In this document: positions 1 through 64,000 of the stretch, one piece after another
Layout: each line of letters begins with the position of its first letter
How positions within the stretch are numbered: the stretch's first letter is position 1
From: Chrysemys picta bellii
Taxonomy: Eukaryota
Length of the DNA: 64,000 bases
Direction: 5' to 3'
Assembly (NCBI RefSeq): GCF_011386835.1
Contig: NC_088814.1
Span: forward strand, 930,001-994,000
Notes under the pieces: model-generated
What the model saw: the letters and a program-made list of their open reading frames with translations, nothing else
The model's database searches: none
What the model was told of the DNA's origin: nothing
Made by a program: the position numbers and the translations under genes

Positions 1-47
1 CGCAAGTTCAAGCCAGATGCAGCGGAGCCGCCTTTGTTATTCAGGGA

Positions 48-303
48 CAGGGCCGGCTCCAGGTACCAGCAAAGGAAGCAGGTGCTTGGGGCGGCCAATG
101 GAAAGGGGCGGAACGTCCGGGTCTTCGGCAGCGGGTCCCTCGGTCCCTCTCAGAGCGAAGGATTCGCTGCCGAATTGCCGCTAAAGAATGAAGCAGGGCG
201 GTAGAGCTGCCGCCGAAGTGCCGCCAACCACGGCATTATATTTTCTTTTTTTTTTTTTCCCGCTTCGCTGCTTGGGGCGGCAAAAAAGCTGGAGCCGGCC
301 CTG
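48..303. mobile_element. Non-autonomous hAT-type MITE (family A, copy 1)
   Basis: Terminal inverted repeats CAGGGCCGGCTCC (48-60) and GGAGCCGGCCCTG (291-303); perfect 8-bp target-site duplication TTCAGGGA at 40-47 and 304-311. Confidence 0.9.
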
Positions 304-730
304 TTCAGGGATCACAGCTGTCAGCTGGCCCTGAGAGACGGAATCCAAAGCTCGGGGTCAGAGGATGAGAGGAGGCAGAGATGCATGCTCGCAATACTGT
401 GTGTCACAGGGATGGGGCAAAACACAGCCCTTGCCTTAACGTTGCTGCCAGAACACTGGCTGTGGTCAGTTGGACACAGAGAAGGCCTGGTACTGCAGAA
501 CATTCCCAGGTGATTGAGTTGCTGGACTGATTGCGGGAGGCCTGGTGGGTCACCACCTTAGACCTGACCAAAGCTCCTGGCAAATTTCCACTCCTTTTGG
601 CATCTTGGGAAGAAATGGCTCTTCACCCATAGGGCTCATCCTGTTTCTGAATCCTGCTCCTTGGATTACACAGTGCTGCCTGCAAGCCTGGACCTGGATC
701 CTTCAGCATTGTGGCCAGCACGCTTACACG

Positions 731-1845
731 TGCCAGCAAGTTAAAGAAGTATGGGCTGGATGAATGGACTGTAAGGTGGATAGAAAGCTGGCTAGATCGT
801 CGGGCTCAATGGGTAGTGATCAACGGCTCCATGTCTAGTTGGCAGTCAGTATCAAGCGGAGTGTCCCAAGGGTCGGTCCTGGGGGCGGTTTTGTTCAATA
901 TCTTCATTAATGATCTGGAGGATGGTATGCACTGCACTCTCAGCAAGTTTGCAGATGACACTAAACTGGGAGGAGTGGTAGATATGTTGGAGGGTAGGGA
1001 TAGGACACAGAGGGACCTAGACAAATTAGAAGATTGGGCCAAAAGAAATCTGATGAGGTTCAACAAGGACAAGTGCAGAGTCCTGCACTTAGGACGGAAG
1101 AATCCCATGCACTGCTACAGACTATAGACCGAGTGGCTAGGCAGCAGTTCTGCAGAAGAGGACCTAGGGGTTACAGTGAATGAGAAGCTGGATATGCGTC
1201 AACAGTGTGCCCTTGTTGCCAAGAAGGCTAATGGCATTTTGGGCTGTATAAGTAGGAGCATTGCCAGCAGATCGAGGGATGTGATCATTCCCCTCTATTC
1301 GGAATTGGTGAGACCTCATCTGGAGTACTGTGTCCAGTTTTGGGCCCCACACTACAAGAAGGATGTGGAAAAATTGGAAAGAGTCCAGCGGAGGGGAACA
1401 AAAACGATTAGGGGTCTGGAGCACATGACTTACGAGGAGAGGCTGAGGGAACTGGGATTGTTTAGTCTGCAGAAGAGAAGAGAAGAGAAGAGTGAGGGGG
1501 AATTTGATAGCTGCTTTCAACTACCTGAAGGGGGGTTCCAAAGAGAATGGATCTAGACTGTTCTCAGTGGTAGCAGATGACAGAACAAGGAGTAATGGTC
1601 TCAAGTTGCAGTGGGGGAGGTCTAGGTTGGATATTAGGAAACACTATTTCACTAGGAGGGTGGTGAAGCACTGGAATGGGTTACCGAGGGAGGTGGTGGA
1701 ATCTCCTTCCTTAGAGGTTTTTAAGGTCAGGCTTGACAAAGCCCTGGCTGGGATGATTTAGTTGGGGATTGGTCCTGCTTTGAGCAGAGGGTTGGACTAG
1801 ATACCTCCTGAGATCCCTTCCAACCCTGATAGTCTATGATTCTAA
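731..1845 (+). mobile_element. 5'-truncated CR1 LINE (ORF2 reverse transcriptase fragment plus 3' UTR)
   Basis: Translates to CR1 RT motifs ([48 protein letters not shown]) broken by a stop near 1125 and an (AGAAG)n expansion near 1471-1490; ends in a TCTATGATTCTA tail. Confidence 0.95.
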
Positions 1846-2246
1846 CTACTGCTCCAGGGATTTATCCCAGCTCCTGAAACCAGCCACCCCTAATGCCAGC
1901 CACCCCTCTGCATTGGCTGTTTTTTTTCTAGCTAGAGAAGATAAAGCCAGTGAAGAGCATTATTTACTTCCATCCTGAGGCTCTTCCCTTGCTTACCCAC
2001 ACCTGCTTGGCCAGGCACCTGCTGAGTGACATTTGTTTGCACGAATCTTTCCTTATTAGGGACAGCAACGCACTGGCTCACGTGGCTATTGCCCCTGGAG
2101 AAAGCCAACGGACCAAAACCCCACTAGGCAAGCAGCAGAGACGGCGTCTCACCAGGAGGGCACCAATCTTCAAAAGGTGACGTTTGGCCTGAGGTAACAG
2201 ACACTGGGATGTGGATGAGCCTGGGCTGAGAAATGCAACAGAAGTT

Positions 2247-2415
2247 ATAATAATATGGAGATATCCTATCTCCTAGAACTGGAAGGGTCATTGAGTCCAG
2301 CCCCCTGCCTTCACTAGCAGGACCAAGGACTGATTTTGCCCCAGATCCCTCTCAAGGGCTGAACTCACAACCCTGGGTTTAGCAGGCCAATGCTCAAACC
2401 ACTGAGCTATCCCTC
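2247..2415 (-). mobile_element. tRNA-derived SINE with CR1-like 3' tail (tortoise Pol III / Cry-type SINE)
   Basis: Reverse complement starts GAGGGATAGCTCAGTGGTTTGAGCATTGGCCTGCTAAACCCAGGGTTGTGAGTTCAG (tRNA A/B-box-like head), followed by a CR1-like tail and an (ATT)n end. Family name is from recall. Confidence 0.85.
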
Positions 2416-2852
2416 AAGACAGACTCCTAATGGAGAACCTCCCTCTCCCTGTTTCCCACCAGAAATCTTATCATGCCATGTTGGACAAGGGCCATTTCTT
2501 TGTGAAAGGACAGTTGGCTCCCACTTCCAATAGTATTTTAATTTGTCCAGTGGAATTTCCAGCTGGAGGGTTAGTGGTCCCCTGTTGACCCAACAGCGAC
2601 CAATGGAAGGACCTTGATGGAGTCTAGTGCAAGTCAGCATGGGTCAGCACCCTGGGCACTGCGGCAGGAAGCAGCAGACTTGGATTCTGTCTTACTTCGG
2701 TTACTCTCTGAGCTTGGTATTCTTGTCCCCTCAGTTTCCCCATTTAAGTGAGAACAATACGGTTGACCCAGCTCTGCGAAGCAATTCAAGAGCTAGGACT
2801 GAAGGTCTGATGTACGTGCAATGCATGCTCACTACAGCAGTTTGCACTAGAG

Positions 2853-3208
2853 CAGTGGTTCCCACACTGGGGTTTGCCAGAAAAATGTCACTAATGGCGG
2901 ACAGAGGACCCCGGGCATTGGAGACAGCAGGTGGGAGCCGGTTGCAGGGCAGACAGCCCGAGCCCCAGGGAGAGCGGGGCCGGGCAGTTGGGGCTGGCAG
3001 CCCGAGTCCCGGCGGTCAGCGGGGGAGCCGGCTGCCCGAACCCCAGTCCGAGCCCCAGGAAGAGCAGGGGCCGGGTAGCTGGGGCATCCCTCACACTGAG
3101 GAAATTTAAACTTAAATCCCTGAAAATACTCATTTTTAGGAGGGGGTTCGCGAGATTTCACCATTTAGCGAAAGGGGTTCGCGGGCTGTTAAAATTTGGG
3201 AACCACTG
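2853..3208. mobile_element. Non-autonomous hAT (Charlie-like) MITE
   Basis: TIRs CAGTGGTTCCC / GGGAACCACTG; 8-bp TSD CACTAGAG vs CCCTAGAG (7/8). Confidence 0.8.
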
Positions 3209-3889
3209 CCCTAGAGTATTTCCCATCTGCCGCTTCTTGTCAATCACTCTCCTCATCTCCCCACCGCCAGGAGCTCTCTGCCTTTCTGTCCCTGGCGAGT
3301 GGCTGGGATTCAGCAGGGTGGCTTTTCCCTGCAGAACCCCCAAACTCCAGTTCGTTTGGCGCTGGGAAGGGGGCAGGGGCTGCTGGTACCAGAATTCAGG
3401 CCAGAGCCTATTGCCGAACGCAGCTGGTAGGGCAGACTTCTCACCTATTCATCTGATGGACAGTTGCAAGTCACAGTTGCAGAGCATAGACAGACAAGGG
3501 TGGATGATGCAGGCCTCTTAAACCACCCGCCCCAGACCCACCACGCCTGAGCTTGCTACGGCTGCTTCAACCCTCGGCAAAATCCCAGAGGGCTTGGGAG
3601 ACATGGGTGAAACGTAAGAGGTTATGTAAAATGGGTTTGTGCATGTCCTGTGCCTCTCCCCGAGCCTGGGAGCTGCACACAGCAGTCTCAGCGCTAGAAG
3701 GTGAGCGCCAATGTCCCAGCCCGGGGAGTCGGGGGTGAGGTTCCTGTGACTGCTAGAAACGGATCTGCCAGCATCTCGTCTCCTGTAGGATTCACATTGG
3801 TTGGGTGCTCTAATGCTGCTCTCTGCTGGCCGAGCGTTGTGCTGCCGGGCTGAACCAGACAGTCGGCCAGTTACACTCATGCCACTGCC

Positions 3890-3950
3890 AAAGCTTATGC
3901 TCACATAAATTTGTTAGTCTCTAAGGTGCCACAAGTAATTCCTGTTCTTC
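3890..3950 (+). mobile_element. Short fragment of a turtle interspersed repeat, probably a Penelope-like element end
   Basis: AAAGCTTATGCTCACATAAATTTGTTAGTCTCTAAGGTGCCACAAG is shared with the minus-strand copy near 41118-41176; family assignment is from recall only. Confidence 0.5.
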
Positions 3951-4680
3951 GTGCCACTGCCCTGACTTCAGCGAGTCAGCCACAGGTACCCGAGAGCAGA
4001 ACGCAGGCTGCTGTAGCCGAGGTGGCCGCATCCCTCTCCCAGCGTTCGGGGATGGTGGGTATTAGAGTGCAGGTGTCTGGGGGAGGGAGCTGCACAGCCT
4101 GGTAACATGGGCGAGGGGTCTTGGAGCAGCACACAAAGATCTGAGCACCGTCTTTCAGCACTCCCGGGGGGAGGGGAGGAATGGCCTGAGCTACTGCGGG
4201 CAGCCCCTGGGCAAGAGGAGGTGACCCAGTAGCTGTTGGGCTCTGTACCCCCTAAGGCTCTGGGACTAGCTTGCACCTGCCGTTAAGATTCTTCACATAA
4301 AAGCCTCTTGGGTTCCCATGCACGCTCCCGGCTGGAACATACAGTGGACGAGGGTCCAGGAACGTGACCTCCCATTTCATCCAGAAAGGGAGGGGTTGTT
4401 GCCTTTATACCTGCGTCCACCCACCCCACGTTCAGTCTCGGGCTGTGCAACTTTTCCAGCCCACGGGACTGACCTCGCTTGCTGGCAGCCCACGGTGTCG
4501 ATCCACACCCTACGGCGTCTTTCAGGGGGGGCGTTGGCACTTTGGGCAGATATGTTCAAAAGGCCCTGTGGAGACTAGAGCTAAAGAGGAGATCAGAGCG
4601 AGAGATTTTACTCTGGAGAAAGGAGGAGGGTAGATGAGACACCTCCGCTACAAACATATATATAAACTTCATATATAAAC

Positions 4681-4682
<2 letters not shown>

Positions 4683-4736
<54 letters not shown>
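4683..4736. repeat. (CA)27 microsatellite
   Basis: Uninterrupted CA dinucleotide run, directly preceded by a doubled CATATATAAACTT motif. Confidence 0.98.
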
Positions 4737-4739
<3 letters not shown>

Positions 4740-5605
4740 CTAACACTACTCTTGGGATAGCCTAGGATTGGAACGTGGGCCTGGGCACTGTGTGTCAAAC
4801 ACAACACAAAGAGGGAAAACAGAGGGATGATTAGAAACAGAGAGTTCTGCAGTACCAGCCCTAAGACCGAAAGGAAACGAAAGACCCGCAGCTGGGAGAT
4901 AAAGACACCTGGGTCTTATCTAAATGAGTCCCAAGCAGGTGATGTTGGTTACCTACATCTTAGGGGATAAACAGCCTTTCCCTGTAACCCTTCAGCCTAC
5001 GTGGCCAATTCCCCCAAGCAGAAGGAGTGACAGAGAGTGGAGAGCAGACATATCCATCGAGGAAGCTAATACACAAACAGCAGTAATGAGACCAGGGCAA
5101 TTCTGGGATGTCCCTTATTGATTTACAACTGAAACATGCTCAGTGGTTGTCTTGAGAACTCTTCACTGTTTATCAGGTTTCAGATTTTGACGAATAGAGA
5201 TTCCTTAACTTCATTTCCTTCAACCGTGGAAATCGGTAAAATGACCAGTATTCCCCAGCCTTGCCTTTGCTTTTCATGGCAGCTCAGGGCTCCGTTCTCT
5301 CACTTTGCTATGAATCAGAGAGGTTACCCAGCAGCCTCCCAGCTATTAAGGAGTCCGATCAGCAGCAAAGCAAGTTAACACTTGCTCGCCATAACCAGAG
5401 TGAGGACACAAAAGGGGGCAGAGATAGAGAAACACTATTGATGGGCACACGCCAGGCAGGTCCCTCTCATACCAGAGAGAGGAGAAAAGCAGCACTCCCA
5501 AGTCCAAGAGAAACCTTATTTTGCAAATCTAAATGTACCTGGGAGGTCCTGAGACACTAAAAGGATGGGCACAAAATTAGAAAGAAAAGTTACACAGAAA
5601 CCTAC

Positions 5606-7175
5606 CTCCAACGTCCAAGTCCACTTTATAATTGATGGAATGGGTGTGTACCGTCCCCAGGGTGTGATCCCCAACCCTATTGCCATAGTCCAGACCGTCA
5701 CCATACAGAAAGGATGAAGTCATGTAGCCTGTGGCTTGGACTTTGGCCTCGATCGCGCCGTTCTGGTAGAAGATGAAGTCCCAGATGTAGTCATAGTTGC
5801 CCAGAGTGGCAATTGACCGAAGGACCAGAGCAGAGTTGGTCAGACCCCCGTAGTACAGGGACTGCAAGTTGGAGTAATGACGCCTCAGAGGAGACCCAGT
5901 GTTCTGCTCAAAAATGCAGATGGAGTTCTTATGCTTTTCAGGTGTGTCTGTTTCAACTAAGTAGTGTGTGTCTACGTAGGTGGCTGAATAGGGGCAATCA
6001 ACCCCCTGGACTAACGAGTACGTCAATCTCCCGATGCCAAAGCTCCCATCCATGTACCTGGTTGACATCCCTCCAGGACAGTTGGACCCATAGACAGATG
6101 TAGCATCCTGGACACTGATTTCATAGACAATCCTCTCCCCCTTAAATCTGATGTCAAAGAGACGCATCCCCGTGTTCACGTTCACCCCAAAGGCAAAGCT
6201 CCAGGCCTGCGAGACGACTTGGTTGTTTCGGACACTGTAGCGGGGCCCGTGCGGCTCGTACTGCAGAGGGAACGGAGCCCTGGGGGCTGCTCGGGGCTGC
6301 ATGGAAGAGAATCCCCCGTCGGGTGGGGCTCTCGTAACTGGGGCCACTTTGACACGGCCCTGCTTGAACTCGCTCTCCAGCTGCACCAAGTCCCCGTAGT
6401 ACTGGCCGTTATAGAACACTTTTCTCACCCGCCAGTGGGAGACGTCCAGGCTGCTGTGATCAACCAGCACCTCCAGCCCCACCGGGTGCAGGAAGTAGCC
6501 GCTCACGTTGTGGAACAGAGCAAACCAGGTGCTGCGGTCTCCGGACTGGAACCCCCGGGGGGCTGAGGTTAGTGATACAAAACTGGTCCCATCATAATTA
6601 AATACCTGATGCAGGAAGGTAGGGGCTGTTGAGAGCGCCTTCTTCCGTAAGAAGGTTTCAATCTGCTCATACTCCTTACCCAGCACCGGTCTGCGGTGAT
6701 ACGGCAGCTTCCCTCCGTACTTCTGCACCGTGATGTCCTGGTGAGTCGTCGGCTTGGGCAGGGGACCCACCACGTACTCCGTGACATTCGGATCTGGTTG
6801 GTTTCCAAAATACACCACAGCCAGCGCCTGCCGCGGGGGTCGCCTGCCCCCACGATCCAAGAACCCCAGCACCTCTGCCTTGGTGGGGATCTGCACATCG
6901 ATGTAGTAAATGCAGTTATCGGAGGGGTTTGCATTATAGGCGTCTACCAATGGCACCCCAAGGCTGCGCTGCAGGTACCTCACCACTTGCCCCATTTCTT
7001 CCGGCGTCAGATCAGCGAAGACCAGGCTCTGATCACTGTGCTTTCCCCCCTGGCTGCTCAGGGGCTGCGGCTCACAGCTGGCTGGTTTCACTCCTCTCGT
7101 CAGCAACACACAAACCAAAGCGAAGATCGTGGCTAGTGCCAAGACTAGGAGGATGAGGACAGTTTTCAGGTTCAT
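5606..7175 (-). CDS. AOC3: Copper amine oxidase (AOC3/VAP-1-like) giant coding exon 1, proximal copy; exons 2-4 not found in window
   Basis: 523 open codons + 1 nt from ATG: N-terminal hydrophobic anchor, catalytic Asp (YMDGSF), TPQ motif TLGNYDY, Cu ligands HTH, ending KVDLDVG G|GTAGG at the conserved phase-1 donor. Whether it is AOC3 or another AOC paralog is uncertain. Confidence 0.92.
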
Positions 7176-7853
7176 GTTGCTGCAGCCACGAAGGCAGAGG
7201 AGACTGTGAGGCTTCAGGAGCCACTTCCAGAGTGGTGTTCCCAGCTACAGGCAGCCCGTTTAAGATGCAGCTGAAGGGGTTAAGTACAGGAAACATGAGA
7301 TGTGGAGGCGAGGTGGGAGGAGGAGATATGAAGTTTGTGGGGACCAGAAAGGGCAGGTCTTCACTATCAGCCCGTCCAGCACGCTCTGTTACAGCGTAAC
7401 TGATCTACAGACGACCAGTTACAGAACAGGCGCCATTACTTGTTTGTTCAGACCAACTTCCAGAGGCTGCCTGTAGAAGTTGTGATCTAAACACTCAGCA
7501 TCAGTAGGGGGTGAAACCAAATCTTCAAAAGGCTGGAGATTTTTTGCTATAGTGCAGAATTTCATCCCTTCCCGACTCACTGAACTTGGACTGCTCCTGG
7601 GGTTCCTTCTCATGAACTCTCTCCACGGCGGCTAGGTTCTGGGTCTCAGTCGGATTTGCTCTTGCATTTCCTTGGTAAGCAGGGTGGTTGTATTGTTCTC
7701 TCTGATAAGGGTTTCATCTTGACTGTGGCTCTGGATTAACCAACGCTCGTTTGGGACAAAGACTAGAGCCTAGGGACACAGCAAATGTGGCGGAAGGAGC
7801 GAGGCGCTAGGTGATGATTTGGATGTTAATGCGCACTCAGGCCTTGCCTACAC

Positions 7854-8267
7854 CAGGGCCGGCTCCAGGCACCAGCCCACCAAGCTTGTGCTTGGGGCGG
7901 CACCTGGAGGGAGGCGGCGCGGTGCGGCCCTCCGGCTCCGGACGCTGGGGCCACGGCCAGGCTCGCCGCCCTCCTCCCAGGGCTCCGGCACCTTCCCCCC
8001 AGCCACCGGGGAGAGCGGAGCCCCAACCGGGCACTCCGCCCTCCTCCCAGGGCTCCGGCGCCTTCCCCCCAGCCACCGGGGAGAGCGGAGCCCCAACCGG
8101 GCACTCCGCCCTCCTCCCAGGGCTCCGGCCGTCCTCCCCCCGGCTGCCGGGGAGAGCGGAGCCCCGGCCAGGGCTCACCGCCCTCCCCCCGGGGCTCCAG
8201 CCGCCCTCCCCTCCCCCCGCGCGGGGGGGGGAGGGGGCGGGCGGCAAAAAAGCCAGAGCCGGCCCTG
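7854..8267. mobile_element. Non-autonomous hAT-type MITE (family A, copy 2) carrying an internal 70-bp tandem repeat
   Basis: TIRs CAGGGCCGGCTC / GAGCCGGCCCTG; perfect TSD GCCTACAC (7846-7853, 8268-8275); about three 70-bp units starting at 7971, 8041 and 8111. Confidence 0.9.
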
Positions 8268-9392
8268 GCCTACACAAAGGGAATCGACAGAGGTGCAGTC
8301 CTCTAATGGAGCCATGAAGCACAGCTGACGTCAGGGGCCTCTGATGGGGTTTGCATTGGGGTAACATCTCTAACAGACAAGGCCTCCCTTCCCCCCACCC
8401 ACGCCCCCGCCCCAATTGCAGGAGTCAGCATGTCTGGTTGCTAACATGAAGCAGGTCTTTGTGGGATGGAGGGGAGGCAGGGGACCCAGCTCCTACCGGT
8501 GCCATATCTGGCTGGGGGGGCGGTGCAAAGTGTCTCTTTCTTACGGTTCCCTTTTTGCAGAAGCCGTTTTAATTTAAAGACCCTCTCCCCCCCCAAAGCT
8601 GCTGCTCCCCTGGTGCTTCCCCAGAGCCCCTGCTGAACTGACGCCTTGCTGAGTTGCAGCCCGACAGACAGACCGACCTTCCGACAAGAAAACTGCGACC
8701 TGGTCTCTTAGCCTCATTGAGACGAATGGGGCTACAGTGCATAGACACTTAGACGACACCAATTGTTTCAGCCAGCAGATGGCGCGCGCAGTCGCACCAA
8801 ACCACCCTGGTGTGTAGGACGTTATATAAAACTCTCAAATAACCCCCCAGGGGAACTGCCGCTGGAAAACATGCCTGGCTGTGTCAAAACACGAGGAATT
8901 CAGCAGCCGCAAGGAGGCCAGTTTGGGGTCCGAGTCTTGGGCCCTGAACTACAAACGTTCCCAGAGATCAGTACATGCTTAGCACGGCACAAGCTAATCA
9001 GCTAATCCACAGTCGCTGGTATCCCTGCTTTACACTGGGGAAACTGAGGCACGCTGGGGAACGGTGACAACCCCAAGGTCACCGGGAGAGGCAGTGGTTA
9101 GAACTAGCAAGACCCTGGCTCCCACCCTATGCCTGACAACTGACGGGTGTAAGAAAAATACACACATTTCCAAACTGCTACCTTGCACGGTTTCCCTGGA
9201 GCAGCTGCCACTTGCTGGGATTCGCATGGCTGCTGGGGTTTGTGACGTTCCCTGACTCTTCATTTGAATAAGTCAATAAATAACATGGCAAAGAGCTCTA
9301 AGGGTAAGAAAGTGAGCAAGGATGCTGCTGCTGGCCATCTGCAAGAGTTCTGCATCTTGGGGCAGCCCCCACTCCTGCAGTTGGACAGAATA

Positions 9393-9605
9393 CAGGCAGT
9401 CCTCTACTTTATCACCTTCGACTTACGACGAACGGCACTTACGCCGTTTCTGAATGGACACCCTGATTCGACTTACGACAATTAGTTTCAACTTTAGGAT
9501 GTTCGGTCCCGCAATAGAGTGGATTGCGGTTCCGAGTTAGGACGTTTCGACTTACGACGCAATTTTCAGGAATCAATTTTGTGTCCTAAGTCCGAGGACT
9601 GCCTG
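9393..9605. mobile_element. Tc1/mariner (Tigger-like) MITE
   Basis: TIRs CAGGCAGTCCTC / GAGGACTGCCTG flanked by TA on both sides; internal repeated TTCGACTTACGAC motifs. Confidence 0.85.
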
Positions 9606-9665
9606 TAGCATGTAATAAGTGAGAGGCACAGGAGAGAGAGAAAGAAACATCACCAAGAGACCTAC

Positions 9666-11235
9666 CTCCAATGTCCAAGTCCACTTTATAATTGATGGAA
9701 TGGGTGTGTACCGTCCCCAGGGTGTGATCCCCAACCCTATTGCCATAGTCCAGACCGTCACCATACAGAAAGGACGAACTCATGTAGCCTGTGGTTTGGA
9801 CTTTGGCCTCGATCGCGCCGTTCTGGTAGAAGATGAAGTCCCAGACGTAGTCATAGTTGCCCAGAGTGGCAAGTGACCGAAGGACCAGAGCAGAGTTGGT
9901 CAGACCCCCGTAGTACAGGGACTGCAAGTTGGAGTAATGGCGCCTCAGAGGAGACCCGGTGTTCTGCTCAAAAATGCAGATGGAGTTTTTATTAATTCTA
10001 GGGTTTGGGGATTGAGCTAAGTAGTGTGTGTCTACGTAGGTGGCTGAATAGGGGCAATCAACCCCCCGGACTAACGGGTACGTGAATCTCCCGATGCCAA
10101 AGCTCCCATCCATGTACCTGGTTGACATCCCTCCAGGACAGTTGGACCCATAGACAGATGTAGCATCCTGGACACTGATTTCATAGACAATCCTCTCCCC
10201 CTTAAATCTGATGTCAAAGAGACGCATCCCCGTGTTCACGTTCACCCCAAAGGCAAAGCTCCAGGCCTGGGAGACGACTTGGTTGTTTCGGACACTGTAG
10301 CGGGGCCCATGCGGCTCGTACTGCAGAGGGAACGGAGCCCTGGGGGCTGCTCGGGGCTGCATGGAAGAGAATCCCCCGTCGGGTGGGGCTCTCGTAACTG
10401 GGGCCACTTTGACACGGCCCTGCTTGAACTCGCTCTCCAGCTGCGCCAAGTCCCCGTAGTACTGGCCGTTATAGAACACTTTTCTCACCCGCCAGTGGGA
10501 GACGTCCAGGCTGCTGTGATCAACCAGCACCTCCAGCCCCACTGGGTGCAGGAAGTAGCCGCTCACGTTGTGGAACAGAACAAACCAGGTGCTGCGGTCT
10601 CCGGACTGGAACCCCCGGGGGGCTGTGGTCATAGCTGCTAAATTAGTTCCATCATAATCAAGTACTTGATTCAGGAAGGTTCGAGCTGTGGGAAACGCCG
10701 TCCTCCGTAAATAGCCAGCAATCAGCTTGTACTCAGCATCCAGCACCGGTCTGCGGTGATACGGCAGCTTCCCTCCGTACTTCTGCACCGTGATGTCCTG
10801 GTGAGTCGTCGGCTTGGGCAGGGGACCCACCACGTACTCCGTGACATTCGGATCTGGTTGGTTTCCAAAATACACCACAGCCAGCGCCTGCCGCGGGGGT
10901 CGCCTGCCCCCACGATCCAAGAACCCCAGCACCTCTGCCTTGGTGGGGAGCTGCACATCGATGTAGTAAATGCAGTTATCGGAGGGGTTTGCATTATAGG
11001 CGTCTACCAATGGCACCCCAAGGCTGCGCTGCAGGTACCTCACCACTTGCCCCATTTCTTCCGGCGTCAGATCAGCGAAGACCAGGCTCTGATCACTGTG
11101 CTTTCCCCTCTGGCTGCTCAGGGGCTGCGGCTCACAGCTGGCTGGTTTCGCTCCTCTCGTCAGCAACACACAAACCAAAGCGAAGATCGAGGCTAGCGCC
11201 AAGACTAGGAGGATGAGGACAGTTCTCAGGTTCAT
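9666..11235 (-). CDS. AOC3: Copper amine oxidase (AOC3/VAP-1-like) giant coding exon 1, distal copy; no exons 2-4 found before the next copy
   Basis: Same length (1570 bp) and same phase-1 donor (KVDLDIG G|GTAGG) as the 5606-7175 copy, offset exactly 4060 bp; open frame with Asp, TLGNYDY and HTH intact. Confidence 0.9.
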
Positions 11236-14200
11236 GTTGCTGCAGCCACGAAGGCAGAGGAGACTCCTGGAGCTTTACAGCAGCTCCCAGAGAAGCTGCC
11301 GTCAGCCTGTTTGGACTGTGGCTGGATGGTTAGTACAGGAAACATGAAAGGTGGAGAGAGGCTGGGGGAGGAGATCTGAAATTTGTGGGGACTAGAAAGG
11401 GAAGGTCTTTGCTCCCAGCCCATCCAGCACGCTCGGTGGGCCTCCAAGCGCACTGCATTAGGAAAACTACTGGAGCCGCAGGGCCAGTGACTCATAAGAC
11501 AAATTTCACATCATTATGTCGCTTTTTTTAGTTTGGCCAGTTTGCTTAGGTTCCCACGAGGGCTGGGATGGTGTTGTCAGCATCAGGTTAGGGAATGGAG
11601 GTGGGCACATTACCAGCCTGTGAGAGTGGAGATTTCACCACCACAGCTTAGAATTTCACCTCTTTGCATTTCACTGAGTTTCCCTAATGTCCCAGGCTCT
11701 TTCCTTCCGCACACCCACGCCCTGGCAGTGTGGTTTTGGGTCCCAGTTTGACCTCCAGCAGCAGGTCCTGTGTGGAGGAACGTGCCCAGCTATGGAATAG
11801 CCAAAGGGATGGGGCAGCCCCGGCCAGGTCATTTAGGGCCTTAGTCTCAGCACCCAAATCACAATTACTAATTAGCCCCAGCATCATGCCCCTGCACAGC
11901 CTGTCATTAGCCAGTCTTGGTCACACTCCCATGAGACACCTCAGGGTCATTATTAGCCCTGCTCCGTGGGGCGAGAGGAGATGACTTCCTGCAGGGCACC
12001 GGGAGAGGCAGAGCCAGGGTTAGCACACAGGAGTCCCTGGATTCCACCCTCTCCCCAGGCTGCCTGGCCGCACACTGGTGACCAGCTTGGTACCGGATGG
12101 GCGGGTTCAGGGAAAATAGAAGGCACATTTTCCCTGGACTGAGCATGGCGCTGGCAGCCTCCTGCTGGAACTCCCACTGGTTAGCATGACTTTTCCAGCC
12201 TCACTTTAATAAGTGACTGTTTTCCTTGGTCTCCCTGAACCTCCAGAAAGGCGCAGGTGTCCCAATGTGCTGGTGAGACAGAGACAGGAGCCTGAGACTG
12301 TTCTGCAGAGAGCAGAGATCTGGGGCGCACAAGCCCTGCCGGATCTCCAGCCTGTGCTGAACACACAAGGAAACCAAGAGTCAAAGCAAGTTTCCATTCC
12401 TGCTGCCAGCCTCGCCTCACCCCTGCCTCCCCTCCCTCCCTCCTCCTGCAGGCAACACTCACTCTTTCCTGCTGGGGGCAGGTTGCTTCCTCCTCAGGCA
12501 GTTCCACCTTTACTTCGTCCATTGCAGCTTCCCTCACCTTGGCTTTGGACCCACCCCCCTGCCCTGTGGAGAAGCATTTAGCCAGCGCTGCTCTTGACAA
12601 AGTACCTACATCATCCCAGCAGCCTTCTCTGGCCTCGTCTGCAGCTGCGAAGACAGACACAAGCGGACTCATGTCATTTCTGAGTCCTTGGCAGCTAGTC
12701 TAGCGCTGTGGCGAGGGCAGGAGCCGCTGCGGTCACCATTCACCACAAGGCCTGTTGGCAGGAGAATTGGACACATGGCTACCCCAGAAACATGCATCTT
12801 CCATTCTGTGGGACTCGCTAGTATCACCCCTGCAGACAACACGAACCCAGGGAGGAGACAATCCAGGAGTGGCCCGTACAGCAGCCGGCTAAGAGCGATG
12901 CAATGACAGTTCACATCTCCTCTAAGCGGTCTAAAGCCAGGCACGGGCTGCAAACACAGTGCTTTTCTCAGTGACAGCGAGTGCTTAAAGAAAGGTGGAG
13001 AAGCCCTACAGCCGCCTGGATCCAGCGCCGAGGGAGCTTCAGGATGGCCTGAACACAAAGGCTTGGGACTTGTTCGGTGTGTTTCGATATAGATCTAAGC
13101 TCACTAGTTACCCCACAGTAAAAACCAACCAACCCACGCTAATGAGCGGCCTATTTGTGGGGAAGGATACAGCAACGTGGAGGGAATTTGCTCTTCTCTG
13201 CTACTGCTCCCACGAGTTTCGAGCCTGTGTATATGCCCCAGGATGTCCCAGTGCAGCGCAGTCTAAACGTGCAGTACTTGATACCGTCTACTTCTGTGGC
13301 ACTTTTCCAGCTGAGGGATCTGAAAGCATTTGATAAAGTTCTCCAGAAGGACAGCAGCCCCCCACTGCAGGCCATTTTCAGAGTAAGTGGAGAACAAACC
13401 TGAATCCATTTCAAACTGCCAGGGAAATTTCAGGAAGCAAATGAAATGAACTGAACAGCAGCACAGCCGGGACACCTGTGCAAACACTCCGACTCTTACG
13501 AAAAGTGAGCTGGCTTCTTTAAGAAGCACAAGTGCTAAAGGCCTTGGTTTTGTCTCAACTAAGAACACCTCCAGCAGCTAGCTAACTCGGAACGTAGAAA
13601 GTATCAAGTCTTCTTACTAGCAGCAACACAACTTTATTCCGTTTCAGAGCGTGTACCCCGTTCTACACGTCCTAGCCAGCCGCAGTACGGAACTTCTCGC
13701 AGCCCTGCCCCAGAGAATTCACTTCCTGCTGAGGTTTATTTTAGCTAAATTCCTTTTTGGAACCACCTATTGCTACATCCTGGGTTTGGTAAATTGCCCA
13801 CCTCTTCCTGCCCCCCTGAAGGAGTGAGAAGGGAAGAGTTTTGTGTTGTTCTGAGGAGAGCAGACTGTGCAGCTCACACAACAAGAACAGCTGCACAATC
13901 CGTCTCTGCAACATATCGGAACCAAACCCAAAGCCAGCCAGCGGCAGCACCAGAATGCCAGCCACCTGGGCAGGAAGCACATTACTCGACTCCCCAGGAG
14001 CTGGCTGGGTCTGTCTACTTGCAGGCAGAACTCCGGCTGCAGGGAGGTTTACGTTCCTTGTGCTCCCATTTTCTCCTGGCTGCTAGTTACATCATTTTAA
14101 ATGTCAAAGTAAGTTTGCTCGATGCTCATTCACCCTCATTATATTGTCTGCAGGGACGGGGCAGTTGGCTGCTGTGTCTTGTTGCCCTTTGATGGGCACT

Positions 14201-15899
14201 CACCTAGGTAACCTGGGATATTTTCCCCCCACACTCATCAGTTCAGGCCCTTTCTTTCGGTGGTAGTGAAGAGCGGGTGCTTTTCACGGTGCCACGGCAG
14301 GTTCTTTCGGCGTCAGCCCACGCTGACCCCCAGCTCCTGCGGCCTCACAACGAACAAGGGAATTTTATTTTAAGCCAGTCCTTTGCTCCTGTTGCGAAGG
14401 GGGCCTGGCCTCAGTAGGCCTTTGGCATTTCCCACGCCACAGGGAGCAGAGTCCTGGAGGGGGCCTCATAGGCAGCAGGAAACTCAGACTCTCTCCAGAA
14501 GCCGTTTCTCACATTCCTCAGTGGTTCCTAAGATTTGTAGTGAGATCCAGTGTGCTCGCATAGGTGCCAGCTGCTCAGGGCCGGGCGCACCACTGTTCGG
14601 TGGCTGGAGCAAGAGCAGCATCTAGTGGCCGTTGGCTCCAGACGGGGAACCCCTCCGTGTGTTCTTGAGAGGATGGCTTCTGTACAGAACAGACTCCGGC
14701 TCAGATCAAGCAGCCTTAACTACCTCAGACCCTCAGCGTCAACTGTCTACGTCCCCCCTTCACCCAGTCCAGGGGGTTACATGGACTGCAAATACCTGAC
14801 ACCACACTGAAGTGGAGTGTGCGGCAGGTTCCTTTCACCAAGGGGGGAGCCCAGCTCCAGGGCACTAAGGTCTCAAGAGACAGCATTAAGGGGGAGATTT
14901 CAACCCTCCCTCAGAGCTCAAGCTCATGGGAGAGGCAGCCTGGAAAGCATCGGTTGCCGTTGGAGAACGTGGTGGAGGCAGAAGGGAGCATGCATGCAGA
15001 CTAACGCAGAGGAGCAGGTCTCTAGCCCCAGGATGGGGCTGCTAGCTAGAAATACCAGACAAGGGATGACAGGAAAAGGAAAGGTCAGGATCCTGAGACC
15101 ACAGTCGCTTGGAACTCGGAGCAGGAAGTGGAATGACAGACACTGCTGCTGAGCTTTGCAGCTGGCCCGCATCTTTCCTCCCGTGTCTCCAGCCTAGTGG
15201 AAGGGGCCAGGTGAGAGCCCTGGGGCATGCTCTCTAGCCCACCAGCAGGCAGCCACGGTGAAGTTCCTCCCACAAGCAGGGCCTAGTCAATCCAGCCCCC
15301 ACCACTGAGGCTGACAACCCTGACGTGGGAGACACGCTCTACACACAGCTGCAGCCATGGCCCAAGGAAGATGCTCCAGGCACCAGCTACCTAGAGTTGG
15401 AGGCTCCCTTATCCCAGTCCCTGGTCCCCAGTGGCCCATTTTATTCCAAATGATTCTAGCAATTCCCAATCGCCCCACGCAGAAGTGAGTAATGGCAGTG
15501 TAAGGACATGGGGCCTCGGTACTAGGTTGCTGGATGCTAATGGAACCTCCGGGCTCCACACAGCAGCAGACTGTCTGGAGAAATGGGGAAGGAAAAGGAG
15601 ATGATATAGTTCAAGGGTGGAGCGAGTGGAGGTGAGAGAGGCAGGGCCAGACTGGGACAGAGGCGAGGCCTAGCCACTGACAGAGCATGTCTGACAACGC
15701 AGCATCACACAAGGGTCCCACGTAAGAATTCAAAGTACCTGTATTTTAATTTCTTGACATGGTAAAAGTTTTACATACGTTCATCTGGCAAGGAAAGTTG
15801 AACAGTCCAACAAATAAAAAGGAATCAGTACAAAGAAACACACAGTGAAGGTGCTGCTCCCAGGCAGCAGCTAAGACGCAGTTGGTTTGTTACTGAATA

Positions 15900-15905
15900 T
15901 TTATT
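15900..15905 (-). terminator. Probable PSME3 polyadenylation signal AATAAA
   Basis: TTTATT on the plus strand about 1.5 kb downstream of the PSME3 stop; more AATAAA hexamers at 14364, 13735 and 13633. Confidence 0.55.
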
Positions 15906-17411
15906 AACGGGAAGACGAAGATTGGACTTACTACAAACAACAACGAAGGAGTCTATCGAAAGGGCAGGGGGCCCTCCACGCTCAGAGCAACCCCTGGGAA
16001 ACCAGCAAGAGACAACGGGGCTCTTCAGCATAGAAGAAGAAACAAAAGCAACAGAACGCAAGAGGGAAGGAGAGGACGTTCATTCCATTTCTCACGACTA
16101 ACAACTCTAAGGCTACTGCACAAGAAGTTACAGGTGTGACAGTGAGACCCATGGAAGCTACAGGGGTCCAAGACCAACTGACCCAGCTTTCCCCTGAAGG
16201 AGGGTGTGAAGTAAAAATACCATAAATAAGAAAACGTAGAAGAAACCTGCAGCGTCATGAGCCCGTTTCCCACACATACAAAAACTGACCATGCAACCGA
16301 CCGTTTCCCATGGGGTTTGCAATGGGCCTGGGAGGAGCGCCTGGGCACAGGAGAAGGAATCGAGGTACCTTTCACGGGGTGCTGAGGTTCTGATACTGAT
16401 CTGCTGTGGCTGCTTTTGGCCGTCCTCATTCCAAAAGGTCAGCCATCGCAGCCAGCCTGCCCAACCCTGCCCCCCAATACACTCGGCAGGCGACTGTGCG
16501 TCACAACCTGCTAATTCCTTCGCATCAGTGGAGACTACGAGGACTTCACAATTTGAGCTCAGGCCTCTCCCTAACTTCATTCTGGACAGAAATGCCTCAC
16601 GCCGAAGGAGACGTGTGAGAGTTTAACATCGGTTTGAACCAAGAAAACTGCTTTTGTAGAGCCAAGAGGAAAGCTATGCACAGGAGCGAAAGCCACCCGG
16701 GCTCTGAACCTGCCAACTTAGCGGGACGTGACTGGGTGGCAGGTGCTCCACATAGCCCTCTGCACGGATCTAGCTGCATTTCACAAGGGAGAGGGACAAA
16801 CTGGGTGGGATCTAAAGTAAGATAGCTCTTTCCTGGCTTGTTCGAACCTAAAAATCTCTCCATGGCACTTTGCTGAGCGCGGCTGCAGCCTGGGCTAGGG
16901 GAGCCGCCTGCTCCAAAGGGGCACGTCCTCCCAGCCTTGCATTTAACAAGCATAAGACAACTAGCAGCAGAGGGGTCACTCAGCTGGCACTGAGAAGCAG
17001 CTGGCTTCTCGCAGGCAGCACACACTCTGTGGACTCACTCTAGTGCTGAAGACACTGCATCTCCTCCATTCCCAGGGACCCCAAGGAAACCCTGCAGCTG
17101 ACAGATGGGGGGCGAGGGGGAGAACCCCAGGGCTCGGTCTCTCATCCAATTCCCACCTAGCTAGGAAGAAAGGCTTGAAGGAGCATTCCCATCCCATGGC
17201 AGTGGCCCGCTCAATACCAATTACTACATTAGGGAGAGTTCCTGAGACCTGAACAAAACCAATCACAGAACTAGGCGAGGGTTTCTTTAGAGTTTAACTA
17301 AGAGTGCAATACTATTTCCAGCCAGTTTCCCATCTCGATAGTCACGTAACAAACCAAGGCAATGACGGTCTTTGAGTTGACTGAACAGTTCTCAAGTTCA
17401 AACGTTGACAC

Positions 17412-20400
17412 TTAGTAGAGAGTCTCAGCGTTGCTGCTCCGAGGCCTCTTGATCTTCTCAATGTTTTTAAGGATCATATCATGCAAAGTGACCTGGAAGG
17501 AGGAGGAGAAAGACCATGGATGCACGTCAAGAGTGGGACGTCCACGATTTGACTTAACTCCACTCTCACCATAAGCACTGGCCTAACCTGAGTAATGGCT
17601 GCTCTTAGTTACAGCCCCTTAGCCCTTCCCCACCTCACCAGCCCTTGCCCTCAAGCAGCATGTCATGTCTCATGTCAGGCAGTAAGCGCCTTAGGCAAGG
17701 CCTCGCCTGTCTGCACTCTGAAGAGACCAGCATGTTTTGGCCACTGAAAGCTCCACCGACGAGAGTGAGTTAGTTAACGGCGCCCAGGACTGGCCTACGC
17801 CATCTGGAGAGGTTGGGACGGAAGGTTCCAGCAAAGAGCACAATGAACTGCATGGCCCAGGACTCAGCCCAGAGGCGGGAAATACCAGACTCTTCAGGGC
17901 AGCGAGTCGCCGCTCTCTCTGCTTGCTAAGAGCAAAGGGAAAGCAGAGGCCCAGGCTCTGAGGTGGGATGGATCCCAAGGGTGCTTCTCCACAGGGGAAC
18001 GCATGAGCCGGGGTCCCAACTCTAACTCACATATTGATTCCTCAGCTCGGAGATGATTAAGCGCAGACTAATGTATTCCTTCTCATCAATTTCTGTCACC
18101 GTGCGGCGATAATCCTCCTACACAGAGAAGGGAGAACGTGGCTGTGAATAGCCTAAACGCCAGGCTGCCCCTCCCTCTACAGACATCAAGGGGGCTCTCT
18201 CCTGTTCAATCTCATGCATTCAAGGGCACGAGGGGACCGTTGTGATCATGTAGTGGGGCCCCCTGTATAGCACAGGCCAGAGACCTGCCCCAAATAATTC
18301 CTACAGCTGAGAGTTTAGGAAAACCTCCAATCTTGAGTTAAAAATTGACAGTGATGTAAAATCCACCACGACCCTCAGGAAACCGTTCCAGTGGTTAGTT
18401 ACTCCCCCGGTTAACACCACACACCTTATTTCCGGTCTGGATTTGTCTGGCTTCAGCTTCCAGCCAATGGATCGTATTAGACCTTCCTCCGCCAGACTGA
18501 AGTGCCCAGTATCAAATATTGGTCCCCCCGGTAGCTACTTCTAGACTGTGATCAAGTCACCCCTAAACCTGCTCTTTGACTAAATAGATTGAGCTCTTTG
18601 AGTCTCTCACCATAAGGCAGGTTTTCTAATCTTTTAATCATTCTCGCAGCTCTGCTCGGAGCCCTCTCCAATTTATCAACCTCCTTCTTGAATTGTGGAC
18701 ACCCCACAACTAGAGACAGGATTCTGGTAACAGCTGCACCAGTGCCAACACAGAGTTAAAATCACCTCTCTGCTCCCGCTCAAAATTCCCCTGTTTATGC
18801 ATCCTAGGATCACATTAGCTCTTTTGGCCACAGCATCACACTGGGATCCACCATGACCCCTAGATCTTTTTCTGAGTCACTGCTTCCCTACATTCTTTGT
18901 TCCCAGAGGTACATTTATCCATATTAAAACAGATATGGTTTGCTTGCACCCAGTTTACCAAGCAATCAAAATCACTCTGAATCTGTGACCTGTCCTCTTC
19001 ATTACTTACCACCCCCAATTTTTGTCAACTGCAAACTTTATTACTGATGATTTTGTGTTTTCTTCCAGGTCATTGATAAAGATGTTAAATAGTATAGGGC
19101 CAAGAACTGATCCCTTCAGGATCCCACTGGAAACAGACTCGTTCAATGACGATTCCCCATTTACAATTACATTTTGAGACCTATCAGTTAGCTGGTTTTT
19201 AATCCATTTAATGTGGGCCATGTTCATTTTATCTCATTCTAGTTTTTTAATCAAAATGTTGTGTGGTACCAAGTCAAACGCCTTACAGAAGTCTAAGTAT
19301 ATTACATCAACACTATCACATTTATTAACCAAACTTGTAATTTTATAAAAAAAATGTATCAAGTTAGTTTGAAAGAATCAGTTTTTCATAAAACCATGTT
19401 GATATGCATCAGTTACATTGTCTTCCTTAGTTCTTTAGTAATCAAACCCCATATCAGACACTCATTGTCTTGCCTGGGATTGCTGTCAGGCCTATTATTA
19501 CCCAGGTACTCCCATTCACCCTGTATATACTGGCACAACATTAGCTGTCTTCCAGTCTTCTGGAACTTCCTCAGTGCTCCAAGACTTATTGAAAAAAAAT
19601 CAACATTAACAGTCCAGCGAGCTCCTCAGTCAGCTCTTTTAAAACTCCTGGATGCAAGTTATCTGGACCTGCTGATTTCAAAATGTCTCACTTTAGTAAC
19701 AGCTGCTTAACATCCTCCAGAGATACTAGTATAGTGGAAATAGTGTTATCACCATAGGCTGAGACTGTATGGTCTGTTTTTCCCCCCCCCAAATGTAGAA
19801 CAGAATTATTTAGTGACCATTTTCACCTTTTCTGTGTTATTATTGGTAATTCTACCATCTCCATCTAGTAATGGACCAATACCATTGGCGGGTTCTTTTT
19901 GTTCTTCATATATTTTAAAACTCCCTCTTAATGCCCTTTATTCTACTGGCCATAGATTTCTCCTTGTGTCTCTTTGCATCCCTTATCGATTTTCTACAAT
20001 TCCTAACTTCTGATTTATATTTATTATTATGAGTTTTCTTTTCCCTTGAGAGAAGCCAGATCCTTCCAGCCCTGCAGGCTCCCCTCCCAGGGCTCCTAGC
20101 CACCACAGGGTCCCTCCGCCAACCCTCCAGGCTCCCAGGCCCCACAGGACTCTGGCAGCTGCTGCTTAAGGGAGTCAGTGATAGAAACAGCCAGTCGAGG
20201 GCTATCCACAGAAACAGAAAAACAATTAATTCTCTCCAACCCCAGCAAACGCTCAGCAAAGAGATGCTCCACTTACCACATGAGGATATTTTGCTATTTT
20301 GGAAACCAGCTTTGCCCTTGTGATATAGTATCTGGAAGGGAAGAGGGTAGATTTAATAGTCAGAAAATAGCAAAGCAGTGTTCTCAGACCTTGCCTTAGC

Positions 20401-23400
20401 CACGGGGCTCAAGTCCTTACCCAAAAGCACTCAGCCTCCCCAGAGAGGGACCCAGCGAAGATTGCTCATAGCCACCCCTTCCCCACCTCCACCTACCTAG
20501 AAATCTGGTCCAGATACGAAGCTGCCTCGCTCTCCACAGTCCGCAGCTCAGCCACCGTCTCCTCCTGCAAGGGAGCCACGGACACAGAGTGAGTGAGCTT
20601 CACAGCAGAAGCAAGAAACTCCAACCCCACTCACGTGTGCAGCCACCCAGGGTCCAGCAGCTCAGTCTCTGGCCACCTTTAAAGTTGCAACAGCTACTCG
20701 TCAGGGTAGAATCAGACACAGGTTTCGAGCCTCAGTCAGTTAGCGAAGGTTACAGGAACATAGGAGCCAGCAGGAACCATCAGTTCCTGGCCATAATGAC
20801 CCCCTGCACCAGCCCCACACAGCCCTACAAATTAAGGCTGCTGATCCTCTGAGCAAGGCAGACAAGTTCCTGGGAGATTCAGGGAAGAAAGCAATGCAAA
20901 TAGCTTCACACAACCACCCTGATCCTGCCAGGTTAGGGTGCTGGGTGGAGCACACAGCCTTCCTCAAACATGGGTCAGCTTTACTGGGTCTTGCAAAACT
21001 ATGGCACGGCTCCCAGGCCTCTGAGCAAAGTGAGGCTTTTAGGCCCTCTCTGCCCCTCCCTCTTAGATGCCAGGGAAGGATTCAGGTTTCAACGACCCCT
21101 CGAAGAGCCCTTTGGAGGCAGAGCCAGGTGGATCTAATGAAAGGCTCCTCAGAAGCCCAAGATGCCCTGGCGTCTGGGGCACTGGCACATAAAGGAGCCA
21201 TGTGGCCACGGGTCACCTTACCTGAATAGAAACGCCAAAGTTGTTTCCATCTTCTATCCTGGGGATCAGAAGCTGCACCCACATTTTGACCTGGAGGGAC
21301 GCAAAATGACCCTGTGACTGACTGAGTGCAGACAGCACTGGAGGGCCCTGCCTTTAAATCAGGACCTCTTATTGGGGGCCCTCGGAAACTCTCGCTCGAG
21401 CAGCTCATCCCAAGACCGTCTCAGGGCCTGGCTCATGCGGGGACTGGGGACAAGGCCCGATGCCTTGACCTCTCCTGGGAGCCCAGGACATCCACCCAAG
21501 CATTAAGGGAAGATTCTGTCCCTCGATTTTACTGAAGCCCCACTCAGCAAGTATCCGCCACAGGCGTGCCTGGTGCTGTACAACGTCACAGAGACGCAAG
21601 CCCTTCCAAGCAAAGGACTGGCAGGAGGGAGCTAGCTGAGGGCTGCAGTGACTTCAGGCACTGGAGTCAGGGCAGCTCCAAGCACATTTGGGAAATGCAC
21701 CTGCCCCTTTGGGCAGCATCCTCTTCAGAGGCCACGAGAAGCGGGGGAGAGGCGGAGTCCTACATGGCCTTATCCTCGAGGTAGGATGGAGGCCTAGTCC
21801 ACTCTTTATGGATCCCTGAGAAGCCCTGATGCTATGGGGCAGGAATTTGGACAGCTGGGTCTGGGGGCTGGTTGCCGTACTGCCCCATGCTCAGGCCCAC
21901 ACCCACCGTGTTGCACTTCTCAATCAGCAGCCTGATCTCCGGTTTCACTTTCTCAATGATGTCCACTAGCTGCTGGTTACTCTTCAGCATCCCATTGGGC
22001 ATCACAAACACTTTGGTACCTAGCGCCAGAGGGGAAAGGTCAGTTATTCACAGCAGCTCACCTCAGAGACCGCCAGCTCTGCACGTGTGCTAACCACGCT
22101 GGATCACCGTGGGGACAGGGATATTTAACAGGCTATTACAAAGACTACCACACGGGAAGGGGAAGAGAGACAAGACCCGGGAAGAAACCCAAACTGGAGA
22201 AACAGGGTGCAAAGGGAGCTCCCTGAGGCACACGTAGGAGCTGCCTCTGTTTCAATGCAGCACGAGGCCTGGCAGCTCCCTCCTTCCACGAAGGGGTCAG
22301 GCGGCTCTAAGTCTGCTCCCTCCAGCAGCATGCCAGCTCCCATGAGCCCTACTCCAGTCTCTTGGGAGAGGCCAAGCTCTGCTCAGCAGAACCACTAGTG
22401 GGCTCCTCCGTGACTCAGTTTGTAAGAGGAAAGACGGACAGGCCTGGGTAGGGCAGTGGCAGTCGGGAGAGGGCAGGTGGAGCTTGTGCAGTTTCATACC
22501 CCTAGGCACGGAGCGCTGGCTCAGCGGGCAGGCAGCAGCACAGAGACTTGGGGACTCTTACCCTGGAAGGTCTCTTCACAGTCTTCCAGCTTCCTCTTTT
22601 TCATATTTGGCTAAAATACATACAACAAAACGTTTTACTCCCCAACCACCCGGGACTTAGCGCGACAGCAGCGAGGAAATTTCTTACAGAACATCTTCGA
22701 GGGTCCTGATTTCAGAGCAGCCTTCCCCCTCCAACTGGGGCTGGGTTACAGAGCAAACACAGCACCACCTCCAGCCAGGATCCACGGGCTGAAGAGACCA
22801 GTTCTCACATGCTCACGGGCGGCTGTGGCCTGTCGTTAACAGGGAACAGCCTAACCGAATGCACAGCAGGCCATGCAGGTTTAATTAATGTAGCCAAGGG
22901 AGGAATCTTACCCCGTCCAGTGCATCATGGCTGTTAGTGAGAAGGATCGGGTCAGGGACAGGAAGGTTCATGTCTGAGTGGATCTGGGTGAGATCATGAA
23001 TATTCAGGATGGACTCCTGGAAAACAACAAGAAGTCACATACAAATCTAACAACTTTTGTCATGTTAATCGCCAGGAAATGGGAGATTCCAGACCTCAGG
23101 TTTCATCCAGCCACCAGGCAAGCGAGAACAGAGGCAGGTAGGAAGATGGGACTGAGAGGACTAGGAAAATGGATTGTAAGTTTGGGACCGAACCCGTTAG
23201 GTTTCTATCCAGTGCCCAGCTGATGGGATCCATACACTATCACAGTCCGTAAGAGACACTGGGCCGAGTGTCATGGGCTAATGGCATTCAAATGGGTATA
23301 AAGCAAGTTTGGGACACTGCTATTCTCTGTTTTACTCTCTGCTCTGACTAAAGACAACCCCTCCCCAGGGTCAGGATTGCATGCTGGACACTGAAGTGAA

Positions 23401-26400
23401 TGGGGAAGCAGGCAACAGCACATATCTTACCTTAAGGAACCCATCAAGTTCTAACAACTTCTTTGGGAAAAAATTCGCCACCAAATCTTCAGCCTGAATG
23501 AGAAAGAGCAGCAGATGGTTACACGAGAGCAGTGCCCCAGGCTGCCCTCACCTCTGCACTTAGCCAGCACGCAAGGACACTGTGGAAACCAAGGCTACTA
23601 CAAAAGGCCAAGCGTACAGCTCTGTTCAAAGCCGGGGGGAGGCCGGGTGAAATGGGGGGGGGAGAGGAAGGAACCTCAGAGGGAGTCAAACTCTCCCACC
23701 TGAAGGCGGAGGAGTCTTGGCAGCCCTCCACTCTGCCAAGGCTTTGGAGAACAACAGGGCTGCAGACTCTCCACACTCAGGGAGTGACTGAAGTGCCGAC
23801 TGCCAGCAAGGAGCCTGCAAAGAAAGGTTCTGCTGCACCTCAGAGATCATAGCACAGTCCAACAGAAAGCTAGATCCCCACATGGCATTCACTCTGCCCC
23901 CAGGTTCCATTCTGAGCAGATGGGTGAGGACACTTACCTCACTTGTGATCCGCTCCCTGAAAGAGTCAACCTAGAAAAGAGGAAAACAACAGCTCAGAAT
24001 AACTGCTCCCAAACAGCACAGTTCACAGACAGCCTTAGTTCTTCCTGATCTAGCAGCCCAGGTGTGCCAGGCACTGGGCCAGAGGCAAAGCGCTACATAT
24101 TCCACAGCTACAGAACTCATCCCCTGCCTCGGAGCTGGACCCCAAATTCCAGCTCTCTTAGAGGTATACATTGTTGCATTCCTGAGGGCTAGCCTGAAAA
24201 CCAGAACGAGAGGTAACTGACCCAGGGTCATTTGCCTGTCTGCAGACAGCCTCAAACAATAGCGGAGAGGAGTGAGCTGACCTACTCATCTTCATGGGCT
24301 TGCATGGAAGCAGGAAGGGGACAGTGTGAGAACTGGAAATGCAAGGCCTGCATTAAAAACGGAACTCTAGCCTAAAATTAAGCAGTGGGGCCACTTCCTG
24401 ATCATCCTAGCCATGGCATATTGAATCCAATAAGAAACCCTGTTTTCAGAATGTATCTGAAGCTCCCAGAGTCTCCTAAGTGCCCAGAATTTGGGGCCCT
24501 TGATGCAGAATTTAGGTCCAGTTTGCCCTGCAGCACACACAGCCTCAGCATCGGGTAAATGGCCCCTTTACAATGGAGACCCAGGGTGAGAATGATACTG
24601 TAGAGGGGCAGGTGGCCACACAGCAGCCTCTCCAACACCTTCCCCACCAGGCCAACGGGAAAGATGACAGAGCTTTATAGGATGTCAGTATTACCAACTG
24701 CTGAAAGGCCTCCAGACTCGATATTCCAGGCAGAAGCGGTTACTCCAGGACAGGCTCAGACTCAGCAACCTCAGTAAACAGAGCCCACGCTGGCAGTGCA
24801 GGGACAGCAGGTCTAACATTCCCCATCCCAGTGCTGCCACCATTGGGGATGGAGAACACAGCAAGCTGCCGTGCAGGCGAAGCACAACCAGAGGCTGAGG
24901 TTGCTGCTGTTAGATCGACAAGGCAAAAAGTGCACTCCAGAAGGTCCCCATGAAGCCTCAGAAACATGCACATTATGCTAGTGAGATCTGTGGAGCACTC
25001 CTGGACTGGAACGGAGGCCACCACCAGCCGAACTTCTCAGGGCCACCCTAAATACTCATTGTCAAGTGCTACGGCTAATTATGCCGAGCCCTTCTCCTTT
25101 ATCTGGCTGTTAAGCTGACTTGGTCAAATGCCTAACGCCGGGCTTGATTGATCATAAAGCAGAAATGCAGTGGAAGAACAGAGGAATTGCACCACCTCAC
25201 AGGCATGCACATTGCAAGACGTATTCCTTTTGCTTAGCTTTAGGCCAAGTGGGTTTTTATTCTTACTCCGGACACTTCTTTTGCTCCTGAGGTCTGAAGG
25301 ATAGTGAGAGCTCTCACTGTTCACTGAGGGGGTGGAGAGTCTGGTAATAACTGATAACTTGCATAAGAAGCCCATGGTTGCCGTAGCAGTAAACGCTATC
25401 AGTTACTGAAATGTTTTGCCCTTGTTCTCACCTCACGTAAGGGTCCCATCAATTCAGTCCCTTTCTCTGGGGAGAGAGGTGGGCATGCTCCCCAACAGTG
25501 AGAGGATTTGTTGGTTGCCACCAAAAAACCGGAAACTCAACATTCCCTGGCTCAAAACCACAGGACTGCAGAGTAACAGCGAGGGCAAGAATCTGCAGAC
25601 AGGTGCAGTCTGGTTATTGAAAGGGGCATCGCCAACCTGAAGGCTAGTCCATTTAAAATACAAGTAGTTTGGGGTCCTACACATGAACTTCAGCCCCTTG
25701 CCAATTTGGGGGTTGATGACCACTTTTCTTATTTCTTTAAAAAACATTTTACTCTCATGTTGCTACATGACTGACCCACACACAGGGAACCTCAATATTT
25801 CCATTTTTATAACCTGAGGTGTTGCTCTGACAATAGAAGGTGCAATACATTGCAGTCAGAGGCAAATCTGAATTTGACAGTGCCCTTACGAGTATTTCAG
25901 AGAACAATCTAAAGCCTCTCTGAATGCAGGGCCGGCTCCAGGCACCAGCTCAGCAAGCAGGTGCTTGGGGCTGCACGTCCGGCTCCGAAGAACGAAGCAG
26001 CGGCGGTAGTGCCGCAGATCGCGACTTTTTTTTGCGCTGCTTGGGGCGGCAAAACCCTGGAGCCGGCCCTGGCTGAAGGGGGTGACTTGGAGCAGGCAAA
26101 GGGTTTTCCAGACTCGGACCTATTCTAGAGCAGACTGTGCAGCATGAGAGCCCAAATCTACCATCTGAGAGGTGCAATAAACAATAACTGCATCGTTCAT
26201 CTGGCCCCACAGACCTGACTGTTAATTACAACAGAAGTGACCCCAGTGACAATCCCCCCCCCAACATTCTGCCCCAATCCCCAGGCTTAGGCAAGTGTTC
26301 CCACACTGTAGGCATCTCACCTAACAGGCTGCTCCTCAGAGGAGTGAATTCCTTGACAAAGCAGCAAGACATTTAACACCTGCTGTCATTATCTACTACG

Positions 26401-27480
26401 CAAAAACGAAAAGTAGCAAGCGAAGGCACATGGCCACCCAGCCTGAGCAACAGGGCAGCGGGATATTCAAGGTCTATCTACGCTGCAGCCCTGCCACCAT
26501 AACATTGTAGTGTGGACACTTTCTACTTTGACCGAAAGAGTTTTTCTGTTGATGTTGTTAATCCAGCTCTCGGAGAGGCGGTAAATAGCTAGGCTGATGC
26601 TGCATCTACACCGAGGGTTAGATCGACCTAACTACGGCACTCAGTGCACAAAATTTCACAGCCTAGTTTTTAAGTGTAGACCCCTCAGGGACCTGTACGC
26701 TGCAGGGAAAGCGGGACCCAAGCTCGGTGCGACTCTGGCAGGTGCAGCAGGCTGGAAATTCTCAGGCAGAGTCACGACAAGTAAGATGAAGGTCAGCACT
26801 GAATGAGATGCAGCCACTGAATCAGCCCCTCCCGCAGGGTTCGTCATTTGGCCACCAACTAAGCTGTATCTTACGGCCATGTACGCCCGCATCCAGCAGC
26901 GCTGGGGACAGAGGTAGTGCTAGCCCATTGGGGACCCTAAGCAGGAATATTTTGTGCCCCCCCAACATATGCTAGAAAAAGCAAATGGGGGCCCCCTGAG
27001 CTGCTCGGGGCCCTATGGAATTGCTTAGTCTACTCATGCTGGGGACAGCGAGGACACTGCCAAGTATCAGGGTACAGGAGAGGCTGCCCCACCCGCAGGC
27101 GGGCTGGGATTTGCAGGCACGGGGGGGGGGGGTTGCTGCGGTGACTGGGGGGCACTCGAGGAAAGGAGCAGGTTTGACCTGTCATCGTTAGGCTTCAGCG
27201 TCAACGACGCCACCGGCCCCCCCCGCCCGATCCCTCCACCGCTCCTCGGGCAGCGGGCGGCGAAGAGGGGCACGTGGGGGGGGTCGGGGCAGCCGCATGA
27301 GGGGACCCGGGGGGGGGCGGGGCTGGGCCGGGGGGACACGTGGGGGGGGGATCCGGGCCGGACGGGGGGGAGGGGCCCGTGGGCGGGATCCGGGCCGGAG
27401 GGTACGGGGGGGGGGGAGGGGCCCCGGGGCATCGCTACCTTTAGCTTCACTTCCGGGTCCACCTTGAGCAACGAGGCCAT
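17412..27480 (-). CDS. PSME3: Proteasome activator subunit 3 (PA28-gamma), 11 coding exons, 254 aa
   Basis: Exons 27480-27439, 23970-23938, 23493-23431, 23016-22912, 22610-22562, 22019-21907, 21290-21222, 20564-20497, 20331-20277, 18117-18031, 17492-17412; all GT-AG, total 765 nt; MASLLKVD...RPRSSNAETLY*. Confidence 0.98.
18210..20030 (-). mobile_element. Degraded CR1 LINE in PSME3 intron 9
   Basis: Minus-strand RT remnant ([26 protein letters not shown]) and CR1 3' UTR-like sequence; ends approximate. Confidence 0.85.
25927..26071. mobile_element. Non-autonomous hAT-type MITE (family A, copy 3, internally deleted)
   Basis: TIRs CAGGGCCGGCTCC / GGAGCCGGCCCTG; degenerate TSD TCTGAATG vs GCTGAAGG (6/8). 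Confidence 0.8.
26470..26685. mobile_element. Degenerate Harbinger-like MITE
   Basis: Imperfect inverted ends GGTCTATCTACGCT / AGTGTAGACCCCT resembling the GTCTACACT/AGTGTAGAC turtle MITE class; assignment from recall. Confidence 0.45.
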
Positions 27481-27559
27481 GGCGGGGGGGCTGGGCCGGG
27501 CGCCCCCTTGTCTCGCTCTCGCTCGGGGTCTCACTCGCGCCCGTCCGAACCACCGGCTT

Positions 27560-28030
27560 CGCCGCCGCCGGAACTGACCTCACAATAGCCGCCGCCAATC
27601 CGTGAGCTCGCCTTCCCCGCGTGACCATTCTTCCCGGCGCGCATGCGCCGCACGCGGAGCCGGGCCCCAGAGCAGCAGCGAGGGAGCGAATAAAAATGGC
27701 CGCCTCAGCCTTTCCCCCGCCCGCCCGCACGACTTCCGGCCCCCGCATGACGTCATGGCGCCGGCGCAAGACTGGAAGCCGTAGGTCCTGGTTGGTTAGC
27801 GGAGCAGGAGCTTTGATTCGCTCTTATAAAGTGTGTGTTTTATCTTCCAGGACCCGCAAGGGGACTGCCTCCGCCGTGGCCCCCGGCAGCAACAGCCAGG
27901 AACGGGGGACCCGTCGAGGGGGGGGGCAGAGGGGGCCAGGGAGACCCCCGGGGGATGGGGCGGCCCTAGAGTTACCCATGGTGGTTGGACGCATTCCTGG
28001 AGATGTCATCACATGACGTCATCTTTAATA
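27560..28030 (-). promoter_or_regulatory. PSME3 CpG-island promoter
   Basis: CpG-rich; perfect NRF1 palindrome GCGCATGCGC (27639-27648), YY1 AAAATGGCCGCC (27693-27704), ETS ACTTCCGG (27732-27739), CRE TGACGTCA (27748-27755 and 28014-28021). Confidence 0.75.
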
Positions 28031-29045
28031 CAAGATGGATCTTTATCTCCTGGCGGGTCCAGGCCAATCCTGGAGGGTTGGCAACCTACGGGCCAGGGAG
28101 ATGGTTGCCCTGGTGACCGTGGCATGGGTGCACTGAGCGCCCACCCCCTCGCCCTGACACTGCCTGCACCTCCCCCCACAGCGCCACAGGCCTCTGCTTA
28201 GGGCACTCGCACGTGGCCGTTGTTGCCACTCCCGGTAATGGGCACCTCATGGGACGAGTCGAGCAGTGAGCGACCCGCCCTGGGTGCAGCCGGATGCTAA
28301 CGAGCCCGCAGCCACAACAGCAAAGCACGTGCGGGGCAGGGAGACCCCTCTCGGGGAGGAAGGGGTCTGGGTGTGAGTCTATTAACAGCCAAACATCAGA
28401 TCTAGGAAACTGGCATTGGGATCCCCCAGTGTGCGTGTGAGAGTCAGAGGATGTATGATAGTCCGAGAGCGGCTGTCCATCCCTTCTCTCTGCATAAAGG
28501 GGTGCCTATGGGGATAGAGGGCACTTATGGCCATAGGTGGATTCCATTCTCTGTAGTAATTGGCCTGTTCCACAGGCAGGAAATGCCTTCTATGGGAGAG
28601 ATGCACAAGCCTCTGCCCCTGGCCTTTGACCCTACGTTGGAGGATGAGTTTTAACTCACTAGTGGGCATGGTTGGAATGAGCCTGACTGTGGACCAGGCT
28701 CCTCCAAAGGGCGTGAAACCGTTGGTCAGGGCAGGCCAAGGGCTGAGGCCCTGCCTGCGCGTTTACCCACCCTGACTTGGTCGGTTTCTGATGACAGTGG
28801 CAAGATGTTGGTGTGAGCCAGGGATAAACAGCAGTGTCTGTGAAGTGCTGCCGAGAGCACCATCAACCCCCGGGAGCCGCACACCGACCCTTCGGGGGCC
28901 TTCGAACCCAGGCCCGAACCCATGGTGGTGCTCTGACAACACCGTCCAGGCCTACCCCACTGCACCCCCATGCTGCCCCCTCGCCTGCTGGCTCCTCCCT
29001 GCACCACACTGCCCCCTTCCCTGCTGGCTCTTCCTCCCCCCCGCC

Positions 29046-29167
29046 GAGGGTGACCAGATGTCCCCATTTTATAGGGATGTCCCGATTTTGGGGGTCTTTT
29101 TCCTATATAGGCTCCTATTACCCCCCACCCCGTCCCGATTTTTCACATTTGCTGTCTGGTCCCCCTA
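29046..29167. mobile_element. Short hAT-type MITE between the PSME3 and BECN1 promoters
   Basis: Inverted ends AGGGTGACCAGA / TCTGGTCCCCCT; 8-bp TSD CCCCCGCC on both sides. Confidence 0.8.
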
Positions 29168-29289
29168 CCCCCGCCACACTGCCCCCTCCCCTGCTGGCTC
29201 CTGCTGGTTTCCCCAGACTGCTCCCCGGCCCTGCTGCCGTCCCCCCGCGGCCCCCATTAGTCCCCCTTCCCGCTAGGGGCGCTGCAGGC

Positions 29290-34453
<5,164 letters not shown>

Positions 34454-35050
34454 CTGAATGTGTGTGAAGAACTTGTCCTGAGGGCTAGAGAGTATCTGCT
34501 TTTTTTTTCTTCTCGAGAATGTCATAAATTGTCACTTAATATTAACCAATACAACATGTTTACAAGACCAAAAATCCACAAGACACTTTAAAATTTAATT
34601 TGACAAGTAGTGCATAGAAAAGCAATATGTAAAATTGTACTGTTGAGCAGAACTGAATATAATTCAGCTCTTTATGAAATAGCTAGTTAGCAAATATCTG
34701 GGAGTTTTATAGACAAGTCAGAAACTTGCTGTACAGCACCAGTAGGTATCTGATATAATCTCATTACAATTTAACAGAGAGTGCAGTTAGAAAGATGAAA
34801 TATTAGTGACACAGTGAGAACTGTGTTGTGGGCAAAGCCTATGGAACCTCTGCCTGATCACCCTAAATGTTGACTAATGCTTGAAACTTAGTATCTTCTC
34901 TTTAAATCAGAACTGATGAGCACTTAACTTGGTGCCATTGAACTTTATTGGGGGTTTGATATTGTTTAAAACATTGCCAGCTATTTAACTATTTGTAACA
35001 AATATTTCCTGCAGCCTGTTACTGCACAAAGGTGCACTAAATAACACTGT

Positions 35051-35056
35051 AATAAA
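35051..35056 (+). terminator. BECN1 polyadenylation signal AATAAA
   Basis: AATAAA about 600 bp after the stop codon, followed by T-rich sequence. Confidence 0.7.
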
Positions 35057-35697
35057 ATACTTTGTATTCTAGACAAATTGAGTGCTTCCATTCCACATAT
35101 ACTTAACCACAGCATGGCATCCTGTGTACTGGTATGTAGATTCCATCCAAGTAAGATTTAAATCAAGCTTTCAAAGCAGCTGGTGCTTGATTTGACTTGC
35201 ATTTCCGTGTTAACACTGGCAGACTACCTAACTGGCTTTCTTTTTGAGCTGTGGGGAAACTAGATCTGGGGGGAAGAAGGAAAGGAATATAGGAAGGAAC
35301 AACCTTGAGATTGTCTTGAACAGTTTACAGTCACTGCTTCTGCACAACAGCCACTGTGTGAAGAAAGCCTGGCCCGGCTTGTAGCACTTGTACACAGTAA
35401 AACGGTTTGTAGACTTATTGCTGCCATTTCTATAACCATTTTTCCGAAAGCAAAACACTTCACAATGGCAGCGTTTTACTCCGATGTCACTACTTCAGTA
35501 TAGGGGATAGTTTGCAAAGGCCAATTTTAACAGTTTTAAATGCCATATTTGACAGCTACTACATAGCAATTAAACAAAAGTTCATCCTACATGAGTTACA
35601 AATCAAAACCACCTGCATCTATTACAGAAGGTTAGTGGCTGGAACATGGCTTTGAGGACACCGATACATGGGAAAGGTTGCAGTAGAAAAGCCAAGT

Positions 35698-38600
35698 TTA
35701 TTTTGTAGGAGATATAACATAGTTCTCTGAAGATCTAGTTCCTTTGTTCTTCCTTGGATTAGTGGTGCCAACACTGTGCTTCAGTATTGCATATGAAAAC
35801 TCTAAAATGCTTTGTGTGGTAATACCAGTGATGCAGTTTAAATGCTCCACAACCTTAAAAAAAAATCTTCCTTATTTTGGGCAACAGAGCAGTAGTTCTA
35901 GATCTTAAATCTTTGAGTATTTGTAAAGGAAAACAAAAACATGATTATAGTCCACTCTATGGCTCCAATACTGTGCTATCTAGCTGCTACGGGAATACAA
36001 ATACATAAAAAAAAACACTAGCCCTCTGTAATTAGCCAGTTGAGGATCCTCTTAGTGGAATCTTTCTCCCTTACAGGGGAGGAATTTTTTTTTTTTTTTA
36101 AGCAACTAACTGCTTCTGCTGTGAGAGGACAATTTTAAATAGGACCTCTCTTTTATATTATAAAACACAGGCTGGCTGTTGCGGGGAGATTGGTGCCTTG
36201 TGGGATTACTCTCTCCCCCCCCCACCCCTTCTGCCAATGGAAGCCTTTGGATACAGCATGTTCTAGGAGTAAGAAAGCTGCAGGCTTCTCAGAATAGGTT
36301 TGCAAAGTAATGAGACACTCGTGTTAAATTCCCAACCTCCCCTTGCCCTGCAGTACTAATATATTAAAGGACTCCACCTTTAATATACTCCCAGTGCAAC
36401 ACACCTGTCTCCCTGTACTCCGTAAACAGTAAAAGATGCAAAAAAAATTTAGTTCGTGTAAGCCTAAGAACTGCACTGTGTATTTCTTGTCTAGCAGTAC
36501 CTGATTCCAGTATTCAGGATTTAGTATGAAACCGCTTGTGCTGATGATGCCAACTGCCAAGAGCATGAAATCTTCCTTTACTGGCAAAAATTTTGCTCTG
36601 TATAATTAAAACAGTAATAGCTGGTTTAAAATGAAGCTGTTCTGTATTTCAATAGCTAAGTGTTGTAGTATTGATACTGTGTATTTGGAGGTAAACAATT
36701 TTAGTGGCATTTTAATGTACAAAACACACGTACAAATTAACACTTTTAAAAGCCACTTCGGGCTGATACTAATATCTTCAACTTAAAGTCCAATCTCCCA
36801 CTACTTAACTGATTTGTTTGGCTACGTTTTCTTAAAGATAAGAGAGATCCTCTCAGTCTGCCTATTCTACAGCAAAGTTGCTGAAGCGTTTTGACTTTTC
36901 ACTATTCTGCAGATGGAGAAAGATGCAGTGCACCCAGGATGACAAACAGTCTTTGTCAGAGCTGTGATCAAAACTTGGCAAATTAAGTTAGTCTTACTTA
37001 GAACCGATTATTCCCAAATACTACTTACTATGGACACTTTGTATACTACTTGACATTTCATAGAATTAGCAACTTAAATCCAGAATCCTCAGTCCCGATG
37101 TGACGAACTGGGCCTGTTCTCACTGTGGTCTGTGGATGCTGACAGGGGAGTGTGCTGGGATAGTCTGCATTGGAGGATGGGATCGGCCCGGGGGCGCATT
37201 CCTGGGAGTGTAACATGAGAACCCAGGAAGGGGTTGAAGGCCAGGTGACTCCTTAGCCCGGGAAACTGAACAAAGGCTGTGGGAGGGGTCGCTGAAGGCA
37301 GTGTGCTGGAAGCAGGCTGGAGAGATGGCTGGGAGACAGAGATGGCTCTGACCCCCCCCGAAGGGGGGCGGGCTGGGATGCCCTGGGACCCCAAGCTGGA
37401 CTTAACTGAGGGGGTCCTGTTGTCTGTGCCTGCAAGACCTGTCTTGGACTGTATTCCTGTCATCCAAATAAACCTTCTGCTTTACTGGCTGGCTGAGAGT
37501 CATGGTGAAGCGCAGGAAGCCGGGGGTGCAGGGCCCTGAGTCCCCCAATACTCCGTGACACCCAGATTCTTAGTTCACAAAGAATGGTCTGTTGAGTTAT
37601 ATTGCAAATAACTGTGACTTGTATTTTCTCAGTACACTAAGCACTTTTTCTAATCTGTATCTGCTGTATCATAATGTGTCAAATAGACAACTATGAAACT
37701 GAAACAGATGGATGGTAAAGGCACAAGAATATGTGACCCTCACAAGCTTTTTCCCTCCCCTCTGAGCATAAAATCAATACTAGTTCAAATGTGTTCCGGG
37801 ACATATACTTACATCTGGAGTTCATTCGGTGTTGAATTCTCAATAGAAATCTTCAGTAAAGTATCATAGATGATGTTCCGCATGAGATAAGTTAAATCCA
37901 GTAGGTGCATGCACATCTTATGCAACTGTTTCATAGGAAGTAAGCAGCCATTATGTCCTAAAGTGGAGATTATACATGGTCAGCTATATATTTTCTGATC
38001 CATAAAACTAATTATGAAAAATATTAGCCATTATGACCAAGGCAGTTTTGTGTATTGAGTTGTTTATGGCTAAGATTTTCAGTAGTGACCACTTTAAGGT
38101 GCGGTACCCAAAACTTGAGATTCCATAAAAGGGTCTGACTTTGCTCAGCAATTTCTATCAATCAGGCCCCTTTAAAGGATCTCAAGTAGGACACCCAAAA
38201 AAAATCACAATTCACGTTGGAAAAATTGTGGCCTTATATAACTACTTTTAATAAAAATATTAGTCTTATAACAACATCTTGCCAAACAGCCAAAAGACCA
38301 GTTCCCCAGATGCATTTCTTCTTGGACGCTAACTGCTGGGCTCCTCGCTCGGTGATGTGTAAAGCTTCTTGCTTGTGTCAGTCAATGGTGGAAGGCTCTT
38401 GTGCAGATTTCTATCATTTAACAGGTAAAATGAGGCCTAGGAAACACCCCAGAGTAGGGAGAACACTTTGAAGCTTTGGGCTTTCCATTAATAATAACCA
38501 CACGGGTGAGTTTCTCTCTGTCACTTCATGCTTGATTTTACCTCGACAACAAGCCATTAATCTGAGATTGTTTGTTTCAGAGTCTAGTGGTAACTGCATT

Positions 38601-41460
38601 TAGTCTTTTTTAATTTCTACACAGTTTCTTATTATTAATACTCTTACCTAACACCTCCAGAAGCAACTCAACATAGGCAAAAGGAGTTGGCACATTGATC
38701 TGGAAGCGTAGAGCCTTCAGAATGTCAAGTTCTGACTCCAGCAAGTTCTGTTTTGTGTATGAATAGTCTAAGGACTGCAGAAATTTCAGAACTGTGTTAT
38801 TGTTAATTATCTGGAAAAAACAGTGATGGGTTATTTTTAAAACTGCTGCTGTGAGTAAGAGGTGTTCTCTCAAGATCCCAGAAGTTCACCTGCATGATGA
38901 TATGCTGTTAATAGTTTCTTTGAGCTGAGAACTAATAGAATTTTTGTTTAACTTGCCTTCTAAGCTAAAAATGGAAAATGCAAGCTGAAATTATTACCCT
39001 TTGCCAGGTAGTAGCACATATTAGGGTTTTACAGGGCTGTGCCCCATTGGAGCAGAAAGCAGGGACGCTGAGTTTGGGTATTTGATCAGTATAACTTTTT
39101 TTATTTACACAATATACACATGTCGTGGAACAGAAGTGGTCACACATGGCAGAAAGGCAAAGCCCTCCCCCTGCAATATCAGCCCTAACACTATTACCCA
39201 CTTCCCAGGAAGTATATTTGTCCCAAGGGTCAACTCCAATTAGAGAGATTAAGGCAGAGAGAAAACTCTCTTGCTTTCAATATTTTCCTCAAAAATAAAA
39301 TACATCACAATACTAACAACAACACAGCATTTCTTCAAACTGAATAGGGCATCACACACTGAGAAAATTAACTTGTAAAGCTATGTAACAGCATCATCTG
39401 GCGACTCCCTCCAAAACAATCCTGGGTTTTGATATTGTGGTGTGCTTAACAACCAAATGGTACAGGTCATGGTTACTCTAAATAATAAAATTATGTTAAC
39501 GTCTTTCATTGTGAAGGTGCAGTGTACGATTTCCAGAGGCATAACAGTTACTGTGCCTGAGTGCAAGAGGGTCTAGATCTCCCATGCCCAAATTATCCTG
39601 GATTACATAGTCACTGTTGTCCTTTGAAACAGTAACTCCTTTGGTGCGGAGTTGAGATAAGACCAAAATCTAAGTAAGAAAGAATATACTGTAGTACTAC
39701 AAATTTGGTGTAAGAAAGTGATTAGTTTGCTCACATTGTAGTGAAAAGAAAGTTTGCTTGCAAGCTGAATGCAAGAGACAAGCCGCAGCACAAATGTGTC
39801 ACACATCTGTGCTTTCGAAGTGCCCCAGATGTTGCCCTCTCCTTGTTCATTGTTTGTCCTTGACTTTTTGGTAGAGTTATAGCTCTCTTCTACATGCTTA
39901 ATCATAAACCTGCAAGAAAAAAAAAGCTAACTATGTTAGGAATCATTAGGAAAAGGATAGATAATAAGACAGTAAATATAATGGCATTATATAAATCCAT
40001 GGTATACCCACACCTTGAATATTGCATGCAGTTCTGGTCACCTCATCTCAAAGAAGCTATATTAGAATTGGAAACAGAACAGAAAAGGGCAACAAAAAGA
40101 ATTAGTGGTATAGAATAGCTTCCATACAAGGAGAGATTAAAAAGACCGCGTCTGTTCAGTTTAGAAAAGAGAAGAGTACAGATACAACAGAGGTCTATAA
40201 AAATCATGAATGTTGTGGAGAAAGTGAATAGGGAAGTGCTATTTACCCCTTCACATAACACAAGAACCAGGGTCACCTGATTAAACCTGTTGCCTATTAA
40301 TTTAAAACAAACAAATGGAAGTACTTCTTCACATAATGCTGTGGAACTCGTTGCCAGGGAATGCTGTGAAGGCCAAAACTATAACTGGGTTCAAAAAAAG
40401 ATCTGTACGTTCATAGAGGATAGGTCCATCATTTGCCATGATGGTCAGGGACACAACCCCAGGCTCTGGGTGTCCCTAAACCTCCAACTGCCAGAAGCTG
40501 GGACTGGATGACAGGGGATGGATCACTCAAAATTGCCCTGTTCTGTTCATTCCCTCTGAACCATCTGGCACTGGCCACTGTCAGAGACAGGGTATTGGGC
40601 TAGATGGACCACTGGGCTTGCCCAGCAGGACCATTCTTATGTAAAAGATTGGCTCTCCAAAAAGTTGCCTTTTGCTAACAAAAAGAAAAGTACCTTCTAA
40701 CTTGTATTCAGAATACTTTACTCTCAATATACATACCAATTATACTTGTAATTAAATGACAGGAAAGACAAAGCTGCAGCTATAGATACTCCATATCTTC
40801 TGCCTGAGCAGTGCAGAATACATACAATATAACTGTACTACAGATATAAGAATTGCGTGTTGTCTTTGCTTGGGAAGTTACCTTTCAAATATTTCAACTG
40901 CTTGATATCGTGCAGATTGGTCCAGGAACCATTTTTCACACAGAAGAAATACAAATTCTGCAAAAAAGTGCAATTAATCATAACTGGAACTGATGGATAA
41001 GATGGACACACTTTATCACAAAATAAAAGTAACTAAGCGAGATGATAAGGAATCAGACATGAAAACTGAGTCACTCTTTGTAAAGAGGCCACTAATGGGA
41101 GTTTATGTAGAGGATAAACAACGAGGAGTCCTTGTGGCACCTTAGGGACTAACAAATTTATTTGGGCATAAGCTTTGTTAGTCTCTATGGTGCCACAAGG
41201 TGCACACAAATGCACACATCAGGCATTCATGGCATGTGGACACAGACACACAAACATACACAGGCTGACAAAGATCTGCATCTCTCACCCACTATCTGGG
41301 TCTCTTTGAAGCATCCTGCTTGATCCGACAGCTCATTCAGATATTGTTCATTTTCTGTAGCTAAACAAATTAAAGTATCTTCAATGATCTCGGGAGCAAC
41401 AACTCCAAAGACTGGCTCCGGGGTGCGAAACCTGGACACTGCCTGTGCCTCTAAGCTCAT
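35698..41460 (-). CDS. CNTD1: Cyclin N-terminal domain containing 1 (meiotic crossover factor), 7 coding exons, 327 aa
   Basis: Exons 41460-41289, 40957-40882, 39909-39735, 38810-38648, 37957-37813, 36597-36501, 35853-35698; all GT-AG, total 984 nt; motifs FGVVAPEIIED, YQAVEIFER, LRLVSCIQLASKL, KEDFMLLAVGII. Confidence 0.95.
37099..37560 (+). mobile_element. Solo LTR (probably Gypsy-type) in CNTD1 intron 5
   Basis: TG...CA ends (TGTGACG / CGTGACA), internal AATAAA at 37467-37472, near-TSD CCGA/CCCA; GC-rich island in an AT-rich intron. Confidence 0.75.
39915..40642 (+). mobile_element. 5'-truncated CR1 LINE in CNTD1 intron 2
   Basis: RT-tail peptide LYKSMVYPHLEYCMQFWSPHLK and CR1 3' UTR ending CCATTCTTATGT. 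Confidence 0.9.
41118..41200. mobile_element. Penelope-like end fragment with inverted partial copy, in CNTD1 intron 1
   Basis: Minus-strand copy of the 3890-3950 motif followed by its own inverted duplicate: 26-bp arms at 41130-41155 and 41175-41200 (24/26 complementary). Confidence 0.55.
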
Positions 41461-41928
41461 CTCAGCACTTCTGGCCAGTTCTCAAACAATAAAATAATAA
41501 CAGTGTTATTTTTATAGCGCTGCAGCTGTACCCACTACAGTAATTATCAGAGAGGGCACCAGGTAGTGCACGGAACAAGTATAATCCGAAACTTTGCTAT
41601 GGAAAAATGACACCTCCGTACTCTGGATGTGCTCCCTGGGCGTGTTCGGAATCGCGCTGGAGTTAACACGTACGCTTGTACAAGTGCTCGCTCGTGTCAG
41701 TGCTGCAGGGGCCATCGCCGGCACAGGCGGGAGAACGGGATTTCAATCCCCCTGGTGCTCCCTCGACAGTTGTTAGCTACATGCCAAGCCCAGGGCAGGG
41801 CCACCAGCTGCCCCCCGGCACCACGCGTGACCCACGCCCCACAGGGCTTTATGAAAGGAACACACGACCACCGACTACCAGAGACGCTGCTTGGGGCATC
41901 GCTGATGAGCGGACGATAAAATGAACTC

Positions 41929-42118
41929 GCTGGCTACCCTGCTAGCGCCCGCCAAGGGGACGTGGCCCATAGCAGAGGCAGGGCTGCCTGTCCCCCATGA
42001 GGAAGCTGGCGGCTCGCTGCTGGCTACCCCGCTAGCGCCCGCCAAGGGGACGTGGCCCATAGCGGAGGCAGGGCTGCCTGTCCCCCTGAGGAAGCTGGCG
42101 GCTCGCTGCTGGCTACCC
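41929..42118. repeat. 90-bp tandem duplication (about 2.1 units) upstream of the CNTD1 ATG
   Basis: GCTAGCGCCCGCCAAGGGGACGTGG at 41941 and 42031; explains the repeated peptide in ORF 41921..42466. Confidence 0.9.
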
Positions 42119-42379
42119 GTGCCCCCTCCCCCTGTCAGCGCGGGGGCACACGCGGGCGCTGCTGCGGCCGGGGCGTTCCCCCAGAGCGGAGTCAAGGGGC
42201 GCGTTGGGGAACCCGCTGGCCCGGGTCTGAGCCTGGGCAGGGCCTGGGGGGGTTGGAAGGGAGGTGTCAGGGGTCCCAGCCCGGGGGGGGGGTCGAGGCC
42301 CCCACCAGGCCGATGGTGGGAGCTGGAGGCCTCGGTTGCTCTGGGATATTTTTTCCCTCCTCATCACCTCATCTCACAT

Positions 42380-42789
42380 GCCGTCTCTCAGCCAATCACA
42401 CGACGCCGTAGCCCGTTGCCATCTGGTCACGTGGCATTCTCCCACTCGCTCGAGACGCCTCACTGAGTCACTTCTTCCCGCCTAAAAGTTCTCCGGGTCA
42501 CGTGAAGTCACTGACCACCAATCGCAAGAGACGCTCAGTGTCACGCGGCCCGCGTAACCAATCGGGCGGGAGCACCTGGTCCCCTAGCGGTGATTGGCCA
42601 GAATCAGAACGTCCATCGCTCTCGCGGATGGGTACTTTGCCCTCATCGAACATGGCGTCACGCGCGTCACGTAGGCGGAGTCACGCCGACGCTGCCGGGG
42701 TCGCGCGTTTGCCCGAAGCGGATAGGCCGGCCGCCTGCGCGCGCCGGCCCATCAGTCACGCGGGCGGTGGGCGCGGCTCCGCGGGGAAG
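42380..42789. promoter_or_regulatory. Bidirectional COA3/CNTD1 CpG-island promoter
   Basis: Several CCAAT boxes (near 42391, 42518, 42558, reverse at 42592), GTCACGTG E-boxes (42426-42433, 42497-42504), YY1-like AAGATGGCGG over the COA3 ATG. Confidence 0.75.
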
Positions 42790-43655
42790 ATGGCGGCGCC
42801 GCGGGAGCCGGGCCGGGACTCGGAGGCCGCGTTCGCGAAGCGGATTGACCCGGCGCGGGAGCCGGAGCTGAGCGCGGAGCAGCGGCGCGTCATGCAGCGC
42901 GCGGAGGAGGCGCTGCGCCAGCGGGCCCTGCAGCGCCGGCTCCGGGGCCGCAACGTGCTGACGGGGCTGGGCATCGGCGCGGTGGTGCTGGGCATCTGTA
43001 TCCGCCGGGCCGCGGGGCGGGGGGGCCCCGGAGGAGGGGTGGGGGATGGGAGGAGCGTGGGGCCCCCCTGGAGAAGGGGTGGGAGGAGCATGGCCCCCCC
43101 CGGAGGAGGAAGGGTGGGGGGGAAGAGCGTGGGGCCCCCCGGAGGAGTGGGGGTGGGAGGAGTGTGGGGACCCCCCCAGAGGAGAGGGGTGGGAGGAGCG
43201 TGGGAGCCCCCCTGGAGGAGGAGGGGGTGGGGGGAGCGTGGGGCCCCCCAGAGGAGGAGGGGTGGGGGGGATGGGAGGAGCGTGGGGGCCCCCCCGGAGG
43301 AGGAGGAGGGGTGGGGGTGGGAGGAGCGTGGGGGCCCCCCCGGAGGAGGAGGAGGGGTGGGGGTGGGAGGAGCATGGCCCTCCCCGGAGGAGGAGGGGTG
43401 GGGGTGGGAGGAGCGTGGGGCCCCCCCAGAGGAGGGGGGGCTGGAGGGATTCTGGGGGGGATCAGCCCTGTGGAGCAGGGAAGGGCCACTGGGGGAGGTT
43501 GGGGGGTGTCTGATTTTCTTCCCCCCCCCCCCCATGTTTTCCTGAGCGGCTCTATCCCAGATGGTTACACCTTCTACAAGATCTCCCAGGAGCGATTCCT
43601 GGATGAGCTGGAGCTGGAGCAGGAGGTCCAGGCTGCCCAGACCCCAGTGAACTGA
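42790..43655 (+). CDS. COA3: Cytochrome c oxidase assembly factor 3 (CCDC56), 2 exons, 100 aa
   Basis: Exons 42790-42997 and 43561-43655; [46 protein letters not shown] at 43973-43978. Confidence 0.95.
43029..43440. repeat. G-rich minisatellite inside the COA3 intron
   Basis: About 10 imperfect 35-46 bp units of GGAGGAGGAGGGGTGGGGGTGGGAGGAGCGTGGGGCCCCCCC. Confidence 0.9.
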
Positions 43656-45562
43656 GCCCCTGAGCAGGCTGGGGGGGCTCCCCACTTGGGATGGATCCAG
43701 CTGGAACTGAGGCCTGTGCCAGGGACCCTCAGCAGCCCGACGCCTCTTGGGTTGCATCTGCCTTTGACATGCCAGGCACTCCCTATGGTGGGCCAAGTCC
43801 CCCTCGGTGGAAGGGGGGGTCCCTCTCCCCTGTGCCCAGTGGGGACCAGGCTCCTGTTAACTCCAGTTAAACCTTCCGGCTGCAGTTGCAGACTGTGGTG
43901 CAACAGCACCAGGTTTGTTTCCGGACATGCTCATCTGCCATTCACCCCCTGCAGCAGGTGGGCCAGGGCCTCAATAAATCTGTCTAAATGATTCACCAGA
44001 GTGGGTGTGTGAAATGCCAGCCCTGGGCCTCCCAAGTGGGGCCTGCTGGGGGGCACTTGGGATGGGGGTTGGAAGGATAAGTTGGGGTAAGTGCAACATC
44101 CCTGTAATATCTTCTTGTTGGTGAAAATACACACAGGGGAAGCTTAAATGCTGTCGCCCAGGTCTGTCCCACCAGCCCCTGGGGCGGTTTGTAGCTATTT
44201 AAGAGCAAATGGGGAAAGGTGGTAGAATACTAGGACCAAGTTTGTTGGCTGCAGGTGCGGTTGAACATGGCTGCCTTGGTGCTGCATCATGAATTCCTCG
44301 TTTCCTGGTGCTGAGAGGAAGCCAGGGGCGGTACCTGGCCTGGGGGTGCCACCCAGCGTGTTTACCACCGGCAGGAAGAGGAGGATGCACCAGGGAGTGA
44401 TTCTGCCCAGTTATCCACTGATCTCAGCACATGCCCTGGTGTGGGGGGAAGAGTAGAGCCCTGGGAGAGGCTGATACATGGAAAGGTGCCTCCTTGGCCT
44501 CAGGGGAGAGAGATTTGAGTCCTGCAGGTACAGGACTTGCTCAGCCTTTCTAAGCTAGTACATGGCTGCAGAGCTCCCTGGAGTGAGTTGTGCTTCACCT
44601 CTGGCTGAGCAATGCTCTCTCCCTTCAGTCTACAGCCTGGAATGGCTAATCTGCATTGCACCACTGTAGCCAGCACCCAGCCCTGGGGGGGAAGCACGGG
44701 ATTGCCCAAGCCATGGTCCCTGGGCTGCCCTCATTTCCACCAGTCAGGGTGTTTGAGGCATTGACCTTACTGGGCCATTGGGGGGTGGCACTAGACCTGG
44801 AAGTCAGTGACTCATTTTTTAAAAGGTGATGCAACTTTGAGGATATGAATAAAGCCAACTTTGTGGTGAGCTGCTTGCGTGACCTTCGGCTAATGATGCC
44901 TGTGTGCCCACTCGGATACTCCAGGGAGGGGAAAAACCCTGCAAGTGATGTGGGGAAGGTGTCTGTATGCTGCCTCCATGACCCACTGAATTAGATACAA
45001 AGGTGATGTGCTGCCCTCGGGGAAGAAGGCACAAACCGCCCCCCCTCACTCCCAGGAAGGGTGGCTCTTACTGCCCTTGGCCCAGCCTGCATGGGAAACC
45101 CTCCTTCCTTTGCCCCTGCGAAGGGCAGAACTCCAGTGCCTGCAGTTATCTTTGCCTTCGTCGTGTTCCAATAAATGCCTCTGGAAATTGTGCTTCCAAG
45201 TAGATTATTAAGGCAGCTGGTGGCAGGCGGCCAGCTCCGTGCCTCAGGGACTGTTCCATGAAGCACACATTTACCTAAGAGGCTAAAGAGGGTGTGGGGG
45301 GGGTGAGAGAATGAGACTTTCCAGCTCATTGGATTAAGTCCTGAATTCACAGGAGAGGGGACAGCAGCTGTATTACCTGGTGGCCACCTTCCCACGCCCA
45401 CCCCGCCATAGACACCGCAGGGTTTCTTCTCAAACAGTTTACAAGAAAAGCCTCCCACCCGCATCTGTCCTACCGGAAGAATCGATTTGGTTACAAGATG
45501 CTCCAGCTGCTGTAATCACACCCCACCGGCACTGTGCATTCAGCCATCCCCATGTGATCTGT

Positions 45563-45568
45563 TTTATT
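45563..45568 (-). terminator. Probable WNK4 polyadenylation signal AATAAA
   Basis: TTTATT on the plus strand about 1.06 kb downstream of the WNK4 stop. Confidence 0.65.
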
Positions 45569-46629
45569 CACAACCACTGTACAGAGTCTCTAAAAAGCCT
45601 TTTACGACAAGGTCAGTCTGTCCTATGGCAAGGCAGGGCAAGGGCAGCGCTTCTCGCTGACGCTATGGGGCCAGAGCGGAAGCCGAGCTCCAAGGCCCAG
45701 CAAGTACAAGCCTGATGCCTGTTGCCCAGGAGAATGGCTTGGCACGAGGGTGTAAAAGCACTTGCCCCGATGCTGCTGGTTTATGGTTCTAGGGCAAAGA
45801 GGCACTGAGAACTCAGCCCCTGCGCAGGGGGCAGCACCCCCCTCCCTGCAATGGGGCTGGCGGCTCCTGGCGAGGAGTAAAGCACAGAGGTGAGTTGCCA
45901 TAAAGAGGAGGGACAGGGTCTGCACGTGCATTTCCTATAACCCAGGCCCTGCCTTCAGCAAACATGACCCCAGGGGCCTAGCTCAGGGTGTCGGGGTGAA
46001 GTGCTCTCCACCCAGGGCATGAGTCCAGGCAGAGGCAAGATCAGCCCCGCCCCAGGCAGCCTGGGCCTGCGTCCCTGGCACTGCCCCTGTGGGTGGGGGC
46101 CCTGGTGCTTTCTGGGAGTGTCTGAAGAGTGGGGAGGTGGGGGTCAGTGAAGGGCTGGTACCCAGCTAAGCAGGAAGCGTTTCTCAGCTGACACTAGGGG
46201 TGCTCTGAAGCAAGGCTCCCCATAGGGTAGGGCGTTACCCTGCCCCACTCAAGCTCCTTCCCAGCTGCAGCCCGTGTGGGGAGCAGGTGAACCAGGCTGG
46301 GCGGGACCCTAGTGCTGCCACCATCAGACTTCACGGGGGCCCGTGGGGGGCAATGCAGATCCTCCCTGGGGCTGTCAGACAAAGCCAGGAGTCTCTGGCG
46401 ACCACGCTCCAGGCGGTAGCACCCGCAGCCGACACCGTGGGGCCGGCTCCGCAGGGACAAAGCTGGGAGGGGCACACAAGGGCAGGAGTTGCCAGTGCGG
46501 TCTCCACACCCAGAAGAGTCCGTGGGGCAAGTGCTGGCTGGTCAGCTCACAGCAGGGCCTCTCACCACCCCTCCAGGGCAGCTGGCGCATGGCTGAGGTA
46601 GTCCATGAAAGTCGGTGCTGGCAGGCCGG

Positions 46630-59762
<13,133 letters not shown>

Positions 59763-62700
59763 CTCCTCAAAACAACCCAGCCACTAAGAGCCTCCATGCT
59801 CCCACCCAGAGATGGAGCCCCTATTGTTTCCCCTATCCATCCTCCCGGCTCTCTTTGCCAGCCACATACACGGCAGCAAGGCCACGCCAAGCTCCCAGTA
59901 CAGAGCCCAGACTGGCTGCGTGGGCACCGGTGCCCCGCACAGACAGCAGCCATGGCCTGTCCCAGCAGCCCCGGGAGTGCTGTTGGCGCTGCCCAGGTCA
60001 GCGGCATTACTCACGTAGCAGAGACGAGCAGAGCCAGGCACCACGGCACCAGCAAGGCCACGCAGAGCATCCTCCCCCCCCCCCACGCCCTGGAGCCAGC
60101 GCAGGGCTGGGGAGCTGGCAGCCGCTAATCGCGCCGGCTGGACGCACTGTGCATCCCAGCTGCCAGACTCCCCCAGAACGCCCCGGCCCAGCTTATCAGC
60201 ACCAGAGACAGCCCGTATCTGGGTCAGGATGGACATGGGGTGTCGGGGGAGGACAGAGCAGCCCGGGGCTGCGGGCACAAGAGCGGAAATTCACTCACCT
60301 CCCAGCCCCCGAGAGCAAGCAGGGACAGCAGGACCCTTTGCCCAGCAAACAGCCGGGCTCTGCACAGAGAGAGCCGGGGCCAAGCCAAGCCCCCCGTGTG
60401 CCAGCCCCCGCAGGGGAAGGACGCGTCTCCCCCGCCCCTTCCAGGGAGCGGAGGGGCCCGCCAGGGACAGAGCAGGGGTGAGACTTTTTGGCTTACTCTG
60501 GATTTGCTGCTCCCCTGTTAAGCCACGTGCTGGATGGAGGGAGGGGCTGGGCCAGTATTTCAGCGGCTGGCTGGAGTGGGCACGGTGCCCACGCAGCACG
60601 CTGGGGTGTTAGTGAGACAGAAGCCGCCCCCAGCCCAGCACTGAGATTCTCCAGTGGGCCCAGCCAGAGGAGGCTGCCCACTCGCACGGCGCTGGGCATG
60701 CGCCCACGTGGACGCGGAGTGACACCCACAAAGCCACCAGTGTCTGCACCTCCTGCCGCAGCTGTGGGCCGTGCAGGGCCGGAGATCGGCGCCACCTTTT
60801 ATCCATGGGGGGGCAAACCCGACTCCTCCCCAGCAGCCCACCCAGCCTGCCTTTGTGCCCCAGCTCAGGGCATGAACCTGCGTTCGCGCAGGGAGCGGGG
60901 CAGGAGCGCGGGGGCTCGTTTCCACTGGGGATTCCGCCCCAGCATAGCAGTCCCGGGGCATCAGTCCCCAGCCCCTGCACAAGGGGGGGCCGAGGCCTGG
61001 TGACCCCCAGGTGCTAAGCACCCCCCACCCCGCGGCTCAGCAGGGCCCAGGTAGTTGGGTCCCAATTCGCAGCCCGAGAACTCGTGACAAGAGACAGGAG
61101 GGAGCGCTCAGCGCCCAGCACAGCTCCTGCCAGCCAATGCCCTGGCCAAGAGAGAACTTGTGTGCACAGGGGCAGCCTGCCCTGGGCTGCCCCCTCCACC
61201 TGGCATAGCCCCGCCAGTGTCTCCCGCCCAGCCAGCATGGCCCCTCGGGCCAGCCTTGCACCCGTACACAAGGAACAATTCCTGCTGCCTCCTCGGAGAG
61301 CGGGCGGGCGGCTGGCGAGTGCAGACACAGGGCACCTTTATGGCAGGGGGCCACGCGAGCCTCAATGCCGCCTTTGTTGGCAACACAGGCGCGTCAGGCT
61401 CTGGGCCCGGTTTTTCCATGTTCCTCCTGCTCAAGTTAATTAAAGTGGCAGCAGAAGTGGAGCTTTGACAGAGGCTTAAAGCACCGTGACTAGGAGCCCA
61501 GCCCCAAGGTCAGCAGGGAGGGCACAGGCACCTGCCCCCTGGGGCTCAGCCTGGCAGCTCCATCCCCTCACCGGGGCTGCTGGCGCCAGCCAGGACAGCT
61601 TCCCTTCCACCCACAGGCCAGGCAAACGCCCATGAGTCCTGCTCAGCACACACACAACCCCTTCCTCCGCCCCCTCTCCCATTGCCTCCCCCACGCTCCC
61701 CCCTCCGGCCCCCCACCCCACAGCGCTCCCCGCGGGCTGTCCAGGCTCTGGAGTCCCCATGCATTCCTGTCATGTGCTCCACAAACCAAACCCTCCCCAG
61801 GAGCCGTGCCTGGCCGCTGACCTGCTGGTAACTGTGCCCAAGGCCCTGCTCCCTCCCTCGCAGAACCCAGCAATGTCCGGAGAAACTGGCACAAGTGGAG
61901 GACTGATCCCCCTGCCCCAGCGCCAGCCACTGCCCGGCCTGTGGCACCCTCTCCCTAGACAGGGGCCGGAGCTCCTGTTCCCCCACCCGCAAGGCGCTAT
62001 GGGGCCACAGCTCTCTCCTTGGCCCTGGCCCGTGATAATACTGGGGAGCCGGGCCTGGCGTGGAGGCGAGATACCCCAGCAGTCGCTGCGAGCCCAGTTT
62101 GCCTTGGCGTATCTTTAAGGCAGGCACATGAAACGACACGAGCCTGGAGCAGCAAGAACTGACTCCATCCATGGCCCCCGGTCGATTCCTGGCCTGCGCT
62201 CGAAATGCCGAACGTGCCGCGCAGGCGGTGTTTCCTGGCAGGGCCCTGCCTGCTGGGAGCGGGAACACTGCCCCTGGGGGGCTGCAGCCCTACATCCGAC
62301 AGCAAGCACCCCCCTCTGCCCCTCCCTGATGAGAGCAGGGCCCATGGGAGCCTGTGGAGGGCTGACCCCCCCTGCCCCAGCACCAGGCAGCGAGCAGGCA
62401 GAGCGCAGGCAGGATCCGGAGCTGCCCGGCTGGGACAACTCTCCACATCCCTGCCCTGACAGCCAAAGAAACCAACGGCTCGCGGCTGCCGCGTTCCTAA
62501 ACACTGGAAGCGGCAGGCTCCAGGGAGCCGTGCGCTCAGCCCCTTGGCTCGCAGGAGCCATAAATCAGCCCGGGAATCTTTCGTAATGTTTTCGTTGCAT
62601 CATAACTGGCCCCGTGGTTGGGTTGCAGCTGCCCAGTGCCCCACATGGGGCTGTGCACAATCCCATCCTTTCACACCCACGTTCGGGGCCCTGACCCCGC

Positions 62701-64000
62701 CCAGCCCAGAGCAGGGAACCCGCCGAGACCAATGAATGGCACCTTTTAGATCCAGGGCAAGTGAACTGATCTCCAAGCCCCTGCTCTGCCCGTCCTGACC
62801 CATAGCAGCCCCTGCTAGTACGGCCGAGGAGGAGACCACCATTCCAGCTCCCAAACTGAAATACCAACCAACACATCCAGTGGCACCAGCCTGAGACCCA
62901 GCAAACTCGCCAGGGACCAGCTGAGCCTCAGTTCATTACAAACAGCAGCCGGAAGCACTTGGGGAGTCGCCCGAGAGCATCCCAGCCCCAGACAGTCCCC
63001 GGGCAGCTCCCCACCCCCAGCTTCCAGACCCAGAGGGGGGAGGGGAGGGGGTCTGGCCTGGCACAGGGCTGGGCTCCGGGAAGCCACACGTCTCCCAAGG
63101 TGCTCACGAGGAACCAGATCCAGGAACTCCGGAATCTGTTGCCCAAGCCTGCGAGCTGCTGCTGCCCCCCACCCCAGGGGCTCACCGTGCCTGGACAGCG
63201 CATACGGGCTCCCCCAGATGGAGTGCTAGAATGCAGGGGGGGGATCGCGCCACCCCCAGAGCTGCGAGGGCACAGCCTGCCCTCCAGTCCTGTGCCCCCC
63301 GTGCCCGGAGGGCAATAACCAAGCTGGCACATGCTGCTTAGCATTCTTGATACATTACCATTGAGATGTGGGGGCTATGACTGGGCGAGGGAGGGGCTAG
63401 GAGCCAGGATGCCTGGGTTCTGTCCTGGCACCCTTTCGGCAGCACTACGTTTGGGGAAAGTTCACCTTGTGGGCCAGGTGCCCCAGCAGCTCCACACAGG
63501 CCAAGATGGCCTGTGCCCAACGGACAAGCCCCAGGAGGGCGCTGCCAAGCAATGCCAGCAGCAACCCCCGCCCCCCCGGCTCCACTCACTGAGAAGGGCC
63601 CCTAAGGCGTCTGCTCAGCATATGCACCAGCAGGTGATGCACCCCCCAGCTCCAGCAGCCTCGCTCAGCCTGGAGGGCAGGGACACAATGTACCTCGCTA
63701 ATAGCCGCCTCGTGCACAGCAGTACGACGCTCTGGGTCACAGACGCTGGAGCCGTCTAACAAGCTGGGATGGAAGCCCCCCCCGCTTGCCAAGGCAGGGC
63801 TGGCCTCCTCCGGGCGAGGCTGAACCAAGGGAGTTCTGGCCAGTCCCTGTGGGCAGGGGGACTGGGACCAGGAGAAAAGCTGCAGTAAGTGTGTGTCCTG
63901 CACATGAGGAGAGGACCCGGGGCGAGCAATGAGCACTTGGAATTAAAGCCCAAAGCCGGGGATTCGCCGTGTGTTGGAGAAGCGCCACTGAGCTCCCCGA

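Follow-up and report, generated by a model that had tools for sequence, protein, structure and literature searches.

How can two copper amine oxidase first exons stand in tandem with no later exons between them? The question is raised by a stretch of 64,000 nucleotides from Chrysemys picta bellii (contig NC_088814.1, positions 930,001 to 994,000 of the forward strand), which we call the window and in which positions are counted from its first letter. A listing of open reading frames and pairwise DNA alignment reveal two first exons of AOC2/3 type, each of 1570 nt, on the minus strand, one proximal (P) and one distal (D). We consider it likely that a membrane copper amine oxidase of the AOC2/3 type is encoded here by a small variable-first-exon array, and that one gene probably gives rise to two enzymes with different substrate channels. 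The two exons and their surroundings are as follows.

5604..5605, minus strand: GT donor of P exon 1, phase 1, G|GTAGGT
5606..7175, minus strand: P, the proximal AOC first exon; 523 codons plus 1 nt, with ATG, membrane anchor, D2, D3 and most of D4
7176..7533, minus strand: 5' flank and 5'UTR of P, transcribed to at least 7533 in run X1 (contig 6684-7533)
9664..9665, minus strand: GT donor of D exon 1, phase 1, G|GTAGGT; kept in six of seven turtles, GA in Chelonoidis
9666..11235, minus strand: D, the distal AOC first exon, intact; 44 residues unlike P
11236..11450, minus strand: 5' flank of D, putative promoter; shares about 200 nt of homology with the P flank

The offset between D and P is exactly 4060 nt, with zero indels within the exon, and each copy has a start ATG, 523 open codons and the same donor. 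They differ at 73 of 1570 nucleotides and at 44 of 523 residues. Homology of the flanks covers about 200-220 nt 5' of the ATG (70-84% identity) and ends at most about 20 nt past the donor. An earlier note on this DNA had described two tandem 1570-bp exons, 4060 bp apart, each with its own ATG, a homologous flank and a shared phase-1 donor, and both the listing and the alignment agree. Upstream of D, turtles share a conserved block at -61..-120 (about 11296-11355), with a p-distance of 0.047 versus 0.10-0.17 around it.

Both exons have the hallmarks of the enzyme family. The N2, N3 and catalytic domains (PF02727, PF02728 and PF01179) are found on the 549-aa D product as well as on the 756-aa P product, and the best match among solved structures is human VAP-1 (E=2.8e-291). 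The motifs LGNYDY (topaquinone precursor), RYMDGSFG (catalytic Asp) and GTVHTHS (H-x-H copper ligands) are present in D and P and align with the regions of human 470-472, 386 and 520-522. P is 100% identical to exon 1 of the RefSeq product P0122; D is annotated by NCBI in Chrysemys as a separate 549-aa read-through product (P0148).

The remainder of the enzyme has to be encoded elsewhere. Exactly one set of exons 2-4 occurs on the same contig (L002 21955-24236), 4.8-7.1 kb left of window position 1; downstream of the first exons, it is separated from P by 10.4 kb and from D by 14.4 kb. Further left follows the next complete AOC gene. The third copper histidine (FLHIPHAED in P0122) is encoded by exon 4 (L002 23949-24236), which is single copy on the contig. 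The left end of the window lies within the intron that leads to this set, and the AOC exons have a familiar upstream neighbour.

1..5603, minus strand: part of intron 1 (the first 5.6 kb of 10.4 kb), leading to the shared exons 2-4, which lie left of the window
711-1556: LINE reverse-transcriptase fragment in intron 1
17213..21473, minus strand: 3' part of PSME3 (PA28 family), the upstream neighbour, in PSME3-AOC synteny

The PSME3 region matches the leatherback PA28 gene region (L003) with 87.8% identity across 4.3 kb. In tblastn searches with three full-length turtle AOC proteins as queries, residues 525-756 had zero matches in the 64-kb window at E<=10, in agreement with the earlier note, which had found no exon 2-4 motifs in 7176-9665 or in 1-5605. 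More permissive tblastn and blastn searches of the whole interval from D to the true exon 2 for relics of exons 2-4 returned only chance-level matches (E>=0.065), and there are no runs of N in the window. The note's expectation of a single set left of the window was borne out by the count, with the qualification that the set sits across a 10.4 kb intron and not at the window edge. One set on the turtle's own contig supports the note's architecture, in which one set of exons 2-4 serves two first exons.

As the copies are near-identical over long stretches and regularly spaced, the second one might be an assembly duplication artefact, a danger that the note had named. We give this practically no credence. 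The copies have 73 fixed differences and, beyond the short homology described above, unrelated flanks; D and P occur together in seven independent turtle assemblies, and the layout is found in other sauropsids. D-specific words are present in RNA assemblies and in genome-sized contig sets, where 100% of them are found (X30-X32, 1.7-2.1 billion letters).

P is fully covered by RNA contigs and is spliced to exon 2: a loose contig end at 5605 in X1, X2 and X8 reads, when reverse-complemented, GGTGAATAATACTCTGGTGGCCCATGACAT, which is exon 2 (GVNNTLVAHDM). D-specific contigs occur in the same three RNA assemblies, all of which also contain the spliced P-exon 2 junction. These contigs come from two patches in which the differences between D and P are dense.

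10596..10769, minus strand: D patch 1, about residues 156-213, with differences at 166-204; resists gene conversion
9910..10114, minus strand: D patch 2, with differences at residues 384-415; includes the match of human Tyr394 and the AQSPNPRIN loop, equivalent to human 417-425
6536..6709, minus strand: P patch 1, counterpart of D patch 1
5850..6054, minus strand: P patch 2, counterpart of D patch 2

D patch 1 is represented by contigs of 174 nt in X1 and X2 and of 151 nt in X8, and D patch 2 by a D-specific contig of 137 nt in X1; contigs of P patch 1 cover 6536-6709. In X1 and X2, contig depth is about 10-14 in the D patches versus 25-32 for P, with contigs assigned to D or P by the dense patches only, because isolated single-base differences cannot be assigned. 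At 6 of 16 variant sites, the letter in the P contigs is that of D, which reflects either assembler bubble merging or true conversion polymorphism. Run X9 contained 77% of the D patch-1 words, yet almost nothing aligned at 98% likeness. Across 8280-9679 (spacer and intron, including 9280-9679 directly behind the D donor), contig depth is essentially zero. D is transcribed without read-through into the intron behind its donor.

The depth profile bears directly on a reading in which D is an independent single-exon gene for a truncated protein of 549 residues that ends in intron-encoded residues and is non-catalytic, for example an adhesion protein or a dominant-negative partner. Annotation would seem to favor it, since exon-1-only products are predicted by RefSeq and other pipelines in many turtles, birds and squamates, and NCBI lists D as such a read-through product in Chrysemys, Trachemys, Chelonoidis and Emydura. 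However, the zero contig depth at 9280-9679 contrasts with the depth of 10-14 in the D patches, and the donor is strong and conserved. The read-through tails are not under selection, because they vary between species in length (products of 529-585 residues) and in sequence. Moreover, because exons 2-4 encode the C-terminal part of D4 and the third copper histidine, the product would have neither. The truncated gene is very improbable.

Splicing of D to exon 2 in Chrysemys, which we infer instead, is a good deal more probable than its absence. In the RNA contigs, the D donor has no joint to anything within the window, and there is no D donor-exon 2 junction among the Chrysemys contigs, in which D and P junctions would differ by one base, 6 nt from the splice. 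The absence of such a contig says little, because a one-base difference would be merged into the P junction. The junction search that the earlier note had in mind thus gave a split answer: D was found to be transcribed and not read through, but no contig linked the donor at 9665 with exon 2. A candidate acceptor, CTGCAG|CAAC just before each ATG, was rejected: joined to the D donor it would lead to a stop after two codons, and the contigs contain no such joint.

The two patches stand out in the evolutionary comparison as well. Outside them, D and P of the same species form a pair in the tree in seven out of seven cases; inside them, D copies cluster by type. D and P evolve in concert apart from the two type-specific patches. 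Codons 407-417 of D patch 2 (AQSPNPRINKN) are nucleotide-invariant in five hidden-necked turtle lineages, and the adjacent intron differs by about 0.12. For the D patches as a whole, dN/dS is moderately low at 0.48 (seven species, two converted lineages included). The patches might conceivably persist passively, with conversion blocked by local divergence.

The gene order PSME3, D, P is found in all seven turtles, in independent assemblies. The reading frame of D is intact in each of them, including the side-necked turtle, and the donor in six; of the disruption in relatives that the note had considered, only the loss of the donor in Chelonoidis was found among these turtles. Because D has no GT donor there, at least one lineage can do without the exon. 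Since the side-necked Emydura carries the D/P pair, the pair is older than the turtle crown.

Arrays of first exons are not confined to turtles. In the falcon, one constant set is preceded by three first exons, all intact and with identical donor context, and the lizard Elgaria has two that are only 63% identical and are both modelled onto the same exons 2-4. The alligator's sole intact exon 1 occupies the D position; the only set of exons 2-4 follows 13.6 kb downstream, and two frameshifted exon-1 relics lie in between. The models that link D to exons 2-4 across species are automatic predictions. In the leatherback, two modelled 756-aa products start at D and P and have a common end coordinate, and isoform X2 (P0145) combines D-type patches with exons 2-4. 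Elgaria isoforms X1/X2 (P0064/P0069) and alligator P0009 are likewise automatic models that join alternative first exons to shared exons. The same apparently holds for the modelled goshawk isoforms X8/X9 (P0066/P0067), which differ only around patch 2 and have the C-terminus in common; bird models spliced to exon 2 also show D-type patch 2.

Of the groups that the note had proposed to compare, the multi-exon-1 layout therefore occurs in seven turtles, in an alligator, which retains one intact copy, and in a falcon. D as a young orphan or duplicate, the note's own alternative, is ruled out by the unrelated flanks, by the presence of the pair in all seven turtles and by the arrays in falcon, lizard and alligator. 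In our judgment the balance tips slightly towards a sauropsid array at least as old as the turtle crown and probably older than the split of the sauropsid lineages, in which two or three first exons with separate promoters share one constant set, with conversion, selected channel-lining patches, isoenzymes of different amine specificities, possible heterodimers and lineage-specific silencing.

D could also be what is left of a lost gene, still transcribed but without function, for instance one in the AOC2 position beside PSME3, with its frame kept by conversion from P and with non-productive transcripts. Pervasive conversion between D and P is demonstrated and could passively repair damage, and RefSeq has no D joined to exons 2-4 in Chrysemys. 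The mutation of the Chelonoidis donor to GA fits as well, and the alligator shows that exon-1 copies in an array can decay. However, conversion cannot explain why D-specific patches that are absent from P are conserved, nor is a relic expected to have a patch 2 that is nucleotide-invariant in five lineages, as against an intron divergence of about 12%. The open reading frame and donor of D have been retained from before the turtle crown, and the block upstream of D is conserved. The D-type patch 2 in bird models spliced to exon 2, and the D position of the alligator's surviving exon, speak against a relic too. We therefore regard a relic as unlikely, though less so than the truncated gene.

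What could the patches do in a variable-first-exon array? Turtle residues 166, 170, 173, 201, 202 and 384 align with F173, L177, D180, T210, M211 and Y394 of human VAP-1, so that D patch 1 covers human positions 173, 177, 180, 210 and 211, and D patch 2 covers 394. In human VAP-1, these six residues line the channel or the channel entrance (PMC7144023). Residues 173, 177 and 180 differ between human and rodent VAP-1 and have been invoked for species-specific inhibitor binding (PMC7144023). The VAP-1 review makes no mention of human 417-425, the loop of patch 2, so the documented channel role within patch 2 is limited to position 394. The idea in the earlier note that exon choice selects the substrate channel gains support, because the differences between D and P concentrate on channel-lining positions of human VAP-1.

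Together, our data suggest a model in which each first exon, with its own start codon and conserved 5' flank, would have an independent promoter, as the conserved block at -61..-120 upstream of D indirectly suggests. Either D or P would supply the membrane anchor, D2 and D3, together with the topaquinone tyrosine, two copper histidines and the catalytic Asp, and the constant exons 2-4 would supply the rest of D4 and the third histidine. In a transcript initiated at D, the donor at 9665 would skip P, because P as a first exon has no productive acceptor, and would join exon 2 to yield a second enzyme of 756 residues. It is via this proposed splice that the D enzyme would obtain its third copper histidine and C-terminal D4. 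Gene conversion holds D and P near-identical outside the two patches, and selection would keep the patches different. Since the patches cover VAP-1 substrate-channel residues, exon choice would fix substrate or inhibitor specificity, and the D and P enzymes would be expected to differ in catalytic specificity.

The arrangement resembles UGT1A, in which variable first exons are spliced to common exons 2-5. Both have tandem homologous first exons with their own start codons and 5' flanks, donors of the same phase, one downstream constant set, expected determinants of substrate specificity in the first exon, and dead copies within the array in some lineages (here in the alligator). Unlike UGT1A, the turtle and sauropsid AOC array has merely two to three variable exons, and its copies are homogenized by gene conversion save for two patches. 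The variable AOC exon also accounts for about 70% of the protein and brings with it the cofactor tyrosine, two metal ligands and the catalytic base. As in the clustered protocadherins, promoter choice would pick a large first exon for joining to shared exons, and intervening first exons without acceptors would be skipped; however, the AOC array is tiny, its product is an enzyme and not an adhesion receptor, and there is no evidence for stochastic promoter choice. Mammalian AOC2, AOC3 (VAP-1) and AOC4 belong to the same family and share the upstream PSME3, the exon 1 content and the four-exon layout, but each of these paralogues has its own exons 2-4, whereas here two first exons (three in the falcon) share one set.

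A literature search found no paper describing an alternative-first-exon arrangement for AOC; the existing models are unremarked predictions. If the model is correct, a redox enzyme family joins the few loci at which proteins are diversified by first-exon choice, and the module that is swapped here holds the cofactor and the substrate channel, more than a binding domain alone. The locus would then be a natural experiment in which conversion erases all differences except those defended by selection, pointing to the residues that tune amine specificity. It is to the defended positions that drug designers turn when they account for differences between species in VAP-1 inhibitors. In reptile and bird annotations of amine oxidases, many “exon-1-only” entries are probably mis-modelled alternative first exons, in which case the counts of sauropsid AOC “genes” need revision.

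The spacer between D and P contains a repeat element.

7844..8277: MITE-like element in the D-P spacer, with four GC-rich tandem units of 70 nt enclosed by inverted ends of 22 nt

The note had placed two MITEs in 7176-9665, of which one inverted-repeat element, at 7844-8277, was recovered. It is multi-copy in transcriptomes, with many differing loose contig ends at 7852-7857 and 8268.

Two ATG-initiated open frames on the minus strand, with starts at 7175 and 11235, stand out in the list of open reading frames and in a pairwise DNA alignment. They are AOC2/3-type first exons, the proximal P and the distal D, and their length of 1570 nt and spacing of exactly 4060 nt are those the earlier note had described. 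Each comprises 523 codons plus one base, the two align without an indel, and both are followed by the donor G|GTAGGT. The exons, trimmed at the conserved ...VDLD(V/I)GG end, are listed here with their surroundings; L002 is the Chrysemys contig that overlaps the window over 17,175 nt with 0 mismatches (L002 x = window 17176-x).

Main features of the locus
Window 5606-7175, minus strand: P exon 1
Window 9666-11235, minus strand: D exon 1
Window 17213-21473: 3' part of PSME3, upstream of D
L002 21955-22260: exon 2
L002 about 23235-23465: exon 3
L002 23949-24236: exon 4

Between D and P there are 73 nucleotide and 44 residue differences, concentrated in two patches, residues 166-204 (patch 1) and 384-415 (patch 2). 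Upstream of the ATG, their homology extends over about 200 nt at only 70-84% identity, and downstream it stops about 20 nt past the donor, which indicates old flanks around nearly identical exon bodies. A tblastn search with three full-length turtle AOC proteins returned exon 1 only, with no credible AOC match besides D and P in the 64 kb, and agrees with the earlier note, in which no exon 2-4 motifs were found in 7176-9665 or 1-5605. The window has no runs of N. An assembly artefact as the source of the second copy is excluded.

In a protein search, the first 523 residues of a 756-residue painted-turtle amine oxidase match P; the members of its cluster include the RefSeq products P0122 (756 residues) and P0148 (549 residues), the latter a read-through of D exon 1 into the intron behind it. 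The constant exons 2-4 sit outside the window, 4.8-7.1 kb to the left of its position 1; an intron of 10.4 kb separates them from P, and the distance to D is 14.4 kb. Exactly one such set is found on L002 before the next complete AOC gene, whose start is at L002 28739 and whose own exon 2 is at 32647. In order, the locus thus has a pair of first exons, a single constant set and a further whole AOC gene, so that the architecture proposed in the earlier note is correct. No match to exons 2-4 was found in the D-P spacer by tblastn, and a permissive search found no relic of them between D and exon 2. In mammals too, AOC2/AOC3 have PSME3 as their upstream neighbour. A 658-residue RefSeq isoform, P0132 (L002 10001-24236), combines P exon 1 and exon 2 with a different tail after ...AISWG, which suggests variant splicing near exon 3.

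The order PSME3, D, P recurs in contigs of Chelonoidis, Dermochelys, Emydura, Macrochelys, Platysternon and Caretta, with 3.5-4.2 kb from D to P, and so holds next to PSME3 in all seven turtles compared; in every one the D frame stays open over at least 522 codons, and the idea that D might be a young orphan exon was wrong. The D donor is G|GTAGGT in six of the seven, the exception being Chelonoidis abingdonii, with GA in place of GT (L001 11571-11575); its D product also carries several odd substitutions, and D may be decaying in this species. P of Emydura macquarii (L004, start 13456) lacks 1 nt at alignment column 1333; this is a frameshift or else a fault in the assembly. In the leatherback, two 756-residue products start at L003 10001 (D) and 13641 (P) and share the end 26224 and the single constant set; in one of its products, P0145, D-type patches precede exons 2-4. 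Joined products in this and other species are automatic gene model predictions, while the underlying genomic architecture was verified directly.

The comparison with crocodilians and birds proposed earlier likewise gave multiple exon-1 copies with one constant set. In the American alligator, the exon 1 adjoining PSME3 is intact, and two downstream copies, both frameshifted (L010 13614-15172 and 21271-22843), lie between it and the constant exons; they are dead array members. The only exons 2-4 are 13.6 kb from the intact exon, and RefSeq P0009 models exactly this splice. In the lesser kestrel (Falco naumanni), one constant set (L008 17446-18897) follows three intact first exons (L008 5903, 10001 and 14095) with identical donor context; the first exons are spaced about 4.1 kb (L008 5903-15665), and the first two of them share a D-type patch 2. 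Many bird models link an exon with D-type patch 2 to exon 2, and the goshawk protein isoforms X8 and X9 differ around patch 2 only and have the same C-terminus. In the lizard Elgaria, models attach two first exons that are only 63% identical to the same exons 2-4 (end 25772).

Alternative use of first exons with shared constant exons is the most likely mechanism, and we consider it probable. Its main rival, that D is a relic maintained by conversion, has to be weighed against the pattern of divergence. In 90-nt windows, D and P of the same species diverge by 0-0.03 over most of the exon, less than orthologues do (0.05-0.11), and in a maximum-likelihood tree of the non-patch columns D pairs with P by species in all seven turtles, mostly with 100% support. 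In the windows over residues 151-210 and 391-420, at patches 1 and 2, D-P divergence is 0.16-0.23 in nearly every species, and the tree of the patch columns puts the D copies together by type; exceptions are patch 1 in Chelonoidis and patch 2 in the side-necked Emydura, which have been homogenised. D codons 407-417 (AQSPNPRINKN, patch 2) are free of nucleotide changes in five lineages of hidden-necked turtles and have a single change in Chelonoidis, while the intron right behind the D donor diverges by 0.07-0.18 among hidden-necked turtles (mean over all seven species 0.142). Pairwise dN/dS is 0.48 in the D patches, a value inflated by the two converted lineages, and 0.27 in the rest of the exon. 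Upstream of D, a 60-nt block (-61 to -120) has a p-distance of 0.047, against 0.10-0.17 around it. Since conversion from P cannot keep sequence that P lacks, the D-specific patches and flank appear to be under constraint themselves. Their conservation, and the D position of the alligator's surviving exon, make the relic an unlikely explanation.

Patch residues were placed on human VAP-1 through an alignment of P0122.

Patch residues in P and D with the aligned human VAP-1 position
Turtle 166: P G, D D, human Phe173
Turtle 170: P E, D K, human Leu177
Turtle 173: P E, D A, human Asp180
Turtle 201: P S, D A, human Thr210
Turtle 202: P L, D M, human Met211
Turtle 384: P L, D F, human Tyr394

According to the review PMC7144023, VAP-1 residues 173, 177, 180, 210, 211 and 394 line the active-site channel or its entrance, and differences between human and rodents at 173, 177 and 180 have been invoked for species-specific inhibitor binding; human 417-425, the remaining part of patch 2, is not discussed in that review. 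NYD, the catalytic Asp and HTH are the same in D and P.

D is represented in RNA. Of the 31-mers specific to D in a 174-nt query, 77-100% are present in the transcriptome-sized painted-turtle assemblies X1-X3, X8 and X9 (three studies), and none in other runs of the species. Contigs of X1, X2, X8 and X9 mapped on window 5480-11450 cover P in full; D-specific contigs span patch 1 (10596-10769) in X1, X2 and X8, and patch 2 (9910-10046) in X1. In X1 and X2, contig depth, a poor measure of expression, is about 10-14 for D and 25-32 for P; in X8 the figures are about 2 and about 130. At 5605, three runs have an identical loose end which, reverse-complemented, reads GGTGAATAATACT... and is exon 2 (GVNNTLVAHDM), so these runs are spliced RNA. 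Of the two junctions expected by the earlier note, that of the P donor with exon 2 is thus present in three runs; for the D donor the contigs report no joint, nor do those of the four assemblies anywhere on 5480-11450, and none of them covers 9666-9679. Were D spliced to another exon or read into its intron, a separate branch of the assembly graph, and a separate contig, would be expected. If D and P shared exon 2, their junctions would differ by a single base (window 9672 versus 5612, 6 nt from the splice), and the assembler would merge them into the commoner P form. The RNA contigs are consistent with splicing of D to P's exon 2, by an argument from absence.

A truncated protein made from D exon 1 only, as in P0148, is very improbable: depth is essentially zero over 8280-9679, including the 366 nt downstream of the D donor that would be translated in the 549-residue model, and the tails are unconserved.

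At six of 16 listed variant sites (P positions 5786, 5898, 6210, 6249, 6890 and 7090), the D letter appears in RNA contigs of other individuals, reflecting either merging of paralogue bubbles by the assembler or segregating gene-conversion tracts. Contigs of X8 and X9 match the P-specific 5' region down to 7204 and continue into unrelated sequence without a canonical splice signal, and in X9 the match of a 287-nt contig is confined to 33 nt at the D start codon (11209-11241); these contigs may point to a non-coding exon further upstream or to the 5' region of a paralogue.

Neither full-text searches nor a family-wide phylogeny from 2025 (PMC12058724) yielded an account of vertebrate AOC genes with alternative first exons or with concerted evolution; the arrangement is already implicit in some RefSeq isoform sets. 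We file the AOC locus, as a probable member, with the known variable-first-exon loci, among which its conversion-resistant channel patches are unusual.

Window 7844-8277 holds 22-nt inverted repeats bounding four GC-rich tandem units of 70 nt; RNA contigs stop there with many differing continuations, which marks it as a multi-copy mobile element. The long intron 1 downstream of P contains a LINE fragment of two adjoining, reverse-transcriptase-like open reading frames (e.g. FADDTKL; 711-1556, plus strand). Unlike the remainder of the window, 42000-64000 is very GC-rich (0.64-0.73 G+C), with a strong GC skew around 48-50 kb.

Follow-up and report, generated by a model that had tools for sequence, protein, structure and literature searches.

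In humans, AOC2 (the retina-specific amine oxidase) and AOC3 (VAP-1) are neighbouring paralogues beside PSME3. The turtle gene described here resembles them in protein family, domain order, the possession of a large first exon, and PSME3 neighbourhood. Its architecture is likewise reminiscent of UGT1A and the clustered protocadherins, in which large first exons stand in tandem, start from separate 5' ends, carry the specificity-bearing part of the protein and share one constant set of exons. A third likeness is to the primate red and green opsins and to RHD/RHCE, where paralogues of one species likewise resemble each other more than orthologues of different species do, with a mosaic phylogeny and with divergence in short functional stretches. 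The theory of concerted evolution in which some islands evade conversion is reviewed in PMC3924837 and PMC3966226. A literature search for AOC genes with gene conversion or alternative first exons yielded no specific result.

The window analysed is a stretch of 64,000 nucleotides of the Chrysemys picta bellii genome (NC_088814.1, positions 930,001 to 994,000), and its sequence is free of N; Ns at a further locus were retained. Within it lie two copies of a large coding exon, designated 1A and 1B, which are alternative first exons of one copper amine oxidase gene of the vertebrate AOC2-4 clade. The relevant features are the following:

7175-5606, minus strand: exon 1A, the proximal first exon (ATG at 7175, last base 5606, phase 1), an open reading frame
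11235-9666, minus strand: exon 1B, the distal alternative first exon (ATG at 11235, last base 9666), an intact open reading frame
5600..5605, minus strand: 5' splice site of exon 1A, GTAGGT; contig end at 5605 in run X1
9660..9665, minus strand: 5' splice site of exon 1B, GTAGGT; contig end at 9665 in run X16
7176..7386, minus strand: upstream flank and 5' UTR of exon 1A, a diverged homologue of the 1B flank; RNA contig to 7533
11236..11434, minus strand: upstream flank and 5' UTR of exon 1B; run X16 contig to 11316

Each exon is 1570 nt long and intact, running from the ATG to a GAG followed by a GTAGGT donor. The repeat comprises the exon and about 200 bp upstream, and nothing more (5579-7386 versus 9639-11434). 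Comparisons drew on exon references and proteins from databases. The product of exon 1A is 100% identical to residues 1-524 of the Chrysemys picta bellii protein P0137. In both exon products, Pfam domains PF02727, PF02728 and PF01179 (positions 3-221 of 407) scored above cut-off; the exons thus hold Cu_amine_oxidN2 and N3 together with the opening half of the catalytic domain, which is completed by exons 2-4. Both match the TPQ motif T/S-X-X-N-Y-D with TLGNYD and carry the Asp at VAP-1 position 386 and the HTH at 520-522, and the third copper-ligand His, read in P0137, is encoded by the shared exons outside the window. The gene adjoins PSME3, which is the position of AOC2 in mammals. None of exons 2-4 was found inside the window; in Carettochelys, Mauremys, Dermochelys and Emydura, a single exon 2-4 set lies beyond exon 1A. 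Each first exon encodes, besides the membrane anchor, domains D2 and D3 and the first half of the catalytic domain; the TPQ tyrosine, the HxH copper ligands and the catalytic Asp are among the residues covered. From both exons, which have separate 5' ends and one type of donor, splicing leads to a common set of exons 2-4, located outside the window and more than 5.6 kb past exon 1A.

A preliminary description of this DNA had reported two near-identical exon copies that differ in three blocks, with upstream flanks clearly more diverged than the exons. Both observations were reproduced, the coordinates and peptide strings of the blocks matching ours. Exons 1A and 1B differ at 73 of 1572 nt and at 44 amino acids, and 54 of the 73 nucleotide differences are concentrated in three patches of 186 nt in all (binomial P = 1.3e-34). 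Identity is 71.0% within the patches and 98.6% elsewhere in the exon, compared to 62% in the upstream flanks (-300 to -30) and 47% in the first 200 nt of the intron. Upstream of the ATG, complete identity between the copies is confined to the last 30 nt or so. The patches are:

6561..6683, minus strand: patch 1 of exon 1A, codons 165-205 (VAP-1 172-214)
10621..10743, minus strand: patch 1 of exon 1B, in a B-type clade with 100% bootstrap across Cryptodira and Pleurodira
6000..6029, minus strand: patch 2 of exon 1A, codons 383-392 (VAP-1 393-402), with L394, S397 and Q400
10060..10089, minus strand: patch 2 of exon 1B, with F394, P397 and R400
5925..5960, minus strand: patch 3 of exon 1A, codons 406-417 (VAP-1 416-427)
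9985..10020, minus strand: patch 3 of exon 1B

Exon 1B is transcribed and spliced to exon 2. A contig of run X1 contains exon 1A spliced at 5605/5606 to exon 2, and in run X16 a contig joins 9665-9847 to the same exon-2 letters as follow exon 1A. In Chrysemys, the latter junction is represented by a single assembled contig; the record of its run gives neither the tissue nor confirmation that the material was RNA. Runs X16 and X18 contain 1B without 1A, and run X1 contains both. The 5' UTR contigs are separate, reaching 11316 for 1B and 7533 for 1A.

It could be argued that exon 1B is a non-functional leftover, its frame being repaired by conversion from 1A and its transcripts remaining unspliced or giving a truncated, inactive 549-aa product. 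NCBI models of Chrysemys and Trachemys indeed include exon 1B only as a truncated 549-aa read-through product, and a run X18 contig continues through the 1B donor to 9543, which corresponds to an unspliced form. No AATAAA that could serve as poly(A) signal for the read-through mRNA was found near 9543. In the same direction point an omega of about 1 in patch 1 of B and the fact that copies do die: Carettochelys has a relic exon copy, alligator has three exon copies of which two are broken, and the exon 1B donor of Chelonoidis is GA. Against this, the contig linking 1B to exon 2 comes from a run without any 1A, and the Dermochelys isoform P0160 consists, over its full length, of the orthologous exon 1B and the shared exons 2-4. 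Moreover, the exon 1B reading frame is undisrupted in 8 of 8 turtle species, also in the patches that were never converted; 6 of the 7 species for which donor DNA was read retain the GT donor; and alligator uses its B-position exon. We consider it improbable that exon 1B is such a leftover.

The order PSME3 - 1B - 1A is also found at seven other turtle loci, including those of Chelonoidis, Trachemys, Emydura, Caretta, Mauremys and Dermochelys. The preliminary description had proposed that ongoing gene conversion homogenises the exon scaffold, a proposal that called for concerted evolution across species. This was found when the grouping of A and B was compared in six turtle species. Outside the patches, dS between A and B of one species was 0.022-0.041, compared to 0.16-0.54 between orthologues, and A and B formed species-wise clades in Chelonoidis, Caretta, Emydura and the emydids, each at 100% bootstrap. 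In the patch 1 and patch 3 trees, by contrast with the rest of the exon, sequences grouped by copy type (100% bootstrap), and the flanks likewise grouped by copy type, not species. Permutation tests on runs of concordant sites added support for conversion. Finally, at 8 sites outside the patches the B alleles of RNA contigs have the letter of reference A, and novel variants occur at homologous A and B positions in different runs (assembled contigs, individuals unrecorded). Such sharing of variants between A and B implies that conversion is still active.

High identity by itself would fit a separate recent duplication in every lineage, or an artefact of assembly, as well as conversion. The flank and patch trees refute this: flanks and patches are orthologous by type in eight assemblies, with 100% bootstrap. 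In addition, the A-B spacing (3.5-4.1 kb) and arrangement are conserved, and B-specific letters are present in RNA contigs. We give recent duplication or artefact practically no credence. Concerted evolution by interlocus gene conversion, acting since before crown turtles, is strongly supported by these sequence comparisons. Conversion tracts stop within or just past the exon, so the flanks reveal the true age of the duplication, which predates crown turtles and probably also the turtle-crocodilian split. Recurrent conversion since then, still active in painted turtles, has held the exons at about 98.6% identity, patches 1 and 3 being old islands mostly uncrossed by it.

The position of the patches in the protein was deduced from an HMMER alignment to human VAP-1 (1pu4_A). 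Patch 1 covers residues 173-213; it includes the first D3 helix as well as the strand formed by 208-213. At VAP-1 positions, the A/B states in patch 1 are G/D at 173, Y in both at 176, E/K at 177, E/A at 180, S/A at 210, L/M at 211 and T in both at 212; those in patch 2 are L/F at 394, S/P at 397 and Q/R at 400. Residues typical of A throughout patch 1 are E177, Q178, E180, F208, S210 and L211, and those typical of B are K177, L178, A180, G181, L208, A210 and M211. A review describes the catalytic site as conserved and subtype specificity as set by channel residues; it names 173, 176, 177, 180, 210-212 and 394 as residues of the channel or in contact with a ligand. Alignment and literature therefore agree with the earlier claim that the first two blocks fall on channel residues, and the E/K exchange at 177 was confirmed. 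The patch 3 residues (VAP-1 417-425) are unmentioned in that review, and a full-text literature search gave no match for them.

As judged from the sequence, patches 1 and 2 would alter the mouth and wall of the channel, through the exchanges at 177 (E/K), 180 (E/A), 210 (S/A), 211 (L/M) and 394 (L/F). One gene thus probably gives rise to two enzymes with different channel mouths. Two isoenzymes would be expected, with a common catalytic core, differing channels and different promoters, and we infer that the channel differences may shift substrate preference.

Patches 1 and 3 are old differences between A and B. Patch 2 is not old but emydid-specific: its A state is derived and confined to exon 1A of Chrysemys, Trachemys, Malaclemys and Emys, while exon 1A of other turtles has patch 2 in the B state. 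Patch 2 is a young change in emydid exon 1A. Some lineages have, in addition, homogenised a patch. In Chelonoidis this happened to patch 1, exon 1A having been the recipient of a B-type patch, and in Emydura to patch 3; in Trachemys and Terrapene, patch 1 is partly converted. In Mauremys, exon 1B retains patches 1 and 3. The Mauremys isoforms X1 and X2 had been considered as two fully homogenised first exons; this candidate was dropped, as X2 is a chimeric model in which a B N-terminus is joined to A.

That selection keeps two specificities, as had been suggested, received mixed support. On the favourable side, each type has its own fixed state at nine residues, 177, 180, 210 and 211 among them, across Cryptodira and Pleurodira. 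Fixed differences in patch 3 were all nonsynonymous (N:S 9:0 versus 7:8, P = 0.0095, for a region picked post hoc), and patch 3 of exon 1B is almost invariant, synonymous sites included; among six durocryptodiran B exons it shows no variation but one residue in Chelonoidis. For patches 2 and 3 together omega was 1.2-2.7, on few sites. In patch 1, omega was 0.32-0.63 between copies, 0.56 within A and 1.07 within B, and an MK-like contrast was flat (P = 0.77). With between-type omega values under 1 and a value near 1 within B, patch 1 carries no signature of diversifying selection and its B copy no detectable constraint. On these sequence data, selection for two specificities is no more than plausible.

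A passive origin of the islands has to be weighed here. At about 30% divergence, mismatch rejection would halt conversion tracts at the patch edges, so that patches 1 and 3 could persist unselected; their location in the channel would simply mark the least constrained and fastest-evolving region of the enzyme. Several observations agree with this. Patch 1 (70% identity) is about as diverged as the never-converted flanks (62%), and, besides its flat MK-like contrast, its omega is elevated within each type too. The patch 1 region is also the most diverged stretch relative to an AOC3-like paralogue, conversion from that paralogue likewise ends at the 5' edge of the region, and differences between mammalian VAP-1 orthologues likewise cluster on the first helix of D3. 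However, the barrier is leaky, patches having been crossed or entered in Chelonoidis, Emydura, Trachemys and Terrapene, and yet the nine type-specific residues are still fixed per type over more than 200 million years. The near-invariance of B patch 3 and its exclusively nonsynonymous fixed differences also argue against a purely passive process, which we regard as rather unlikely. We infer instead that the islands are kept by selection together with a mismatch barrier that arises from divergence itself. The explanation as a whole, that of alternative first exons homogenised by conversion, with islands that would give two isoenzymes differing in their channels, appears to us likely. More tentatively, and with somewhat more doubt than confidence, one may see in turtles and crocodilians an old UGT1A-like amine oxidase locus, with a scaffold kept uniform by conversion and channel islands guarded by selection for more than 200 million years, in which the lineages that lost an island would be natural chimeras mapping the specificity residues.

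If this explanation is true, the locus offers a clean natural case of one gene giving two enzymes that differ almost solely in their substrate channel, at positions treated as specificity-determining in human VAP-1 drug design. The locus also illustrates how conversion and the persistence of islands act, across a very long span, in alternative exons that belong to a single gene, and several turtle lineages are ready-made chimeras for assigning roles to the patches. As regards annotation, the emydid 549-aa 'genes' at this locus are first exons of the neighbouring gene.

Compared to human AOC2 and AOC3, the turtle forms do not come from separate genes but from two first exons with common exons 2-4, homogenised by conversion. 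Both turtle exons carry Gly 469 and Thr 212. Kaitaniemi et al. (2009) reportedly attribute the specificity differences between AOC2 and AOC3 to residues 211, 394 and 469, and two of these three positions differ between the turtle exons. The AOC2-4 genes of non-mammals form clades apart from the mammalian ones (PMC12058724). In contrast to UGT1A and the protocadherins, the turtle locus has only two live exons (three copies, two of them broken, in alligator), its variable exon also holds half of the catalytic domain, and its exons are homogenised by conversion instead of diverging freely. Finally, unlike in the opsins and RHD/RHCE, the units concerned are alternative exons of one gene, and the process is at least as old as crown turtles, with a direction of conversion that varies.

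Two intact open reading frames (ORFs) were located on the minus strand at 5.5-11.5 kb of the window:

Exon 1A (proximal first exon): ATG at 7175 to last exon base at 5606, 1570 nt, minus strand; ORF followed by a GAG/GTAGGT donor.
Exon 1B (distal first exon): ATG at 11235 to last exon base at 9666, 1570 nt, minus strand; ORF followed by a GAG/GTAGGT donor.

Each reading frame specifies the copper amine oxidase domains N2 and N3 plus positions 3-221 of 407 of the catalytic domain; the TPQ motif, the HxH copper ligands and the catalytic Asp are retained in both. The exon 1A product matches residues 1-524 of P0137, a Chrysemys picta bellii protein of 756 aa, at 100% identity; for exon 1B, a read-through ORF of 549 aa is on record for the same contig. 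Duplicated DNA is limited to the exon and about 200 bp upstream (5579-7386 and 9639-11434). In the spacer, a 70-bp unit rich in GC is repeated in tandem 3.5 times (7966-8211); on either side of it, short stretches (7852-7920 and 8239-8268) match many unrelated contigs in all four public runs and are therefore probably the ends of a dispersed repeat. The PSME3 (PA28) gene, placed by colinearity with the Trachemys locus L003 (97% identity), lies upstream of 1B at about 17390-21224 on the minus strand; mammalian AOC2 has the same neighbour. Exons 2-4 are absent from the entire 64-kb window and, since intron 1 spans about 5 to 9 kb in other turtles, should lie beyond its start.

The orthologous locus was compared in eight further species. 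The order PSME3, 1B, 1A is found in Chelonoidis, Trachemys, Emydura, Caretta, Mauremys and Dermochelys, with 3.5-4.1 kb from 1B to 1A, and where the locus sequence is long enough, 1A is followed by exons 2-4 in one set only. In Dermochelys, an annotated isoform of 756 aa (P0160) corresponds exactly to exon 1B joined to exons 2-4, the latter located past 1A. Exon 1B is an alternative first exon rather than a truncated gene of its own. Carettochelys insculpta has exon 1A alone plus a short upstream relic (L002:8456-8638), degenerate, covering residues 21-90 at 46% identity, at the place of 1B in other turtles. The Emydura macquarii assembly lacks one base in 1A (L004, about 14782), so that the reading frame is shifted; this reflects either a fault of the assembly or the loss of 1A from this pleurodire. 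The Mauremys mutica protein P0142, annotated as isoform X2 (L006), takes its first 110 or so codons from 1B and the remainder from 1A; most likely the near-identity of the two exons misled the gene model or the read mapping here.

Public contigs were mapped onto 5500-11450 of the window. A contig of run X1 leaves 1A at 5605, and the letters beyond can be read as the beginning of P0137 exon 2; a contig of run X16 contains the 3' end of 1B (9665-9847, with B-specific letters) and then runs into identical exon-2 letters. Contigs of X16 and X18 span all of 1B and none lies on 1A, and X1 covers the whole of 1A together with B-specific patches. The evidence for splicing of 1B to exon 2 is good but not final, because the contigs are assemblies and no record labels the runs as RNA. 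One X18 contig passes the 1B donor and extends 123 nt into the intron (9543-9665), so there is an unspliced form as well. Gene models of Malaclemys and Macrochelys likewise carry 1B into downstream sequence, and among the protein search matches many from birds are 'isoforms' of 506-553 aa made of exon 1 alone. First-exon transcripts that are unspliced or truncated may be common in the amine oxidase gene family.

Exons 1A and 1B differ at 73 of 1572 nucleotides and in 44 residues. Fifty-four of the 73 differences fall inside three patches totalling 186 nt (codons 165-205, 383-392 and 406-416), where identity is 71.0%, compared to 98.6% elsewhere (binomial p = 1.3e-34). The preliminary description had claimed three such blocks, which were found where it had placed them, and upstream flanks more diverged than the exons; these flanks are indeed only 62% identical, and the intron starts 47%. 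It had also assigned the first two blocks to channel positions of human VAP-1 (AOC3), with an E-to-K change at 177, and an HMMER alignment to VAP-1 (1pu4_A) agrees. The A/B residues are G/D at 173, Y in both at 176, E/K at 177, E/A at 180, S/A at 210, L/M at 211, T in both at 212, L/F at 394, S/P at 397 and Q/R at 400; patch 3 is equivalent to VAP-1 417-425. In human copper amine oxidase structures, Phe173, Tyr176, Leu177, Asp180, Thr210, Met211, Thr212 and Tyr394 line the channel or contact ligands bound in it, and channel residues set subtype specificity (PMC7144023); this review makes no mention of Pro397 or of residues 417-426. Two isoenzymes with different channels are likely.

Outside the patches, A-B dS within species is 0.022-0.041, compared to 0.16-0.32 between orthologues of non-trionychian turtles and 0.52-0.59 when Carettochelys is one of the pair. 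In a tree built from the 1384 sites outside the patches, A pairs with B at 100% each in Chelonoidis, Caretta and Emydura, and the four emydid sequences join at 100%. In the patch 1 tree, all B exons of Cryptodira and Pleurodira form one clade at 100%. Chelonoidis 1A falls within it since it took over a B-type patch 1, and the first 1000 nt of its two exons are identical. In the same lineage (Chelonoidis abingdonii), the assembly has GA, not GT, at the 1B donor (L001:11571-11572); this exon may be on its way out, or the GA may be a sequencing error. In patch 3, too, the B type forms a clade at 100%, but Emydura 1B has been converted to A type there. Flanks cluster by copy type (A flanks 78-100% across species, B flanks 85-99%, A versus B 62-66%). 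Exons that group by species, with patches 1 and 3 and flanks that group by type, exclude independent duplication or assembly error as the source of the near-identity. Moreover, contig B alleles carry the reference A letter at eight out-of-patch difference sites, and new variants occur at homologous positions, in A in one run and in B in another (6341/6343/6344 with 10401/10403/10404; 6228 with 10288). Conversion between 1A and 1B is therefore still going on and, as had been proposed, almost certainly homogenises the scaffold.

The patches differ in age. Patch 1 is an old island (A-B dS 0.52-0.61), as is patch 3 among cryptodires, but patch 2 is young: only emydid 1A (Chrysemys, Trachemys, Malaclemys, Emys) has L394, S397 and Q400, and in most other turtles 1A has the 1B residues there. 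Difference maps of seven species agree in the same two islands, apart from erasures particular to certain lineages. The Alligator mississippiensis locus (L007) has three exon-1 copies, two of them extra:

L007:13614-15172: extra exon-1 copy located after the first exon in use and before exons 2-4, with stops and frameshifts.
L007:21271-22843: extra exon-1 copy located after the first exon in use and before exons 2-4, with stops and frameshifts.

Copy 1, the exon in use (spliced over about 13.5 kb), has the B position, a B-like upstream flank and the B state at 8 of 9 patch-1 positions fixed between turtle types. Copy 2, 3.6 kb further, is broken and keeps an A-like EYEQ motif; copy 3 is broken too. 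The duplication is older than crown turtles and, from the B-like copy 1 and A-like copy 2, probably older than the turtle-crocodilian split.

Whether selection maintains the islands is about evenly balanced. Nine residues are fixed within each type and differ between types across all turtles sampled (A/B: 177 E/K, 178 Q/L, 180 E,G/A, 181 I,T/G, 186 E,K/T, 189 S/P, 208 F/L, 210 S,P/A,V, 211 L/M), four of them documented channel positions, which favours selection. So does patch 3, with a nonsynonymous excess of fixed differences in an MK-like contrast (9:0 versus 7:8, p = 0.0095), in a region picked post hoc. The earlier claim that selection keeps two specificities is plausible rather than demonstrated. 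For patch 1 the same contrast shows no such excess (fixed N:S 11:5, variable 32:19), and omega between types there is 0.32-0.63, higher than the exon background (0.15-0.33) but still below 1, on few sites and confounded by conversion, as are all the codon analyses. Within types, patch 1 omega is 0.56 (A) and 1.07 (B), so the stretch evolves quickly in general. The islands could also be passive, divergence itself blocking conversion. An AOC3-like gene lies downstream of 1A in Mauremys (L006:28152-29760) and Carettochelys (L002:25462-27081); the first 450 nt or so of its exon 1 are 88-99% identical to same-species 1A/1B, versus 80-87% between orthologues, and identity falls to 56-62% exactly at patch 1. 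Conversion thus links three first exons, with the 5' edge of patch 1 as a common tract boundary. That exchange halts at this edge, that this stretch is the most diverged from the AOC3-like paralogue, and that an island was lost in several lineages without obvious harm all fit passive islands. However, conversion demonstrably can enter the patches, yet they are kept in most lineages, which favours maintenance by selection.

Variable-first-exon genes are well known, and so is concerted evolution that leaves functional islands; our literature search found neither described for amine oxidases, and in a recent family-wide phylogeny (PMC12058724) the AOC2 and AOC3 of reptiles count as ordinary genes. 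The turtle locus offers useful natural chimeras, and its exon 1B arrangement resembles that of UGT1A, with its alternative first exons.
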